A stretch of DNA of 64,000 nucleotides from a virus (lineage: Duplodnaviria > Caudoviricetes). The stretch spans positions 2,897 through 66,896 of IMG/VR virus record IMGVR_UViG_3300028792_000005; one strand, written 5' to 3'. Below are positions 1 through 64,000 of this stretch, one piece after another. Every line of letters begins with the position of its first letter. Within the stretch, counting starts at the first letter, position 1. The translations under genes were made by a program, and so were the position numbers. The notes beneath the pieces are model-generated. The model was not told the origin of the DNA. It did no database searches and was given only the letters and a program-made list of their open reading frames with translations.

Positions 1-8485: not shown

Positions 8486-8788
8486 CTACTGGATGCCGCG
8501 CTTGCCTGTGCTGATGGGCGTGTCGTCGGTGCGGATCACCACGGTCACGCCCTGCTTGTGCAGGTCCACGAGCGCCCAGTTGCGTGTGCGCTCCTTGCGA
8601 CCTGCCAGCAGGCAGTCCTCCTGCGTGCACCACGGCTTGCCGCTCTCACGTCGCAGGGGCGTGAGTGCGTCACCGCAGAACATGCAGTGGGTGGGCGCGT
8701 CAGGAGCAGGCTCGCCTGCGTCTTGGTCGAACTGCGCCGGGTCGTACATGTCACGCACACGCGTGACCTTGTGGGCCTTGATGCCCAT
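8486..8788 (-). CDS. Zn-binding hypothetical protein, 100 aa
   Basis: GAGGAGG SD 5 nt before ATG; CMFC...WC..EDC. Confidence 0.7.
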   Translation of the reverse strand: MGIKAHKVTRVRDMYDPAQFDQDAGEPAPDAPTHCMFCGDALTPLRRESGKPWCTQEDCLLAGRKERTRNWALVDLHKQGVTVVIRTDDTPISTGKRGIQ

Positions 8789-8798
8789 GCACACCTCC

Positions 8799-8936
8799 TC
8801 AGGTGTGGTCGTGGGTGAGCAGCAGGTTGATCGCCTGCGTGCTCAGTCCCTCCGGGTGCGGGATGCCGAGTGCGTGGAAGCACGGCTCGACAAGCGCGAG
8901 TGCGCACAGCAGGCACAGGCGTGCCGCGCGCCTCAC
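8799..8936 (-). CDS. Small hypothetical protein, 45 aa
   Basis: GTG overlapping TGA; MRRAARLCLLCALALVEPCFHALGIPHPEGLSTQAINLLLTHDHT. Confidence 0.45.
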   Translation of the reverse strand: MRRAARLCLLCALALVEPCFHALGIPHPEGLSTQAINLLLTHDHT

Positions 8937-9301
8937 TTGCCAGCCTTGACGGTGGCCTTGCGCTGGATGCGACCCGTGTAGGTCTGCTCAGCGATGATCT
9001 GCACGCGCTCGCTGGGCACGTACGAGTGCGCGTCCTTGACGCGCTCCAGGTTGCAGGTGCCGATGGTCGCGTCCAACTTGTGCGTGTACGCGCACGGGTG
9101 GTCCTGACCACCGCAGCCCAGGCAGTAGAGGATGGGCAGCGCCAGCACGGGCACGTCCTTCGGCGCGAAGTGCTGGATCTCACGCTGCGTGACGGGCATC
9201 TGGCACGCGCGCTCGCGGTCGTAGAAGGCTGCGTCAATGAACTCCACGTCGTAGCCCTCGTCGTTCATGTACGGGTAGTGCGGGTTGCGGAAGCCGGACA
9301 T
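8933..9301 (-). CDS. Hypothetical protein, 122 aa
   Basis: GGAGG SD + ATG 9301; CLGC..HPC motif. Confidence 0.7.
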   Translation of the reverse strand: MSGFRNPHYPYMNDEGYDVEFIDAAFYDRERACQMPVTQREIQHFAPKDVPVLALPILYCLGCGGQDHPCAYTHKLDATIGTCNLERVKDAHSYVPSERVQIIAEQTYTGRIQRKATVKAGK

Positions 9302-9415
9302 CGTGCCCTCCAAGGCACTCGGGTCACGCTCATGCGTGACGGTGGGTAGTGCGAGCGTTACTGCGCGCACATGACCGCCCGCCTGCCGAAACAGACGGAC
9401 GGCCAAACACGTGCG

Positions 9416-9583
9416 TTACGCGTTGTGCAGCGTGCAGTCGGGGCACACACGCTCTGGCGTGCAGTCCCAGCAGCACTCGTTGTGGAACGTGCGCTTGTAG
9501 TCACGCACGCACACGATCACCAGCGTGATCGCACCTGCGACCACGAAGCCGACGATCACCTGGGCGATCAGGTGCGCGATCAC
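9416..9583 (-). CDS. Small TM-anchored Cys-rich protein, 55 aa
   Basis: GTG overlapping TGA; MIAHLIAQVIVGFVVAGAITLVIVCVRDYKRTFHNECCWDCTPERVCPTARCTTR. Confidence 0.55.
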   Translation of the reverse strand: MIAHLIAQVIVGFVVAGAITLVIVCVRDYKRTFHNECCWDCTPERVCPDCTLHNA

Positions 9584-10203
9584 AGCCCGGTCACGCCGCT
9601 CATGCGCTGGCCGAAGCCGTGCTCACGTGCGCTGGCCTCCAGGTTCTGCTCAGCACGCAGGCGGCTGGCACGCACGCGCCTGATCTCCTCGCGCAACTCG
9701 TCGGCGGTCTTGCGCACCGTGCGTGTGGTGGGCACGGCGTGCTGGACCTTCACGGGTGCGGGCACGACCTCGACGCTGTACGTCGTGTGGCCGTAGATGC
9801 TGGAGTGGAAGATCAACTCGCCGCACTTGCTCGTGGCGTAGACCTTGCACCCGTACTCGCACGTGTGTGCGAGCCGCACCTCGCTGGCACCACCCAGGCA
9901 CTCGATGCCGTGTGTGTGGAGCAGCACGCGCTCCCACTCCGGCAACCGCGTGCCCACCGGACCCGTGTACGCAGGCGTGTACAGCGCGTCACGCACCTGC
10001 TCGCGCATGTCCAGGTCAGCGACCTCGCGGTTGCGCAGCACACGCGCCTCCACGTTGGCGCGCTTGTCCTCGTGGTTGCGCTGCACCTCGCGCCGCGCCT
10101 CGTTGCTCGTGAGCGTGAACGAGTACGTGCCCATGTCGTCGCTCTCCGTGACGACCGTGCGCTTGCCGATCTTCGGCAGCCGTGCGTTGTCGGTCTTGCT
10201 CAT
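9580..10203 (-). CDS. Hypothetical protein, 207 aa
   Basis: AGGAGG SD + ATG 10203. Confidence 0.75.
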   Translation of the reverse strand: MSKTDNARLPKIGKRTVVTESDDMGTYSFTLTSNEARREVQRNHEDKRANVEARVLRNREVADLDMREQVRDALYTPAYTGPVGTRLPEWERVLLHTHGIECLGGASEVRLAHTCEYGCKVYATSKCGELIFHSSIYGHTTYSVEVVPAPVKVQHAVPTTRTVRKTADELREEIRRVRASRLRAEQNLEASAREHGFGQRMSGVTGL

Positions 10204-10271
10204 GTGTTGGCCCTCCTGAGCCTGTGTGTGAAGTGCGCGTGGTGGCATGCGCGCCCCGCCTGTGGTGCTGG

Positions 10272-10655
10272 TTACACGCGTGCGTACTTGTTCCAGTACG
10301 TCTGGTTGCGGATCACGTCCGCACGCGTCTGGTAGCCCTTGCCGTGGCAGGCGAAGTGCTCACCCGTGTGCACGGGCACGCCGTTCACGCTGCCGCCCCA
10401 CGAGTAGCGACCTGTGCCGTTGCAGTCGCACTCGTGCTCAGCCTGCACACGCACCAGGTGTGTCTGGTCGAGCGTGTGCTCACCACGCGTGAGCGTGTCG
10501 AGGTTGAGCCACTCGACCTTCACGCGCAGTCCCTTGCGCGTCTTGCTGTCCACGAGGAACCGCTCGCCCTTGCGACCGAGCAGCACGTCGTGGGCGTGCA
10601 CGTTGTCGATGGTCGTGTCCAGCACCAGGCGGGTGTTCGCCTTGCGTGCGGTCAT
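10272..10655 (-). CDS. Protein with DnaJ-like CxCxGxG / CxGxG zinc-binding motif, 127 aa
   Basis: ECDCNGTG...FACHGKG; AGGAGG SD. Confidence 0.7.
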   Translation of the reverse strand: MTARKANTRLVLDTTIDNVHAHDVLLGRKGERFLVDSKTRKGLRVKVEWLNLDTLTRGEHTLDQTHLVRVQAEHECDCNGTGRYSWGGSVNGVPVHTGEHFACHGKGYQTRADVIRNQTYWNKYARV

Positions 10656-10710
10656 GCTGGCCTCCTAGGGCCTCGAAACGGACGCGTGTCCGTTTGTGTG
10701 TGGAAGTGTG

Positions 10711-11373
10711 TCACACCTTCGTCATGCGCGCCTTCGCCTGCTCCATCGTCTCCTCTCCGGCCCACACGCGCTCCAGCCCGTACTGGGCCGCGTGCTCGTA
10801 GGAGCAGAAGCCACCCTTCGTCCAACCCTCGACCTTGCCCACGCTCTTGCGCTTGCAGGAGCGCGATCCGTGGCGGTTGCTCGGGTCAGCCACGGTCCCG
10901 TTGCAGGGCGGCTGCGGGACGGTGCCGCGCGCCGTGAGTCCCTGTGCCGCGTAAGCGGCTCGCTGCGCACGCATCCGCTCGGTGCTGGTGTTCACGCGCT
11001 CGGCTGCGGGGATCTTGTGCTCGATCACCCGCACAGGCTCGGGCGTGCCGTTGGCGATCTGCTCAACCGTGTGCGCGAAGTACTCGATCTTGTGCGCGAG
11101 GTGGCGCATGTCGCTTTCGCACTCGTCCGCGAGCGACGCCAGCGCCTGCTCGATCTCGTCAGCCTCGGTCCAGGCGACCGCCTCCGCGCAGGCGTCCAGG
11201 AGAACCTGCGGGGTGGCGTACTGCGGGGTGATCACACGCACGTTGGTGCGGGTGGGCGGTGTGGCGAACGACGCGAGGAACGCCGCGTCAGGCGTGGTGG
11301 TGGTGGTGGTGTGCGTGTGCGCCTTGTGCACGTACACGAGAGCAACGAGCGCGAGCATGAGCAGGTACAGCAT
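10711..11373 (-). CDS. N-terminally anchored/secreted protein, 220 aa
   Basis: GGAGG SD + ATG 11373; hydrophobic N-terminus then poly-Thr; C-terminal C..C..C..C. Confidence 0.72.
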   Translation of the reverse strand: MLYLLMLALVALVYVHKAHTHTTTTTTPDAAFLASFATPPTRTNVRVITPQYATPQVLLDACAEAVAWTEADEIEQALASLADECESDMRHLAHKIEYFAHTVEQIANGTPEPVRVIEHKIPAAERVNTSTERMRAQRAAYAAQGLTARGTVPQPPCNGTVADPSNRHGSRSCKRKSVGKVEGWTKGGFCSYEHAAQYGLERVWAGEETMEQAKARMTKV

Positions 11374-11415
11374 GGTGGCCTCCAAGGGCCTCGTGCGCAG
11401 GTGCTACCTGCGCGT

Positions 11416-11495
11416 GTTGGCATCATCAGCGTGAGTGCTACTCACGGACACGCGCTCAGCACGCTGGTGTGCGTGTGAGCGCGTGTTTCGCCTAC
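11416..11495 (-). ncRNA. Type II hammerhead ribozyme; predicted cleavage between 11447 and 11446
   Basis: GGC-GAAA, 11-bp stem III ACACGCGCTCA/TGAGCGCGTGT, GUC site, 7-bp stem I CGTGAGT/ACTCACG, CUGAUGA core, one extra U, then GCC closing stem II. Confidence 0.85.
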
Positions 11496-11968
11496 TTGCT
11501 GGCGAGCGCGGCGACAGCGGCCTTGCGCTGCGCGGGCGTGAGCGTGGCGAGCGCGGCCTTGACCGCAGCCGCGTTGCCGAAGCGACCCGTCCAGGCGTCG
11601 CCCGTGAGCCCCTGCGCGAACAGCGCCTTGTTGAGCGGGCTGAGCGCCTCCTTGCGCGCCTTGTACGCCTCACGCGCCTGCGCTGCGGCCTGGTCCTTCG
11701 CGGCCTGCTGTGCGGGCGTGAGCGCCTGCCGCGCCTCGTGCTTCGCCAGGGCCGCTCCCGCGAGGGGACGCTTGCCCGTGGTGGTCTTGCCCTTGCGCGC
11801 CTTGCGCTCGACCGCGAGGTCGGCCACGGGGGCGGGCGTGCTGTGCTGCCCCTCGACGAGCCGTGCGAGCACGCCCGTGAGGGCGGTCAGCGCCTCGGTC
11901 TGCTGCGCCTGCGTGTGGGCGAGCGCCTCGACCTGAGCGGCGAGCGTGGTGACGGTGATGCGAGCCAT
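11492..11968 (-). CDS. Ala/Lys-rich hypothetical protein, 158 aa
   Basis: AGGAGG SD; N-terminus shared with 4884..5300. Confidence 0.75.
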   Translation of the reverse strand: MARITVTTLAAQVEALAHTQAQQTEALTALTGVLARLVEGQHSTPAPVADLAVERKARKGKTTTGKRPLAGAALAKHEARQALTPAQQAAKDQAAAQAREAYKARKEALSPLNKALFAQGLTGDAWTGRFGNAAAVKAALATLTPAQRKAAVAALASK

Positions 11969-12083
11969 AACGGCCTCCTGTGTGCATGCGCCTGAGGGCG
12001 CTCACGGGACGGTCCCGTGTGTGTGCGCGTAAGTGCGCCTCCTGCCAGGCTCACTGGCCCACGCCCATGTGCGGGCGTGCTTG

Positions 12084-12160
12084 TGCGCGTGCGAGGAGTC
12101 GAACCTCGCCGAGCCCCACCTGTGGGGACGCGCTACCGTGCGTGTGCGCTCAGGACGCGA
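12084..12160 (-). ncRNA. tRNA-like element with intact T-arm and shrunken anticodon arm
   Basis: CGAGG-TTCGACT-CCTCG T-arm, CCCCA-CAGG-TGGGG arm, GCGC..GGTA-GCGC D-like arm; acceptor pairing only partial. Confidence 0.45.
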
Positions 12161-12470
12161 GCGCGGTGAGAGCCTCCAGCGCGGCCTTGCGAGCGGACGC
12201 CTCGCGGATCTGCGCCCGCACGAAGCCCGTGGACTCGACCTTCGGAGCGGCCTTGCGCGAGACCTTCGCGGGCACGTCCGGGCGCGTGGCCTGCACGAAC
12301 TCGAAGGAAGTCTCGCCCGTGCGGTGCAAGCGCGCAATGCGACGCGCCTGCGCGAGAGTCGTGCTCCCCGTAGGGACGCAATCCGTGCAGCCGAGAGCCT
12401 CGCGCATCATGCGAGCGCCCGAGCGCGTGAGCGTGCCGTCGTGCGCGACCGTGACCGTGAGCGTGTTCAT
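12150..12470 (-). CDS. First gene of the leftward operon, 106 aa
   Basis: AGGAGG SD + ATG 12470 (MNTLTVTVAHDG...). Confidence 0.72.
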   Translation of the reverse strand: MNTLTVTVAHDGTLTRSGARMMREALGCTDCVPTGSTTLAQARRIARLHRTGETSFEFVQATRPDVPAKVSRKAAPKVESTGFVRAQIREASARKAALEALTALAS

Positions 12471-12793
12471 GGGGTGCCTCCTGCGGGCGTAGCGACGCGC
12501 GGAGCGTCGGTGAATGCCAGCCGTCTGGCTGACACATTCAGTATCGACCTGGACCAAATGTCGGTTGACTTCCACGGCGAAGTCATCCCCCCCGTTTCAC
12601 GCTCGCCGTACCTCAAGATCAAGATCTGCACTCGCGTGGTGGGTCTGTACGCAGCGGGTCCTCCGAAATATCTGTGTTCGGATTCCCGGATGCCTGATTG
12701 CCTCTGGAGGGGCTCCTGGACACGAGAACCAAACCAGTTCCGGTCTGGACGTTCGTTTATTCGTGAGGTTGTTCAGGAACGCTCAGAGGTTCC

Positions 12794-12991
12794 TTGCCCC
12801 AGGACTCGCTCCCCGGTGTTGCACGGGCATTCACACCAGATCTCGTGATCAGCGATGCAGGCGTGCTCACGTACAGGCCTGCCGATGCACTCAGGGCATC
12901 GGCGTTCGTGAATGTCAGCGGGCTGTTGCTGTTCCTGAGTCATGAGCACCTCCTGAGGCTAGAAGAACTTGCTGCTTCCAGTTCCTCTTGA
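12794..12991 (+). CDS. Possible small hypothetical protein, 65 aa
   Basis: Open frame (TTG start) in the divergence region; weak SD. Confidence 0.3.
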   Translation: MPQDSLPGVARAFTPDLVISDAGVLTYRPADALRASAFVNVSGLLLFLSHEHLLRLEELAASSSS

Positions 12992-13266
12992 GGTCTCTTG
13001 CTGTACTTGCTCTCGCGCTGCTCCGGGCAGTGTTCGCCCACCTGCTCGGTCTATGTTCGGCTTGCTTATGTGTGCGGCAGGGGCTGTCTCACGGGCTTGA
13101 CGGGCAGGATCTCCCCACACGTCCCGTCCAAAGTCACCGTGAGGGGCACCCATCCTCAGCCGCTTTGTCGGTGCTGGAGTTCACGGGCTTGGCATGCCAG
13201 ACTCATCGAGAACGTTCGGGTTCGGATGGAGGCCCCTAGAGGCCCAAGAAACAGGCGGTCGTCAGA

Positions 13267-13614
13267 ATGAACAAGCGGGACAAGAAACGCCTCGCAGCAC
13301 GTGTCAGTGAAGTCCCGCACCAGCGGGACTGGGACGAGTGGGAACGCGACATGTACTACCTGCACCGTCGCCCAGAGCCCATCCACGTTCCTGAGAAGAG
13401 CCCGTACCGGTCAGACGCGGAGAACATCCTGAAACTCGGGCTGGTCATCCTCACGCTGCTCGGTCTGGAGATCCTCGCAAGGATCGGCTACCGCTCCCAC
13501 ACGCTGCTGTGGCAGATCCTGGGCTGGGTGCTGTGGCTCGTCACCACCGCAACCATCTTCCTGTTCATCACCGCCACCGTGCGCACCCTGTGGAAGGGCT
13601 GGCGTGGTCGATAA
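13267..13614 (+). CDS. Two-TM membrane protein, 115 aa
   Basis: Two hydrophobic helices, basic termini; first gene of the coupled rightward array. Confidence 0.7.
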   Translation: MNKRDKKRLAARVSEVPHQRDWDEWERDMYYLHRRPEPIHVPEKSPYRSDAENILKLGLVILTLLGLEILARIGYRSHTLLWQILGWVLWLVTTATIFLFITATVRTLWKGWRGR

Positions 13615-13792
13615 GCCGGACAGCGACGAATGTCGCTGGTGCAAGGACCTGATCCTGCTGTTCCCTGAGGACCAGGACTGGATCCACGCCAAGACGCTCT
13701 GGCCTGCCTGCACCAGCGACTTCCAGACCATCAAGCCCGATGTTCGCTACGCGACACCGAACAACTACGAGATCCAGGAGGAGGCCCTGTGA
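13604..13792 (+). CDS. Small Cys/His protein, 62 aa; ends YEIQEEAL
   Basis: Coupled overlaps; CRWC..WIH..C. Confidence 0.65.
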   Translation: MVDKPDSDECRWCKDLILLFPEDQDWIHAKTLWPACTSDFQTIKPDVRYATPNNYEIQEEAL

Positions 13793-14166
13793 GCGACAAC
13801 TTCGATGAAGCGTTCCCGTATGTCGCTGTGACGACGTACAAGCCGTCAGGGACGCTCTCCATGATGCAGAGCGCCGTGAAGGGCATGCACCCGCCTCTGC
13901 TGACCGGAAACGGCTACACACGGTCCTCAGACAGCATCGCGGCCTACCTGGCTCCCTGGTACTGCGCCCGGTGTGAGCAGCGCGTCCTGCACGACAAGGA
14001 CGGCTACCGCAAGAACCGTGGCAAGCCCGCCTGGGTCCACCTCGGCACCATGAGTCCCTGGTGCATGAAAACCAAGCAGCACGGCCCCAAAAGTCGGTTC
14101 GTGTTCCCCGTGCCGTCCCTGTTCACGGTGAACGAGTTAGGAGTGCTCGATGCCGAAAGCCGGTGA
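13789..14166 (+). CDS. Hypothetical protein, 125 aa
   Basis: GGAGG SD + GTG; CARC..WVH..C. Confidence 0.7.
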   Translation: MSDNFDEAFPYVAVTTYKPSGTLSMMQSAVKGMHPPLLTGNGYTRSSDSIAAYLAPWYCARCEQRVLHDKDGYRKNRGKPAWVHLGTMSPWCMKTKQHGPKSRFVFPVPSLFTVNELGVLDAESR

Positions 14167-14272
14167 GATCCTCCGCGTGAACCGTAAGACCTACCGCTGG
14201 TGCGAAATGTGCGGCAAATGGATCCGCCACAACAGCCTCACCGGCACCGTCCACGTCTGCCGGAGGTACTGA
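14150..14272 (+). CDS. Small Zn-ribbon-like protein, 40 aa
   Basis: AGGAG SD; MPKAGEILRVNRKTYRWCEMCGKWIRHNSLTGTVHVCRRY. Confidence 0.55.
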   Translation: MPKAGEILRVNRKTYRWCEMCGKWIRHNSLTGTVHVCRRY

Positions 14273-14514
14273 TGCGCGCTGGTGACCTCACACCCGGCGA
14301 GTACTACGCCCACGGCTCCACCTACGTGAACTGCATCATCCACACCGTCACCTACTCAGCCGAACGACAGGAAGTGTGGGTCGACCACACCTACCAAGGT
14401 GAACGTATGAACCGCTGGTACGACGAAGACCGCGACTGGAAAGTGAAACGCCACAGCATCGTCATCGAAGAACCCGTCGACTGGGCCGACCTGCTCATAG
14501 CGGATCGTGCATGA
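14272..14514 (+). CDS. Small beta-barrel-like protein, 80 aa; tag IVIEE
   Basis: GGAGG SD + ATG 14272. Confidence 0.7.
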   Translation: MRAGDLTPGEYYAHGSTYVNCIIHTVTYSAERQEVWVDHTYQGERMNRWYDEDRDWKVKRHSIVIEEPVDWADLLIADRA

Positions 14515-14732
14515 GCCACGACAAGTACAGCGAAGACCACGACCACGACGAATGCCTCCGGCTGCCCTGCCCACGATGCGGCTGCGACCCCGTGACAGGT
14601 CGGTACGTCCCAGACGACTTCTCCGTCAAACGCTGGTCCTGCGAGATGTGCCAACCATGCTGGACCACCTATGAAGCCGACATGGAACCGCACGAACGCG
14701 AACTCCACCTCATCGAGGAGCACTTCCCGTAA
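14511..14732 (+). CDS. Cys-rich protein, 73 aa; tag HLIEE
   Basis: ATGA overlap; CPRCGC..CEMC. Confidence 0.68.
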   Translation: MSHDKYSEDHDHDECLRLPCPRCGCDPVTGRYVPDDFSVKRWSCEMCQPCWTTYEADMEPHERELHLIEEHFP

Positions 14733-15199
14733 TGGCAGGCCAACTCAGCAAAGCAGCGCGGGACGCGATGCTCGGGATGATCGTCGCCGACCAAAATAAA
14801 CGAACGTCAGATCCGAAAATCGGTCGCGCGCCTGCGGCGCAAGGGGACGCTTCTCAGCCCAGCCACTACTTCGAGGCCACGCTGCTAGACACGCGTGGCG
14901 AGGTCATTGGCATCGAGGACTTCCTGCTGAACATGACCTTTGATCAGGCGCGCGACGCGTTCGTGAACGCTGAGCGCATCTCCCTAGTAGCGACCAGCGC
15001 GCAGACCGTGGCGTCCCTGGTGCTGTGCGGAGACGGCCAACAGGTAGCGAACATCCCGCTGACCACCACCTGGAGCATCCAGCCTGGGGACACCGTGACG
15101 TTCGAGCCTGCCTCCGTGCAGATCAACATCCCGTTCGGGGCGCACCTAAAGTTCCCTGGGCTGCACGTGATCGAGGAGGAGCCCAGTCTGTATGACTGA
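14732..15199 (+). CDS. Paralog of virion protein 39886..40320, with tag HVIEEE
   Basis: MAGQLS.. and FVNAERISL..SIQPGDTVTFEPASVQI vs MAGSKS.. and SNANTISF..TILTGDTATLPPGALKI. Confidence 0.7.
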   Translation: MAGQLSKAARDAMLGMIVADQNKRTSDPKIGRAPAAQGDASQPSHYFEATLLDTRGEVIGIEDFLLNMTFDQARDAFVNAERISLVATSAQTVASLVLCGDGQQVANIPLTTTWSIQPGDTVTFEPASVQINIPFGAHLKFPGLHVIEEEPSLYD

Positions 15200-15470
15200 G
15201 GAACTCCTGCCGATGGATGGACCAGGTGGCGGCGTGTTGATCGACCACGACATGAGCGTGGTGCCAAGATGTGGCTCATGTTTGGAGCCACTTTTCGAGC
15301 AGCGTCAGTGGCTACTGGTCTGTAAGGGGGCCGACCACTACGTTGGGTCTGGGCAGTGGACCAAAGATGAGGCTCTTGAGGCTCTGGTCGCGCTCATCGA
15401 GCACATGTTCAAAGAGCATCCGTGTCCGTTGCACGCGTTCATCATCTACGAGGAGGAGGAACTGACGTGA
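15192..15470 (+). CDS. Hypothetical protein, 92 aa; tag FIIYEE
   Basis: GAGGAG SD; CGSC..C..CPLH. Confidence 0.68.
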   Translation: MTEELLPMDGPGGGVLIDHDMSVVPRCGSCLEPLFEQRQWLLVCKGADHYVGSGQWTKDEALEALVALIEHMFKEHPCPLHAFIIYEEEELT

Positions 15471-15727
15471 CGCTCGCCTACGCCGTTCCTCTGGTGCGCT
15501 TCGGCAACACGCTCATCAACCTCAACCACATTGACTACGCCATGACGAAGAAGGAAAGCGGCACTGACGCTCGCGGCTACCCGAAGATGCGTTACAAGTT
15601 GTACGTCTACTTCAACACGCCGAACAAGCATCTCGTGTGGTCCTACGACACTGAGGCCGAAGCGAAGGACGCTCTGGATAAGTTCGAGAAACTCAACGAG
15701 ATGTTCATGATGGCCGAACTGCCATGA
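15467..15727 (+). CDS. Hypothetical protein, 86 aa; variant tag FMMAE
   Basis: GAGGAGG SD + GTG 15467. Confidence 0.7.
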   Translation: MTLAYAVPLVRFGNTLINLNHIDYAMTKKESGTDARGYPKMRYKLYVYFNTPNKHLVWSYDTEAEAKDALDKFEKLNEMFMMAELP

Positions 15728-15951
15728 GTTGGAACCTCGACGCAAAGAAGTCACTCACAGCGAAGGGCGACAACTGCCCACACTGCAAGCGCACCCAGAT
15801 GCGCGCCGCGATCCACATGGAACTAAGGACGCTCGTTAGAAATGGCCAGATCACGACTCAGCAGATGGCTGACGCGTGCGAGGGATATTGCTTGGGCCAC
15901 GCCGGAGAATGGATCCCCGACTTCATCATCCGTGAGGAGCGTGAGCCCTGA
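15724..15951 (+). CDS. Hypothetical protein, 75 aa; tag FIIREE
   Basis: ATGA overlap; CPHC..C..C. Confidence 0.68.
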   Translation: MSWNLDAKKSLTAKGDNCPHCKRTQMRAAIHMELRTLVRNGQITTQQMADACEGYCLGHAGEWIPDFIIREEREP

Positions 15952-16225
15952 TGATCTGGAGTCGTTCGAAGACTGTGAGTACATGATGGAGTTCTCTGAC
16001 CCGCTGCGTGAGCGCGGCCTCCAGATCATCGACATGGCGAACTTGATGCGCTTCCAGAACGCTCTCAAAGAGATCGTGAACGTCCTTGGTCCTGATGACC
16101 TTGTTGACGGCTGCCCCGACTGCCATGCTGGCTGCCCCGGTCTTCTCGCTGAGGCGGGAGAGGCCCTGCGGATCGCCAAAGAGGCCCTCGCCGGTAAGCA
16201 CGTCCTGCCTGAGGAGAACACATGA
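15941..16225 (+). CDS. Hypothetical protein, about 94 aa; variant tag HVLPEE
   Basis: Start uncertain (GTG 15941 or ATG near 15983). Confidence 0.6.
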   Translation: MSPDDLESFEDCEYMMEFSDPLRERGLQIIDMANLMRFQNALKEIVNVLGPDDLVDGCPDCHAGCPGLLAEAGEALRIAKEALAGKHVLPEENT

Positions 16226-16443
16226 GCCGAGAGATGCCCTTCGACCCAGGAACCTGGGAGTGCCACATCTGCAAGGAGGAGCGTCCCGACGCCAGGATCT
16301 CCGTGCACCGCAAGCCGTTGATGGGATCGAACGGCGTGCCTTCACGTGTGATCAGCGAGAACGTGCGCTACTGCAACGACAAGCCGTCGTGCGCCACAGC
16401 CGCACGGTCCTTCTCGTTTGTTAGGAACTGGGGAAATCCGTGA
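16222..16443 (+). CDS. Small Cys4 protein, 73 aa
   Basis: GAGGAG SD; CHIC..YC..C. Confidence 0.68.
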   Translation: MSREMPFDPGTWECHICKEERPDARISVHRKPLMGSNGVPSRVISENVRYCNDKPSCATAARSFSFVRNWGNP

Positions 16444-16697
16444 CTCCTCTGCACATCAGTTTGGACGCCGAGCAGAATCCGCTGGGCCTGGATGTGGATA
16501 AGTTGCACGGCCAAGGAATGCTCACTGATATCGGATTGCTGCGTCACGGCACCACAGGTGGTCAGGCGAGTATCGGCATGGTCGTGACACTCAAGGACGG
16601 CACACAGGTGCTGGCCGAGACAACCTGGAAACTCTTCAAGACCGCGTACATGGCGCTGTCAGCCTCACCTATTGTGGCCGAGGAAGTGTGGGACTGA
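16440..16697 (+). CDS. Hypothetical protein, 85 aa; ends IVAEEVWD
   Basis: GTGA overlap. Confidence 0.7.
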   Translation: MTPLHISLDAEQNPLGLDVDKLHGQGMLTDIGLLRHGTTGGQASIGMVVTLKDGTQVLAETTWKLFKTAYMALSASPIVAEEVWD

Positions 16698-16867
16698 TGG
16701 AGACCGAACCGCTCGATGCGTGGCTGTCTCTCGGCTCAGCGTCCAGGGATGTCGGTGATCAGTTCGAGAAGATGGCTGACATGGCGAAGAAGGTCGCTGC
16801 ACTCCAGCACGAACTGAACGTCATTACCAGGATGAACGAGTACGTCATCGAGGAAATGGAACCTTGA
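16697..16867 (+). CDS. Small coiled-coil protein, 56 aa; tag YVIEEM
   Basis: TGATG overlap; METEPLDAWLS...NEYVIEEMEP. Confidence 0.62.
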   Translation: METEPLDAWLSLGSASRDVGDQFEKMADMAKKVAALQHELNVITRMNEYVIEEMEP

Positions 16868-17097
16868 TGCTCCAAGTCATCGGGCTGACGCTGGCTCCTG
16901 TCATGACCATCATGGCGTTCGTTGTCGGCGTGAAAATGGAAGCCGGTCGACAGTGGCGCACCATTACCCGACTGCAAGCAGAAAACATGGACCTGGAAGA
17001 TCGGCTTCGTGAGGCGAAGTGGGTCATCAGTGCGTACGAGGATGCGGTGAAGCAGAACCCGTATCACGAGACGTACATCATCGAGGAGGTCGCGTGA
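16867..17097 (+). CDS. TM + coiled-coil protein, 76 aa; tag YIIEE
   Basis: TGATG overlap. Confidence 0.68.
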   Translation: MLQVIGLTLAPVMTIMAFVVGVKMEAGRQWRTITRLQAENMDLEDRLREAKWVISAYEDAVKQNPYHETYIIEEVA

Positions 17098-17312
17098 TCC
17101 GCGACTACTCATCGTTGCGAAATGCTGCTGCTCGTTCAGACAGGCGTCTCAAAGTAGGAAAAGACGTGGAACTGCGTGCTGAGATGGCAGCGGAGAAGCG
17201 CACCGAACGTGCGCGTCGTGCATATGAACGGCGGGTAAGACAGGAAGAGGAGGACCGGAATCGGTACATCATTCCGGAGTTCCAGGACCTGGAAGAGCAA
17301 CTGACCGGTTAG
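17094..17312 (+). CDS. Arg-rich helical protein, 72 aa; tag YIIPE
   Basis: GAGGAGG SD + GTG 17094. Confidence 0.65.
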   Translation: MIRDYSSLRNAAARSDRRLKVGKDVELRAEMAAEKRTERARRAYERRVRQEEEDRNRYIIPEFQDLEEQLTG

Positions 17313-17335
17313 TCCCTCTACGCAAGGAGAACATC

Positions 17336-17530
17336 ATGGCTGACGAGACACCCAAGGTCGCTTACGTCGATGAGGACGGCAAGACCAAGGAGCGCAAGGC
17401 TGAGACCGGCAAGGACGACGCCCCTGAGGCTCCCAAGCCCCTCGGCACCGACCCGGCTGCACTCGGTGCAGACGGCAAGGAGGAGTACATGACGCAGAAG
17501 GACGCTGAGAAGGCCGACAGCGGCAAGTAG
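17336..17530 (+). CDS. Charged low-complexity protein, 64 aa
   Basis: AAGGAG SD; AAG/GAG/GCT-rich codons resembling the capsid genes. Confidence 0.75.
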   Translation: MADETPKVAYVDEDGKTKERKAETGKDDAPEAPKPLGTDPAALGADGKEEYMTQKDAEKADSGK

Positions 17531-17542
17531 TTCCAGCACAGT

Positions 17543-17578
17543 AAGAGGCCCCGAGTCACGAATGGCTCGGGGCCTCTT
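17543..17578. terminator. Strong hairpin, likely bidirectional terminator
   Basis: AAGAGGCCCCGAGTCA-CGAA-TGGCTCGGGGCCTCTT between convergent genes. Confidence 0.8.
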
Positions 17579-17660
17579 GCCGTCTTGGGGGTCGGGTGGC
17601 GGTCCCGGTGGTGCCCAGACGGGTGCGGCTGGTGCTCACACTTTCGAGGGGCAGCGTCCT

Positions 17661-17879
17661 CTACTCGTGGAACAGGTCTCCAGCGCGCTGGGCGTTGCCT
17701 TCGGTGGTGTAGTGGTGGTCGTTGGGCGTACGCGTGATCGTCTCGCTCTGCATAGACGCCATGTTGAACACGGTCTTAGTGACCGGCCCAGGGGTCGCTG
17801 CGGTGAGCGGGTCTACTGCTGGAACGATGGTGCCGCTGTACGGAAGCCCGTACACCGTGTCTCCGTTGCCGCTTGCCAT
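17661..17879 (-). CDS. Isolated reverse-strand protein, 72 aa
   Basis: GGAGG SD 6 nt before ATG 17879 (MASGNGDTVYGLPYSG...). Confidence 0.6.
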   Translation of the reverse strand: MASGNGDTVYGLPYSGTIVPAVDPLTAATPGPVTKTVFNMASMQSETITRTPNDHHYTTEGNAQRAGDLFHE

Positions 17880-17945
17880 GTGAATCCTCCGATGTCGGGT
17901 GTGTATGTGATGTCGTCTTGTTCGGATTCCCGATAGACTCCTGCT

Positions 17946-18257
17946 ATGTCTCGGGTCGACATCTGCTACGACGATCTGAGCGGCATCTACCTGGACAACA
18001 AATGGATGCCCGTTACTTCCATCGACGTGAACCGCTTCGACCATCCCGGCGAGAAGGTCTTCGTTCTAGGCAGCGCCACACCTGTTCACATCGAGCCCGA
18101 CCGTGTTGAGTGGACCGTGCGAGTGGAGTTGGACAACGGCAACCGTGGGCCGACGCTGGACATGACTATCAACGACCCGCAGATGTTCTTCTGGCCTAAG
18201 CGCGCCGACTACGTGGCCGACCAAGAGATGTACGTCATCCAGGAAATGACGCCATGA
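17946..18257 (+). CDS. Beta-rich hypothetical protein, 103 aa; tag YVIQEM
   Basis: Coupled to next gene. Confidence 0.68.
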   Translation: MSRVDICYDDLSGIYLDNKWMPVTSIDVNRFDHPGEKVFVLGSATPVHIEPDRVEWTVRVELDNGNRGPTLDMTINDPQMFFWPKRADYVADQEMYVIQEMTP

Positions 18258-18595
18258 AGCCGCGTCAGATGTCCTGGGCTGGCTACTGGCAAGAAGACCA
18301 GATGTACGTGCAGGGCGATGTCGTCATCATGAACGGACAGGTGTTCATCCTCCGGTCTGGTGAGTCCCAGAAGATGCCGACGATGCATGACGGATATGAC
18401 TGGGTGTACATCGGTGCGCACGAGCCGCACAAGATCGACCACCACTGGATGCCGGAACTTGCGTCGTATCCACTGCCTGACGGATCGCTGCTCAGTGAGC
18501 CAACACCACTGTGCCGGGAGTGCTGGTACACCAACAACTACGTGCTGGCGTTCAAGGCTGACGCACACCACTACGTTATCCAGGAAATGCCATGA
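18254..18595 (+). CDS. CBM5/12-like carbohydrate-binding module protein; tag YVIQEM
   Basis: W..YWQEDQMYVQGDVVIMNGQVF...P......DWVYIG. Confidence 0.62.
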   Translation: MKPRQMSWAGYWQEDQMYVQGDVVIMNGQVFILRSGESQKMPTMHDGYDWVYIGAHEPHKIDHHWMPELASYPLPDGSLLSEPTPLCRECWYTNNYVLAFKADAHHYVIQEMP

Positions 18596-19050
18596 CCCAT
18601 GCTTCTAGTGGTCAGTCAGTGCCGATGATGAGTGGCGGCATCATCGTCCCTTGGGATGAGTCGCAGAAGATCGAGAACACCACATGGTCGGTGCGGGTCG
18701 GGGACGTTCCTCCGTCAGAGATCCTGGCCTTCGAGATCTGTTACGACTACGGCATCAAGGAGCACGTGACATGGGCTGAGGAGCACTGGTTCCCGGTCAA
18801 CGGCAAGGCTCAGCGCATCACGGGCGCATCCATCGTTGCGAGCAGCACGAACGGCGGTCCTTGCCATTTTCGCGGCGTGTTGGAGCCTGGTGTGGCCTTC
18901 CGTGTGCGTATTGTTGAGTCCAGCGGGATGGATATCCCTGTACACGTGCAATGCGGTAAGGCTTCTTATGTAGGCGTTATTTCGACTTTAATGCCCGTTA
19001 CCTATCTAATAGATGAGGAAATGGGCTTGGAAGACCTGTTTAACCCCTAG
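18592..19050 (+). CDS. Hypothetical beta-rich protein, 152 aa; tag YLIDEE
   Basis: ATGA overlap. Confidence 0.68.
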   Translation: MTHASSGQSVPMMSGGIIVPWDESQKIENTTWSVRVGDVPPSEILAFEICYDYGIKEHVTWAEEHWFPVNGKAQRITGASIVASSTNGGPCHFRGVLEPGVAFRVRIVESSGMDIPVHVQCGKASYVGVISTLMPVTYLIDEEMGLEDLFNP

Positions 19051-19176
19051 TAAAGATCACTTAGGACAGGTACTTCCTAGAAGGCTCATCTGTGGCTATG
19101 CTGCCCTCATCGGTCGGGTTCCCGAATAGGGCCTCGCAGCCATCACTGTTCCTACGAGCAGTCGGGAGGCTGCCGC

Positions 19177-19596
19177 ATGTCCGTTGTTGCGAAGTTCTAC
19201 GTTACTAACGTCGAGCGCCCTGAGGGTTCTTCGACCGCAAGCAAGATCGACCTCCAGCCTGTGTGCCGGGGCATCGAAAACGCTGGTTGGGCCAGCGCTA
19301 CTCCGGGTGGAAGCATCACTCTGTGGTCGCTGAACGATAACGCCACCGACTACTTCGAGCGTGGTCAGGAGTACGAGATCCACTTCCTCCAGGTAGCGAA
19401 GCCCACTCCTGGTGACGGTCACAGTGTTCGCGCCATCAAGACCAAGTACGGCTCGTACATCTGTGCGACGTGTGGCGGCTCGCCCAACTTCAAGAACGAC
19501 GCACGTTGGGACACCGCCACGCTGGATGACCTTGACTGGACCAAGCACACTGAGATCTACTCAGCGCCTTCACCTGACGCGTCTACGGACGCCTAG
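19177..19596 (+). CDS. Phage hypothetical protein, 139 aa
   Basis: GGAGG SD; VVAKFYV..LQPV..EN..WASATPGGSITL..N.NA..YF..GQEY pattern recalled from phage hypotheticals. Confidence 0.78.
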   Translation: MSVVAKFYVTNVERPEGSSTASKIDLQPVCRGIENAGWASATPGGSITLWSLNDNATDYFERGQEYEIHFLQVAKPTPGDGHSVRAIKTKYGSYICATCGGSPNFKNDARWDTATLDDLDWTKHTEIYSAPSPDASTDA

Positions 19597-19623
19597 TCGT
19601 GCGGCCACGTAACGGCCTGACAC

Positions 19624-19929
19624 ATGACAGAGCCCATCCACATCCGAAAGATCGACTTCTCGGAGTTCCACCCGCTGTTCCACAACATCTTCGAATGCAG
19701 TGGATTTCCTGGCGGTCGGAAGCGCCATCTCCAGTACCGCTGGGAGTTCCAGGTCCGCGAAGCCATCACGGGTCGTCTGTTTCGACCTCTGTGCTGGATG
19801 GGTCGGCATGAACTACGTACGTGGTCACGGACAGTCGGTCCCAATCACACTGGTCCCGTTGACTCATGGCGCGTTTGTAATCGCTGTGGGTTTCGTCCCA
19901 CGCCATCCATGTCCGTAGGCCAACCGTAA
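19624..19929 (+). CDS. Hypothetical protein, 101 aa
   Basis: C..GRH..CNRCG motif. Confidence 0.55.
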   Translation: MTEPIHIRKIDFSEFHPLFHNIFECSGFPGGRKRHLQYRWEFQVREAITGRLFRPLCWMGRHELRTWSRTVGPNHTGPVDSWRVCNRCGFRPTPSMSVGQP

Positions 19930-20010
19930 AGAGCCAACCCGGTATCCCGAGCGGCCAGAGGACGATGTTCAGCAAGAACACACCGTTCACATCGGCAGAA
20001 AGGCAGTGGA

Positions 20011-20175
20011 ATGGCAGACGAGAAGAAGGACACGACCATCGTGGAGACTCCGAAGGCTCCTGAGCCTCCGAAGGAAGAGACGGTCAAGGCTCAGGCTGCG
20101 GAGGCCAGCGAGGCGCTGGAGAAGCCGAAGCAGGTTCAGTCAAAGGGTCGCGGCGTGGGTCTGCACAACCGTTAG
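20011..20175 (+). CDS. Charged low-complexity protein, 54 aa
   Basis: AAAGG SD; MADEKKDTTIVETPKAPEPPKEE... Confidence 0.62.
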   Translation: MADEKKDTTIVETPKAPEPPKEETVKAQAAEASEALEKPKQVQSKGRGVGLHNR

Positions 20176-20188
20176 TTTTCGCCGTACG

Positions 20189-20223
20189 CTGGGCGGTGCC
20201 TCCTTGACCGGGGCACCGCCCAG
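20189..20223 (+). terminator. 12-bp hairpin (terminator/stabiliser)
   Basis: CTGGGCGGTGCC / GGCACCGCCCAG. Confidence 0.6.
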
Positions 20224-20239
20224 TTGCGTTGGAGGCAAC

Positions 20240-20650
20240 ATGGCTATCGGAGAAGGCTCCAGCCCGCAGTACATCTACACGGCGAGCAACAACACCAACA
20301 CAGCCACTATCGGCTCGCTGTACCTGAACTCCACGTCGAATCAGATGTACGTCGGTAATGGCACTCAGTGGCAACCCCTGACGACCTACACGACAACGGC
20401 TGCCACCACCTTCACCTGGAACGGTGATCCCAACGTGGCTCTGACAGGGAGCCGGATCTTCCAGTCGATGGAAGAGCGTGTTGAGTACCAGCAGCAGGCG
20501 TACCAGGAGCCTCGGGATCACGCGTACAACCCTGACTCATTCGGCACGTGCAGCGACTGCAAGCCACACAACCTGCACCGTCACAGCGCCGACAAGCACC
20601 TCTTCATCATTGACGAAGAAATCCCGTGGTCTGATCGCCTGGCTAGTTAG
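20240..20650 (+). CDS. Protein with tail-fibre-like segment, 136 aa; tag FIIDEE
   Basis: GGAGG SD + ATG 20240; GSLYLNSTSNQMYVGNGTQWQPL. Confidence 0.68.
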   Translation: MAIGEGSSPQYIYTASNNTNTATIGSLYLNSTSNQMYVGNGTQWQPLTTYTTTAATTFTWNGDPNVALTGSRIFQSMEERVEYQQQAYQEPRDHAYNPDSFGTCSDCKPHNLHRHSADKHLFIIDEEIPWSDRLAS

Positions 20651-20658
20651 CCGATGAC

Positions 20659-20847
20659 ATGAACGTGAGCCGGACGGAGACCATCCAAGAACGTCGGATG
20701 GCCATGGCTGCGAAGTTGGGCACTGCCCGTGCAGACCACTCATGGCGCGAGAAGGATGACGGTTCTTGCGGTCGCTGCCAGGTTCTCTCACCGTTCCGCT
20801 GGGATCGGGTCGCCCACCCTTACGTCATCGAGGAGGAGCCATTTTGA
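20659..20847 (+). CDS. Small protein, 62 aa; tag YVIEEEPF
   Basis: H..CGRC..H. Confidence 0.62.
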   Translation: MNVSRTETIQERRMAMAAKLGTARADHSWREKDDGSCGRCQVLSPFRWDRVAHPYVIEEEPF

Positions 20848-20903
20848 GCAACGGCTATCAACGGAGTCCTGTCCTCCCGACATAGGGGGTGGTCCGATCT
20901 CGG

Positions 20904-20934
20904 CGGGGGCCAGTCGCTCTCGTGCTGGCCCCCG
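20904..20934. terminator. Hairpin between convergent genes
   Basis: CGGGGGCCAG / CTGGCCCCCG. Confidence 0.65.
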
Positions 20935-20940
20935 TTCGGA

Positions 20941-21444
20941 CTACTGCTTCGCGTACTTCTTGTACGCCGCGTACCAGTCAGTCGCCATCTCTCGCTGAGC
21001 CTGCTTGAGAGTCTCCTGTCCCGAGCAGACGCGCCGGTGCATGACGTTCTCCAGGACATCCTTCTCGTGAAATCCTGGCTTGGGTGACGCCGCCTCCAGC
21101 CACAGGTTCTTGATGTCGTTCGAACCACCGATAGTCAGCGGGATGATGTGATCGACCTCGTACATCCCAGCAGGCTGCGGGTAGGTGACGTGGTACTCGG
21201 CGTACACCGCTTTCTTGCTTGCCTCACTGACGTTGCGGCGCGCCGCTGTGGACTGCGTGCAAACCACGTGCAGAGTGACCGAAGAGTCAGCGAGACCTGG
21301 ACTGATAGTGCGGTCTGGCTCCATGCCAGCGTGGATCTGAGAAGAGGCATCATGGGAACTCGTCTGACCCGTAACGGCAGCAACGCCGCCAGCCAGAACG
21401 AGCGCACCCACGGCAGCGACGATGTGATGACGACGGACGGTCAC
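20941..21444 (-). CDS. Secreted HNH-family nuclease-like protein, 167 aa
   Basis: Signal-peptide-like N-terminus; YEVDHIIPLTIGGSNDIKNLWLE. Confidence 0.78.
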   Translation of the reverse strand: MTVRRHHIVAAVGALVLAGGVAAVTGQTSSHDASSQIHAGMEPDRTISPGLADSSVTLHVVCTQSTAARRNVSEASKKAVYAEYHVTYPQPAGMYEVDHIIPLTIGGSNDIKNLWLEAASPKPGFHEKDVLENVMHRRVCSGQETLKQAQREMATDWYAAYKKYAKQ

Positions 21445-21621
21445 GAGGACTCCTCAAGGTTGCAGCGTGTCCTCGCCTTTCATCGGCCTCGCTACACCCA
21501 GGACCAATCGGGCAAGGTCGACTCAGAACGCCTGCCGATTTGTACCGGTTGTGAGGTGAACTTCTGGCCGTGTCCTACGGTGAAGTTGGGCAACGGTACG
21601 TGGGAGTCAGTCCCAGTCTGA
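21427..21621 (+). CDS. Small Zn-binding phage protein, about 64 aa (start uncertain)
   Basis: VLAFHRP...CTGC..FWPCPTVK. Confidence 0.58.
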   Translation: MTTDGHEDSSRLQRVLAFHRPRYTQDQSGKVDSERLPICTGCEVNFWPCPTVKLGNGTWESVPV

Positions 21622-21656
21622 ACTGATCCGATCCTCTGACAACAGAGGGAGGTCGG

Positions 21657-21950
21657 ATGACGCATCGAGTCAAGATCATTCGGACTGGTCGTGTGGTCAC
21701 CACCGTCGACATTGACGACTACGACATCGCGTGTGAATGGGCGTACGACTCGATGCGGTTGAACCGAGCCCTCGACGGTGACGGGCGATGGGCTGCCACT
21801 CTCGAATCTGGACGGCTGTTCGTAGACCCGTGGGGCAACGGCAAGTCCTTCTTCTTCGCTGACGGAGACCGCAAGGAAGGGCTCGTCCTGGACAAGGCGA
21901 TGCTGCACGATCCAAAGATCAACATGCAGGATCTGTTTGGGCTCTCGTGA
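21657..21950 (+). CDS. Hypothetical protein, 97 aa
   Basis: GGGAGG SD. Confidence 0.7.
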   Translation: MTHRVKIIRTGRVVTTVDIDDYDIACEWAYDSMRLNRALDGDGRWAATLESGRLFVDPWGNGKSFFFADGDRKEGLVLDKAMLHDPKINMQDLFGLS

Positions 21951-22123
21951 TGGACACCGGCCAGTGGGTTGCGATGTGGGTCTGGCTGGCGTTCACTGGA
22001 ATGTTCACGGCTCTGTTCGTGATGGGCATGATGCGCACGACGCGCAAGAAGTGGCCAGATCGACCCATCCTCTCTGATGAGGAGCGTGCACAGTGGGAGC
22101 AGATCGAACGGCACTGGCAATGA
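21950..22123 (+). CDS. Small single-TM protein, 57 aa
   Basis: Coupled overlaps at both ends; WVAMWVWLAFTGMFTALFVMGMM. Confidence 0.62.
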   Translation: MDTGQWVAMWVWLAFTGMFTALFVMGMMRTTRKKWPDRPILSDEERAQWEQIERHWQ

Positions 22124-22344
22124 AGTACCAGCCCGGTGACCAGGTGCTGGTGTGGCACACGACGGCATCACCGTTGGAGGAGCCGAAGCGCTGCATGATC
22201 CTGCGAGCGGCCCAGCGATCACGGTTGTACGCCTACGAGGTGACCTGGGGCTCGTTCGGAGATCAGTTCATCCGCGTGAAAGAGGACTGGATCAGTCCCG
22301 CAGAGACCCAAATCGAAGAAGTGCCCGACACGCCCTTCGATTAG
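22120..22344 (+). CDS. SH3/KOW-like small protein, 74 aa; ends QIEEVPDTPFD
   Basis: MKYQPGDQVLV... pattern; ATGA overlap. Confidence 0.65.
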   Translation: MKYQPGDQVLVWHTTASPLEEPKRCMILRAAQRSRLYAYEVTWGSFGDQFIRVKEDWISPAETQIEEVPDTPFD

Positions 22345-22380
22345 CGGCTCACGAAAAGAGCCACATGTCAGAATCCGTGC

Positions 22381-22962
22381 ATGCTTCTCCATGATGCCGG
22401 TCTCGTTGAGGCGATGTCCTCCGGTGCAATCCATGTGTCTCCCTACGATGAACGTAGGTTGCAGCCCTCCAGCATCGACCTAACCCTCGACTCGAAGTTC
22501 AGGGTTCTCGCCAACAAACTGCACCACGTCGACGTGATCGACCTCAAGGACGACAACACAGAGTTGATGGAACTGGTCGAGGTGGGTCCTGACGACTACC
22601 TCGACCTCTACCCCCGCGACTTCGCTCTGGCGAGCACGGCTGAGTCGGTGTCACTCAACAATCAGCACGCTGCTCGCGTAGAAGGCAAATCGAGCCTGGC
22701 GCGTCTGGGTCTGGCTGTGCACATCACCGCAGGCTTCATCGACCCCGGCTTCTATGGTCAGGTCACGCTCGAACTAGCCAACATGACCTGTCTGCCGATC
22801 CGGCTGTACCCAGGGATGCCCATCGCGCAGATCGCTGTCTTTCAGATGGCGGGACCGTGTACGCACCCGTACGGTACGGCTGGCACGACGGGCAAGTACG
22901 CAGGCCAGGCAGGTCCTACAGCGTCCCGATTCCACCTCAACTTCACCCAATGTGAGCCATAG
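22381..22962 (+). CDS. dcd: dCTP deaminase
   Basis: LQPSSIDLTL, EGKSSLARLGL.VH.TAGFIDPGF.GQVTLELAN, Y.GQ.GPT.S. Confidence 0.93.
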   Translation: MLLHDAGLVEAMSSGAIHVSPYDERRLQPSSIDLTLDSKFRVLANKLHHVDVIDLKDDNTELMELVEVGPDDYLDLYPRDFALASTAESVSLNNQHAARVEGKSSLARLGLAVHITAGFIDPGFYGQVTLELANMTCLPIRLYPGMPIAQIAVFQMAGPCTHPYGTAGTTGKYAGQAGPTASRFHLNFTQCEP

Positions 22963-23121
22963 GTCACGCTTGTACTGCTAGACGGTGCCCAAATGTTCGG
23001 TTACCGTCTCCATCAGGTTGTCCATGATCCCGATACTCCTATTAGTCGGTTCCCACTCAGACAGCCGTCTGTTTTCAACCAGCACCACAGGGAATCAACA
23101 AAGTGCCAGGGGAGGCACTAA

Positions 23122-23547
23122 ATGATGCCAGTGCAAGACCTGCGAGGCCCACACGCCGACGAGGCGTGCCACCTCCTCGGTAAGGCAATGTCATTGTCAT
23201 TCGCTCAGGCGCAGCAAATCAGCGACCTGTACGAGTCGGATAATCACCCGTCCTACGCGGATCACTGCCGCGAGGTCTGGAACGCTCTGGAGAACACAGG
23301 ACGTGTTCTTCCTCTTGGCTGGTTCGAGGCCATCTTCGCTGACTGTGCCTGGGTAGAGGGTACGAAGGCGCTTCACGCCATCGCTGATGCGGTCATGGCA
23401 ACCCTTGTACGCCAGGAAATCTCGCGTACCGCGTACAACAACCTGACACTCCCTTTTGTTGTGGGGCGGGTCCAGATCGTCGACGACGCCGACAAGGCAA
23501 AGGTCGATCTCAACAACGCGTTTCTGGCAGTGACATCCCTGGCGTGA
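23122..23547 (+). CDS. Hypothetical protein, 141 aa
   Basis: GGGAGG SD. Confidence 0.7.
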   Translation: MMPVQDLRGPHADEACHLLGKAMSLSFAQAQQISDLYESDNHPSYADHCREVWNALENTGRVLPLGWFEAIFADCAWVEGTKALHAIADAVMATLVRQEISRTAYNNLTLPFVVGRVQIVDDADKAKVDLNNAFLAVTSLA

Positions 23548-23622
23548 CACGCCGCTGATGTGTTCAACGGTCCTTTGGCCGGGTGCAAGGATGAGGGAAA
23601 ACACCCAAGGGCTAGAGGTCCA

Positions 23623-23889
23623 ATGGTTGACATCAACGATGCTGCGCGTCTGCTGAGTGAACACGCAGCACAACTACTGCTTGCAGAAGAACCAGGTATC
23701 CAGACATTCGTCTGCGAGACCGTTGCATGCTGCGTGAACTATTGGGAGGCGACTGGTGTCATCCTCGACCCCATTACTAGAGAGGCAGTGCTCGACTCCC
23801 TTGTCGTCGTCCACATTGCTACAGCCAAAAGCGTCTCGGACCTCCTACGCACGGCCTACCAGGACACGAATGCAACTAGCGATGGCTGA
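23623..23889 (+). CDS. Hypothetical protein, 88 aa
   Basis: AGAGG SD + ATG 23623. Confidence 0.62.
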   Translation: MVDINDAARLLSEHAAQLLLAEEPGIQTFVCETVACCVNYWEATGVILDPITREAVLDSLVVVHIATAKSVSDLLRTAYQDTNATSDG

Positions 23890-24130
23890 CCTACGAACAC
23901 GTCACGCGAAGGTTGCTCAAGAGTTCATGGCAGCCAAGGGATATCCACAGATCCGACCACTTGGCATGGCCTCCGTGGAGGACGATGAGTGCTGGTACTT
24001 CTACTACTTGCTGCCAGAAGGACTTCTTGAACTAGAGGTCTATCAAGAACCAGACGGTCGTCGGTACCACCGGAAAGTGACTGCATTCGTCACTGACCGC
24101 AACGCTGTGCGCGATCTGCTCGCTTCCTGA
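23882..24130 (+). CDS. Hypothetical protein, 82 aa
   Basis: ATG 23882 overlapping upstream gene. Confidence 0.62.
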   Translation: MADLRTRHAKVAQEFMAAKGYPQIRPLGMASVEDDECWYFYYLLPEGLLELEVYQEPDGRRYHRKVTAFVTDRNAVRDLLAS

Positions 24131-24142
24131 ACCGATAGTTGG

Positions 24143-24158
24143 GGTGTTGGCCAACACC
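24143..24158. promoter_or_regulatory. Perfect 16-bp palindrome, candidate operator
   Basis: GGTGTTGGCCAACACC in intergenic DNA. Confidence 0.4.
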
Positions 24159-24186
24159 TCTGCTAGCAGGAAGAAAGGAGATAGCC

Positions 24187-24369
24187 ATGGCTGTCGTTGC
24201 CTACCAGGGTCACGTCACGTACGGCGCGTTCAAGGTTGCCGCAAGCAACCCTGAGAACGTCGCACCTGCGGACTCACCGACGTACGACTACACCGCGTAC
24301 GCCAACCAGCCGGGTGCCGCCGCTCGCGCGAACGGTTACCCGCGTTTGGACGGTCGTCCGGGACGCTAG
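24187..24369 (+). CDS. Small hypothetical protein, 60 aa
   Basis: AAAGGAG SD + ATG 24187. Confidence 0.7.
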   Translation: MAVVAYQGHVTYGAFKVAASNPENVAPADSPTYDYTAYANQPGAAARANGYPRLDGRPGR

Positions 24370-24382
24370 TCGCGTCACGTCT

Positions 24383-24424
24383 ACGGGGTGGTGTGGGGGT
24401 TCGTCCTCTGCACCGCCCCGTTTT
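24383..24424 (+). terminator. Intrinsic terminator
   Basis: GC-rich stem (ACGGGGTGGTG.../...CACCGCCCCGT) followed by T-tract. Confidence 0.65.
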
Positions 24425-24441
24425 CGTGTTGAGGAGTTGAT

Positions 24442-24609
24442 ATGGCATCAGAAGGTCTTTTCAAGACCTGCACTTGTGGGCGTGAGTTCGCCACAGAGGA
24501 CGGCTTCGATGCGCACAAGGTGTCGCTGCATGACGCGGAGCCAGATCCGGAGCAGAACAAGATCAACGATGACGAGATTCGCCGCGCCGAGGGGCTTCCC
24601 ACGACGTAA
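24442..24609 (+). CDS. C2H2-type zinc-finger microprotein, 55 aa
   Basis: GAGGAG SD; CTCGREFATEDGFDAHKVSLH. Confidence 0.68.
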   Translation: MASEGLFKTCTCGREFATEDGFDAHKVSLHDAEPDPEQNKINDDEIRRAEGLPTT

Positions 24610-24666
24610 CCCGAACATTCGCTATGGTGGCTCACTGTTTGAGCCACTTGTCCGAGAAGGAGCAAG

Positions 24667-25011
24667 ATGACCGAGCCCACACTGAACAACGAGTACATGG
24701 ACACCGGAGCGCTCACTCCCGAGGCCGTTCCGGAGCCCGCCACAACTCCGGAGCCCGTTGAGCCTGCCCAGCAGGACTCCTACGAGGAGCCCGCACCTGT
24801 CGCGCAGCCTCCCATCGAGGCTCCTGGCTCCCCATCGTCGGATGTTGTCGACGCCGAGGCCCTGCCGTCACCTGACGGTTCTGGCCCCACCGAGTCCTCG
24901 CTTCCTGAGGGCGCGGAGATCTTCCCGAACCCTGAGGACGCGGAGCCCAAGCCCCTGTCCCAGGAGCCGGGTAGTGAGTCTGGCCTCCCGAGTGGGGCTC
25001 AGGTCAAGTAG
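24667..25011 (+). CDS. Pro/Glu-rich disordered protein, 114 aa
   Basis: AAGGAG SD; PEP repeats. Confidence 0.75.
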   Translation: MTEPTLNNEYMDTGALTPEAVPEPATTPEPVEPAQQDSYEEPAPVAQPPIEAPGSPSSDVVDAEALPSPDGSGPTESSLPEGAEIFPNPEDAEPKPLSQEPGSESGLPSGAQVK

Positions 25012-25025
25012 CACCACCACAGACG

Positions 25026-25065
25026 AAGGGCCGCTGGCGGTTCACCCCTTGCGCCAGCGGCCCTT
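25026..25065 (+). terminator. Intrinsic terminator
   Basis: AAGGGCCGCTGGCG / CGCCAGCGGCCCTT then T. Confidence 0.78.
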
Positions 25066-25096
25066 TGCTGTCCTATCCCTCTGACATCGGAGTCCG

Positions 25097-25726
25097 ATGC
25101 GTGTACAAGGCAAGCCCGCCGCCCTGGTTGCGATCACCGCAGCCCTGACCCTTGTCGTTGGCGCTCATACGCTGGCGACACGCACGAGTTATCCACAGGC
25201 TTCTCCACAGACTGTGGATGCAGCAACAGTCAGTGAGCCTGACAACACAGTGCGTGAGATGCAGATCATCAAGCGCGCTTCACGAAGCCGTTCGGTGGCC
25301 CCGTCGCACCCCGCGACGCACCCCCCAACTAAAACAACTAAGACTTCGAAGCCACTTGTAGCGCCTCATTCACGCTCAACACAGGCTCCGAAGGCCCGGA
25401 TCGTTCGGAAAGAACACCCGTCTGTTTCACGTGGAACATCTGCCTACGCGTGGGCACACACCACTGACGCTTACAAGGTTGCCAACTGCGAGTCTGGTGA
25501 TCGGTCCTCCTGGGACCACTACAACGGCAACCCACACCTGCGGGACGGCAGATATCACGGCAAGTGGCAGATGGACGCTGACTTCTGGTCGACCTACGGC
25601 GGCAAGCAGTTCGCCAGTGACGCTGCTGACGCCAGCGAGTCGGAACAGGACATCGTGGCCTACCACGGCTACCTCGCTCGCGGGTGGCAGCCCTGGTCCT
25701 GCTCCAGGATCATGGGCGTTCGATAA
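25097..25726 (+). CDS. Secreted resuscitation-promoting-factor-like lytic transglycosylase
   Basis: Signal/TM, low-complexity linker, VANCESG (catalytic E), GKWQMD..FW..YGG, ASESEQ, GWQPWSC. Confidence 0.85.
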   Translation: MRVQGKPAALVAITAALTLVVGAHTLATRTSYPQASPQTVDAATVSEPDNTVREMQIIKRASRSRSVAPSHPATHPPTKTTKTSKPLVAPHSRSTQAPKARIVRKEHPSVSRGTSAYAWAHTTDAYKVANCESGDRSSWDHYNGNPHLRDGRYHGKWQMDADFWSTYGGKQFASDAADASESEQDIVAYHGYLARGWQPWSCSRIMGVR

Positions 25727-25730
25727 AGCC

Positions 25731-25760
25731 TTGTTCGAACCCTGAACGTCCTGCTACTGT
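25731..25760 (+). promoter_or_regulatory. Candidate housekeeping-sigma promoter with extended -10
   Basis: TTGTTC-N18-TACTGT with TG at -15/-14. Confidence 0.5.
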
Positions 25761-25766
25761 TTGGTC

Positions 25767-26138
25767 CAACGACGAGGGGCACCTCGTCGGGAAGTGCCGG
25801 AACCTCCCTACCGTCCAGGCTGGGGGAGAACGGTTGCACGGCTCGCAGAACCTTTCAGGCCGATTCGGTGAGATAGGGCGGTATCTCGGAGACGAGATAC
25901 GCGGCGAGTGGCTTATCGGCCAACGTGTAGATGTCGGGTCACCTAATCGAGAACTCTGGACCCCGGCTTGTGGGAACTCAGTCCCACCTTCCACCCACAA
26001 CCCCGCCTTGGGCCTCGGCCAGCGGGGTTGCGGCGTGTCTGGGGTCATTTTCTCGACACGCCGAACGAACGCTCCATTACCGAACGTGTCGGGCCGAACC
26101 ACTAGGGTGAAAGCACGTAGGGAAGGGACACCTAGTGG
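25767..26138 (+). ncRNA. Highly structured ~370-nt leader or ncRNA of unknown family
   Basis: At least six 6-9 bp helices, a GAGA tetraloop and alternative pairings; no convincing ORF. Confidence 0.55.
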
Positions 26139-26404
26139 CGCGGCAAAGCCTGTACACGTACAAGCGCGATGGCATTCTCCAGGCCATCGAGACGCTTTCC
26201 ACTGCGCATGGCCGTGCGCCTTCGCTGCGTGAGATCGCCGAGGTCGCTGACGTGTCCGTTGCCACGCTGCACTCCTACCTCCGGCGCATGCAGGTAGAGG
26301 GAGTAGTCCAGTGGCAGGAGAAGCACCACCGGTCCCTGCGGGTTATCTCCAACCCGAGTGGTTCCGCGCCGGTCCCATCTGCGCCTTCTCCTTCACAGCC
26401 CTAG
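26135..26404 (+). CDS. LexA-type winged-helix DNA-binding domain without peptidase domain
   Basis: ILQAI....HGRAPSLREIAEVADVSVATLHSYLRRM..EGVV.W....RSLRV. Confidence 0.8.
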   Translation: MARQSLYTYKRDGILQAIETLSTAHGRAPSLREIAEVADVSVATLHSYLRRMQVEGVVQWQEKHHRSLRVISNPSGSAPVPSAPSPSQP

Positions 26405-26820
26405 GTTCACCGAAGCCAAAGGCTCGCGCCCGCACCGTCCGCAACAAGAACACCGGGTTCGTTCAGACCTTCACGCCTGACGCCACCGTCAACTGGGAGC
26501 AGTCGATTGGGTGGCAGGTGAAACAGGCACTCGCCTGGATTCATACGAACCATCCTGGCGAACTGGAGTTGCCGTTCGCTGGGCGGGTGATGGTCGACAT
26601 GCGCTTCAACATGAAACGACCCGCGTCGCTGCCGAAAAAGGTGGAGTACCCGATGAAGGGTGCCGACGTGGACAACCTCGTGAAGTGCGTCCTCGACGGC
26701 CTCCAGAACGTGAACGTGCTGACAGACGACAAGATCGTCACTGACATCTCTGCTCGTAAGAGGTTCGCTGACGCGGAGCACCCAGAGGGCGTAGAGGTGG
26801 AGATCACGGCATGGCTGTAG
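26311..26820 (+). CDS. rusA: RusA-like Holliday junction resolvase
   Basis: GSPKPKARAR, KGADVDNLVKCVLDGL, DDKIV. Confidence 0.88.
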   Translation: MAGEAPPVPAGYLQPEWFRAGPICAFSFTALGSPKPKARARTVRNKNTGFVQTFTPDATVNWEQSIGWQVKQALAWIHTNHPGELELPFAGRVMVDMRFNMKRPASLPKKVEYPMKGADVDNLVKCVLDGLQNVNVLTDDKIVTDISARKRFADAEHPEGVEVEITAWL

Positions 26821-27269
26821 AGCACCGCCGAGAAATCGACGACTATCTGGATGCCTTGCACGCGATCATGTACAGCCGTGACCGCGACGGTCGCTACCTG
26901 TTCGTGAACGCCGAGTTCCTACGGGCGTCTGAGTACACCGAAGCGGAGATCCTGGGGCAGACGAACGAGGAACTCTGGCCGGAGCGTGCGCTGGACTACG
27001 CCAACAACGACCTCGTGGTGTGGACGCAGCAGAAGCCCTTCACTTACCAGGAAACCGGCATAGTGGATGGTCATGAGCGCATCTACTTGGTCTTCAAGTT
27101 CCCGATCTGCAAGAACGAGGCCATGTACGCCTGTGGTGCTCTGGCTGTGGACATCACCGACTCGGTGGAGGAGATGAAAGAGGCGATGGGCCTGGTAGGG
27201 CGTCTGCTCAGCCAACTTGAGCAGTCGCAGAACATGCTGCGCGCCTTGCAGTTCCTGCTCCCACAGTGA
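26811..27269 (+). CDS. Stand-alone PAS-domain protein with C-terminal helix
   Basis: RDRDGRYLFVNAEF...EEILGQT.EELWP...AVDITD. Confidence 0.85.
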   Translation: MAVEHRREIDDYLDALHAIMYSRDRDGRYLFVNAEFLRASEYTEAEILGQTNEELWPERALDYANNDLVVWTQQKPFTYQETGIVDGHERIYLVFKFPICKNEAMYACGALAVDITDSVEEMKEAMGLVGRLLSQLEQSQNMLRALQFLLPQ

Positions 27270-27961
27270 TCATCGTTGGCGCTCCAGTCTGTGAGCGGGA
27301 GTGGATTCTGCGCGACTGGTTCGACGGCTTGGCACATCAGGAGGACTTTCCGCCTGAGGAGATCGAGGTGGTGCTGAACTACGGGCACTCCAAAGATCTG
27401 ACACGCATGTCCATCACTTACGAACAAATGCTGAGCAGATTTCGTAAGGTGACCGTGTTGGAAGATGAACACGACGATCACCTGGGGCACCGCCTGTGGA
27501 CGCTCAGCCGCTATGCCACGATGACACGGCTGCGGAACGACCTGCTTGCCTATGTGCGCCAGGAGAGTCCGGACTTCTATCTGTCATGCGACACCGACAT
27601 GCTTCTTCCACCGCATACGCTGCGCATCTTGTTCGAGCACTTGAACACGTGGGATGGGATAGCCCCGCTGACGTTCATGACCCCGAATGGGGAGCACTTT
27701 CCGAACTGCACGAACCTGAACGGTACGAGACAGGTACCTGAGAAGACCGAGCAGCAGCACGCTGTGTTCGGCACGGTTCTGATGACCGAACGTTTGTATC
27801 GGGGTGCTGACTACGCTCCTCACGGTCTTGGTGAGGACCTCGGGTGGGCGGAAAACTGCCACCGTGCGGGTCTAACGCTCGCCCTCTGCCCCGATGTTCG
27901 GATTAAGCACGTCATGCAGCGTGACGACCTGGAAACCCTCGATGTTCGAGTTGGCTTCTAG
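27266..27961 (+). CDS. GT-A fold (family 2-like) glycosyltransferase
   Basis: IIVGAPV, RLRNDLL, DTD (DxD), GEDLGW. Confidence 0.82.
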   Translation: MIIVGAPVCEREWILRDWFDGLAHQEDFPPEEIEVVLNYGHSKDLTRMSITYEQMLSRFRKVTVLEDEHDDHLGHRLWTLSRYATMTRLRNDLLAYVRQESPDFYLSCDTDMLLPPHTLRILFEHLNTWDGIAPLTFMTPNGEHFPNCTNLNGTRQVPEKTEQQHAVFGTVLMTERLYRGADYAPHGLGEDLGWAENCHRAGLTLALCPDVRIKHVMQRDDLETLDVRVGF

Positions 27962-28036
27962 TTCAAAAGGGTTATTTCTCGGTGTCGGCTCACTCAATGA
28001 GCCACTTCCGTCACTCTAGGTGCTTTACTGCCGTCT

Positions 28037-28675
28037 ATGGCAGATGCAGTTGAGATCGAGAATCCGTACGGCTTGCAGTTGTACACGGTGCAGTCCCCCA
28101 CGGGTTCTCCGTTCCACCTGCAAACCGAACAAGAAGGCATCTGGTACGAGCGCCAGCGCGACATGTACCTGGAGCACAACCGGTTCACCAACGTCAGCGA
28201 CCTGGAAGACCTTGGTCGACTCCTGACGCTGGAAATCATGGTCTACCGGTGGACGACGTGGCTCACCCAGGGGTTCGACTACCTCGCTGGGCGCGTGAAC
28301 GAGACCGAACTCAAGAACGCCATCAAGGAGTATTCGGTTGAGATTCGCCTCGTAAAGGCGAGTCTTGGAATCGACCGCGCACAGCGGGAAAAGGACAAGG
28401 GCGAGAGCGTTGGCGACTACGTTGCCATGCTGCTGCGTCGAGCGAATGAGTTCGGCGTGCATCGCAATCAGCAGTACGAGAAGTCAGTCACCTACCTCTG
28501 GGAACTCATCTCCATGGTCGAGACCTACGACCGTTGCGATGAGCAAGAGCGCCGTGAACTAGACCTCTCTCCGGAGTCGATTTTGGAATGGGTACGCACT
28601 CGGGTAATGCCTGAGTGGGAGCAACTCAACGACGACTTCCGAGCGAACCAGGCTATCTGGATCGCAGATCTGTGA
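28037..28675 (+). CDS. Hypothetical protein, possibly terminase small subunit
   Basis: Helical protein two genes upstream of TerL; function from position only. Confidence 0.5.
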   Translation: MADAVEIENPYGLQLYTVQSPTGSPFHLQTEQEGIWYERQRDMYLEHNRFTNVSDLEDLGRLLTLEIMVYRWTTWLTQGFDYLAGRVNETELKNAIKEYSVEIRLVKASLGIDRAQREKDKGESVGDYVAMLLRRANEFGVHRNQQYEKSVTYLWELISMVETYDRCDEQERRELDLSPESILEWVRTRVMPEWEQLNDDFRANQAIWIADL

Positions 28676-28683
28676 GGACTGCT

Positions 28684-29274
28684 GTGGCTACACGCACCGC
28701 CAAGGCCCCCACGTACGACATCGAGGAACTGCAAGAGAAGTTCCCGAGCCTCAAGACGTTGGCTGGCCCTCCATCGAAAGCCTGTGAGCGTGCCTGGGTC
28801 GCAGCCTTTACGCACAAGCCTGAGGCTCTCGAAGCACTGCTGTCAGACCTGATCAAGCAGGCGTACGCCACGCCTGGACGCATCGGCCAGCGCCCGATGC
28901 CGCGTGAAGAGGACGTGAACCTCGAAGCGCTCATCCATGGTGAGTACACCGATGAGCCGCTGCGGCAGGCGCTTCCGCCGCTCATCCGTATCTCCGAGCG
29001 TGCCTTCGCCATGAAGATCCACATGAACCGGCGCACCTATCAGCGCATGTTCCTGGAGGACGCTGACCCGCTGCGCTATCACCCTGACATGGAGATCATG
29101 CGTCGCATTGCGGAGGCGGTGAAGAAGCCAGCGTCCTACTTCTTGGAGTACCGGATGATGGCAGCACAGGCTGCGTTCGTGCAGTTGATCAGTGACCGTC
29201 CCGGTATCGCCACCCGTCTGTACAAGGACTACTTGGTCACCAACAAGCAATCACCGTTCGTCAAGGCCCGATAA
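28684..29274 (+). CDS. XRE-like HTH protein, 196 aa
   Basis: Start moved to GTG 28684; FAMKIHMNRRTYQRM..MRRIAEAVKKPASYF. Confidence 0.6.
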   Translation: MATRTAKAPTYDIEELQEKFPSLKTLAGPPSKACERAWVAAFTHKPEALEALLSDLIKQAYATPGRIGQRPMPREEDVNLEALIHGEYTDEPLRQALPPLIRISERAFAMKIHMNRRTYQRMFLEDADPLRYHPDMEIMRRIAEAVKKPASYFLEYRMMAAQAAFVQLISDRPGIATRLYKDYLVTNKQSPFVKAR

Positions 29275-29281
29275 CGAACGT

Positions 29282-30952
29282 ATGGCTGTTCTTGAAGCAC
29301 TGACCGACGAGGAGAAGATGCTCGTCGCCCTTCTCTTGGACGCCTCCGGGATCGACATCGCGGAGTTCCTCTGGAAGGACCCAGACGCCAAGAACAAGGC
29401 GGGCAAGAAGGACCAGTTGTTCCGCTGCTGGTCCTACCAGTACCCGTGGTACCGCAACGACAGCAAGAAGCAGATCGACCAGTGTGGCCGTGCCATCGGC
29501 AAGTCGGTCGGTATTCAGATGCGTGCCTATGCGTTCCCGTTCTGCAACCCAGGACAGGACATGCTCATCACCGCGCCTGAGATGATCCACCTCGACCCCG
29601 TTACGAAGGTCATCGAGGACCGTCTGATGGCGACCCGTCTGAGCCGGGAAATGCTCAAGACCGGCAACCAGTCCTCCGGTATCACGCACCGACCGTTCGA
29701 GGCGAAGTTCCGCAACAACGCCAAGATCGTCGGTCGTATCCCACAGAAGGACGGCAAGGGCGTCAAGGGTATGCACCCTCGCATGCTCGAAATGGACGAG
29801 GCGCAGGACTACCCCGGCGCTGGCTGGGTCGAGTTGACGGAGACCCTGCGCTACGGCGACGAGACCTCCCGGTGGCGTGCTCACGGCGTTTCTCGCGGTG
29901 TGCGCGACCACTACTACAAGTTGACCCAGAGCGATGACTGGATGACCCACCGGTACACCGCTATGCACCGTCCCGACTGGACGCCTGCTGAGCGTGTCGC
30001 CAAGGCCGAGTTCTACGGATCACGTGACCACCCGGACTACCGCCGCAACATCCTGGGTCTGCACGGTGACTCGATGTCGGCGCTGTTCGTGCTGCACCGC
30101 CTCATGGCGTGCGTCGACTCGAACCCCGACAGCGACTACAACCAGAACGAGTACTACCACTTCCGCATCAACGACGAGTTCCTGCGCGACCGTGGTGTGG
30201 ACATCGTGGACCACCTCGACATGCCAGGCAGCCACAAGATCTACAAAAAGTTCTGGGCTGGCATGGACGTTGGTATGACCAACCACCCCACCGAGATCCT
30301 GGTGTTCGCTGAGGAGTACGTGAACGCGAAGGGCAAGAACAGCCCGACCGTGCGCCTCAAGGTTGTAGCCCGCTTCCACCTGGAGCGCATCAGCGCGCCT
30401 GACCAGATCAAGGTCATGGAAGCGATCTGCGAGTTCTACAAGCCTGCCGGGTTCGGCATGGACCGCACCGGCCTGGGTCTGCCGATCTTCCAGTACGCGC
30501 TGGACCGCAACCTCGCCAGCCCTGCGCTGTACAACGCCGTCAAGGGCTACAACTTCTCGGAGAAGATCCCGGTCTCCTTCGAGGAGTTGGAGGACAACGA
30601 CGAGTGGGTCGACCCCATCGACCGCGCTGTCATGGCGAACGTCCTGGAGTACAGCAGCGACCAACTGCGCCTGCTCGTTGACCAGGGACGCCTTCGGCTG
30701 CCGTGGGACATCGACATGCTCAAGGAGTTCCAGGGTCAGGCGTACTTCACGGCGAAGAGCAGCACGAACCCCTACGGCAAGAAGGAGTTCAACAAGGGCA
30801 AGTTCCACGCCCTGGACGCTGCTCGCATGGCTGCCCTGGCGTACATCCAGGCTCCCATCGAGGAGATGCTCGACAAGAAGGAAGAGTTCGATTCCGTGAT
30901 GCTCACGTGGCTTGAGGATGATGGTGGCTACGGCGACGCCATCGGGTTCTGA
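29282..30952 (+). CDS. terL: Terminase large subunit, 556 aa
   Basis: Walker A-like GRAIGKS, Walker B EMDEAQD, RNase H GMDVG, MDRTGLG, HALDA. Confidence 0.92.
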   Translation: MAVLEALTDEEKMLVALLLDASGIDIAEFLWKDPDAKNKAGKKDQLFRCWSYQYPWYRNDSKKQIDQCGRAIGKSVGIQMRAYAFPFCNPGQDMLITAPEMIHLDPVTKVIEDRLMATRLSREMLKTGNQSSGITHRPFEAKFRNNAKIVGRIPQKDGKGVKGMHPRMLEMDEAQDYPGAGWVELTETLRYGDETSRWRAHGVSRGVRDHYYKLTQSDDWMTHRYTAMHRPDWTPAERVAKAEFYGSRDHPDYRRNILGLHGDSMSALFVLHRLMACVDSNPDSDYNQNEYYHFRINDEFLRDRGVDIVDHLDMPGSHKIYKKFWAGMDVGMTNHPTEILVFAEEYVNAKGKNSPTVRLKVVARFHLERISAPDQIKVMEAICEFYKPAGFGMDRTGLGLPIFQYALDRNLASPALYNAVKGYNFSEKIPVSFEELEDNDEWVDPIDRAVMANVLEYSSDQLRLLVDQGRLRLPWDIDMLKEFQGQAYFTAKSSTNPYGKKEFNKGKFHALDAARMAALAYIQAPIEEMLDKKEEFDSVMLTWLEDDGGYGDAIGF

Positions 30953-31266
30953 TGGAAAAGAAGACGCTCGGCGGAATCGCTGGTGTCACTGCGTTCCTGG
31001 GTGCCGCTGCCGGAGTGATCACGGCTGTACATGGCTCTCACGCGACCACGACTGCGATTACGCGAAACGACACCAAGCCGGTGGTGATCAACCGTCCGAA
31101 GGACGCGAACGGATCGCCATTGCCGGTGCAGGTAATCCAGCCCAGTCAGGGACCGCCCATCGTTATCGTTGGGCATGGCGCGCCTTGCGTGCCACCTTCC
31201 CCGACGCCGACCCCGACGCCTACGACTTCCCCGACGCCAGTCCCTACTCCGACTGACGATTGCTAG
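30952..31266 (+). CDS. TM-anchored Pro/Thr-repeat protein, 104 aa
   Basis: N-terminal hydrophobic helix; PSPTPTPTPT tail. Confidence 0.65.
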   Translation: MEKKTLGGIAGVTAFLGAAAGVITAVHGSHATTTAITRNDTKPVVINRPKDANGSPLPVQVIQPSQGPPIVIVGHGAPCVPPSPTPTPTPTTSPTPVPTPTDDC

Positions 31267-31347
31267 GCGCGCCTCCACATTCTGACGGCCATCCACACTT
31301 ACGGTTCAGTCCATCTGGAACTGGACTGAACCGAAGGTGGATGCATC

Positions 31348-31752
31348 ATGCCGGTCATCAAAATGGAGTCAGCAGACCCTAAGCAGGGGCTAAGCGAGCC
31401 TCCTGCGATGGTTGCGCACGCTCAGGCGGCGCTAGCGAACCAGCAGACCGTACATCCGGGGCTGGGGTCGATTCTTTCTGTTCGTTCGGAAGTCGATGAC
31501 GTGCTGGCCGACATGAAGGCTTTCCACAAGGCCGAGCCCGACATGGTTATGGCCGCTGTGAGCGCCCACTCCGCTCGCCTTGTGGAAATCATTGTCCAGT
31601 GCCAGCGCATCGAAGTGATGCACCGGCAATGGAAGCCCGTGCGTGAAGAGGCTGAAAAGACGCTGGGGGAACTCAAGAGCCAGTTCCAGATCGCCAGCCG
31701 ACTCATCGCTATCCGACAGATGGACTTTGACATGGTGCGAGGACAGACGTGA
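31348..31752 (+). CDS. Hypothetical helical protein, 134 aa
   Basis: Coupled to the portal gene. Confidence 0.7.
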   Translation: MPVIKMESADPKQGLSEPPAMVAHAQAALANQQTVHPGLGSILSVRSEVDDVLADMKAFHKAEPDMVMAAVSAHSARLVEIIVQCQRIEVMHRQWKPVREEAEKTLGELKSQFQIASRLIAIRQMDFDMVRGQT

Positions 31753-33512
31753 GCGGCGAGGTCAAGCGGTTCTTCCAGGACTACGGCACGCTGGAAAGTG
31801 ACACCGGAGGCGTTGAGAATGCGACTCCCGGCACGATCCAGTACGTCAACGAGGCCGGTGTGCCTGAGGAGGTCGCGCAGCGCGCCTTCGCTCATGATGA
31901 TGTTGCTCAGGCGCTCGACTCCTGGTCGCGTCAGATGGGTGCACCTGCCAATGCGGCGGGTTCGCTGTTCTTCCGCAACCGCTACTCGCTGACCACCAAC
32001 GTCTACGACCAGATGATGCAGTGCGCTGATGCGGTGGAGTACGACGAGATTCTGTCGACCACTTGCGACGCCACTGAGGGCCTGGCTTTCCAGCGCATGT
32101 CGTTCGAGTGCGTCGACCAGGACCAGGAAGACGTGTGGAACCAGATCGCTGCTGATCTGGATTTGGACAGCCGTCTGCGTGAGATGTGGCGTGAACTGTT
32201 CAAGGTCAGCCAGTTCTATGTTGCGGTGGACTGGCAGGAGAAGATCTACAAGGTCCGCGACAAGGCCACGCCCATCGTGGACTTGGAGGACACCGACCCG
32301 GTGACCGCTCCCGGCGTCAATATCCCTGGCGCTGAGGACCTGCACTCAACCGGTGTGCCGAACCCTGGACCGAAGAAGCGCAAGCGCCGCAAGCAGTTCG
32401 CGCTCACCGCTCCGGCCAACCTGAGCATCCTAGACCCGACGAAGGTTCTTCCTGTTGGACAGTTGATGTTCGGGAAAGAACGCTTCGCATACATCGCTTC
32501 GAAGGAAGAGCACGACAACTTCCTAGAGATCTTTCAGGGCAACCAGCAGGACGAAACCGTCCTCAACATGTTCGATGGCCCGTACCGGGCGACCGCTCAG
32601 GAGATGTCGCACCTAACCGACGCTCACCGGGGACCGACGAACCAGGTCTACCTGTGGCTGTTCAAGAAGGATGCAGTCTTCCGTCACACACTGTCACGGG
32701 CTCAGTACGAACGGTTCGCAGCGGTGCGACTCAAGAGCATCCTGCCCTTGCTGGACATGAAGGCGCACCTGCGGGCCAGTGACCGTGCAGCCCTGATCGG
32801 TGCCACCAACTTCATCATCGTGCTCAAGCGAGGCAGCGACAAGTTCCCCGCTCGTGCTGGTGAGGTCGAGCAGTTGCGCGAGCAGGCCCGTGTTGTCGCG
32901 CGGATGCCAATCCTCGTTGGCGACCACCGGTTGTCAGTCGAGATCATCACGCCTGACACGACATCTGTGCTCGATGTGAAGCGGTACAACGCTTTGGACG
33001 AGCGTCTGATTATGCGTGGCCTCCAGACGTTCCGCCTCGGCGGGTCTCAGAACGGCAACGGTCAGACCGAGAGTTCGGTGGACGAGTTGATCGCCCGTGG
33101 CATCGAGGCTCGCCGTCACGAACTGGCGCGCACCATCGAGGAGAACGTCCTCAAGATGACCATCGAGAAGAACATCACGGCCCTCAACGAGACGCCGAAC
33201 ATGTCTTTCCACCCCAAGCGCGTGGTCATCAGCCTCAACGCCGATGTCATCAACGCCGTCATCAAGTTGCGCAACCAGGGCGACATCTCCCGCGAGACGC
33301 AGTTGGAGGAGTTCAACTACGACCAGGAGATCGAGTACATCCGCCGTAAGCGCGAGAAGGCGGTCGACCCGGTGTTCCAGTCGTCGGTGCCGTTCTCCTC
33401 ACCGGCTTCCAACCCGTTCGCCACAGGCGCTCAAGGCGGTCGTCCCACAGGTGGGGGCGGTACGGATTCCCTGAACCGCGATGCCCAGGGCTCCCCTCCG
33501 GCTCCTCAATAG
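31749..33512 (+). CDS. Portal protein, 587 aa
   Basis: Size, position between TerL and protease, portal-like helical pattern (ISRETQLEEF). Confidence 0.8.
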   Translation: MSGEVKRFFQDYGTLESDTGGVENATPGTIQYVNEAGVPEEVAQRAFAHDDVAQALDSWSRQMGAPANAAGSLFFRNRYSLTTNVYDQMMQCADAVEYDEILSTTCDATEGLAFQRMSFECVDQDQEDVWNQIAADLDLDSRLREMWRELFKVSQFYVAVDWQEKIYKVRDKATPIVDLEDTDPVTAPGVNIPGAEDLHSTGVPNPGPKKRKRRKQFALTAPANLSILDPTKVLPVGQLMFGKERFAYIASKEEHDNFLEIFQGNQQDETVLNMFDGPYRATAQEMSHLTDAHRGPTNQVYLWLFKKDAVFRHTLSRAQYERFAAVRLKSILPLLDMKAHLRASDRAALIGATNFIIVLKRGSDKFPARAGEVEQLREQARVVARMPILVGDHRLSVEIITPDTTSVLDVKRYNALDERLIMRGLQTFRLGGSQNGNGQTESSVDELIARGIEARRHELARTIEENVLKMTIEKNITALNETPNMSFHPKRVVISLNADVINAVIKLRNQGDISRETQLEEFNYDQEIEYIRRKREKAVDPVFQSSVPFSSPASNPFATGAQGGRPTGGGGTDSLNRDAQGSPPAPQ

Positions 33513-33589
33513 CGACGTTCGTCCAATCACAACAAGGCGCGCGCCGATAGGTCTTGTGTCCGAGCGGTGCGCCATTTCAGGAGGTTGTA

Positions 33590-34135
33590 GTGACTGATCA
33601 GGCTGCCGCCGACAGTCCCACGCCCGACAAGGAGATCCTTGCCGGTAGCCGTGGTGGGTCCATGTATGTCGTAAATACCGCTCCCGAGCGTCGGTCGGTC
33701 ACCAAGATCAGCGGCACTCCGGGCAACTTCAAGACGGAGGTCGTCAGCGACTTCCAGGGGATTTCGAACTTCACCGACGAAATCCGCCAGTACAGCGCTC
33801 GCCTGGCTGGCGTAAAGACCGAGGGTTCCCCCACGGAGTTCGCTGACCTGGACGACGACCCGTGGCTCCAGCAGTTGCTCATCACTGCCTGGACCCAAGT
33901 CGCGCAGTACTACAGCAACTGCGATGAGGAAGACCGCCCGGAAGCGATTCAGGTCATGAACGCACTCAGCGCCATGATCGCCGACGATGAGTCGGACGAC
34001 GCAGCGGCAGGAAACACCTTCACCTGCGAGTACTGCCAGCGCAACTTTGCGTCTGAGGGAGCGGCCCTCAACCACCTTGCGAACGTGCACGCCGCACGTG
34101 AGAAGGAAACCAAGATGAAGACGGAGCGTGACTAA
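33590..34135 (+). CDS. Head-module protein with C-terminal C2H2 zinc finger, 181 aa
   Basis: GGAGG SD + GTG; FTCEYCQRNFASEGAALNHLANVH. Confidence 0.75.
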   Translation: MTDQAAADSPTPDKEILAGSRGGSMYVVNTAPERRSVTKISGTPGNFKTEVVSDFQGISNFTDEIRQYSARLAGVKTEGSPTEFADLDDDPWLQQLLITAWTQVAQYYSNCDEEDRPEAIQVMNALSAMIADDESDDAAAGNTFTCEYCQRNFASEGAALNHLANVHAAREKETKMKTERD

Positions 34136-34137
34136 CC

Positions 34138-34365
34138 ATGAGTTCCTCGTACCAGGCTCTTTCCAACGCTGACCGCGACCGTCGCGCAGAGGTTCTTGGC
34201 GAGCAGCCGTCTTCTGCTGATCTGGCCGCTGCCAAGCCCATGACCAACCCGTTCGGTGAGAACAGCCCGAACAGCAACGACCCGCACCCGATGAAGGACG
34301 GCAAGAAGAACCCGCCCCTCAAGGACGGCAAGGCCAACCCGCCCTTCAAGCCGCACAAGGGATAA
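34138..34365 (+). CDS. Small hypothetical protein, 75 aa
   Basis: KDGK repeats; capsid-gene-like codon usage. Confidence 0.68.
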   Translation: MSSSYQALSNADRDRRAEVLGEQPSSADLAAAKPMTNPFGENSPNSNDPHPMKDGKKNPPLKDGKANPPFKPHKG

Positions 34366-34368
34366 GCA

Positions 34369-34569
34369 ATGGCTACCGCTGACAACCCGCCCGAGGGCGC
34401 GTACCCGAAGGCCAGCAACTACCCCAACCCGCTGGCCAACAACGTCAACATGCACGACATCCCGTGGCGTCCGAAGGACAACGCGGCTACGCCCAACGAC
34501 CTCACCGTGAAGCAGGACGCTCCTGTCCGCATCAACGGTGCTGGCGGCTCTGCATTCGAGCACGCGTAA
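34369..34569 (+). CDS. Small hypothetical protein, 66 aa
   Basis: Coupled in head module. Confidence 0.68.
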   Translation: MATADNPPEGAYPKASNYPNPLANNVNMHDIPWRPKDNAATPNDLTVKQDAPVRINGAGGSAFEHA

Positions 34570-34817
34570 TGCAGGCCAACGCGATTCCTTTCACTGCCAC
34601 TGGTGTCGTTGACGCCGATGCGCTGTCGGTTGTCGGCATGACCTACACCGGCTTCACCAGCGTTGTCGTCTACAACGGCTCCGACAACACGGGTGCACCT
34701 GTCCTGGTCGGCGGTGCTGCTGGTACCTACGGCTTGTCGTACGAACTGCTGTGCGACAACGGCGTCTTCATCCAGGCCACCGGCTCTGGCAAGGGCACTG
34801 TGTGGGTCGCCGGGTAA
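34569..34817 (+). CDS. Small beta-rich virion protein, 82 aa
   Basis: TAATG overlap (MQANAIPF...). Confidence 0.68.
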   Translation: MQANAIPFTATGVVDADALSVVGMTYTGFTSVVVYNGSDNTGAPVLVGGAAGTYGLSYELLCDNGVFIQATGSGKGTVWVAG

Positions 34818-35608
34818 TGGACACCCTGCTGATCGAGCGCAACAACCGCCTGTTCCTAGCGAACACGGCGCGAGTTGTGCGTGCCGCCAGCGACGTGACC
34901 GAGGATTTCGCTGCCGCTGCTGACTGGGAGTTCGACACCAAGAGCGGCTCCCCGTTCATCAAATGGATCGCTGGCGACTTCGTTGAGGCCGACAACCCGA
35001 ACCAGAACAAGCAGTTCTGGACGAAGGACGACCTGGCGATGGGCGAGTACTCGATCAAGTACGCGCCACTGAACATGCTGCACAAGCAACGTCAGCCAGT
35101 CGGCTTCTTCGCCTCAACGCGCACCATCGACCTGTCCCAGGACAAGGCGTCGACCGGTACCGCGAAAATCGAGGCGCTCTCGGGCCTGTGGTCGCACATC
35201 TTCCCGTTCGAGTCGGCGGTCGTTGACCAGGCCGACGAGGCGGGTTCGTTGTTCTACAGCATGGAGGTGCGCGGTACCCACGTGCACTGTGCTGGTGAGA
35301 ACGGCTGCGACAAGCAGTTCGAGTACATGAAGCCTGAGGACCACTGCTCCCACATCAAGGAGCGCACCTCTATTCGTCACATCGTCAACCCCACGTTCCG
35401 TGGCGGTGCGTTGATCATCCCTCCGGTCAAGCCGGGTTGGGCCAGCGCCCACGCGAACGTCTATGAGCAGGCCATCCGCGATGAAGCCAGTCGATATGCC
35501 GAACTCACTGAGGTCGCATACCGGCAGGTAACAGACGGTGGTTCTGAGGTGTCCCCAGCCGCTTGGGAGCACCTAATGGCGACCGTGATCTCCATGTCAG
35601 ACCGTTGA
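34817..35608 (+). CDS. Capsid maturation protease (putative), 263 aa
   Basis: N.NKQFW..DDL, PLNMLH..PVG, SMEV; position before scaffold and capsid. Confidence 0.72.
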   Translation: MDTLLIERNNRLFLANTARVVRAASDVTEDFAAAADWEFDTKSGSPFIKWIAGDFVEADNPNQNKQFWTKDDLAMGEYSIKYAPLNMLHKQRQPVGFFASTRTIDLSQDKASTGTAKIEALSGLWSHIFPFESAVVDQADEAGSLFYSMEVRGTHVHCAGENGCDKQFEYMKPEDHCSHIKERTSIRHIVNPTFRGGALIIPPVKPGWASAHANVYEQAIRDEASRYAELTEVAYRQVTDGGSEVSPAAWEHLMATVISMSDR

Positions 35609-35657
35609 TTTCAAACTGACGCGTGTCTGGATCGAAGCATCACGTCGAGGAGGTGCA

Positions 35658-36713
35658 GTGAGCGAGTCTTTGTTGGACATCCATGATGGTCTGCTTTTGT
35701 CGCAGCCGGACGGTGCCCGTCATGACGCATCTCTGTGCCCTTTCTGTACGGACTGGGCAGTGAGTGAGTCTGGAACACCCTCCGGTTTCGACCGTCTGGA
35801 TCTCGCTGACAAGTCCGAGCCGTACGGCCCGGTGGAATACGCAGACCCTGGTCTTCAAGAAGACAAGATCAAGCGTTATCCCATCGACACCGAGTCACAT
35901 GCGCTCGCTGCCTGGAAGTACATCCACCAGGCATCGAACGCGAAAATGTACTCGGACGACCAACTCGCAGAGATCCGTACGCGGATTACTGCTGCCTTGG
36001 AGAAGCACAAGAACGAGGCAGAGACCGAGGAAGTCGAAAAGACGAAGCAACTAGCCGAAGCAAAGAACGCAGGGAAGCCTGCGCCCGGTGCTCCGGCGAA
36101 GAAGCCTTCGTCATCCACCACTAAAAAGACCGACGCTGCATCGGAAGGAGGGACAACAAAGCACATGGACGACACTCAGGAGACCATCTCCAAGGAGACC
36201 CACGAGGCCCTGCTCGACAAGGCCGTGCGCGACGCCACGGCGACGCTCACCGCTGAGCGGGACAACCTCAAGGCGCAGGTCGACACACTGACAACTGAGA
36301 AGGCTTCGCTCGCCGAGGACTTCGCTGCTGTCAAGACCGAGAACGAGCGTCTCAACGGCGACCTGGACACCGCACAGGTGTCGCTCAAGGCTGCTACCGA
36401 CGAGGCTGCTGCGCTCAAGGCAGATATGGCTGCCAAGGACGCAGAGGCCGAGAAGGCGCAGATCGCCTCCGACCGTGCGGCTCAGGTTCGTAACCTCGGG
36501 CTGTTCCCGGAGGAGTACATCAACGACAAGGCCAGCAAGTGGGCCGACGTTGATGAAGCAGCCTGGACGGACCGCCTCGACGAGTGGAAGGCCCTCAAGG
36601 GCACTTCCACCAGCACAGCAACCACTGACACCGCGTCCGCGATGTCTGGAACCCGCGAGGGTGGAACGGGTCACGAGCCTTCGGCTCGCCGCGCCATCCT
36701 CGGCCTCGCATAG
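35658..36713 (+). CDS. Scaffolding protein with DUF6582-like domain, 351 aa
   Basis: YGPVEYADPG..KRYPIDT..H..AAW.YI.Q..NA..YS then a long Ala/Glu/Lys coiled coil. Confidence 0.75.
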   Translation: MSESLLDIHDGLLLSQPDGARHDASLCPFCTDWAVSESGTPSGFDRLDLADKSEPYGPVEYADPGLQEDKIKRYPIDTESHALAAWKYIHQASNAKMYSDDQLAEIRTRITAALEKHKNEAETEEVEKTKQLAEAKNAGKPAPGAPAKKPSSSTTKKTDAASEGGTTKHMDDTQETISKETHEALLDKAVRDATATLTAERDNLKAQVDTLTTEKASLAEDFAAVKTENERLNGDLDTAQVSLKAATDEAAALKADMAAKDAEAEKAQIASDRAAQVRNLGLFPEEYINDKASKWADVDEAAWTDRLDEWKALKGTSTSTATTDTASAMSGTREGGTGHEPSARRAILGLA

Positions 36714-36732
36714 GAAGGAGGTGTAAGTCAGT

Positions 36733-37242
36733 ATGTCCTACACGCGTAACTTCGGATTCCGTTCCTTCGAGAACATCGTTCGTGACGGTCGGAACAAGGT
36801 GCCCGCTACGGGATCGCCTTACCTGATCGGCACTGCTGTTCAGGTTGGTGCGGGCAACGTCCTCGTTCGTCCGACTGCGGCCTCCGCTCCGACTGCTCTG
36901 AGCGGCATCGTGGTCTACGAGCACATTCAGTTCCAGGGAGTGGACCCGTTCCTGACCTCTCCCCAGGACTTCCCGTTCACCGTTGTCCCTCTGGCGCGCT
37001 TTGCTCAGATGGTCCACGGCGTGGGAGTGAAGGTCTACTTCAAGAACACCGCCGACAAGCCGCTCTACGACGGTCGCGTCCAGCCGGGGGCAACCCTCGT
37101 CGCTGGCACGCCGGTCGTAGGCGACTACCTCACGCCTGCCTCCAACGGCACGTGGGCGATTGGCGATGCAACCAACGGCTGGCTCCAGGTGGAGCACGCT
37201 GTCCCGTCGACTGGCCTCTTCGAGGCCCGTCTCACCTTCTAG
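36733..37242 (+). CDS. Capsid decoration/cement protein (putative)
   Basis: 169 aa beta-rich, directly before the major capsid gene, strong SD. Confidence 0.65.
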   Translation: MSYTRNFGFRSFENIVRDGRNKVPATGSPYLIGTAVQVGAGNVLVRPTAASAPTALSGIVVYEHIQFQGVDPFLTSPQDFPFTVVPLARFAQMVHGVGVKVYFKNTADKPLYDGRVQPGATLVAGTPVVGDYLTPASNGTWAIGDATNGWLQVEHAVPSTGLFEARLTF

Positions 37243-37261
37243 AAGGGGGGTGGATTAGCAA

Positions 37262-38200
37262 ATGTCTGACATCACTAAGCAGTTGGTCGACGCGTTCGGT
37301 CGTTCGGCTGAGGACAAGCGCGTAAAGCGTGAACTCACCGACCGTGCGAACGAGGAGGCACGCCAGTACTGGGGCGACCCGAAGTGGCGCGCTGACTTCG
37401 CCGCCGAGATGACTGAATCCATCCTCCTGGGTTTCGAGTACGAGACCCTGGTCGACCGGTGGATCGAGACGGAGACGACCGACTTCAACGGTCGCATCTT
37501 CGTCCGTGAGGCTGGCGGTCTCAAGGCGTTCTACATGGCTCGCGGTGGCTACATCGAGGCGTCTTCGCTCACGAGCGAGGTGTCCGAGGTTCCGCGCGAC
37601 ATGGTTGGTGTTCACGTCTGGGAGTTCGAGGACAAGTTCACCAACAACTTCGCCGAGAGCGCGCAGACTCTGCGTGACCTCGCCATCCAGCGTATGGACG
37701 CGGAGATCAACCGCCGCATCCACACGGTTCTTGAGCAGGCCATTCCGGTCGGCTCGCCGTACTACGTGGCAACTCCGGGTCTGTCGAAGGCAGCCCTGGA
37801 CAACGCCATCCGTCAGGTCCAGGACGCCACCCGCACGGGTGAGGTCGTGATCGTCGGTCGTCCGAGCATGGTCGACCAGATCGTGGACTTCGAGGGATAC
37901 GGTCCGGAGACTCTTGAGGAGATCCGCCAGAAGGGTGTCCTCGGTACCTACCGTGGATGCACCATCGTGCGCCTCAAGAACTACAAGGACGAGGACGGTA
38001 CCCCGTACCTCCCCGGCAACGAGATGTGGGTCATGGCCCGCGACACCGGAAAGTTCGCTTTCTTCGGTGGTCTCAAGTCGAAGGAGTTCGAGGACCTGGA
38101 CACCGGGTACTGGCACTACATCGCTCGCCGGGACACGGGTCTGCTGATCCACCACCCGGAGCGTGCGCGCCTGCTGGTTGACAGCAACCAGCCTGCCTAG
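37262..38200 (+). CDS. Major capsid protein (HK97 fold), 312 aa
   Basis: Position, strongly biased codons, G.L..YRG..IV.L motif, terminator follows. Confidence 0.85.
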   Translation: MSDITKQLVDAFGRSAEDKRVKRELTDRANEEARQYWGDPKWRADFAAEMTESILLGFEYETLVDRWIETETTDFNGRIFVREAGGLKAFYMARGGYIEASSLTSEVSEVPRDMVGVHVWEFEDKFTNNFAESAQTLRDLAIQRMDAEINRRIHTVLEQAIPVGSPYYVATPGLSKAALDNAIRQVQDATRTGEVVIVGRPSMVDQIVDFEGYGPETLEEIRQKGVLGTYRGCTIVRLKNYKDEDGTPYLPGNEMWVMARDTGKFAFFGGLKSKEFEDLDTGYWHYIARRDTGLLIHHPERARLLVDSNQPA

Positions 38201-38211
38201 TTCTCCCGCTT

Positions 38212-38252
38212 CGACGAAGCCCCGGTTCCTTTGTGGAGCCGGGGCTTCGTCG
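38212..38252 (+). terminator. Terminator after capsid gene
   Basis: 18-bp stem CGACGAAGCCCCGGTTCC / GGAGCCGGGGCTTCGTCG. Confidence 0.82.
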
Positions 38253-38268
38253 TTGTCGATGTGTAGGT

Positions 38269-38487
38269 ATGGAATCGGAAGCCACGAAGATCACGAATGA
38301 GATCAACAGCGCCATCGCAGCCCGAGATGTGCTGAACAAGTCGCTCACCACTCTGCTGGAGCAGCGCGATGCCTTGGGCTACACGGACAAGATCCGCGTC
38401 TTGCAGGACAAGGAAGCCATTCTGGCAGCCGTCCAGACCCTGCTTGACGAGAAAACCTCAGTCGCTCTCATCGTGGTCGAGGACTAA
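38269..38487 (+). CDS. Small helical protein, 72 aa
   Basis: ATG 38269. Confidence 0.55.
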   Translation: MESEATKITNEINSAIAARDVLNKSLTTLLEQRDALGYTDKIRVLQDKEAILAAVQTLLDEKTSVALIVVED

Positions 38488-38714
38488 GCGTCCTTCCCGA
38501 ACACGTCGTCACGGGCGTCACGCAGTGCGCGGATCAGGTCGTTCACGTGGCGACGCTCCGTGAAGTCCATCCACGTTGCACCGTCCCCGTGAATGAACTC
38601 CTCCTCGGGCATCCCTTCGGTGAACGGAGCGACCACCGCTTGCATGTGACTGTCCTTCACCCAGGTAATGCGGACGCCTGTCCCGTTCTTCGGGCCGATG
38701 TTCTTGTACGGCAT
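38484..38714 (-). CDS. Reverse-strand phage protein, 76 aa
   Basis: AAGGAGG SD + ATG 38714; FTERRHVNDLIRALRDARDDVFGKDA. Confidence 0.72.
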   Translation of the reverse strand: MPYKNIGPKNGTGVRITWVKDSHMQAVVAPFTEGMPEEEFIHGDGATWMDFTERRHVNDLIRALRDARDDVFGKDA

Positions 38715-38794
38715 GTGACCTCCTTGGTCGAAGCCCACCATGGGCTGCAAACAGAGTGCCGTGAATCTGAACACCCGTCTGTCCGACACTCCGT

Positions 38795-39403
38795 ATGGAA
38801 CTGGAATCGGCTCTGGAGGAATGGATGACTGTCATGGATTTGGGTGTCACTGGTTCGGTCACCGAGGCTGAGAAGCGCTTCGTTGAGGAGTGGGAGTCGG
38901 TTTCCGACGCCCAGAACTACGTGATCCGCGAGGACCGTCGCGGCGACGAGCAGTTTGTGCACGTCTCGGGTCACCAAAAGTTCAAGATCACGACCTACGA
39001 GCGGATCCTCACGCAGGATCGGATCCGCGACAAGCAGTTCGACCCGTTCGTGAACGGTCAGTTCCGCCCGATCATGGTGCCCGAGAGCATCTCGGTGCAG
39101 ACCAACCCGAACGCTCTATCCGACGAGGACATCAAGCGCATCTTCGTTGCCAGCGAGGTGGCCTGGGACGAGTACATGTCGGTCATCGACTCGGCTAGCA
39201 CGCTGCGTCGCATGATCGAACTGGCTGAGGACACCGACCTGTCGCTCAAGCGTTTCCGTGAGTTGGAGAGCCGCGAGCAGGCTGCGAACCCCATGAAGCG
39301 GGTCACGCAGAAGGACCAGGAGCAGTTCGACAAGATGGGTCCGGTCGGTGGTGGGACTACCGGTGCCACGCCGCCTGGACCGCGCCAGATGCGTCGCGCC
39401 TAG
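38795..39403 (+). CDS. Virion assembly hypothetical protein, 202 aa
   Basis: Position after capsid gene. Confidence 0.7.
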   Translation: MELESALEEWMTVMDLGVTGSVTEAEKRFVEEWESVSDAQNYVIREDRRGDEQFVHVSGHQKFKITTYERILTQDRIRDKQFDPFVNGQFRPIMVPESISVQTNPNALSDEDIKRIFVASEVAWDEYMSVIDSASTLRRMIELAEDTDLSLKRFRELESREQAANPMKRVTQKDQEQFDKMGPVGGGTTGATPPGPRQMRRA

Positions 39404-39573
39404 TGCCAACTCCGGAACCGATCAGCATCGCTATTGCTGCCGAGAAAGCAGTAGCGGTTACCGAGTCTGTTCTGGTTCCGAATATTCAGACGACCGTCCT
39501 TGAACAGGCTGTCGTGAAGGCCGATGTCCTGGTCGGAAACACACTCCAGATCGGTGAGGTCGAAGTCATCTAA
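39403..39573 (+). CDS. Small hypothetical protein, 56 aa
   Basis: TAGTG and TAATG overlaps; MPTPEPISIAIAAEK... Confidence 0.58.
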   Translation: MPTPEPISIAIAAEKAVAVTESVLVPNIQTTVLEQAVVKADVLVGNTLQIGEVEVI

Positions 39574-39875
39574 TGACGCTGTACGTGGGCGATGCGCTCC
39601 GGATCGTGGTCTCGGCCACCGATCCGGAGACAAGCCTGCCTCTCGATCCTGCACCGACAGGAGCGCATGTCGATTTCTGGGCACCCGGCAGGGATCGCAA
39701 GACCCAATCGCCGACGACATCGAACGTGGCAATGACCTACCGCACTGCCACGAGCGACTTCGTTCTTTTCCAGGACACGACTGGCTTTGCTCCAGGGAAG
39801 TGGACGTTCCGCGTCACCGTCACCGGGAGTACGTACTCGAACTTCGAGTACTCCACTTTCAAGTTGAGCGTCTGA
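39573..39875 (+). CDS. Ig/BppU-N-like virion protein, 100 aa
   Basis: VGDALRIVV..D...LD...G.W..RVTV. Confidence 0.65.
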   Translation: MTLYVGDALRIVVSATDPETSLPLDPAPTGAHVDFWAPGRDRKTQSPTTSNVAMTYRTATSDFVLFQDTTGFAPGKWTFRVTVTGSTYSNFEYSTFKLSV

Positions 39876-39885
39876 GGAGCATTCG

Positions 39886-40320
39886 ATGGCTGGATCTAAG
39901 AGCGACTACCTGGAGCGGACCGTCCTCGACACCTTCATTGGTGGACAGGCGTATTCGGCTCCGGCGAACCTGTACATCGCATTGTTCACCACCGGCACTG
40001 TCGGCGAGGGCAGCACAGGTGCGGTGCCGAGCGCTGTGGAGGTCACTGGTGGTGCATACGCCCGTGCCACGGTGGCGAACAACCTGACGCAGTGGCCTGC
40101 TGCTGCGCCGTCTGCTGGTCAGACGCTCAAGAGCAATGCGAACACGATCTCGTTCGCCACTGCCACGGCTGACTGGGGAACGATCACCCAGTGGGCGATC
40201 ATCGACGCCGCCACGAACGGCAACATCCTCTACTACGGCACCTTCGACGTAGCCAAGACGATCCTCACCGGTGACACAGCGACGCTGCCTCCCGGCGCTC
40301 TCAAGATCTACGAGGACTAA
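39886..40320 (+). CDS. Virion (tail/neck fibre-associated) protein, 144 aa
   Basis: SDYLE..LD, LYIALFT, EV.GG.YAR, F..AT..WGTIT..AI.DA.T.GN.L. Confidence 0.8.
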   Translation: MAGSKSDYLERTVLDTFIGGQAYSAPANLYIALFTTGTVGEGSTGAVPSAVEVTGGAYARATVANNLTQWPAAAPSAGQTLKSNANTISFATATADWGTITQWAIIDAATNGNILYYGTFDVAKTILTGDTATLPPGALKIYED

Positions 40321-40322
40321 TC

Positions 40323-40667
40323 ATGGCCGCTCTCGATGAAGCCAATGAGGACGAGTTCATCCTCCTCATGGGCAATAAGCACTCCGCGACGGCAGATCGT
40401 GACGAGAACGATGTCGTCACCATCTCCTATCAGGAGGCCCCTCAGGAACTGGTGAACTTCACCCGTTTGCCCCGTTCTTGGTCGCTGCTCCAGTGTTTCC
40501 AGACAATCACCTTGAATGGCGGCGTCTACGACGCTCATTTCACTGAGGCACCGACCTGGGTCGAGTGCCCGGAGAAGCCGATGCTCGCCGAGATGCTGGC
40601 AGAGCACTTCGGCTGTGTTGTCGGGAAGCCTGCCGACACCATCGAGGAGACGCCCGATGCGAACTAA
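40323..40667 (+). CDS. Hypothetical protein, 114 aa
   Basis: Coupled in structural operon. Confidence 0.65.
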   Translation: MAALDEANEDEFILLMGNKHSATADRDENDVVTISYQEAPQELVNFTRLPRSWSLLQCFQTITLNGGVYDAHFTEAPTWVECPEKPMLAEMLAEHFGCVVGKPADTIEETPDAN

Positions 40668-41037
40668 CGCTGGCACGTCGTTCCAGGCCAACCAGATGAG
40701 CGGCACGGTCGCTGCGGTTGCTAAGTACATCGCGTTGACGACGAACGCGACTGCTCCTGCTGCTACCGACACCACGCTGACCAGCGAGTTGGCTGCGGCT
40801 TCTGGTGGCCTCGTGCGGGCTGTTGCTGCCTTCTCCTACACGGGCACCAACTCGTTCTACACGCTGACCAACACGTTCACGGCCAACGTCAACGACGGCT
40901 CTACAAACACGATCAACAAGATCGGTGTCTTCAACGCTGCTTCTGCCGGAACGCTGGTCTTCGAGACTGCCGTGCCCAACCCGCCGACCCTGGTGCCTGG
41001 CGACTCGGTTGCCATCACTGAGACGGTCAACATCTAG
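40657..41037 (+). CDS. Virion protein, 126 aa
   Basis: GAGGAG SD + ATG 40657; YIALT...DTTL.SE, IGVFNAASAGTL. Confidence 0.78.
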   Translation: MRTNAGTSFQANQMSGTVAAVAKYIALTTNATAPAATDTTLTSELAAASGGLVRAVAAFSYTGTNSFYTLTNTFTANVNDGSTNTINKIGVFNAASAGTLVFETAVPNPPTLVPGDSVAITETVNI

Positions 41038-41045
41038 GAGGCGCT

Positions 41046-42356
41046 GTGGCAGGAACTACCGCCCAGGTCTTCTATCCCACTACAGGAACCATTGACCAGA
41101 CCCTGACCGGTGCTGGCACCGTCCGACTACTGGACACGACGGCGTTGGGTGCTGCCAACAACACAACAACCTTGTCGTACACGGCTGCACAGACACAGAC
41201 GGTCGTCCCTTTCGCTGCTTCCGGTTCAGCAGGGGACACCAGGGTCAACAACGGCTGGGTCTTCAACAACACAACTGGTACCTATGCGCTGAACTCCACA
41301 AGTTCGGCACAGCGGGTCATTCCTGCTGGCACGTGGACTTTCGCAGGGTCGTTGACCTTCACCGCCCCGGCCCTGCTGGCAACCGGTAGTGCCACAGTTC
41401 AGGTCGGCGTCTATCGCGTAGCCACAGGTGGTGGCACGCGCACTTTGCTGTTCAGCAGCAACTTTGCAGCGAGTACCTGGACGGCAGCGCAGACCAACAA
41501 CATCAGCGTCACCTCAGCATCTCAACCGCAGTACACGTTGGGTGATGGTGAGGTGTTGTTGATCGGATACACCATCGCCTCTGCGGATACTAAAAACACT
41601 CTGAACCAGAGCACTACCTCGGTTATCAAGTTCATTGTCGGCGGCGCAAACGGCGCTGCCGTTACCGTCCCGACGCCCGGTGTCCGTACGCAGTACAACA
41701 ACCCGGTCAGCGACTCGGTAACGACAAGTGAGTCGCTGACTCGGGTGGCTTCCTTTCCTCGGGCCATCACAGAGACGCTGACGACCTCAGAGACGCCAAC
41801 CCGTGCCGCTGTCTACAACCGCGCTATTAGTGACGCTACGACCGTCACAGACGCCGTGACGCGTGCGGCAAATCACCCTCGGTCACTGACAGACACCTAC
41901 ACAACCACTGATGTCGTTGCCCGTCAGGTGGTAGCCCCTCGCACCACGACGGAGACGCTCACAACCAGCGACTCACCGACACGGGCATACGTCGGTTCGC
42001 GCAGCATCACCGACACCACGAGCGTCAGTGACGTGGTGGCTCGTGCGCTGATCTACGGGCGCTTCATGTACGAGTACCCGCCTGGAGTACAGCCGGACTA
42101 TCGGGTGGACTTCCCGACCAAGCACATCGCTGGCTTTGTTCGGAACAGCGACGGCACCGTTTTCTATGGCGGTGCGCTCATGCAGTTGATCCGTGACAGC
42201 GACAACAAGGTCGTTCAGACAACCACAAGCAGCACCATCGACGGGTCCTACTCCTTTGTCCGAGACACCTACGACCCGAATACCTATCACGTAGCCGCGT
42301 TCTATCCCTCTGCTCCTGAGCAAGGGGTAACCCAAACAGGATTGGTGCCCGTCTGA
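41046..42356 (+). CDS. Virion fibre-like protein with ~20-aa repeats, 436 aa
   Basis: Thr-rich beta domain, repeats of type RAITETLTTSETPT. Confidence 0.75.
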   Translation: MAGTTAQVFYPTTGTIDQTLTGAGTVRLLDTTALGAANNTTTLSYTAAQTQTVVPFAASGSAGDTRVNNGWVFNNTTGTYALNSTSSAQRVIPAGTWTFAGSLTFTAPALLATGSATVQVGVYRVATGGGTRTLLFSSNFAASTWTAAQTNNISVTSASQPQYTLGDGEVLLIGYTIASADTKNTLNQSTTSVIKFIVGGANGAAVTVPTPGVRTQYNNPVSDSVTTSESLTRVASFPRAITETLTTSETPTRAAVYNRAISDATTVTDAVTRAANHPRSLTDTYTTTDVVARQVVAPRTTTETLTTSDSPTRAYVGSRSITDTTSVSDVVARALIYGRFMYEYPPGVQPDYRVDFPTKHIAGFVRNSDGTVFYGGALMQLIRDSDNKVVQTTTSSTIDGSYSFVRDTYDPNTYHVAAFYPSAPEQGVTQTGLVPV

Positions 42357-43402
42357 TGTCTGACTTCCGCCTTGGTGTACAGGCATCCGCAGCGCCGACC
42401 CAGTACGTCGACAACGAACTGGTTACCTACAACGACGGCACGACCCAGGCCCTCCGGCAGCGTGTTCGCATCGGTGGGGCCAGCGGTACGCAGTTGGCGA
42501 ACGTCATCGCTGATGGCTCGCTCCAGGTCAGCGATGCTCGGGAAACGGTGGCAGGGACCATCACTGCCGTCAGTCAGTCTGTGATGTTGCAGCCGTCCGG
42601 TGACAACTCTTCCTGGTCGGTGCAGATCACCGGCACCTGGGTGGGGACCATGATTACTGAGGTCACCATGGACGGGACGAACTGGATCCTAGTCAACAGC
42701 CGTCAGTCCAACGGTGGACGCCTCGCCAACAACTTCTCCAGCAATGGCCTTTTCCGTGGCGTCTTCGGCGGCATGTTCGCCTTCCGGGTGCGCTCTACTG
42801 CTTGGACTTCCGGCACGGCGACGGTCAACATCGCCCTCGGTACCTCTGCGGCTGTTTTCTCTAACAGCGACATCCTGATCTTGAACCAGCCGCAGTACTA
42901 CGCCTCTTCGGCTGGCTTGAACAGCACGTGGGGCGTATCCAGCCCTGCTGTGACGCTCGGTAACTCCAACACTGAGCAGCCTCTAATGGCTATTACCAAC
43001 ACGGGCACCAACCCGCTGTACATCTACCGTATCTCCAAGGGCTGCAACAACACGGCTGTCTTCCGTCGCTACCAGACACCGCAGACTTCCATCGGAAATG
43101 CGGCAGCAACCCAGATGACAGTGACTGGTGGAACAACACTGACAAGCGTTAATCGTGCTGGTGCGCAGACCATCGCTACCTCTGCCACTGCTCGTTACGG
43201 CACGGCTATGACTGTGACCAACCAGCCTGCGGTTGCCTCAAAGACCATGTTCGTAGCAGCCAATGCGCAGGACTCTTCAACAGAAGAAGGATCCCTCATC
43301 GTCCAGGTGGGACAGACGCTTCTCTTTACCGTCTCTGCCAGCGTCAACAGTTCTCTGGCGGCAGTCGAAGTTGTCTACTGGGACGGCTCAACCCTGACCT
43401 AG
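42356..43402 (+). CDS. Virion beta-sandwich protein, 348 aa
   Basis: Thr/Asn/Ser-rich; QITGTW.GT...EVT.DG.NW. Confidence 0.72.
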   Translation: MSDFRLGVQASAAPTQYVDNELVTYNDGTTQALRQRVRIGGASGTQLANVIADGSLQVSDARETVAGTITAVSQSVMLQPSGDNSSWSVQITGTWVGTMITEVTMDGTNWILVNSRQSNGGRLANNFSSNGLFRGVFGGMFAFRVRSTAWTSGTATVNIALGTSAAVFSNSDILILNQPQYYASSAGLNSTWGVSSPAVTLGNSNTEQPLMAITNTGTNPLYIYRISKGCNNTAVFRRYQTPQTSIGNAAATQMTVTGGTTLTSVNRAGAQTIATSATARYGTAMTVTNQPAVASKTMFVAANAQDSSTEEGSLIVQVGQTLLFTVSASVNSSLAAVEVVYWDGSTLT

Positions 43403-43411
43403 GAGGTCTGA

Positions 43412-45457
43412 GTGGCTCTACTGCTCGACCTCGCTAGCACCGAGTCCTACACCAACGCGACAGGTCCGAAAGATCCGGGAGATCACAATCTCCTACTCAA
43501 CTACAACCTGCTGCCATCACCGGTCAACTACGACGTGGTGGTGCAGGCGAACTTTGTTACGCCTGTTTCCAGTGAAAACGTCACCTACGACGTTCGCCTG
43601 TCTCCGTACGTCACCGCCGTTACTGGCGGTGCCATCAAGGGCTTCCAGGGAAGCGCCTCTGGCTCTGCCGCTGATGCTGCTCAGATCGCCGCGAACTATG
43701 TCCTGGCAGCGACAGGCTCAGGCGTCAGTAGTGCTTCTCTTCGTCTGGGTCGCACCCGTACGTTCTCGCTGACTGCAACAGGTGCCAGCACTACTTCTGC
43801 CTACGCGGTCACGTTCGGCTATTACACAGGCTCGGCATCTGGCACAGGCACCGACAGCGTGTACGTCGCCAACGTACGTCGCTACACAAGCACAGCCTCA
43901 GGTGCAGGAACCACCTCAGTTGCGGTGCGGTTGTCCAAGGGCCTGGCGACACAGGTCAACGGCACGGCAACTACGAGCGCTACCAGTCGGGCTTCCTATG
44001 CGCTCCGCGTCCAGGCGACAGGAGTGGGCTCAGCATCGGTTGCTCTTTCTCGAACTCAGACCTTTTCTGCCACGGCTTCGGGTGCGGCCACCTCGCAGTC
44101 GATGCTGTACGGCGGCAAGGTGCTCATCACGAGCACGATGGGTACCGGCACCACCTCACTGTCTGTTCGGGTCCTACATGTCTTTACGGGGTCCGCGCAG
44201 GGCACTGCTAGCGCCGCCATCAACCTGCGCCGCACGCTCCCTGTCGCAGCCACAGCAAATGGTCAGGCGTCTGATTCGGCCAGTGTCATCAAGACGGCTG
44301 TTTTCAGCGCCACTGCTACTGGCTCAGCAAGCAGTAGGGCGACGATCTCCCTCACGGAGACCTTCTCCACCTCAGCCAGTGGCGTAGGTACGTCGTACGC
44401 CTACGACAGCACTGGTCACTACTACAGCGGCGCTTCATACGGACAGGCGTCCACAACCTCGTTCTGTGTCAGCCGCTCCGTCTACCTGGACGTGACCGCT
44501 TCTGGAAGCGCTCAGACCTCCGCTTCTACGCGGGTCCGGGCTGCGTTCGTCTCGTCGACCCAGGGAGCCGGAAGCACTTCGGCGACAGCCAGTCGACGAG
44601 CCTCAGTCGCTGGATCGGTCCACGGGGTTGCCAGCACCAGCCTGGCGGTCAGCAAGACAGCCGGGTACTACGTCACCTGCCAAGGGCGCGGATCCGTCCA
44701 GGTCCGGATGCAGGAGACCCGCGCCTTCACCGCTACGGCATCAGGTCAGGCTCTTGGGTCTGTCAGGGTCAGCAAGCGTGCTGGCGTCAGCGGCAGCACC
44801 GCTGGAGCGGGCAGCACGTCGGCGTACGTGCGGCGGTACGTCGGCTTGGCGATGCGCGCCACCGGCCAAGCGGCAACATCGCTGGATCGGCTCCGTAACA
44901 GAGCCGCTTTTACTGTTTTTTGTGTTGGCCACTCCAGCACACAAGCCTCATCGGCGGTCACTTACGCGTTTTCGCAGGTCAGCAGGGGTGTAGCGGGTGC
45001 TCAGGCCCACCTCAACTACACCACAGCGGCCTCTGGAAGCACGTTTGGACAGGCGTCTGATTCTGTACGTCTCGGACGACGACGTACTTCGACCGGTATG
45101 TCCGTTTCTAGCAGCCTCACCATGGCGCTTATTGGTGGCATTAAGAGAGTTATTGGGCGCGCTATCGGGGTTGCGAGCACCCAGAACCAGGTCGCCAAGG
45201 ACGCTCGGTTCACCGGATCAGCCACTGGAACCAACTCTGCGCACCTCTACGTGCTGCTCGACCTGGTGCTCACCGGCCAGAGCACCGGTGGAAGCGGCTC
45301 CAGCATCAACCTGTCGCACGCTGCACTGCTCGAAGCAATCGCAAATGGACATGCATCTACACGTGGTTCTCAAGTCGGTGCGCCGCAAGCAGTGCGCTTC
45401 TCCATCACTGCCGTGAAGGCTGCCGATATGGCTCTCAACGTCGTGGAGGTTGCGTAG
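43412..45457 (+). CDS. Long ~20-aa Ser/Thr/Ala/Gly repeat fibre protein, 681 aa
   Basis: Many repeats of F/Y-x3-A-x-G-x-G/A-x2-S. Confidence 0.75.
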   Translation: MALLLDLASTESYTNATGPKDPGDHNLLLNYNLLPSPVNYDVVVQANFVTPVSSENVTYDVRLSPYVTAVTGGAIKGFQGSASGSAADAAQIAANYVLAATGSGVSSASLRLGRTRTFSLTATGASTTSAYAVTFGYYTGSASGTGTDSVYVANVRRYTSTASGAGTTSVAVRLSKGLATQVNGTATTSATSRASYALRVQATGVGSASVALSRTQTFSATASGAATSQSMLYGGKVLITSTMGTGTTSLSVRVLHVFTGSAQGTASAAINLRRTLPVAATANGQASDSASVIKTAVFSATATGSASSRATISLTETFSTSASGVGTSYAYDSTGHYYSGASYGQASTTSFCVSRSVYLDVTASGSAQTSASTRVRAAFVSSTQGAGSTSATASRRASVAGSVHGVASTSLAVSKTAGYYVTCQGRGSVQVRMQETRAFTATASGQALGSVRVSKRAGVSGSTAGAGSTSAYVRRYVGLAMRATGQAATSLDRLRNRAAFTVFCVGHSSTQASSAVTYAFSQVSRGVAGAQAHLNYTTAASGSTFGQASDSVRLGRRRTSTGMSVSSSLTMALIGGIKRVIGRAIGVASTQNQVAKDARFTGSATGTNSAHLYVLLDLVLTGQSTGGSGSSINLSHAALLEAIANGHASTRGSQVGAPQAVRFSITAVKAADMALNVVEVA

Positions 45458-46005
45458 TGAGTGTCGATCTGTCGGACTACGTGGACTCTCTCAAGCGAGA
45501 GGTGTCCCCGCCAGGATCTGACGTGTTCGCAGGCGTTGGAGACGACGTTTTTGCTGGTTACCTGGCAGACGCGTTCTGGGAGGTGCGCCTCGATGGATTC
45601 GTGGAGCCTTACTCTGCTGACCCTGACGGCATCGTCACCCCGCTTAGTGATAGCGGGCCTGACATCGGGCGTGAAGACATTGCTCTGGTCATCCTGTACG
45701 CGGGCATCAAAATCATCCGCAACCGCCTGCTGAGCACTCAGACGCGCCTTACGGCAAAGGCTGGTCCCGTCGAGTTCACGACGGAGAACTCCGCGAACCT
45801 GCTGACTGAGATGCTCAAAGAACTGTCGAACATCAAGAACCGCCTGCTGTACCTCAAGACGTACAACCAGGACGTGACTGTGCTCGACGCGTTCTCCGCT
45901 CGGTCGGTCTCTGGGCCGTCGTACGCGGGCTACCTGTACGACTTCTATGCAGGTGCCATCGGCGGCAGCCCCGGTGACTTCCTCGGTGCTTACGGCATTC
46001 TGTAA
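45457..46005 (+). CDS. Head-tail adaptor (putative)
   Basis: Position; DSLKREV..., KAGPVEFT. Confidence 0.62.
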   Translation: MSVDLSDYVDSLKREVSPPGSDVFAGVGDDVFAGYLADAFWEVRLDGFVEPYSADPDGIVTPLSDSGPDIGREDIALVILYAGIKIIRNRLLSTQTRLTAKAGPVEFTTENSANLLTEMLKELSNIKNRLLYLKTYNQDVTVLDAFSARSVSGPSYAGYLYDFYAGAIGGSPGDFLGAYGIL

Positions 46006-46460
46006 TGGCTGACCCGATCCTCGGATTCGATCCGGCAGTCTTTCGGACCAACATCCATTTCGCTATGCAGTTGGGTCTCCCTCAGAAGACGGAGGATCGA
46101 CCCACCTTCTATTTCCGCGAGGTACGCACGTTTCCTGTTGGCACCGTTCTGGACTCGGAGGGCTCTCCCCTTGATCCACGCATCGCACCAGTGGTCGAAG
46201 CCCCCACGCCGGTTCAAGTCCCGTGTGCCGTGGAGTTCGCGGCGGATCGCACCGACAACGAGACAATCGTGGGGACCTTCCGCGACACCAAGGTCACGCT
46301 CACGCTCCTAGACGTGGACTTCGCCAAGGTGAAGGACGCCATCGAAGTAGCGATTGGCCAGGTGCGATACAACATCGGGTTCCTCGCACCGCCCATCGGA
46401 CTGGGCCAGGCGACTGTGTACCAGTTGCACTGCTTCCCCAAGGGTGAGGACCGCCCGTGA
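46005..46460 (+). CDS. Head-tail stopper/closure protein (putative)
   Basis: Position and size. Confidence 0.58.
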   Translation: MADPILGFDPAVFRTNIHFAMQLGLPQKTEDRPTFYFREVRTFPVGTVLDSEGSPLDPRIAPVVEAPTPVQVPCAVEFAADRTDNETIVGTFRDTKVTLTLLDVDFAKVKDAIEVAIGQVRYNIGFLAPPIGLGQATVYQLHCFPKGEDRP

Positions 46461-47053
46461 GCATCAACAATGAACTGATCGCTGGTGCCTTCGGCCCTCA
46501 ACCTGAGATCGAAGGCGAAGGCGGCTACGTCCGTTGGCGTCCTCGCATGGTGCGTCAGTCGGTGTTCTACGACCTGGAGACAACGCTCGCCAACAGTGGC
46601 TGGATCGGTGCCACGCCCACCATGGCTGTGAAGTACCCGATCAGCGTGGTCGAGTTCTACCCGGAGTTCGCCATCTACGAGCAGGACAAGGTGCGGTTCA
46701 ACACCTTGGCCCTGGACCAGGGAGATCCAGGCGACCTCCAGGAGTACGAACTGGGTGGTCGCTTCTCCCGTGACTACCGGTTCAATATGGCTTTGTATGC
46801 GGAGAGTGACGGTATCGGAGCGTCTTTGTTCTCCGATCTCGCTGACCGTTACCTCGGTCTTACCGACAGTCCTTTCATCGGTATGTACAACTACAACGCC
46901 GCAACGCCGACGCTGATCGTGCGGCTAGAGGTAATGGGGTTCCAGTACGTGCGGGCTCCTGCTGATGTCGCCCCGTACGAGCATCACCTGTTCTTCGCGG
47001 AACTCATCGTTCGGGACTACGTGGACCAGAATCCAGTAAGGATGCCCGAGTGA
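46457..47053 (+). CDS. Tail terminator-like protein (putative)
   Basis: Position; YELGG..R.Y.F..ALYAE. Confidence 0.55.
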   Translation: MSINNELIAGAFGPQPEIEGEGGYVRWRPRMVRQSVFYDLETTLANSGWIGATPTMAVKYPISVVEFYPEFAIYEQDKVRFNTLALDQGDPGDLQEYELGGRFSRDYRFNMALYAESDGIGASLFSDLADRYLGLTDSPFIGMYNYNAATPTLIVRLEVMGFQYVRAPADVAPYEHHLFFAELIVRDYVDQNPVRMPE

Positions 47054-47310
47054 GCGTCGCAGTAAAGGACTTCTTGAAGGCGCGTCGTGACCGGGCTCTC
47101 GGGTCGATCATGGGCTTCGCTGAGCGTGAGATCTACCCGAAGTTGTCCCAGCAGGAAAAGATCGCCTTCCGCAATCTGGTGCTGGACAGCCTCAACTCCT
47201 ATCACGACAGCGTGCTTGACCTGGTGAAGAGCGACACGGGCACTGTGCGCAACGAGGAGTTGGTACAGATGCTTGAACGTCTGGATCAGCACCTTGGCAT
47301 GAAGGCGTAA
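47050..47310 (+). CDS. Small helical protein, 86 aa
   Basis: GTGA overlap. Confidence 0.65.
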   Translation: MSVAVKDFLKARRDRALGSIMGFAEREIYPKLSQQEKIAFRNLVLDSLNSYHDSVLDLVKSDTGTVRNEELVQMLERLDQHLGMKA

Positions 47311-47342
47311 GTCTGATTCCGAGCGTCTCCGACACAGGTTCT

Positions 47343-47975
47343 ATGGCCTCCCTCGTTCCGCTGTCGCCCAAGGCGAAGCGGTTCCTGAACGCGAACAAGC
47401 AGGCTCAGGCGTTCCGAGCGGCCATCAAGATCCGTGAGGCTGAGGCGGCGAAACTCGCCACGACCATCTCACGAGGCACGTACCACACGAGGATTCCGCG
47501 TCCGGTCGCACCGCCACGCAAGGGTCGTCCCACCACAGACGGCCTGTTTGCCGATTACATCAACTGGCAGCCGAGCAGCGCCCACAAGGGCTTCATCGAC
47601 TTCGACACCGCGACCATGAAGGCCAAGGCTCCGTACTTCCTTATCCAGGAAATCGGAACGAACAGGACGGCGAAGATCCTGAACCCGCCAGCCGTTATCA
47701 CGGTGCGGTCTCAGATCGGACGAACCATTCCGTACAACCTCTACTGGGCTGCTGGTGTGGGTGGTACAGCCGTGGATGCGCGTACTGGCGCATCGGGTGA
47801 CCAGTTGTACCTCGCCAGCGAAATCAACGCTGCCTCGCTCAAGAACGTGAAGAGCCGACGCAAGCGGATCCGGCGCGAGATCAAGGGCAAGCACTATCTG
47901 CAAGCCGGTGGTGCCGAAGGTTTCCGGTATCTAGGGGAAACCCTGGTAGCGGATGCAAGGAAGATCTTCCGGTGA
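47343..47975 (+). CDS. Basic neck/tail completion protein (putative)
   Basis: PYFLIQEIGT motif; position before tail tube. Confidence 0.58.
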   Translation: MASLVPLSPKAKRFLNANKQAQAFRAAIKIREAEAAKLATTISRGTYHTRIPRPVAPPRKGRPTTDGLFADYINWQPSSAHKGFIDFDTATMKAKAPYFLIQEIGTNRTAKILNPPAVITVRSQIGRTIPYNLYWAAGVGGTAVDARTGASGDQLYLASEINAASLKNVKSRRKRIRREIKGKHYLQAGGAEGFRYLGETLVADARKIFR

Positions 47976-48046
47976 AGGTTGAGGGGCTGAATCCGGACGG
48001 TCTTTGTTCACTGACGCACGATGGTCCCTAGAGAGGAGGCGAGTTC

Positions 48047-49366
48047 ATGGCCATCAAGGCAGGTCAGATCCTCCATGCAATGAACCAGTTCATTGTCGAC
48101 CGTATTCAGACGGGTGGTGCGGGCAACCTCAACATCCCACAGGAGCGTGTCTACGAACTGGGTAACTACCGTTCGGTCGGAATCGTTCGTGACGTTCCCG
48201 ACCTGACGTTCTCCCTCGACGTACTCGATGTGAGTACGGAGGTGGAAGCGTTGCTGTGCGGCGCAGACCCCAACGCATCAGAAGGCGATGGGGGCGGCAC
48301 GCTCGGCACTGATGGACTGACGGGTAGCAACTACCCGCTGGCCATCAACCAGACGGTAGACATCATCAGCCCATTCAAGAGCACGCAGGGTGCCTTCAAC
48401 GTCGTTCAGGGCGTTGCGGTACCCCAGTTGACTCTTGAGTCGGCTTCCTACCGGTACGGCCTCCGGGCAAATGCAGGAGAGACGTTCTCGCTTCGCGGGG
48501 ACAGCATCTACTACATCCCTGGCGCGCCGTATCTCATCAAGGCAACAGGTGACGGAACAACCACCACCTACACGTACACGGTTGGCGGCACGCCGCTGAC
48601 CGCGCTTCTGTACAACGAGCAGGGCCATGATCTCTACGCCCTGAACGTGTCGGTGAACGGCGTCCGTATGACGCGAGGCACGGATTACACCGCCGATGAC
48701 GCTGGCGTGACCTTCACGGTCGCCCCGGCTAGCGGCGCGAAGATCCGCATCGTCTTCGGGTCGATCACGGCGGGTGTCACCTACAGCCAGGCAGTCCACG
48801 CAACGCAGTCTGTGAAGCCTGCGGCCATCCGTGGAAAGGACATCGAGGTCTACGTTGGGCAGGCTCCTGCTGCAACGCCGACCAACTCCAACCCTTACCG
48901 GTGGAGTGATGTTCAGAGTGTCACCGTCGACTGGCGCGTGACCCTGGAGAACGACTTCGAGTTCGGTAACCCTCACGCTGTGGCGCGCGACTTTGTCGAC
49001 GCTCCCGACGTGTCGGGCACCATCGAGATGAAGCCCATCACGATCTCGGCGTTGTTCAAGAAGTTGCACCAGATGACTGGTGTCGACCCGGCAGACATTG
49101 TTGGGCCGCAGTCCTCTGTGACGCTTCCTCTCCAGATCCGCCTGATGAACCCGGACACGGGTGGTACGTCGTCCCAGCCGGTCGGCACCGTCCTCAAGAC
49201 CCTTCACGTTCCGGACGCTCGCTTTGAGATTCCGGGATACGAGGGTCGGGTGGGCCAGAAGATGACGAGCACTATCCGTTGGCAGTCTGACAGCGGTGTT
49301 CTCAACATCTTCAAGGGTCTGCCGTACCACATCGAGGACGGCGAAGAGTTCGGTAAGGCCGTCTAG
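48047..49366 (+). CDS. Major tail (tube) protein with Ig-like insertion, 439 aa
   Basis: GAGGAGG SD; ERVYELGN..., followed by chaperone and tape measure genes. Confidence 0.85.
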   Translation: MAIKAGQILHAMNQFIVDRIQTGGAGNLNIPQERVYELGNYRSVGIVRDVPDLTFSLDVLDVSTEVEALLCGADPNASEGDGGGTLGTDGLTGSNYPLAINQTVDIISPFKSTQGAFNVVQGVAVPQLTLESASYRYGLRANAGETFSLRGDSIYYIPGAPYLIKATGDGTTTTYTYTVGGTPLTALLYNEQGHDLYALNVSVNGVRMTRGTDYTADDAGVTFTVAPASGAKIRIVFGSITAGVTYSQAVHATQSVKPAAIRGKDIEVYVGQAPAATPTNSNPYRWSDVQSVTVDWRVTLENDFEFGNPHAVARDFVDAPDVSGTIEMKPITISALFKKLHQMTGVDPADIVGPQSSVTLPLQIRLMNPDTGGTSSQPVGTVLKTLHVPDARFEIPGYEGRVGQKMTSTIRWQSDSGVLNIFKGLPYHIEDGEEFGKAV

Positions 49367-49388
49367 CAGTACCCCGCACGTCCTGTGC

Positions 49389-49418
49389 GTGGGGCCTGGT
49401 CTTCGGGCCAGGTCCCAC
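49389..49418 (+). terminator. C(UUCG)G hairpin after the tail tube gene
   Basis: GTGGGGCCTGGTC-TTCG-GGCCAGGTCCCAC. Confidence 0.65.
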
Positions 49419-49454
49419 GACACGGGCTGGATCTGACACAGAGGAGCGCCCTAA

Positions 49455-50333
49455 ATGGGCAACGCAAGCAAACTGACGAGCATCCAAAAGCGTAAGCGGC
49501 TTGAAGCCCTGTACGCACGAGGCACCTACGTTCGGTTCGGACCTGACGGCGTACGCAAGCCGGACGAGGAGTCCACCGAGGATGACGTAGCGGTCTGGGT
49601 CTCACCGCCATCGCCTCTCCAGCGTGAGATGGCCATCCGTGAAGCGTCTGCTGCGCGTAACCGAGCCACTCTTGAGGCTCGCCGCGACAGCGGATCGGAC
49701 GCTGCGGTGAACGCACAAGCGTTCATTTCGGCTATGAGCGACGACGACCTGCGCTCGTACGTGCTGGACCTCGACGACCCGGACCGTACAACGCGTGCTC
49801 GACGTGAGGTCCTCCTCAAGAAGGAGTGGGAGGACTTCAACGCACTGCGAGATGCAATGCGTCAGTTCGAAGAGGCGGGTTCTCCCGAGGACGACCCTGA
49901 GTGGGAGCCGCTCCTGGAGCGTGACCGGCAGTTCGGTAACCAGGTCCAGGAGGAATACGAACGCCTGCGTGAAGGCGATGAGGAGGGCTTGCGCCTGATC
50001 CCTCGCGTTGAGCAGGAGAAGCGAGCATTCGACAAGAGAGTCGACCAGGCTGCCTCGTCAGTTTTTATGCGGCACTACGAGGACAACATGCTGTTCTACG
50101 CATGCCGCGACGACGACGACCACACGGTCTTGTTCTTCGAGAACATTGCGGACATGCGCTCCATGCCCCTACCGGTCCAGGAAGCGTTGGCGAACACTCT
50201 GGCTGACTTCATCAGTGATGCCGGAGAAGCAAAAAACTCGCAAGCGGCGGGGTCTGGCTCAGCCTCGTCGGGTCCTGCAAACGAGCCGGAGACTTCCGAA
50301 GTCTCTATCCCCGAGGAGTCGACCGCATCGTAG
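49455..50333 (+). CDS. Tail assembly chaperone, 292 aa
   Basis: Between tail tube and tape measure; contains slippery site. Confidence 0.8.
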   Translation: MGNASKLTSIQKRKRLEALYARGTYVRFGPDGVRKPDEESTEDDVAVWVSPPSPLQREMAIREASAARNRATLEARRDSGSDAAVNAQAFISAMSDDDLRSYVLDLDDPDRTTRARREVLLKKEWEDFNALRDAMRQFEEAGSPEDDPEWEPLLERDRQFGNQVQEEYERLREGDEEGLRLIPRVEQEKRAFDKRVDQAASSVFMRHYEDNMLFYACRDDDDHTVLFFENIADMRSMPLPVQEALANTLADFISDAGEAKNSQAAGSGSASSGPANEPETSEVSIPEESTAS

Positions 50334-50584
50334 ACATCCCGTGGCCCTTGCAGGAGGCCATCGGGCACGGACTGACGATCCTCAGTTGGTTCGAGAACAA
50401 TGCCGAGAAGGATGTGCCGCCCGAAAATATTTGGGACGACGCTGAGGGACTGGAACTGCACTGGAAAGCGGTACGCCAACGTGAGGCGGATCGTCTGGAT
50501 GGAGGGGGCTCGCTCGCTGAGTCCGATGAGGATGACGGCGGTGACATGCTCGGCAATGACCTAGCCGGGGTGTTCAAGGACTAG
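50231..50584 (+). CDS. -1 frameshift extension of the tail assembly chaperone
   Basis: A AAA AAC heptamer at 50231-50237; -1 frame open to 50584 (LASGGVWLSLVGSCKRAGDFRSLYP...). Confidence 0.85.
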   Translation, partial: KKLASGGVWLSLVGSCKRAGDFRSLYPRGVDRIVDIPWPLQEAIGHGLTILSWFENNAEKDVPPENIWDDAEGLELHWKAVRQREADRLDGGGSLAESDEDDGGDMLGNDLAGVFKD

Positions 50585-50605
50585 AGGCAGGCGGGCCGTA
50601 GAGTC

Positions 50606-53600
50606 GTGGCAAAAGACGACTTCTTTCTCAGTTTTGGTACGGATGCGGATGTCTTCGCATCCAAGATCGAGGCTGAGAGTGACCGGGCTGCTGGCGGTAT
50701 CAACCGCCTCATCGACGCGCTCGAAGACTACGAAGGCACGGTCAACAAGGCGCAAGCCGGTGGTCCCCTTCGTAACCTGTTCGGCGCTCTAGACCAGGCC
50801 GCTACAAAGTTCGGTTCGCTCACGAACCAACTCGTCTCGGGCATGGATTCGGCCCTTCGTGGCGTCGGCCAACTGACGGAAGAACTGGCCGGTCTGGTCG
50901 ATGCCGTCAATAAGATCAACGAACTCAAGCCGAACGCGAAGAAGAAGACCCAAAGCGCGGTCGCCGGGATCACTGACGAGGAGATCCTGGCTACTGACAG
51001 TGCTCGCCGTAGCAGCAAGGCTGTCGGTGAGATTATTGAACTCAACGCCACGCAGGCTCGCAACGCGCTCAAGCGCGTGGCTGACATCAACGCCACAGTC
51101 GGTCGTAATAGCAACGCTGCCGCTGACGGCCTCAAGGAACTCGCTCGCCAAATCCGTGAACTGAACGGTGCAGCGAAGGAGGCCAAGGGTCGCGGCACCA
51201 TCGCCAACGTCGCTGGCGGTCAGCAGATCATCGTTGTTCAGGGTGGCGGGACGGTACAGGCCGGTGAAAGCGCACCGATCAACGTCGCGGACATCTTGCA
51301 GCAGGCTGCTGCCGCTAGTCCGAAAGCAGCCGCTGCGCCTATCTCAGACCAGGAAGCGGACGCTCAGGTACGTGCAGAGGCACGGCGTCGCCGAAACGAT
51401 CCTGAGGCACTCCAGGACCTCTCACAGCCTGCTCGTAGTGGCCTCTACACCTACCCAGGCGTTGAGGCGTATTCAGGCGGTCGCCGTGGTGGACGCCTGG
51501 TCGGTGCTGACGTTCGTGAAGGCGAGAGTTTTCAGGACTACTTCGCTCGCAACGACGCGACACGCTCTCGTATCGAAGCGGCCCGTGCTGAACTGCCGAA
51601 GCCTGACCGTGCCGACCTGGCTGACTTCAACCAGTTCAAGTTGTCTGGCGGTAAGGCGAAGGACTTCGCCAACGACCTTGAGGCGCGTTTCCGGCGCATC
51701 CTGGCGCAGGACAAGACCGCCTCTGCCATCACAGCCGAGAGCATCAAGGCCAGCCTGACCGACCTTGGTCTGGAGCAGCAGTACCCGGCGCTCCCCGGCA
51801 TCATCGAGCGCGTCTTCAAGGTGCGTGCCGAGCAGCGTGCACATGCTGAGAAGGTCATCCGCGATCTGATCAAGGAAGACCCTGCCGTCACGTTCGGTGG
51901 CGGTGCCTTCGGTGTGCAGAACAGCGACTTCGAGGTTGGCAACACCTTCCCCGCTGCTCTCGCATCCATTGACGAAGACCTGCTCAACACGCACGAGGGT
52001 GACCCGGAGACGGTTCGCCTGGCGCAGGAGCGTCGTGCTGCTCAGCAGAAGCGCAAGGACCTTCGCTCTGCCGGTCGCAACTTTGGTGACGGCTCGACGG
52101 TCAACCCGGACAAACTCGTTGTCGACCCTGGCACCGCTGACCAGGAAGGCTTGACGCTCAAGCAGCGCCAAAAGGCCGACCGGGATGCTCGTGCTGCGGC
52201 GCGCAAGAAGAACAAGGCGACTGTCGAGGCGTACCTGGCGCAGAAGGCTGCTGAGGAGTCTGGCGCTTCTACCGCTGAGGCCGAGGAGAACTACCGCACG
52301 GTCTACCGGGGCAGCCACGACCCGCTGAACCTGGACCAGATCACCGAAGAGGGTCTGCGTGTTACGCAGGACCGTTCGTACGCGGAGGAGCACGGTGGCC
52401 TCAACCACCTCTACCGCGCTCGCATCCCTGCCAGCCACTTCGAGACCTCACCGTTCACCGATGAGGAAATCCCACACACTCGCCTGACCCGTGAGCAGAT
52501 CGAGCAGTACGGCGGCTTCGAGCAGATCGTTGGTCCTGACGGTGTAGCCAACACCGCACAGTCGGAGAAGCGACCGCCACGTAAGCCCAGCCAGAAGGGC
52601 GCGCTGCGTAACGCCCGTTCGCTGGTCCAGAGCCTTGAGCGTGACATCAACGCTCTCGGCGCAGAGGACGAGGCAGAGCGCGCATCCCTCCAGGCTGAAC
52701 TCGACAAGGCTCGCGCTCTTGTCGACCAGTTGCGTCAGGCCCGTGCACCTGGTTCTGGTCCTGCTGCTTCGGCGGGTGGCACGAATGCCGGTGGTACCGG
52801 TCGTGGTCGTCGCCGTACTGGTGGCGGTGGTTCTGGAGGTGGCGGCACACCACCTCCCCCGCCGAACACTGGTGCTGCTGGTGAGCCTGAGCCGGATGAC
52901 GCTGCTGGAAAGCCTCGTGCGGGTGCTTTCGGAGCCGACACGAGCAAGGCGAAGAACCGTTCCACTTCACAGCAGTTCAAGACCGACTATGCGGAGCAGT
53001 TGGCTCTGCTCCAGCCAACGACGCGGGCCATCCTGGAAGACGCCAAGGCGCGTCTTTTGGACACCCGTGCGATTGCGGATCAGACCGAGCGCATTCGCCA
53101 GCAGGACGCGATCCTTGTTCAGGCTGGTGCGGCCTTCAAGAACGACGCCGCGTTCAAGAACTACCCGAACCTCACGACCGCTCGCGGCACCTTCGCTCAG
53201 GGTGTTGGTCTGCCTCCGTCGAAGGAGAACTACCAGACCCTCCAGCACCTGTTCACGCGTGGTGGTGCCATCGACGCTTCTGGTCTGGTCAACAGCGTCA
53301 AGAAGGTCACCGACGCTGCTGGTGGTGGTGGCGGTGGAGGTGACGAGGGCGGTCTTCTCGGCAAGAAGTTGTTCGGCAACAAGGGCTTCCTTGACGCCCA
53401 GTTGCGTCACATTGGTCTCGCCATCGAGAACTTCGCTGGCTTCCAGTTGGTCTTCACCGGCTTCGAGAAGTTGAAGGAACTGGTCGAGACCGGCATTCAG
53501 GCAGATGCTGCCTTCGTTCGCCTCCAGGCATCTATCAACGCTGCTGGTCGCAGTGTGGGCAACCTGCGTCAGCAGTTGCAGGGCGTGTCGTCGGCTACGG

Positions 53601-56600
53601 CTACAAGCCTGCACGACACCATTGAGGCTGCGTCAGAACTGACGGGTGTCTTCAAGAACAACAACGACCTCGTTGGTGGCACGCAGGTTGCCACTGAACT
53701 GTCGAACATCTCGCAGGGTGCACTGACGGCGAAGGAATCCGCTGTTGGTCTGCGCGACGTGATCGACGCGTACGGGCTCACTGGCGTGAAGTCGGTGCGC
53801 CAGGTCGGTGACGAAATCGCACGCCTGTCGCAAACGACTGGTGTCTCCGTCAAGGACATCCTTGAGGGCACCACGCAGTTGGCCCAGGAGGCGAAGCAGT
53901 TCGGCCTCGGCCAGCGTCAGGCATCGGTGCTGTCGGCGTTCGTCACGCGTTCTACTGGTGAGACTGGTGAGGCTGCTGCTGAGCAGGTTTCTCGTATTCT
54001 CTCGACGTTGGACAACGGCAAGGTCCAGGGCGCTCTTGAGGCAATCCGTGTACCGAAGACCGGTAAGCCGCTGGCTACTCCGGAGCAGTTCGCGCAGGGC
54101 AAGATCGGCGATGTCCTTGGCAACGTTCTCCAGAACTACGACCAACTAGACCCTGGTCAGCAGAGCCAGATTCGCGCACTCATCGGAACTGGTCGTCAGG
54201 CTCGTGCCCTGGCTGGTCTGCTCCGTGACGCGAAGGCAGCATCAGACGAGTTCAACAACTCCAGCAAGGACGCAGGCTCGCTGGCACAGCAGAACCAGCG
54301 GTTCCTTAACTCCCTGGCCGGTGTCCTCAAGACGCTCAGCACCGACTTCAAGAACCTTGGCGCGACGCTCCAGCAGAGCGGCGTGTTCAACATCATCGGT
54401 GTCTTCGCTAAGGGCCTCGATGATGTTCTCAAGATCGTCACGAAGGTCCTCAACGTCTTCAACCAGATCGCGGACAGCAACCCGTTCACTAAGGCCATCA
54501 AGGACGTAGGCGTCCTGGTTGCCGAGGTTGCATTGCTGTTCAAGATCGCCTCTGGCTCGCTTGGCACTCTCGCCGGGTTCATCAACCCAGGTCGCCGCCA
54601 GGTACCGCAGTTGGCCCGCAACGGCTCTGCGATCCTCGACGCTGAGGGTGCGGCAGTCATGGGCTACGCGCCGCTGACAGCACGCGAAGTAGCACGAGCC
54701 CCGATCAACCTGGGTCGTGGCATTGCTGGCCGGGTTCGTGGAATCGGCGCAGGGATCGGCAACTTCTTCGCCCCACAGTTCGAAGCAGGAGGTCTGTCAC
54801 CTGGCGGTGGGTTCCTGTCCTCTGAGCGAGCGGCTGCGCTGAACTCCAGCCTCACTGCTCGTCAGCGGTTCTCTGCGCAGGCAGGTATTCGAGGCGAGCG
54901 CGCTCTGGCAGGCGAGGGTGGACGACTCACCCGGTCACTGTTCAACGCTGGTGCGCCGGGTCTGGCGAACATCACCAACAACCTTGGCACTGCTACTAGT
55001 AGCGCTACTTCCAGCATCGGTCGGATGACCAGTGGACTGACGCGTCTAAGCGCTGGCTTCCTCGGCCCACTGGCAGGAATGGTCGCCTTCTCGTTCGCTC
55101 TTGACAAGATCATCGGTGCGATCAACGAGTCGCGTCAGATCGGCAAGGACGCCGACAAGATCGCCGCCACGCTGCGTGGCGAGAACGATCAAAAGAATGC
55201 CGCGAAAAACCAGGGCAAGGACCCTGACGGTGGGTTCGACCCGAACACTGAGGGTGGACAGGCAGCCAATGACGCCCGGAAGGTGCAGGACCGTGCCAAC
55301 TCCTACAAGGGAGTCACCGGATTCCTACGTGGTGTCTACGGTGGTCTGACTCAGCGCAGCCTCGACCCGAACCACGTCCAGAACGGCTACCTCGGGTTCC
55401 TCAGCGTCGGTGGTGGATACGACACGGGCTTCGACAGCACGCTGAACAGCACCACGAAACTGGTCAACAAGCGAATCAGCAGCGCTAACAGCAAGCCAGC
55501 AGGTGAGCGCGTCAAGGACCTTGAAGACGCCAAGACCAAGGCCGAGAAGGACTTCCAAGAAGAGCAGAAGTACATCGACGGTCTTGATTTGAACTCTGAG
55601 CAGAAGGCGAATGCTGAGGCACAACTCGCCACTGCGAAGGCTGCATTCGAGGCTGAGTACGCAAAACTAATCGCTAACGCTCACGGTATCGCCGACCTCA
55701 ACCGACTGAATATTCAGCAGGTAGAAAACCTTGAGGCTGCGCTCCAGGAAAGTGCCAACCTCAACCCTGAGACGTTGACCGGCGCACTTGGTGAGCGCAT
55801 CAAGCAGTCGATTCTTGATAACTCTGGACTTCCTAAGGAGTCGCAGGGATACAAGGATCTTGAGAAGAGCCTGAGCGTCGATCCCAATGGGGCTACCTCA
55901 ACAGCAAGCCGCTTGAAGGGAGCGGTCGGTGCTGACGAGGAGGCGCTCAAGAACGCGCAGGAAGCGGTCGACGCCGCTCCTCACGATGGCGGCGACGAGG
56001 CTAAGCGCGCCACTGCTGCACGTGACGCTGCTGCCTCGAAGTTGCAGAGTGACCGTAAGTCGCTGCGCGACCTGGCCGCGAACAACGCGCAGGCTCTCGC
56101 TACCCAGGCTATCGGTACCGGCGACACCAAGGGCGCGCTCACTCAGACAACGAGTGCCATCGCCGCTCTTGAAGAGGCGAACAAGCACCTCTCCAAGGAC
56201 GACCCCGAGTACATCGCCAACATCACGAAGATCAACGAACTCAAGAAGCAGTTCGCGGATCAGACTTATGAGTCGGCAATCCTGGCTGACCAACTGGCAG
56301 CGGCGTCTACGAACGACCCACTGATCCGTGCGCAGGCTGAGTACCAGAAGGCCGTCGACACTCAGAAGTCGGTGCTTTCACGACCGCACACCAAGGCCGA
56401 AGAGGAGCAGGCAGCCGCTGGTGTCGCCACTGCCGGAATCTCCAAGGCTCAGGCTGCTGAGGATCTGCGGGTTGCTCAGTACCAGCAGGGCATCGCGGGT
56501 CGAGTAGACAATCAGACGCTCATCCAAGATCAGATCAACGAGATCCTCAAGGAGGAGCAGAAGTACGCCTCTGGGACGCTCGCCAACGCGCAGAAGTTGG

Positions 56601-57310
56601 CAGAGTTGAAGGGCCAAGAAGCCGACTTGCGTCAGAAGTTGGCGCAGACAGCGGGTGAAGAAGCCGACGCTGCTACTGAGACGCAGATCGCGGAGTTGCA
56701 GGCACGTGGTCAGGCCGGTGACGCCGAGAAGGCCGCTCAACTCCAGGTCAGCGAGATTCAGAACAAGATGGCTCGCTACCTCAAGCGTCCTGGTGCGAAG
56801 AAGACTGACAGCGCCTACCAGCAGTTGGCTGCGCAGTTGGCTACGGCACGTCGCAACTCCTTCGACGTGGCTCTCCAGGCTCAGTTGGACACCCTCGACT
56901 TCCAGCGTGAGACGTACAAGATCACGTCTTCGCAGGAGGTTCAGGCCCTCCAGGAGATCCTCAAGAACAAGCAACTGACGCTCAAGGAGCAGCGTGACAT
57001 CACGCTCAAGATCAAGAACCTCCAGGAGTCGATCCGTCAGCAACTAACGGGTGGCGGTTTCAACATTCCGAGCGACATCAAGTTGCCCACGGCCTACCAG
57101 GTACGTCGCTCGTTGGGTGGCGGCTTCGGCAACGGCCAGACGACCGTCAACAACGTCAGCAACGCGACGAACCAGGTCACGGTCAACAACAACGTGCCGA
57201 CCGCCGCTGTGGCTCAGCAGATCGCCAACCAGGTCATCAACCTCATCAACTCGCAGACAGGTCAATCCGCACGTGCCAACACGTCGACTCCACGTCTGGT
57301 GGGCACCTGA
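50606..57310 (+). CDS. Tape measure protein, 2234 aa, with internal non-TMP insert
   Basis: Size, position, Ala/Gln/Lys helical composition, hydrophobic segments. Confidence 0.92.
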   Translation: MAKDDFFLSFGTDADVFASKIEAESDRAAGGINRLIDALEDYEGTVNKAQAGGPLRNLFGALDQAATKFGSLTNQLVSGMDSALRGVGQLTEELAGLVDAVNKINELKPNAKKKTQSAVAGITDEEILATDSARRSSKAVGEIIELNATQARNALKRVADINATVGRNSNAAADGLKELARQIRELNGAAKEAKGRGTIANVAGGQQIIVVQGGGTVQAGESAPINVADILQQAAAASPKAAAAPISDQEADAQVRAEARRRRNDPEALQDLSQPARSGLYTYPGVEAYSGGRRGGRLVGADVREGESFQDYFARNDATRSRIEAARAELPKPDRADLADFNQFKLSGGKAKDFANDLEARFRRILAQDKTASAITAESIKASLTDLGLEQQYPALPGIIERVFKVRAEQRAHAEKVIRDLIKEDPAVTFGGGAFGVQNSDFEVGNTFPAALASIDEDLLNTHEGDPETVRLAQERRAAQQKRKDLRSAGRNFGDGSTVNPDKLVVDPGTADQEGLTLKQRQKADRDARAAARKKNKATVEAYLAQKAAEESGASTAEAEENYRTVYRGSHDPLNLDQITEEGLRVTQDRSYAEEHGGLNHLYRARIPASHFETSPFTDEEIPHTRLTREQIEQYGGFEQIVGPDGVANTAQSEKRPPRKPSQKGALRNARSLVQSLERDINALGAEDEAERASLQAELDKARALVDQLRQARAPGSGPAASAGGTNAGGTGRGRRRTGGGGSGGGGTPPPPPNTGAAGEPEPDDAAGKPRAGAFGADTSKAKNRSTSQQFKTDYAEQLALLQPTTRAILEDAKARLLDTRAIADQTERIRQQDAILVQAGAAFKNDAAFKNYPNLTTARGTFAQGVGLPPSKENYQTLQHLFTRGGAIDASGLVNSVKKVTDAAGGGGGGGDEGGLLGKKLFGNKGFLDAQLRHIGLAIENFAGFQLVFTGFEKLKELVETGIQADAAFVRLQASINAAGRSVGNLRQQLQGVSSATATSLHDTIEAASELTGVFKNNNDLVGGTQVATELSNISQGALTAKESAVGLRDVIDAYGLTGVKSVRQVGDEIARLSQTTGVSVKDILEGTTQLAQEAKQFGLGQRQASVLSAFVTRSTGETGEAAAEQVSRILSTLDNGKVQGALEAIRVPKTGKPLATPEQFAQGKIGDVLGNVLQNYDQLDPGQQSQIRALIGTGRQARALAGLLRDAKAASDEFNNSSKDAGSLAQQNQRFLNSLAGVLKTLSTDFKNLGATLQQSGVFNIIGVFAKGLDDVLKIVTKVLNVFNQIADSNPFTKAIKDVGVLVAEVALLFKIASGSLGTLAGFINPGRRQVPQLARNGSAILDAEGAAVMGYAPLTAREVARAPINLGRGIAGRVRGIGAGIGNFFAPQFEAGGLSPGGGFLSSERAAALNSSLTARQRFSAQAGIRGERALAGEGGRLTRSLFNAGAPGLANITNNLGTATSSATSSIGRMTSGLTRLSAGFLGPLAGMVAFSFALDKIIGAINESRQIGKDADKIAATLRGENDQKNAAKNQGKDPDGGFDPNTEGGQAANDARKVQDRANSYKGVTGFLRGVYGGLTQRSLDPNHVQNGYLGFLSVGGGYDTGFDSTLNSTTKLVNKRISSANSKPAGERVKDLEDAKTKAEKDFQEEQKYIDGLDLNSEQKANAEAQLATAKAAFEAEYAKLIANAHGIADLNRLNIQQVENLEAALQESANLNPETLTGALGERIKQSILDNSGLPKESQGYKDLEKSLSVDPNGATSTASRLKGAVGADEEALKNAQEAVDAAPHDGGDEAKRATAARDAAASKLQSDRKSLRDLAANNAQALATQAIGTGDTKGALTQTTSAIAALEEANKHLSKDDPEYIANITKINELKKQFADQTYESAILADQLAAASTNDPLIRAQAEYQKAVDTQKSVLSRPHTKAEEEQAAAGVATAGISKAQAAEDLRVAQYQQGIAGRVDNQTLIQDQINEILKEEQKYASGTLANAQKLAELKGQEADLRQKLAQTAGEEADAATETQIAELQARGQAGDAEKAAQLQVSEIQNKMARYLKRPGAKKTDSAYQQLAAQLATARRNSFDVALQAQLDTLDFQRETYKITSSQEVQALQEILKNKQLTLKEQRDITLKIKNLQESIRQQLTGGGFNIPSDIKLPTAYQVRRSLGGGFGNGQTTVNNVSNATNQVTVNNNVPTAAVAQQIANQVINLINSQTGQSARANTSTPRLVGT

Positions 57311-57343
57311 TGCCTGCTCTGGAACTGGGTTAGGACTGGACTG

Positions 57344-58132
57344 ATGACGCTCATTGCGCCGCAGGGCTTTACGGCTGTCGCGGAGTTCGATGAAGACTCA
57401 GCCACGCCTGCTCCGTTCGTGTATCTGCGGTGGCTGAATATCCGTCGCCTCGGTCAGGGCGACTACGTTCGCGTTTACCGCGACGGCGTGCAGATCTTTC
57501 GGACGAACATTTTCTCTCGTCACCTGATCTACCAGCACTACGTAGATGAGAATGTCGTCACGGGTGGCAACTACGACTACTCGATCCAGTTCGAGAACAC
57601 TGCCACAAACACGCTCGGTCCTGGGTCGAAGACCGTGCGTGTTGCTGTGCCGCTTTTCCCTGCCTCATTCACGCCACCTCCTATCCAGGATCCGAATGGT
57701 CCTAGCGTCAACCGCTGGACCTTCACTGACGTGTACGAGAAGGGGCCGCAGCCCTACACGTACCAGGTGCACATCAACCCGAACGACAGTGGCTCACCGT
57801 CGTTCGACAAGGCAGTTAGCGTCTCCAAGGTCAGTGGACCGAACGAGATGCCCATCATTCAGGAGGGTGCACCGGGCGTCGCCGCTATGACGTTCTCCGG
57901 AGTGATCCTGGAGCAGGCTCACTACGAGGCGCTAGAGATCTGGTTCCGTAAGCGGATTCTGCTGCTCGTCCAAGATGACCTGGGTCGTCACTTCTACGGC
58001 GTGTTCTCGCGCTGGGCACCGCACCGTGTGCGTCGTTCTCACAACTTCTGGTACCACACGTACGACGCTGAGATGACGATCCTGGCGTACTACAACGGCA
58101 GTGGTCAGCGCATCTACGGACGGTTCCTCTAG
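57344..58132 (+). CDS. Distal tail (Dit-like) protein with N-terminal FN3-like domain
   Basis: YVRVYRDG..YVDENV..G.NYDYSIQ; follows TMP. Confidence 0.7.
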   Translation: MTLIAPQGFTAVAEFDEDSATPAPFVYLRWLNIRRLGQGDYVRVYRDGVQIFRTNIFSRHLIYQHYVDENVVTGGNYDYSIQFENTATNTLGPGSKTVRVAVPLFPASFTPPPIQDPNGPSVNRWTFTDVYEKGPQPYTYQVHINPNDSGSPSFDKAVSVSKVSGPNEMPIIQEGAPGVAAMTFSGVILEQAHYEALEIWFRKRILLLVQDDLGRHFYGVFSRWAPHRVRRSHNFWYHTYDAEMTILAYYNGSGQRIYGRFL

Positions 58133-60456
58133 TGCGTGACCCGGATGACGACCGCTTCCAGAAGATCCAGAGGCTCATGGCTTCTGGAGCGATGGTCGGT
58201 GCCGACCGTCCGGTAGGACGTGTCACCTGGGCCAAGGAGGGTGTGCGTACCGTCAAGTCCCAGATCGCTGGTGTGGGCACGCTGCGTTACATTGAGATCC
58301 TCGATGCCCACGAGACCGACATGAGCGGCGCAGTGCTGTCCATCGAGATCAACCGGGGCATCGGTCAAGACGCTGCCACCTGCACAATCCGGATGGCGAA
58401 CCAGTGGGGCAGTACTTCACAGCCTGAGGGCGTGGATACGTACATGCGTCCAGGATTCATGACGCCTGGTCGTGGCGAGAAGATCGCGCCGTACTCCTCG
58501 GTGTATCAGAAGTACACCGATGGTGGCGGTATCGCTGACGCCGAGAACGAGGACAACCCGTTCCCCACCGACTGGGGCTACGCCCGCAACATGTACCGGG
58601 ATGCGTTCATCCCTAACACTGTGTTGCGGACGTACCAGGGTTATGGCTCAGACAACTACGACGAGAACGGCAACCCGAAGTACGTCCACGACCCGGCATC
58701 TGTGGGTTGGGTGCACCCTCGGGACGACTCGCAGTTGTACCTCACAGGGATCTGGCTGATCGACCGCGTGATGATCGGCTCGGACGGGTCGATGACGTTT
58801 GAGTGCCGCGACCTGGCGAAGTTGCTCATCGAGCAGTACATCTATCCGCCGATGGTTCCCATCGACCGGTTCCCTCTCATCTACTGCCCCGCTTTCGGAC
58901 CCAGTGGTCACCACGAGTCCATCGGGCGCAACGTTGCTCGCTTCCACTCTTCGTCCACCGACCCGTGGTACGGCAAGAACGCTGCTGTCTACGGCCACCG
59001 TGGAAGTCACGCCTGTGATGGCAGCCAGCAGACGTTCTGGCTCAGTGTCGCTAATGGTCAACCCAACGAGTACTACTCCTACGAGTGGGTGCAGGTCAGC
59101 ACCTCCGGCAAGGTCAACGAAGTCGTGCTCAACACCAAGGGCGCGAACTACATGATCTACGTGTCGGTGTACGAGAACGGTGCATGGCAGGGCACCAACA
59201 CGGTGCCGTATCTGCCACAGCCTCCAGGCTTCCCGAACGGCTCCAACATCAAGTACGTCACGGCAGTGACGCAGGGATCGAACGAGAAGATCACCATCGT
59301 TTTGCCGCGCACTTACAACGCGAAGTACGTCCGGGTCTGCTTCACCAATCTCCAGAACCTCGGTTACAACGGGTATCCATATCGCGCTGGCCTACGTGAC
59401 TTCGTGGTGCGTAACCACGTCGGCAACACGTACAAGGCCGGTCGTCCGGATGGCATGGTCGGCAAGGACGGCATCCGGTACATCAAGGACTGGTCGGAGC
59501 CCATCAAGGAACTGTGCGCATGGGCAGGCTTTACCTGGCGTGACGCCACACCGAACGCGCCTGACCCCATGTTCGGTCGGAGTACCAGCGGCAAGCCGTT
59601 GCAGGTCTGGGGCGACTTCGAAGAACTGGGCGCAGGTCCTGTCGTCTGCACACCAGGCGACTACTTCATCAGCAAGTCCTTCATGGAAGGTATCCGCCAG
59701 ATCGTCGACTTCATCGGTGGAATCTTCTTCATCGACGAGTACGGCGGTGCTAACTTCCGCCTGCCCAACATCTGGACGGGCGGCAACTACATCACCGACC
59801 CGCAGTCCTCGTTCCTCGACGCCAGAATCAACGGGCATCCAATCGAGTTCCACGAGAACGCGAACCTCACCGACTACCAGTTGGTCATTGACGACTCTCA
59901 GGTTCGCTCTGAGGTGCTTGTCATTGGTGGCTATCCCAACGTGAACGCCAGCGGCCCTGTCGCAGGTGGCTACGTGCTCGGCTACAACAGTTCCACCAAC
60001 ACCACCTCAGCCATCGACTTCACCGATGTCCTGGCCGGTCAGACGCGTCTGTTCGCAGTGCCCAACGATGCAACAAAGTTGTTCTACACAGAGCGTGAAT
60101 GCCAGCGCATGGCTGAACTGGTCGCGCTGTTCATCCTGTTCTCCTACCGCAAGGGCCAGGTGACTGCACCCTGCCACCCTGGGCTCCAGGTGGATGACCA
60201 AATCCGCATCTTTGAGCGTCAGACGTACGAGCACTACGTGCACTACGTCTCGAACATCCGCACGAGCATGGATCTGATGTCAGGTCAGTACACGATGGAG
60301 GTCACCTGCCACTGGCTCGGCAAGGACCCGAACACCGTGTGGTTCGTGGACAAGGCGCAACTGACTCCCGCTGTCCTGCAACTGCCTGCCATCCAGAAGC
60401 GCGTTGGTCGTCAGGCCGGTGGCGACAACTTCGAGCAGCCTCCTTACGGGACGTGA
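58132..60456 (+). CDS. Tail hub/Tal-like protein with discoidin/F5-8-like insertion, 774 aa
   Basis: ACDGS..TFW.S, EWVQV, AKYVRV; C-terminal PGLQVDDQIRI. Confidence 0.75.
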   Translation: MRDPDDDRFQKIQRLMASGAMVGADRPVGRVTWAKEGVRTVKSQIAGVGTLRYIEILDAHETDMSGAVLSIEINRGIGQDAATCTIRMANQWGSTSQPEGVDTYMRPGFMTPGRGEKIAPYSSVYQKYTDGGGIADAENEDNPFPTDWGYARNMYRDAFIPNTVLRTYQGYGSDNYDENGNPKYVHDPASVGWVHPRDDSQLYLTGIWLIDRVMIGSDGSMTFECRDLAKLLIEQYIYPPMVPIDRFPLIYCPAFGPSGHHESIGRNVARFHSSSTDPWYGKNAAVYGHRGSHACDGSQQTFWLSVANGQPNEYYSYEWVQVSTSGKVNEVVLNTKGANYMIYVSVYENGAWQGTNTVPYLPQPPGFPNGSNIKYVTAVTQGSNEKITIVLPRTYNAKYVRVCFTNLQNLGYNGYPYRAGLRDFVVRNHVGNTYKAGRPDGMVGKDGIRYIKDWSEPIKELCAWAGFTWRDATPNAPDPMFGRSTSGKPLQVWGDFEELGAGPVVCTPGDYFISKSFMEGIRQIVDFIGGIFFIDEYGGANFRLPNIWTGGNYITDPQSSFLDARINGHPIEFHENANLTDYQLVIDDSQVRSEVLVIGGYPNVNASGPVAGGYVLGYNSSTNTTSAIDFTDVLAGQTRLFAVPNDATKLFYTERECQRMAELVALFILFSYRKGQVTAPCHPGLQVDDQIRIFERQTYEHYVHYVSNIRTSMDLMSGQYTMEVTCHWLGKDPNTVWFVDKAQLTPAVLQLPAIQKRVGRQAGGDNFEQPPYGT

Positions 60457-60459
60457 GAT

Positions 60460-60930
60460 ATGGACGCTCAATCAAATCTGCACGCGCAGGTTCAGCGGGT
60501 CACTGCTAAGCAGCGTGAGCAGGCGCAGCACGCTCCGCGCCCATCGCGGGTGCGCTTCACCATCCGCACCTCAGGTACTGGCGAGACCCGTCTTCTTGGC
60601 GGGGCTGCTCTCAAGTTCGGTGCTCACCTGATCGAGGAGCCGTCCTTCTCATGGGGTGCTGTTGCTGGCGAGCCTCTGGGACCGGGCCAGTTGCCGCTGT
60701 GCACGGCCATCGTCCTGAACTACCTGGTGACGCCTAACGGCATGTACTACGGCGCTCAGATGGGCTTCAAGGTGGAGTCGGCCAAGTACGACATCCGCAT
60801 GAAGTACAGCCTCACCTTCGAAGCGACGACGCTGCGTTCGACGGCGGGCTCGGGTGGTGGTGGACAGATCGTCGCTCGCGGTCAGAACACGTACAACGGC
60901 GCAACGGACTACAGCCAGGCGGATTCATAA
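60460..60930 (+). CDS. Minor tail protein, 156 aa
   Basis: GTGAG upstream; position. Confidence 0.68.
   Translation: MDAQSNLHAQVQRVTAKQREQAQHAPRPSRVRFTIRTSGTGETRLLGGAALKFGAHLIEEPSFSWGAVAGEPLGPGQLPLCTAIVLNYLVTPNGMYYGAQMGFKVESAKYDIRMKYSLTFEATTLRSTAGSGGGGQIVARGQNTYNGATDYSQADS

Positions 60931-64000: not shown

Follow-up and report, generated by a model that had tools for sequence, protein, structure and literature searches.

In prophages, hammerhead ribozymes lie on either side of individual genes or of short blocks of genes (Perreault et al. 2011, PMC3088659). The prophage hammerheads cut polycistronic transcripts of about 2 kb in vitro, an A. tumefaciens set cuts in vivo, and the role proposed for them is processing into single-gene mRNAs (PMC3088659). 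A pseudoknot between loop I and the 3' tail is found in most type II hammerheads, though not in all, and in the type II ribozymes that were tested it was required for fast cleavage at 0.5 mM Mg2+ (PMC3088659). In Desulfovibrio vulgaris, three type II hammerheads cleave in vivo, and the locus for which a gene map is shown adjoins genes of bacteriophage origin (PMC8782182). Moreover, viroid hammerheads with core deviations exist, and stems II of one or two pairs occur too (PMC3088659). The CChMVd (+) hammerhead has an extra A between A9 and G10.1, and according to PMC3705267, which summarizes De la Pena and Flores 2001, the extra A lowers the rate moderately, C or G at the same insertion is harmful, and a U at that place (A10 to U) raises the trans-cleavage rate 3- to 4-fold.

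Here, we describe a candidate hammerhead in a 64,000-nt stretch of viral DNA (the window), which makes up most of an IMG/VR contig of 66,896 bp that is estimated to be 60% complete. The candidate has the core, the permutation, the very short open stem II and the GUC triplet of the type II hammerheads of Perreault et al. and of the Rfam family RF02276 (Hammerhead_II), and like them it sits between same-strand phage genes, with the cutting of long phage transcripts as the proposed role. Unlike the type II consensus, it has no loop I-tail pseudoknot, a 3-nt loop instead of a UGG-containing loop, a long stem III (16 bp) and no RF02276 score, and it is a single copy in a 67-kb contig, whereas arrays are found in many phages. 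With the CChMVd (+) hammerhead, the candidate shares one inserted nucleotide at the A9/G10.1 junction. Viroid and satellite hammerheads differ in belonging to plant viroid or satellite RNAs, in having another stem topology and in serving rolling-circle replication, not mRNA processing. We infer that the candidate cleaves, and we put the probability that it is a genuine, working type II hammerhead, transcribed within a multi-gene minus-strand message, at about three in four.

RESULTS

Layout of the candidate. Read base by base, the minus strand from 11495 to 11416 runs GGC, GAAA, stem III, GUC, stem I, CUGAUGA, U and GCC. The parts are as follows.

11490..11495, minus strand: 5' strand of stem II; GGC at 11492-11490 pairs with GCC
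11495-11494 and the 11416 side, minus strand: possible extension of stem II; GU at 11495-11494 would add 2 bp past an A.A mismatch
11487..11489, minus strand: core nucleotides G12, A13 and A14
11448..11486, minus strand: stem III hairpin; 11 perfect bp, then 5 bp, with a 6-nt loop
11447, minus strand: C17, of the GUC triplet; by the hammerhead rule, cleavage is predicted on its 3' side, at 11447/11446
11430..11446, minus strand: stem I hairpin; 7 bp with the loop AGC
11423..11429, minus strand: core nucleotides C3, U4, G5, A6, U7, G8 and A9 (CUGAUGA)
11422, minus strand: extra U between A9 and G10.1
11416..11421, minus strand: 3' strand of stem II; GCC at 11421-11419, then the A.A mismatch and two possible pairs

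All conserved positions of the core strand CUGAUGA and of GAA are intact. Three helices meet at the core, of 7 bp (stem I), 3 bp (stem II) and 11 bp with a further 5 bp (stem III); stems I and III are capped by loops and stem II is open, which is the type II permutation. The closing pair of stem III, A15.1-U16.1, is A11486-U11448, and a bulged C lies on the 3' side between the 11 bp and the 5 bp. The first pair of stem II is G11421-C11490, and U 11422 intervenes between A9 and G10.1. A sequence-only reading of this DNA had proposed the same order of GAAA, stem III, GUC, stem I and CUGAUGA-U-GCC, and each element is found where it was placed; its stem II of GCC/GGC, with 2 bp past an A-A mismatch and an extra U, is likewise present. 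A search by eye for the loop I-to-3'-tail pseudoknot gave no complementarity between the loop AGC and the tail AACACGCGC, and no other stem I-stem II tertiary contact is recognizable in the candidate.

Genomic setting. The candidate sits in a 118-nt spacer, among the longest nearby, inside a tightly packed array of minus-strand genes on a contig with a GC content of 58 to 69%. Four features surround it.

11492..11968, minus strand: upstream gene; 158 aa, an Ala/Lys-rich orphan with GC by codon position as expected of a minus-strand gene
11395..11413, minus strand: hairpin 2; 8 bp with the loop AGC, and an apex, GUAGCAC, that it has in common with stem I
11377..11390, minus strand: small hairpin GGCC-CUUGGA-GGCC, which carries the ribosome-binding site of the downstream gene
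10711..11373, minus strand: downstream gene; 220 aa, orphan family; the N-terminus is hydrophobic, and a conserved motif with Cys and His lies at the C-terminal end

The UAG stop codon of the upstream gene (11494-11492) shares bases with the 5' strand of stem II, and the AUG of the downstream gene is at 11373-11371. Both flanking ORFs are real minus-strand genes by GC3 periodicity, and both have homologues in metagenomes, 12 for the 158-aa protein (49 to 87% identity) and 11 for the 220-aa protein (31 to 63% identity). The 220-aa family has an invariant C-terminal block, S..RM.A.RA....GLTARG..P...C, followed by CK and C...H; the block may be a small module that binds zinc or nucleic acid. One of the 220-aa homologues has a precomputed Pfam PF28217 match.

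This uncultured, high-GC phage is far removed from those described so far, and its proteins are almost all orphans. Pfam and PHROGs gave no match for seven left-arm proteins, both flanking proteins included, and blastn of a 2-kb region against GenBank phages gave none either. Related loci were not found when each flanking protein was searched singly against viral contigs, when the alignment of the 158-aa family was searched against metagenome contigs, or when that of the 220-aa family was searched against metagenome, viral and genome contigs. When ten further large ORFs were compared with PHROGs, the sole match was an ATP-dependent DNA ligase (ORF 1454-2380, minus strand). Eight large plus-strand ORFs (351 to 774 aa; 29192-62820) had no PHROG match at 1e-5 and are presumably structural or replication genes.

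The site listing for the window has no promoter-like or terminator-like site in the spacer. Termination was considered for the spacer hairpins and ruled out, as no U-run follows any of the three and no such site is listed. The arm as a whole is rich in hairpins, with 22 inverted repeats in 12 kb. We note that a perfect 14-bp hairpin (TGACGCGTGACGTG and its complement, with 8 nt between the arms) lies at 5459-5494, in a 184-nt spacer downstream of a 621-aa gene and upstream of the next gene.

The motif exceeds chance expectation. The candidate could in principle be a coincidence, in which two unrelated intergenic hairpins happen to be flanked by GAAA, UC and CUGAUGA. The region is rich in hairpins, the candidate has no Rfam match, and some 250,000 windows were surveyed, a scale at which rare coincidences are expected. 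We wrote a descriptor that covers all three hammerhead permutations (types I, II and III) with stems of at least 4, 3 and 4 bp, and its only match in the window was the candidate. Dinucleotide-preserving shuffles (n = 400) gave 0.015 matches per window and at most 14 stem bp, compared with the 21 observed. Real sequence that was reversed and not complemented, a control that preserves natural hairpins and destroys the motif, gave 0 matches in 784 kb, compared with 36 in the forward direction in the fetched loci plus the candidate. Moreover, the fold of 11380-11505 has a z score of -5.75 relative to shuffles. By a rough estimate of our own, the odds of obtaining the core, the spacing and stem II once two adjacent hairpins are given are about 1e-8, which amounts to well under one expected event over all of the windows surveyed. 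Finally, the A-GGC...GCC-A flanks, the extra U, the GUC and the 7-bp stem I, its 3-nt loop and its G-U...C apex all match a natural subclass that is described below. Coincidence thus has a very small probability, and we prefer the type II hammerhead.

Rfam and the extra U. The sequence-only reading had named a search with Rfam Hammerhead_II as a check, and the outcome was negative. No Rfam hammerhead family matched the candidate at the gathering threshold, nor at E<=10 when 401 bases were searched, and genome-wide RF02276 found two unrelated places of 12 to 13 bits only. The gathering threshold of RF02276 is 37 bits, an operational cut-off and not a defining feature of the class. A loop I that contains UGG and a tail able to pair with that loop are central to the model, and both are absent from the candidate. 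Moreover, the negative result is uninformative for the candidate because the covarying copies in two other viral contigs, described below, fail the same threshold.

The extra U after A9 is widespread. A search of IMG/VR with the pattern GGCGAAA..TC..CTGATGATGCC returned 74 viral loci. About 25 of them adopt a type II hammerhead fold in which the stem sequences are unrelated and A9 is followed by the same U. Ten of these 25 or so reach the RF02276 gathering score with the extra U in place, and two of them (L061 and L054) score 51.8 bits; the extra U is therefore part of a natural family. The claim of the sequence-only reading that core insertions of this kind are known in natural variants is borne out by these viral loci and by the tolerance of a U in the viroid hammerhead. 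In typical members, the pseudoknot pairs are GGUC/GACC, GGCC/GGCC and GCCA/UGGU.

Two of the viral contigs from the survey carry further variation. In one (L074, 5163-10510, plus strand), a contig of 109 kb, five type II hammerheads occur in a span of 5.4 kb; the number of extra bases between A9 and stem II varies among them from none through one (U or C) to two, and several of them have a near-identical stem III loop region (UCUUUCACACCGG). In the other (L016, plus strand), the three copies at 234-323, 1404-1490 and 2446-2531 read CCGAUGA, with U4 replaced by C, beside a canonical CUGAUGA copy at 544-629. U4 is strictly conserved in the core, and CCGAUGA is a natural variant that recurs at this position.

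Relatives with a short-loop stem I. Two IMG/VR contigs, L014 (3300046517_001446) and L049 (3300049856_000274), carry four hammerheads each. The arrays lie at L014:10857-11937 and L049:7274-8262, both on the minus strand, with copies 300 to 400 nt apart and each copy just upstream of a ribosome-binding site. Like the candidate, the copies have GGC or GGGC followed by GAAAC, a stem III of 10 to 11 bp, GUC, a stem I of 7 bp with a 3-nt loop and a G-U...C apex, and CUGAUGA-U-GCC, and they lack the pseudoknot; most of them have the U after A9. They differ in having a 4-bp stem II, a conserved tail, AUCAG, that is complementary to the core, and four copies per contig. The candidate for its part has a 3-bp stem II, another tail, an extended stem III and an extra hairpin ahead of the ribosome-binding site. 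None of the L014 and L049 copies reaches the RF02276 gathering score. In an alignment of seven of them, the copies were 95% paired, 11 of the 21 pairs changed on both sides, and the covariation score was reached by none of 500 shuffles.

A covariance model built from these seven copies found the candidate over its full model length with 45.5 bits (E about 9e-12), a score of which the core part is circular, as the pattern that retrieved the training loci had been derived from the core of the candidate itself. The next-best match in the window had 11.5 bits. Loci that pass Rfam gathering scored 25.9 to 40.5 bits with the same model, all below the candidate. A sequence-only model made from the same alignment gave the candidate 12.2 bits; about 33 bits therefore come from base pairing, and the stems of the candidate share no sequence with those of the training set. 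The interpretation of the site as a type II hammerhead, first made from the sequence-only reading, is upheld by the core, the permutation, the gene strand, the position in the spacer and the 45.5-bit match. A pattern for the 17-nt stem I hairpin plus the core returned 6 loci only, and the exact combination of this stem I and core is therefore rare.

Within the L014 and L049 arrays, the tail AUCAG complements CUGAU of the core, and the sole copy that reads CUGACGA has the tail GUCAG. This single covariation event hints that a tail-core helix is conserved in these arrays and that it sequesters the catalytic strand.

Predicted fold and rate. In the partition function, stem III has pair probabilities of 0.88 to 1.0 and stem I of 0.75 to 0.99. 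The probability of stem II, with its 3 GC pairs, is 0.03 because a 5-bp helix with the upstream coding sequence competes, and a fold forced to be hammerhead competent lies 1.7 kcal/mol above the minimum free energy. Members of the class retain A-GGC...GCC-A with a stem II of 3 bp only.

The candidate might be a hammerhead by descent that is slow or dead; its intergenic hairpins (the 16-bp stem III, stem I and hairpin 2) would then serve mainly as mRNA stabilizers, RNase III-type processing sites or U-less terminators, with little contribution from self-cleavage. [quoted passage not shown] The conserved core is intact, however, which would be unexpected in a decaying relic, and the L014 and L049 hammerheads, which have the same stem I and are also without the pseudoknot, have been retained in arrays with compensatory changes. 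Moreover, the absence of a U-run after the three hairpins, and of a terminator-like site in the spacer, speaks against termination. We consider a slow or dead hammerhead unlikely and favor a working one.

Alternatively, the ribozyme might be regulated, with hairpin 2 or an alternative helix toggling it between active and inactive states. Several complementarities are of the required kind. The tail ACACGCGC (11415-11408), which overlaps hairpin 2, repeats the 5' strand of stem III exactly, and by pairing with 11455-11448 it could displace that strand. Near the apex of stem III, 11469-11460 is complementary at 9 of 10 positions to 11433-11424, which comprises the 3' strand of stem I and CUGAUG, and the apexes of stem I and hairpin 2 both read GUAGCAC. 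The conserved tail of the L014 and L049 copies, complementary to their core, points in the same direction. Stems III and I nevertheless dominate the ensemble, with probabilities of 0.99 to 1.0, and the alternatives appear in neither the minimum free energy structure nor the centroid. The arm is rich in CACGCG-type repeats, in which complementarities are expected by chance, and with 5 copies in the window, compared with 7 expected, GTAGCAC shows no enrichment. Kissing between the two AGC loops was also considered and is ruled out, as only 2 bp are possible. The sequence-only reading had suggested that hairpin 2 may switch or dock, and this suggestion gains no support from the ensemble or from complementarities that a repeat-rich arm would be expected to hold. 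Regulation by such a toggle is highly improbable, and an unswitched type II hammerhead remains our preferred reading.

DISCUSSION

How the candidate would act follows from its place between two genes. Stems III and I would fold during transcription, and the three-way junction would be closed by GGC/GCC, the short stem II, with the single U after A9 bulged out. Self-cleavage would follow at the 11447/11446 junction, on the 3' side of C17. It would leave the mRNA of the upstream 158-aa protein with a terminal hairpin of 16 bp that bears a 2',3'-cyclic phosphate, and it would give the mRNA of the downstream 220-aa protein a 5'-OH immediately at the stem I hairpin. Cleavage may thereby uncouple the two genes and shield both mRNA ends from end-dependent RNases. 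We infer cleavage and these effects on the two mRNAs; what the analysis shows is the motif, together with its fold, strand and position, and that it fits a natural subclass which covaries.

The candidate and the L014 and L049 copies perhaps belong together as a distinct, uncurated subclass of phage type II hammerheads that RF02276 systematically misses, a grouping that we regard as possible but on balance doubtful. Equally tentatively, it might be recognized by a 3-nt loop and a conserved G-U...C apex on a stem I of 7 bp, by the U bulged after A9 and by the lack of a pseudoknot. If the subclass is real, either stems I and II are aligned by a different tertiary contact, or the ribozyme is a deliberately slow or regulated cutter.

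The candidate is a new example of a kind of element known in phages since 2011. The curated RF02276 model misses pseudoknot-less copies with a short-loop stem I, and counts of phage hammerheads are therefore underestimates. Moreover, type II hammerheads of phages commonly carry the bulged U after A9 that had been noted earlier in the hammerheads of viroids and satellites. Neither the copies missed by Rfam nor the frequency of the bulged U alters the understanding of hammerheads. Ultimately, if the ribozyme is active, it would be a further case in which a phage separates neighboring genes on one transcript by means of a self-cleaving RNA.

Follow-up and report, generated by a model that had tools for sequence, protein, structure and literature searches.

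In T-even phages, diverse internal proteins have only a capsid targeting sequence (CTS) in common, the T4 protease gp21 cleaves after L/I-x-E, and both Alt and gp21 carry C-terminal propeptides that are processed (PMC9026906, PMC3012670). The start-associated sequences of Cluster K mycobacteriophages form a repeated motif, Shine-Dalgarno (SD) sequence included, at many gene starts (PMC3203893). The locus described here lies in a window of 64,000 nucleotides (positions 2,897 to 66,896 of record IMGVR_UViG_3300028792_000005, a 66.9-kb fragment whose near-complete relatives measure ~148 to 149 kb) from an uncultured, soil-type phage. In this window, about 18 otherwise unrelated small proteins have a common terminal peptide, aromatic-aliphatic-Ile-x-Glu-Glu-Pro, with the consensus [P/H]-x-[Y/F/H]-[V/I/L/T]-I-x-E-[E]-P; a short form stops at the consensus, and a long form runs on for ~10 residues with [L/W]-x-[D/E]-L-[L/F]. 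We consider this motif likely to be a portable C-terminal peptide tag that is attached, within one phage clade, to many small accessory proteins unrelated to one another, and whose putative role looks like that of an undescribed address label.

Like the T-even CTS, the tag is a short peptide that is the only common part of diverse, fast-evolving accessory or anti-defence proteins, and it contains the Ile-x-Glu of the gp21 rule in a phage with a candidate gp21-like protease, the latter a lead only. It differs from the CTS in being C-terminal rather than N-terminal, in being carried by 18 to 45 proteins in each genome rather than by a handful, in belonging to genes of early-type arrays, and in its extra conserved aromatic, aliphatic, and Pro positions. 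The start-associated sequences resemble it as a motif repeated at many genes of one phage clade that includes the SD, but they are nucleotide motifs upstream of starts, whereas conservation of the tag follows codons and amino acids and needs no downstream start. Coupled junctions with an embedded downstream SD are matched in half of the cases by GAG-GAR-CCN plus GTGA/ATGA; unlike them, the peptide stays without a downstream gene, far from starts, and through synonymous change, and three tag residues lie upstream of the SD, encoded by bases not complementary to the 3' end of 16S rRNA. Encapsulin cargo-loading peptides are likewise short C-terminal peptides on flexible linkers of unrelated proteins; they dock on an HK97-fold shell and are Gly/Ser/Leu-rich and basic, whereas the phage tag is acidic, with a quite different consensus. 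The HK97-type capsid protein of the phage is unusually conserved (84 to 95% identity). C-terminal degrons (ssrA tag, MuA C-motif 2) are also exposed C-terminal peptides that give unrelated proteins a common fate, but they end in small hydrophobic residues, whereas the phage tag is acidic and Pro-capped and keeps no fixed distance to the free end.

The tagged genes lie in early-type arrays adjoining a divergent control region, outside the head module. At all 18 gene ends named in a first-pass annotation of the window, the residues were found where it had placed them, 12 in the strict form [YFH][VILM]-I-x-E and six as weaker variants (YEIQEE, IVIEE, FMMAE, HVLPEE, IVAEE, and TQIEE):

13766..13792, + strand, weak-variant tag ..NNYEIQEEAL ending gene 13604-13792; coupled GTGA
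14458..14514, + strand, long-form tag ..SIVIEEPVDWADLLIADRA ending gene 14272-14514; core 18 residues before the end
14706..14732, + strand, tag ..LHLIEEHFP ending gene 14511-14732
15164..15199, + strand, tag ..LHVIEEEPSLYD ending gene 14732-15199
15438..15470, + strand, tag ..AFIIYEEEELT ending gene 15192-15470
15704..15727, + strand, degenerate tag ..MFMMAELP ending gene 15467-15727
15922..15951, + strand, tag ..DFIIREEREP ending gene 15724-15951
16199..16225, + strand, degenerate tag ..KHVLPEENT ending gene 15941-16225
16671..16697, + strand, degenerate tag ..PIVAEEVWD ending gene 16440-16697
16841..16867, + strand, tag ..EYVIEEMEP ending gene 16697-16867
17074..17097, + strand, tag ..TYIIEEVA ending gene 16867-17097; the GTG at 17094 has GAGGAG as its SD
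17265..17312, + strand, long-form tag ..RYIIPEFQDLEEQLTG ending gene 17094-17312; uncoupled, next start at 17336
18231..18257, + strand, tag ..MYVIQEMTP ending gene 17946-18257
18572..18595, + strand, tag ..HYVIQEMP ending gene 18254-18595; the orthologue in relative G002 ends ..LYVIRELGL
19003..19050, + strand, long-form tag ..TYLIDEEMGLEDLFNP ending gene 18592-19050; followed by a 126-nt gap
20603..20650, + strand, long-form tag ..LFIIDEEIPWSDRLAS ending gene 20240-20650
20821..20847, + strand, tag ..HPYVIEEEPF ending gene 20659-20847; no plus-strand gene for ~800 nt downstream
22306..22344, + strand, degenerate long-form tag ..TQIEEVPDTPFD ending gene 22093-22344

Of 27 early plus-strand genes, 12 have the strict motif within 20 residues of the C-terminus, versus 0 of the 91 other genes in the record (Fisher p = 2e-9); internally, it occurs just 3 times in 17,498 positions. 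Aromatic-aliphatic-Ile stands before E-[EM] at 9 of 27 terminal early dipeptides versus none of 95 internal ones. With "..I.E.P" as the sole criterion, the clade genomes gave 55 matches near C-termini versus 11 internal ones, and 41 of the 55 terminal matches have an aromatic residue two positions ahead of the Ile. The claim that coupled left-arm genes lack the tag holds inside the window only: a tagged left-arm gene (..KIPYTIEETP) lies just beyond its edge, and at least 13 such genes are on the left arm of the relative G003.

Where genes are tightly packed, the codons for Glu-Glu-Pro (GAG GAR CCN) would double as ribosome-binding site (RBS), spacer, and GTGA/ATGA overlap for the next gene. 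The peptide could be read as a side product of a junction cassette conserved as nucleic acid (RBS, spacer, start/stop overlap) with a functionless tail, its sequence likeness perhaps maintained by gene-shuffling recombination. The tag does stand 4 to 12 nt ahead of an overlapping GTGA/ATGA start in 31 of 62 tagged genes, 28 of these 31 with GGAG-like words; the G002 and G003 junctions are highly stereotyped (..ATC CAG GAG GAA CCG TGA), and near-identical 18-mers occur in the window. However, no downstream ORF is coupled to the other 31 tagged genes, as judged with a simple in-house gene caller that may miss short or unusual ORFs downstream of some of them, and I, E, E, and P are still kept in the half of the tags that are uncoupled or 30 to 50 nt from any start. 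Thus E5 is kept in 19 of 31 uncoupled versus 14 of 31 coupled tags and P6 in 17 versus 22, with GGAG-like words in 19 uncoupled tags; at gene 14272-14514, the core is too far upstream to act as the next gene's SD. Because E-E-P is equally kept in uncoupled genes, the tag comprises the entire heptapeptide, and the proposal that its EE part alone is SD-driven fails, whereas the broader claim of a peptide-level tag, more than an SD imprint, gains support from its persistence without a following gene and its variation at synonymous sites. The codon for x, which separates the invariant Ile from the invariant Glu, is also free, and where coupled junctions of these genomes carry no tag, the SD is read in other frames. 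The junction cassette is already disfavoured, and we think it very unlikely to account for the peptide; RBS use of the Glu-Glu-Pro codons is secondary, a second use rather than the cause.

Codon usage also speaks against a cassette. Tag Ile codons ATC/ATT/ATA number 48/11/3 against a background of 93/6/1%, and GAA makes up 34% of tag Glu codons versus 16% in the background; synonymous sites in the tag vary more than background, an excess that is partly survivorship, as the gene list was chosen by peptide pattern, a bias that spares only the orthologue families and the SLOG homologues. In the orthologue family of gene 20240-20650, 9 of 17 tag residues are invariant versus 5 of the 20 preceding ones, with different codons at 8 of the 9 (including Ser AGT versus TCC), and H-L-F-[IV]-I..E..W..L-A-S is kept in four orthologues. 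In that of gene 18592-19050, whose tag uses the rare codons TAT CTA ATA, 7 of 14 tag residues are invariant versus 1 of 20 preceding ones, and FVIDEE..LEDLL is kept. HPYVIEEE is invariant across three orthologues of gene 20659-20847 that are otherwise 46% identical, and the orthologues of gene 22093-22344 end in IVIQEMPESPFD and WTIQESPELMDLL. At the aromatic position, codons one nucleotide away from TAC specify His or Phe 13 times and Asn/Asp/Ser/Cys once. The comparison of synonymous and nonsynonymous change in relatives, proposed in the first-pass annotation, thus shows residues kept while codons differ (Ser AGT/TCC, Ile ATC/ATT/ATA), and these patterns indicate that the tag amino acids are held by selection for an action at the protein level. 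All four near-identical 18-mers that it pointed out are present, but the spread by recombination at gene ends that it suggested is not favoured, because synonymous sites in the tag vary more than the genomic background.

The tag is found on more than 40 protein families without mutual BLAST similarity in four related phage lineages (the window; L001/L105/L098; G002/G003; L014/L035), and no paralogy was detected by BLAST among the tagged proteins, as expected from the claim that they are mutually unrelated. It is extremely unlikely that they form one fast-diverging paralogous family with the tag as its conserved C-terminal end: all tagged proteins in the window are small ORFans without Pfam matches, so that deep homology is possible by sequence, but no BLAST matches link tagged proteins within one genome, their lengths run from 28 to 168 residues, and in G003 the tag is joined to WGR, SLOG/YAcAr, and DUF7448, three distinct known domains whose many other homologues are without it. 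The six closest homologues of the SLOG/YAcAr protein carry P-x-YVIxExP, whereas none of the other 114 listed homologues has this appendage (a motif match in one of them is fortuitous, being the last strand of the domain itself), and sampled homologues stop at or soon past that strand. In an AF2 model, the body has a pLDDT of ~97, whereas in the tag pLDDT drops from 74 to 51 without secondary structure. Homologue ends and model agree that the tag is an appendage, predicted to lie outside the folded body.

The complete sister genome G009, whose capsid protein is 67% identical, is without the aromatic-aliphatic-Ile-x-Glu tag; its small proteins end in ..AIASI[KQR].. or ..ELFGL[AG] in place of the YVIxExP type. 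The DNA pattern for [YF][VIM]I-x-E has 1 match in G009 versus 25 in G003, and A-I-x-S-I has 9 versus 0 (controls, 0). No GGAG was found upstream of the next start at the G009 tail junctions, a further point against the junction cassette. DUF7448 homologues occur in three states, with no tail, a YVIxExP-type tail, or an AIxSI[KR]G-type tail. Since G009 small proteins end in other tails, the tags are, on this comparison, swappable dialects, and because this sister phage has a wholly different tail on the same kind of protein, the reader of the tag is probably phage-encoded.

We hypothesize that the tag is an exposed docking strip whose aromatic, aliphatic, and Ile side chains would lie in a groove, with the invariant Glu contacting a basic or metal site, and that one common reader would handle all tagged proteins alike. 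A degradation or turnover signal for a host protease or unfoldase, giving timed clearance of accessory proteins, seems improbable: the sharing of a C-terminal peptide by unrelated proteins is typical of degrons, the AF2 model leaves the tag exposed and flexible, and the genes lie in early-type arrays, but the core stands 5 to 19 residues from the true C-terminus and the last residues are not alike. Signals of the ssrA or MuA type require a defined free end. The entirely different tail in a same-family sister phage also fits a phage-encoded reader better than a conserved host machine. A phage MoxR AAA+/vWA pair, with the invariant Glu as putative ligand of the vWA metal site (MIDAS) and with remodelling or delivery of the tagged proteins by the ATPase, is a still weaker candidate, and we give it little credence. 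G003 encodes a MoxR ATPase (assigned by Pfam, its adjacency to the vWA gene inferred rather than mapped) and a vWA protein of 649 aa whose D-x-S-x-S site is intact (DNSGS, residues 478 to 482), 9 of the 12 genes immediately downstream carry the tag, and the G009 vWA gene, 51% identical, lies amid genes with G009's own dialect. Integrin-type MIDAS ligands are short acidic motifs, e.g., I-E-T-P and L-D-V-P. However, the 66.9-kb record has no vWA or MoxR gene, the vWA gene is distant from most tagged genes, and no recurrent tails were found within 10 kb of vWA homologues (26 to 36% identity) in distant phages.

By analogy with T4, the most likely candidate reader, though a tentative one that we think has the odds against it, is the prohead core with a gp21-like protease: the tag would load tagged proteins into proheads and then be cut after I-x-E. 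The I-x-E that is invariant in the tag matches the gp21 rule, L/I-x-E. On the other side, the genes lie in early-type arrays away from the head module, ~12 to 17% of all genes would have to encode capsid cargo, the tagged proteins have no basic character (median pI, 5.3), the short form has just two residues beyond the putative cut, the protease is unseen by Pfam and PHROGs, and [VI]-x-E occurs in only ~8 of 13 sister-phage tails. The candidate is as follows:

34817..35608, + strand, 263-aa protein between portal and scaffold; possible gp21-like (S77/S80) prohead protease

This protein has no Pfam or PHROGs match by which a protease would be recognised, and its AF2 model (pLDDT 30) is unusable; as a gp21-type prohead protease it is a lead only, suggested by language-model features, by which prohead proteases make up 25 of its 30 nearest named Atlas clusters (17 S77/S80, 7 S78, and 1 S80 alone).

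The C-terminal tag (aromatic-aliphatic-Ile-x-Glu-Glu-Pro) is a property of one phage clade, being carried by many small genes in the window and in three further lineages. In the window (positions 2897-66896 of one virus record of 66.9 kb), the tagged genes lie in an array that opens the plus-strand arm; the features below are from our own gene map.

up to ~12,470, minus strand: left arm
12,500-13,260: divergent gap
13,267-22,344, plus strand: about 27 small, tightly packed genes opening the plus-strand arm
downstream of the small-gene array and before the terminase, plus strand: dCTP deaminase, then RusA
29,282-30,952, plus strand: terminase
downstream of the terminase, plus strand: portal (31749-33512), scaffold (35658-36713), capsid protein (37262-38200), then a 2,234-aa tape measure protein

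All 18 gene ends listed in the first-pass annotation read as described there, with 12 fitting the strict form [YFH][VILM]-I-x-E and six being weaker variants. Twelve of the 27 early genes have the strict motif within their last 20 residues, as against none of the 91 other genes (Fisher p = 2e-9), and it is found internally only three times in 17,498 positions. With internal Glu-Glu/Met pairs serving as a control for Shine-Dalgarno (SD) constraint, aromatic-aliphatic-Ile was found ahead of 9 of 27 terminal pairs versus 0 of 95 internal ones. The tagged proteins had been described as unrelated, and indeed they have no BLAST similarity to one another; no Pfam families were found among those in the window, and charge and hydropathy do not differ between tagged and untagged small proteins. 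Tagged ends in the other lineages include ..PEYVIQEEP, ..RPFVIEELP, and ..QDFVIYEEP (G002/G003), ..LYLIEEEPW and ..PYVIPEMPY (L014/L035), and ..AFVIQEEP and ..PYVIEEEPS (L001/L105/L098), while the tag is nearly absent from unrelated viral contigs. Of the 273 genes called in the near-complete relative G003, approximately 32 to 45 carry the tag, on both arms and with none in the structural module. Only four orthologous groups join tagged proteins across lineages, which puts the number of unrelated tag-bearing families well above 40.

Across 62 tags, the consensus reads [P/H at -2, -1]-[Y35 F12 H6]-[V38 I11 L6 T5]-I-[E/Q/R/P/D/S]-E-[E33]-[P39], in which the Ile and Glu at i and i+2 are invariant by definition. 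It is followed either by the stop codon (short form) or by a tail of about ten residues with [L/W]-x-[D/E]-L-[L/F], such as MGLEDLF, PWSDLLAS, or SPELMDLL (long form), so that proteins end in P, PF, LAS, DLL, and others, always 5 to 19 residues from the tag. The anchor "..I.E.P" alone gave 55 terminal versus 11 internal matches.

Relatives were collected via the portal, a conserved 60-aa protein, and a DNA pattern; a scan of metagenome contigs contributed a single useful new locus. No INPHARED phage matched the region by megablast, and the closest large terminase subunit in that collection is 43% identical, indicating that no close relative is present there. Since related IMG/VR genomes are ~148 to 149 kb (G003, 149,260 bp; the sister phage G009, 147,685 bp with terminal repeats and rated 100% complete), the 66.9-kb record containing the window is a fragment. 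Among relatives, the capsid protein is 84 to 95% identical, versus 61 to 73% for the portal, 72% for the terminase, and 56 to 72% for the scaffold. Second in conservation between the window and G003, at 74.5% identity, is a 212-aa protein without known family just upstream of the terminase genes (28037-28675), for which ESM Atlas features point weakly to YonG-like phage proteins; a PDB sequence search with two conserved proteins of no known family came back empty. In the head module, the gene at 38825-39403 contains a strict motif (38918-38932; YVIRE, with YVIQE in the G003 orthologue, both near residue 31 to 35). It is the sole internal strict copy kept in a relative, lies in a stretch that is conserved generally, and could be a maturation site or a chance occurrence.

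The motif might instead be an SD-embedded coupling junction without peptide function, and both features of that reading were tested. At GTGA/ATGA overlaps, GAG-GAR-CCN does set GGAG-like bases 4 to 9 nt ahead of the next start, as the first-pass annotation had proposed. However, a junction needs the motif only at SD distance from a downstream start, whereas 31 of the 62 tagged genes are uncoupled, i.e., with no ORF of at least 30 residues beginning near the stop codon or with the tag 30 to 50 nt upstream of the stop; persistence where the tag has no SD role, another point raised earlier, is thus borne out. The second Glu and the Pro are as common in uncoupled tags as in coupled ones, and GGAG-like words are fewer in the uncoupled tags. 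Because E-E-P persists where no gene follows, the coupling role looks secondary. A junction also needs nucleotides to be at least as conserved as amino acids, whereas we found codons varying and residues kept. The synonymous variation noted earlier is real: the tag Ile is encoded by ATC, ATT, and ATA in 48, 11, and 3 cases and Glu by GAA in a third (background among small genes, 93% ATC and 84% GAG), with non-ATC Ile in 11 of 31 uncoupled versus 3 of 31 coupled tags, an excess that, taken alone, is partly survivorship because the tag list was picked by peptide.

Orthologue families, which were found through the protein bodies, are free of this bias. In the 20240-20650 family, all four lineages agree at 9 of 17 tag residues, 8 of which use different codons, versus only 5 of the preceding 20 residues, and a Ser is encoded by AGT in two lineages and by TCC in the other two. 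Invariant positions in the 18592-19050 family number 7 of 14 in the tag versus 1 of 20 preceding it, and HPYVIEEE is invariant across three orthologues that are 46% identical elsewhere. Further, two residues before the Ile of the "..I.E.P" anchor (n = 55) we found Tyr 27 times, His 8, Phe 5, and Trp 1; among the residues reachable from TAC by a single base change at this aromatic position, six in number, His and Phe account for 13 occurrences and Asn, Asp, Ser, and Cys together for one. In the x codon that separates the invariant Ile from the Glu, all three bases vary. Pairing of TACGTCATC with a conserved stretch of 16S rRNA was rejected, as GTG, ATC, and CTC variants break the pairing and keep the amino acid class; an RNase E-type cleavage motif was dropped on the same grounds. 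We consider it likely that the tag is selected as a peptide, at the protein level. C-terminal residues that are usually dismissed as SD imprints can then be under peptide selection, which matters for annotation and for synthetic operon design.

The protein of G003 with a SLOG/YAcAr domain ends in ..VPGYVIIEQP, and its five nearest homologues (other contigs; 64 to 69% identical) end in ..AYVIAEWP, ..TYVIAETP, ..VYIITETP, ..AYVIKEMP, and ..GYVIVEEPG. The appendage is missing from all of the other 114 homologues listed; sampled ends stop at or shortly past the domain's last strand, and only one of these homologues matches the motif, by way of that same strand. In an AF2 model (86 homologues), the domain has a pLDDT of ~97, and tag residues 113 to 122 are without secondary structure, pLDDT falling from 74 to 51. 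As modeled, the tag is an appendage on protein bodies, outside the fold. WGR and DUF7448 proteins of G003 are also tagged. Descent of all tagged proteins from a single paralogous family would call for homology or one fold among the bodies; BLAST detected no homology, and the bodies in G003 include WGR, SLOG/YAcAr, and DUF7448 domains.

Tails differ between related phages. Homologues of the DUF7448 protein occur in three states: without a tail, with a YVIxExP-like tail (..PHLVQEEP, ..GYRIVEEP), or with a ..D[ED][VI]xxAIxSI[KR]G.. tail. The sister phage G009, which was retrieved through homologues of the G003 vWA protein, has a capsid protein 67% identical to the window's. Among the small genes around its vWA gene, at least nine end in ..AIASI[QKR].. 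and four or five in ..[DE]E[VI][KR]E[LV]FGL[AG], and no GGAG lies upstream of the next start at these junctions. The DNA patterns of the two dialects are mutually exclusive between the two phages: [YF][VIM]I-x-E gave 25 matches in G003 versus 1 in G009, A-I-x-S-I gave 0 versus 9, and reversed-pattern controls gave 0. Related phages thus tail the same sort of proteins differently, from which we infer a co-evolving label-reader pair and hence a phage-encoded reader; such exclusive dialects offer a natural co-variation experiment for finding it.

A tail of the type ..[DE]-L-F-G-[LM].. also ends a conserved 97-aa protein in the window (21657-21950; ..NMQDLFGLS at 21921-21950), with further sites in L001 (~597-626), L098 (~2729-2758), and the contig L120 (13300-13990), and ..EEVKELFGLA ends three or four consecutive genes of G009. 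More than one label may be in use in this clade. Three ORF ends of a distant phage with a vWA gene (L139; IMGVR_UViG_3300001242_000019) share IVI.D / I.IPD, which may be another dialect or noise.

Our searches of the literature found no description of such a tag. We tentatively propose, as a possibility that falls short of an even chance, a genome-wide "postcode" in large actinophage-like viruses, whereby up to a sixth of the genes would carry swappable, lineage-specific C-terminal labels (YVIxEEP here; AIASIK or ELFGL in the sister clade) and one phage-encoded machine would read them, sorting, loading, or timing accessory/anti-defence proteins. Candidates for that machine include the prohead core with its protease and a MoxR-vWA remodeller. 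With label codons reused as ribosome-binding sites, new genes would plug into the array ready-labelled. Small early or accessory genes of phages are mostly ORFans that offer no handle for study; with a shared label, finding one reader would inform on dozens of proteins. If the tag is a loading or sorting signal, it would also be portable, sending foreign proteins to wherever the phage's own go, a use that the T4 capsid-targeting sequence has already had.

A reader composed of the prohead core and protease, in the manner of T4 capsid targeting, ranks first among the candidates considered, although it too is more unlikely than likely. Diverse T-even internal proteins have only a capsid-targeting peptide in common, and Alt and gp21 of T4 are trimmed at the C-terminus too (PMC9026906, PMC3012670); gp21 cuts after L/I-x-E (PMC9026906). 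Like the T4-type targeting sequence/gp21 propeptide, the tag is a short peptide common to otherwise unrelated phage proteins and contains the cleavage motif, resembling a protease site with a fixed Ile at P3, a free P2, and a fixed Glu at P1; unlike the N-terminal T4 peptide, it lies 5 to 19 residues from the C-terminus. In being C-terminal and outside the fold, as modeled for the SLOG/YAcAr protein, it resembles encapsulin cargo-loading peptides, whose binding site is on the inner face of an HK97-fold shell protein. Between portal and scaffold, a 263-aa protein (34817-35608) with a conserved Cys/His cluster (H-x-H-C..C..H-C-x-H) had no match in Pfam, PHROGs, or a PDB sequence search, and its AF2 model, from a three-sequence alignment, has a pLDDT of 30. 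By language-model features, however, 25 of its 30 nearest named ESM Atlas clusters are prohead proteases (17 S77/S80, 7 S78, and 1 S80 alone), making it a candidate gp21-like prohead protease, as a lead only. Against a T4-like role, tagged genes sit in early-type arrays, the tagged proteins are many and not basic, and the short form has just two residues past the putative cut.

Recognition by a host degradation machine or protease is improbable, fitting poorly because the distance from tag to C-terminus varies and because dialects differ; ssrA/ClpX-type degrons have a fixed free C-terminus with small hydrophobic last residues, in contrast to the offset and varied ends of the tag. A MoxR-vWA reader seems more doubtful still. 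G003 encodes such a machine with an intact MIDAS (DNSGS) and with 9 of the 12 downstream genes tagged, and G009 has a vWA homologue, but vWA/MoxR is absent from the window's record, itself a fragment, and no recurrent tails were found near the vWA genes of 45 more distant phages. The G003 vWA protein (L109:24-1970) itself ends in ..NDDASDLLFSSL, resembling the [DE]-L-[LF] second motif of long-form tags. The Type VII secretion signal YxxxD/E was rejected, as 27 of the 62 tags have F, H, I, or L in place of the Tyr, with Ile the invariant residue, and as that signal needs a helix-turn-helix body, whereas tagged bodies include the SLOG alpha/beta fold. Resemblances to a clamp-binding motif, SSB-tail mimicry, a SUMO-interaction-like strand, and an Hsp70 IEEVD-like motif are, like that to Type VII YxxxD/E, only loose and were set aside.

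A scan of genome contigs with a 20-mer junction gave no prophage among 40 matches (L057-L096). Twenty-two of these, nearly all in Thermoleophilaceae MAGs, are an internal strand-loop, RYVIEEEPLGTAG, of a predicted NDP-sugar pyrophosphorylase-like enzyme; the exact heptapeptide YVIEEEP lies inside it with the same codons and is conserved across many of these MAGs. These matches were treated as coincidence and not as a clue to the host.

Two minus-strand genes lie within the tagged array. One (17661-17879; MASG...Y-H-E*) is present in all four lineages (G002 15481-15663, L014 9088-9564, and L105 2303-2500), has no family match, and could be a local regulator. The other, an HNH-like endonuclease gene by a weak Pfam match (20941-21444), interrupts the array directly after an uncoupled tag (20821-20847). 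For about a dozen genes of the minus-strand left arm (2386-11390), the SD is embedded in a small hairpin of the GGCC..AGGA..GGCC type immediately ahead of the start, e.g., ggcccaaggaggcc-N4-ATG.

What the first reader, a model, noticed from the sequence alone, without database searches (positions are those of the whole stretch)
25731..26138. ~370-nt structured RNA with its own promoter that sequesters the start of the LexA-like gene
After TTGTTC-N18-TACTGT (extended -10) the helices are: CGACGAGG/CCTCGTCG (25770-25789); GTATCTCG-GAGA-CGAGATAC (25881-25900), competing with GAGATA (25870); GTGGGA/TCCCAC (25970-25987); CAACCCCGC/GCGGGGTTG (25998-26030); CGGCGTGTC/GACACGCCG (26031-26063), competing with CGTGTCG (26085); and CCACTAGG/CCTAGTGG (26099-26138). 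The last helix encloses the GGAAGGGA SD and pairs the GTG start at 26135. The mutually exclusive pairings suggest a switch. I could not assign it to a known family, so it is a candidate novel riboswitch/leader or large phage ncRNA controlling the LexA-RusA-PAS-GT operon.
Basis: partly seen in the sequence, partly recalled or inferred. Interest (0 to 1): 0.75.

Follow-up and report, generated by a model that had tools for sequence, protein, structure and literature searches.

The report
manA-like phage RNA gene, not riboswitch
The flagged gap holds a real, intricately folded ~230-base RNA gene of an uncultured soil phage, a distant relative of the known "manA" RNA (recently reported to build RNA-only cages), which most likely acts as a free-standing RNA and not as a switch for the neighbouring LexA-like gene.

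Summary
The 408-nt gap (25727-26134) is composite, not one 370-nt leader. Positions ~25768-25997 (+) are a divergent member of the manA RNA family. The Rfam RF01745 match covers the whole model at 37 bits, E 7e-8, below the 55.2-bit cut-off. Four further members were found in uncultured viral contigs. A five-sequence structural alignment gives 94% paired cells and compensatory changes in 39 of 61 pairs. Three of those members lie inside same-strand phage tRNA arrays. The fourth has a sigma-70 promoter, an intrinsic terminator and a convergent neighbour. In the window the RNA follows the only TTGNNN-N18-TGnTAnnnT motif in 64 kb, and two strong hairpins follow it. A soil metatranscriptome holds a 177-nt contig, 164 nt of which match inside the RNA without a difference; none lies on the flanks. 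More distant relatives that keep the LexA-like gene lack the RNA but keep the last ~80 nt of leader. That leader is conserved in sequence without covariation. The SD/start-sequestering helix is perfect only in this window. Verdict: a stand-alone phage ncRNA gene, a new variant of a known kind; the riboswitch reading is not supported. This scan has already reported manA-like RNAs on other DNA (29 notes), mostly in tRNA arrays.

The parts
25097..25726 (+). Upstream gene: exported Rpf/transglycosylase-like protein (209 aa), stop TAA at 25724-25726
   Evidence: Pfam PF06737, E 1.4e-11. GC3 is 0.8-0.9 up to about 25660.
25731..25760 (+). Promoter-like site: TTGTTC (25731-36), 18-nt spacer ending in TGC (extended -10), TACTGT (25755-60). 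The predicted start is near 25767.
   Evidence: Read in the sequence. It is the only match to TTGNNN-N16-19 (incl. TGn)-TAnnnT in the 64-kb window on either strand; 2.65 are expected anywhere by chance. The strict sigma-70 scan did not list it. By analogy, L144 has TTGACT-17-GATAAT at the same distance before its RNA.
25768..25997 (+). manA-like structured RNA, about 230 nt. Helices: P1 25770-77/25782-89; P2 25797-98/25832-33 and 25804-08/25824-28; P3 25836-40/25924-28; P3' 25842-46/25904-08; P3a 25851-56/25872-77 with inner 25859-62/25866-69; P3b 25881-88/25893-900 (GAGA loop); P3c 25909-12/25919-22; P4 25933-38/25962-67; P5 25970-74/25983-87.
   Evidence: Rfam RF01745 hit 25772-25997, 37 bits, E 6.7e-8, model 1-192. 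Model R1, built from L150 alone, hits 25766-26001 at 28.9 bits, E 5.7e-7. Covariation on A9: 94.3% of cells paired and 39/61 pairs changed on both sides. The helix coordinates are my own reading of the sequence, guided by the A9 row printed. In that row the model's register differs from mine at P2-inner, P3, P3', P3b and P3c, and it leaves P3a mostly unaligned. A 177-nt RNA-library contig has 164 nt identical to 25789-25952.
25790..25794 (+). 5' strand of the pseudoknot (GGAAG). It pairs with CUUCC at 25988-25992, directly 3' of hairpin P5. The conserved GUG-N-C-N-GAA follows.
   Evidence: The Rfam alignment marks these as the model's pseudoknot. The third pair is A-U here against G-C in the family consensus, a compensatory difference. 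The strand is invariant in all five subfamily members.
25988..25992 (+). 3' strand of the pseudoknot (CUUCC)
25998..26030 (+). Hairpin A, terminator-like, starting 5 nt after the pseudoknot 3' strand. A 9-bp G+C-rich stem with an inner 3-bp stem and no U tract.
   Evidence: dG -22.4 kcal/mol, z -2.9, 0/200 shuffles as good. The scan did not list it as an intrinsic terminator, because it has no T run. L144 carries a canonical terminator at the same position.
26031..26063 (+). Hairpin B. Its 3' arm (GACACGCCG) is the first part of the leader block that is conserved in relatives; its 5' arm is specific to this window.
   Evidence: dG -21.0, z -5.2. Relatives have no complementary 5' arm.
26054..26134 (+). 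Conserved leader of the LexA-like gene. It holds three CCGAAC repeats (26061, 26080, 26094), a -10-like TAGGGT (26103-08; TAGAGT or TACAGT in relatives) and the SD GGAAGGGA (26121-28). It is probably the gene's own promoter/operator region.
   Evidence: blastn finds conservation only from 26054 onwards; alignment. The consensus fold is weak at -10.6 kcal/mol, with an unfavourable covariation term of +2.6 and one compensatory pair. Folding z is -0.38. The promoter/operator role is inferred.
26099..26138 (+). Window-specific helix CCACTAGG/CCTAGTGG over the SD and GTG start
   Evidence: 8/8 pairs here, 6/8 in L119, 3/8 in L120/L121/L128, with no compensatory changes. z -2.75.
26135..26404 (+). 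LexA/IclR-type winged-helix gene (89 aa, GTG start)
   Evidence: Pfam PF09339 and PF01726. The N-terminus is conserved in 26 homologues: M-x-R-x-S-L-Y, commonly MARQSLY.

Best explanation
Positions ~25768-25997 are a gene for a free-standing, pseudoknotted, multi-helix RNA of the manA family.

Shown: the fold, its family relation and its covariation; its absence from more distant relatives that keep the same LexA-like gene; and the stand-alone or tRNA-array context of the other members.

Inferred:
- It is transcribed from the extended -10 promoter at 25731-25760, starting near 25767, or by read-through from the Rpf-like gene.
- It ends at hairpin A and/or hairpin B.
- It acts in trans as a stable RNA.
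- It may act as a homo-oligomeric particle. A 2026 preprint shows in vitro that canonical manA RNAs form decamers and a 60-mer cage.
- It does not sense a ligand for the LexA-like operon.
- The LexA-like gene is driven and controlled by its own conserved ~80-nt promoter/operator leader.
For: (1) The Rfam manA match covers the full model at E 6.7e-8, with a pseudoknot that is compensatory relative to the consensus.
(2) Four more sub-threshold manA hits of 34-40 bits were found in viral contigs. Model R1, built from L150 only, recovers all of them and the window. Fourteen of the fifteen other viral loci that merely match the 3' pattern used to find them were included as controls; none of these scored at E<=1. 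The one extra weak hit (12.4 bits, E 0.06) was L151, a prokaryote-genome locus that matches the related pattern.
(3) Covariation: 94.3% of cells paired, 39/61 pairs with changes on both sides against 4-12 in slid controls, and 0/500 shuffles reach any of the five measures.
(4) Context: L138, L140 and L150 lie inside same-strand tRNA arrays, with the nearest tRNA within a few nt in L138 and L140 and 25 nt downstream in L150. L144 has TTGACT-17-GATAAT ending about 7 nt before the RNA and a canonical terminator right after it, and it faces a convergent gene.
(5) In the window, the only extended -10 composite motif in 64 kb ends 9 nt before P1. A -22 kcal/mol hairpin starts 5 nt after the pseudoknot 3' strand.
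(6) L119, L120, L121 and L128 have only 100-130 nt between the upstream gene and the LexA-like start, and they share only 26054 onwards. No copy was found in 234 kb of relatives' records, with the window as positive control.
(7) A soil metatranscriptome holds one 177-nt contig at depth 9.5, of which 164 nt are 100% identical to 25789-25952. It holds nothing on 24800-25788 or 25953-27300.
(8) There is no coding signal: no Pfam hit for the ORFs that cross the region and no GC3 periodicity like that of the flanking genes.
(9) Oligomerisation of canonical manA is reported in preprint 10.64898/2026.07.01.735769.
Against: - The score is below Rfam's curated cut-off (37 against 55.2 bits).
- The subfamily alignment has only five sequences and was fitted to the model's structure, which inflates the pair counts.
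- Four members were fished with a 3' motif taken from the window, so P5 and the pseudoknot cannot covary in this set.
- The promoter is a consensus match only. Hairpins A and B have no U tract, so termination is unproven and read-through into the LexA-like gene is possible.
- The RNA evidence is a single assembled contig of unknown strand in one run. Its remaining 13 nt, on the 5' side before 25789, differ from the window.
- Two ~90%-identical DNA contigs (X3, X6) keep the RNA and the LexA-like gene together, so linkage among close kin is not excluded.
- Self-assembly has not been tested for this subfamily, and no biological function is known for any manA RNA.
Confidence: 0.72

Rival explanations
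1. The whole 25770-26138 stretch is one leader or riboswitch. The folded domain senses a ligand or factor and, through hairpins A/B and the CCACTAGG/CCTAGTGG helix, controls termination and/or translation initiation of the LexA-RusA-PAS-GT operon.
For: The RNA lies upstream of and on the same strand as the operon. manA was first proposed as a cis-regulatory riboswitch candidate (PMC2864571). Hairpin A follows the 3' pseudoknot strand directly, as an expression platform would. The SD/start helix is perfect in this window. X3 and X6 keep the RNA and the operon adjacent.
Against: Relatives keep the gene and its leader without the RNA. The SD helix is not conserved and shows no compensatory change. 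Other family members have tRNAs or a convergent gene downstream. The conserved leader has a TAnnnT -10-like box downstream of the helix's 5' arm, so a transcript from it would lack that arm (inference). The leader's consensus fold is weak.
Confidence: 0.12
2. The RNA is a 3'-UTR or processing/stability element of the Rpf-like gene's mRNA, or a boundary insulator between two modules. It would be made only by read-through and would have no trans function.
For: There is no terminator between the Rpf-like stop (25726) and P1 (25770). The element came with a swapped 3' part of the upstream gene: L119 has a different C-terminal domain. Hairpins A and B would end the upstream transcript.
Against: L144 has its own strong promoter, and the tRNA-array members are cut free by tRNA processing. 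A promoter-like motif sits at the right distance in the window. The RNA-library contig covers the RNA and not the Rpf-like gene.
Confidence: 0.1
3. The region is a decaying remnant or a chance similarity with no function.
For: The score is below the Rfam cut-off. The element is absent from more distant relatives.
Against: The match is full-length to two independent models, with nearly all helices intact. The region is kept in ~90%-identical contigs from other habitats. It is present in an RNA library.
Confidence: 0.04

Closest known systems
manA RNA motif (Rfam RF01745; Weinberg et al. 2010, PMC2864571; cryo-EM preprint 10.64898/2026.07.01.735769)
   Same: The order of elements is the same: a 5' hairpin, the pseudoknot 5' strand followed by GUG-N-C-N-GAA, a hairpin, a multi-helix junction, a long hairpin, then a terminal hairpin directly followed by the pseudoknot 3' strand. 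The match covers the full model at E 6.7e-8. Both are carried by phages.
   Different: The score is below the curated cut-off. The RNA is about 40 nt longer, with an extra closing helix P3' and an enlarged P3a where the Rfam alignment shows a 62-nt insert. The pseudoknot is GGAAG/CUUCC instead of GGGAG/CUCCC. The hosts are soil, rhizosphere and groundwater phages, up to 65% G+C among the contigs found, rather than marine cyanophages and Photobacterium. It is organised as its own gene or inside tRNA arrays, not as a 5' UTR.
Enlarged manA-like RNAs in phage tRNA arrays, reported earlier by this scan (e.g. e1-5392558, e1-5362657, e1-5368346)
   Same: They are sub-threshold manA relatives that behave as free-standing RNA genes. 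Three of the four members I found independently also sit in tRNA arrays.
   Different: The window's copy is not near its phage's single tRNA gene (4572-4645, - strand). It sits between protein-coding genes, with a predicted promoter and a terminator-like hairpin. I did not compare its sequence with those earlier RNAs.
ROOL and GOLLD large phage-associated RNAs
   Same: From my own knowledge, not tested here: both are ornate RNAs of phages and prophages, often lie beside tRNA genes, have no known function and have been reported to form multimeric nanocages.
   Different: No Rfam match to either family was found in the window. They are much larger (about 600-800 nt).
Riboswitches with terminator or SD-sequestering expression platforms
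   Same: A structured domain lies upstream of a gene and is followed by a hairpin.
   Different: There is no conserved association with a gene class, no conserved alternative pairing, and the downstream gene keeps its leader without the RNA.

Membership tests
manA RNA (RF01745) | Score at or above Rfam's gathering cut-off (55.2 bits) | tested here: not met
   The window scores 37.0 bits and is not listed in the gathering-threshold scan. The four other members score 34.2-40 bits.
manA RNA (RF01745) | Statistically significant, full-length match to the covariance model | tested here: met
   E 6.7e-8 in a 701-nt search, which is about 6e-6 when scaled to the 64-kb window. Model positions 1-192 of 192 are matched, on the + strand only.
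manA RNA (RF01745) | Pseudoknot between the strand after P1 and the strand directly 3' of the terminal hairpin | tested here: met
   GGAAG (25790-94) pairs with CUUCC (25988-92), 5/5 pairs. One pair is compensatory relative to the family consensus. The pairing is invariant within the subfamily, so there is no internal covariation.
manA RNA (RF01745) | Conserved single-stranded GUG-N-C-N-GAA after the pseudoknot strand | tested here: met
   GUGCCGGAA in the window. The motif is invariant at the specified positions in all five sequences.
manA RNA (RF01745) | Multi-helix architecture supported by covariation | tested here: met
   On A9, 12 helices, 94.3% of cells paired, 39/61 pairs with changes on both sides. 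Slid controls give 4-12, and 0/500 shuffles reach the observed values. Caveats: five sequences, and the alignment was fitted to the model.
manA RNA (RF01745) | Position in the 5' UTR of a regulated gene (original description) | tested here: inconclusive
   It is upstream of the LexA-like gene but separated from it by two hairpins and a conserved leader. Other members are in tRNA arrays or face a convergent gene.
manA RNA (RF01745) | Homo-oligomerisation through loop-loop contacts (preprint) | not testable with these tools
   Only the literature bears on this.
Riboswitch / cis-acting leader of the LexA-like operon | The element is conserved together with the regulated gene, and the alternative pairing over the SD or terminator is conserved | tested here: not met
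   The RNA is absent upstream of the LexA-like gene in L119, L120, L121 and L128, in the more distant relatives L122-L126 and L130 (whose leaders differ), and in 234 kb of their records. The SD helix is 3/8-6/8 paired in relatives.
tRNA / tmRNA / tRNA-like | Cloverleaf, or an acceptor-T arm with a tag reading frame | tested here: not met
   ARAGORN finds only tRNA-Ile at 4572-4645. The 3' hairpin plus pseudoknot strand resembles a T arm plus acceptor strand only superficially: the 3' search pattern also hits true tRNAs.
ROOL / GOLLD / other large ornate RNAs | Match to the Rfam models | tested here: not met
   No such match appears, even at E<=10, in 25600-26300.

The most novel reading that the evidence does not exclude
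Soil phages, probably of high-G+C hosts, express this manA-like RNA as an independent gene, and it self-assembles into an RNA-only multimer or cage during infection. That would extend the in-vitro cage chemistry of marine manA RNAs to a divergent subfamily. It would also give a tractable unit of promoter, RNA and terminator in which the in-vivo role of such particles can be tested.
Probability: 0.3. Interest if true: 0.8.

Novelty: new variant of a known kind. Interest (0 to 1): 0.45.

Why it matters
manA has been listed since 2010 as an orphan riboswitch candidate. A 2026 preprint shows that it builds RNA-only cages in vitro, but its biology is unknown. This window and L144 show a divergent manA subfamily organised as a self-contained gene of promoter, RNA and terminator. 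It occurs in non-marine phage contigs of 44-65% G+C. Three other members lie in tRNA arrays. Together these argue that the family acts in trans rather than as a gene switch. The family also escapes routine annotation, because all five copies score below Rfam's cut-off. For this phage, the result removes a supposed regulatory link between the RNA and the LexA-like operon.

Tried and rejected
The Logan contigs behind the 26 LexA-like homologues, and the ~90%-identical X3/X6 contigs, could therefore not be fetched. Their variants inside the RNA could not be read, because read laying printed only 40 of 352 differences.
- The genome search with RF01745 or with R1 found nothing even in the window's own record, a known positive. 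Its empty answers for relatives carry no weight. I replaced them with cmsearch on fetched records.
- blastn of the region, and of L140 and L150, against 50,697 isolated phages gave no match.
- The 15-mer GGGAAGTGCCGGAAC gave 118 or more chance hits and no true relative.
- The patterns TTGTGGGTA..CCCACCNNCCAC and GCTTAGCGGC..GGAAGTGNCNGAA added no new member.
- The genome-contig scan for the 3' motif gave 8 chance hits in prokaryote genomes and none with the RNA.
- MAFFT alignments A3-A6 were not consistent with the structure, so I used a single-sequence model and CM alignment instead.
- The 13 loose letters in the X17 contig, before 25789, do not come from elsewhere in the window, so they give no sign of a circular junction.
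- The strict sigma-70 and terminator scan lists nothing in 25000-27000.
- The host could not be named. The terminase's best isolated relative is 43% identical and comes from mangrove soil.
- Small-share runs X2 and X4-X16 were not used to name a habitat.
- The idea that the three CCGAAC repeats form an SOS box was considered. The best candidate, CGAAC-N4-GCTC, is imperfect, and I left it as a note.

Full report
**Setting.** The window is most of a 66.9-kb IMG/VR viral contig with about 60% G+C. The best isolated relative of its terminase is only 43% identical. The finding lies in the 408-nt gap between two + strand genes. Upstream is an exported Rpf/transglycosylase-like gene (25097-25726, PF06737). 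Downstream is an 89-aa LexA/IclR-type winged-helix gene (26135-26404), followed by RusA, PAS and a putative glycosyltransferase. The GTG start at 26135 is supported by a conserved N-terminus (M-x-R-x-S-L-Y, commonly MARQSLY) in 26 homologues.

**Observation.** Taken whole, the 424-nt stretch is not exceptional: z is -2.5 on the + strand and -3.3 on the - strand. The gap also lacks the coding signature of its neighbours. GC3 falls from 0.8-0.9 to about 0.6-0.7, and none of the ORFs crossing it has a Pfam hit.

**Identity.** The gathering-threshold Rfam scan lists only a tRNA. A permissive scan of 25600-26300 gives manA RNA (RF01745) at 25772-25997 on the + strand. It scores 37 bits against a cut-off of 55.2, at E 6.7e-8, and matches model positions 1-192 of 192. 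The alignment contains a 62-nt insert and a pseudoknot (GGAAG with CUUCC) that differs from the family consensus by a compensatory pair.

I then scanned IMG/VR with the window's 3' motif (TGTGGG-N5-12-CCCACCTTCCAC). The scan returned true tRNAs, chance hits and four loci that also carry a GGRAGTG motif 185-250 nt upstream. All four are full-length, sub-threshold manA hits: L140 at 40 bits, L144 at 36.7, L138 at 34.5 and L150 at 34.2.

**Structure.** I built a covariance model (R1) from L150 alone, using a hand-derived structure. It finds L144 (54.9 bits), L138 (42.8), L140 (32.2) and the window at 25766-26001 (28.9 bits, E 5.7e-7 in 340 kb). Fourteen of the fifteen other viral loci that share only the 3' pattern were included in that search, and none of them scored at E<=1. 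The one extra weak hit (12.4 bits, E 0.06) was L151, a prokaryote-genome locus from the related pattern.

On the resulting five-sequence alignment, 94.3% of cells form standard pairs. Of 61 pairs, 39 show changes on both sides, against 4-12 when the partners are slid by 1-3 columns. None of 500 shuffles reaches the observed values. Helices P1, P3, P3', P3a and P4 carry most of the covariation. P5 and the pseudoknot are invariant, because the search pattern fixed them.

The alignment was fitted to the model, so these counts lean towards the structure, but the margin is large. The supposed competitor GAGATA is the 3' strand of P3a.

**Context of the family.**
- In L138, L140 and L150 the RNA lies inside a same-strand phage tRNA array. 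In L138 it fills the space between tRNA-Val and tRNA-Met almost to the base, which fixes its ends at P1 and a few nt past the pseudoknot.
- In L144 it is a textbook transcription unit. A TTGACT-17-GATAAT promoter ends about 7 nt before P1. A 15-bp terminator with a T run starts at the last bases of the RNA. The next gene in that direction is convergent, and a hairpin closes the upstream gene.
- The window has the same layout in weaker form. The only TTGNNN-N16-19 (incl. TGn)-TAnnnT composite in 64 kb ends 9 nt before P1. Hairpin A (-22.4 kcal/mol) starts 5 nt after the pseudoknot 3' strand but has no U tract.

**Relation to the LexA-like gene.** Eight viral and five metagenome loci encode relatives of the LexA-like protein. 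In L119, L120, L121 and L128 the upstream gene ends 100-130 nt before the start. DNA similarity to the window begins only at 26054.

That shared ~80-nt block has three CCGAAC repeats and a TAnnnT box (TAGGGT, TAGAGT or TACAGT) about 27 nt before the start codon. It is conserved in sequence without covariation: the consensus fold is -10.6 kcal/mol with an unfavourable covariation term, and folding z-scores are -0.4 to -0.6. I read it as the gene's own promoter/operator. This is an inference.

The helix said to hide the SD and start is 8/8 paired here, 6/8 in L119 and 3/8 in L120/L121/L128, with no compensatory change. With the window as positive control, R1 finds no copy in the records of three relatives (24, 61 and 149 kb) or in the other relatives' loci. 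The RNA together with hairpin A and the 5' arm of hairpin B is therefore a module that this lineage has and its more distant kin lack.

**Other samples.** Contigs about 90% identical from a groundwater run (X3, 18 kb) and a rhizosphere run (X6, 3.9 kb) cross 25414-27300 and 25371-26816 without a joint. Closer relatives therefore keep the module at this site.

One soil metatranscriptome run (X17) holds a single 177-nt contig at depth 9.5, of which 164 nt are identical to 25789-25952. It holds nothing on the rest of the 2.5-kb stretch that was laid. This is suggestive evidence of a stable transcript, not proof. The strand is unknown, and the remaining 13 letters, before 25789, differ from the window.

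**Comparison with what is known.** manA was described as a probable cis-regulatory riboswitch candidate of marine metagenomes, cyanophages and Photobacterium (PMC2864571). [quoted passage not shown] This scan has already logged 29 manA-like findings on other DNA, mostly in phage tRNA arrays. My independent finding of three tRNA-array members agrees with them. What is specific here is a compact (~230 nt) variant from soil-type phage contigs of 44-65% G+C. It occurs both in tRNA arrays and as a promoter-terminator unit between protein-coding genes.

**Verdict.** This is a real structured RNA and a new variant of a known kind. It is most likely a trans-acting, possibly self-assembling, phage ncRNA (confidence about 0.7). 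The reading as a riboswitch or leader for the LexA-like operon is unlikely (about 0.1).

Noticed in passing
L144:13316-13588 (-) and L150:3547-3800 (+): Three separate hairpins of the RNA (P1, P3b, P3c) end in the identical loop UUAGCG closed by a C-G pair. L144's P2 loop contains the complementary CGCUA. The window keeps only a UUAUCG version, in P3c. These may be loop-loop contact sites like the kissing loops reported for manA assemblies.
   Followed up: no
window 26061-26099: Three direct CCGAAC repeats lie in the conserved leader of the LexA-like gene. The first forms CGAAC-N4-GCTC, an imperfect resemblance to the Gram-positive and actinobacterial SOS box (CGAAC-N4-GTTCG). This may be an operator for the LexA-like protein or for host LexA.
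   Followed up: partly
window 25776-25788 against the RNA-run X17 contig: The metatranscriptome contig is identical to the window from 25789 to 25952 but reads TTGGCAGTCCGCT just before that point. It keeps the GGCA loop of P1 with a different 3' strand. It could be a strain with a diverged P1 or an assembly artefact.
   Followed up: partly
L143:854-880 (-) and L143:2024-2356 (-): A 414-kb jumbo-phage contig carries a tmRNA (85 bits) inside a long tRNA array. Between two of its tRNAs lies a ~75-nt tRNA-like element with a perfect 7-bp GTGGAAG/CTTCCAC acceptor stem that the tRNA model did not call.
   Followed up: no
L119:3177-3650 (+): In the closest IMG/VR relative, a 157-aa ORF lies between the LexA-like gene and rusA, overlapping the end of the LexA-like gene. 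By eye its sequence shows an HNH-endonuclease-like motif (HTCD...CVNPEHL...N); no family search was run. In the window, by contrast, rusA overlaps the LexA-like gene by 94 nt. The N-terminal RusA extension is conserved in both, so the overlap in the window looks real.
   Followed up: no
window 25097-25726 against L119:2252-2872: The upstream genes share their signal/TM N-terminus (M-x-x-QGKPAALVAITAALTL) but have different C-terminal muralytic domains. The window has an Rpf-like PF06737 domain; the L119 domain was not run against any family library. This domain swap coincides with the presence or absence of the manA-like RNA module.
   Followed up: partly
window 26816-27272 against the rhizosphere contig of run X6: The ~90%-identical contig skips 455 nt that correspond almost exactly to the PAS-domain gene (26811-27269). 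That gene is therefore dispensable in a close relative.
   Followed up: no
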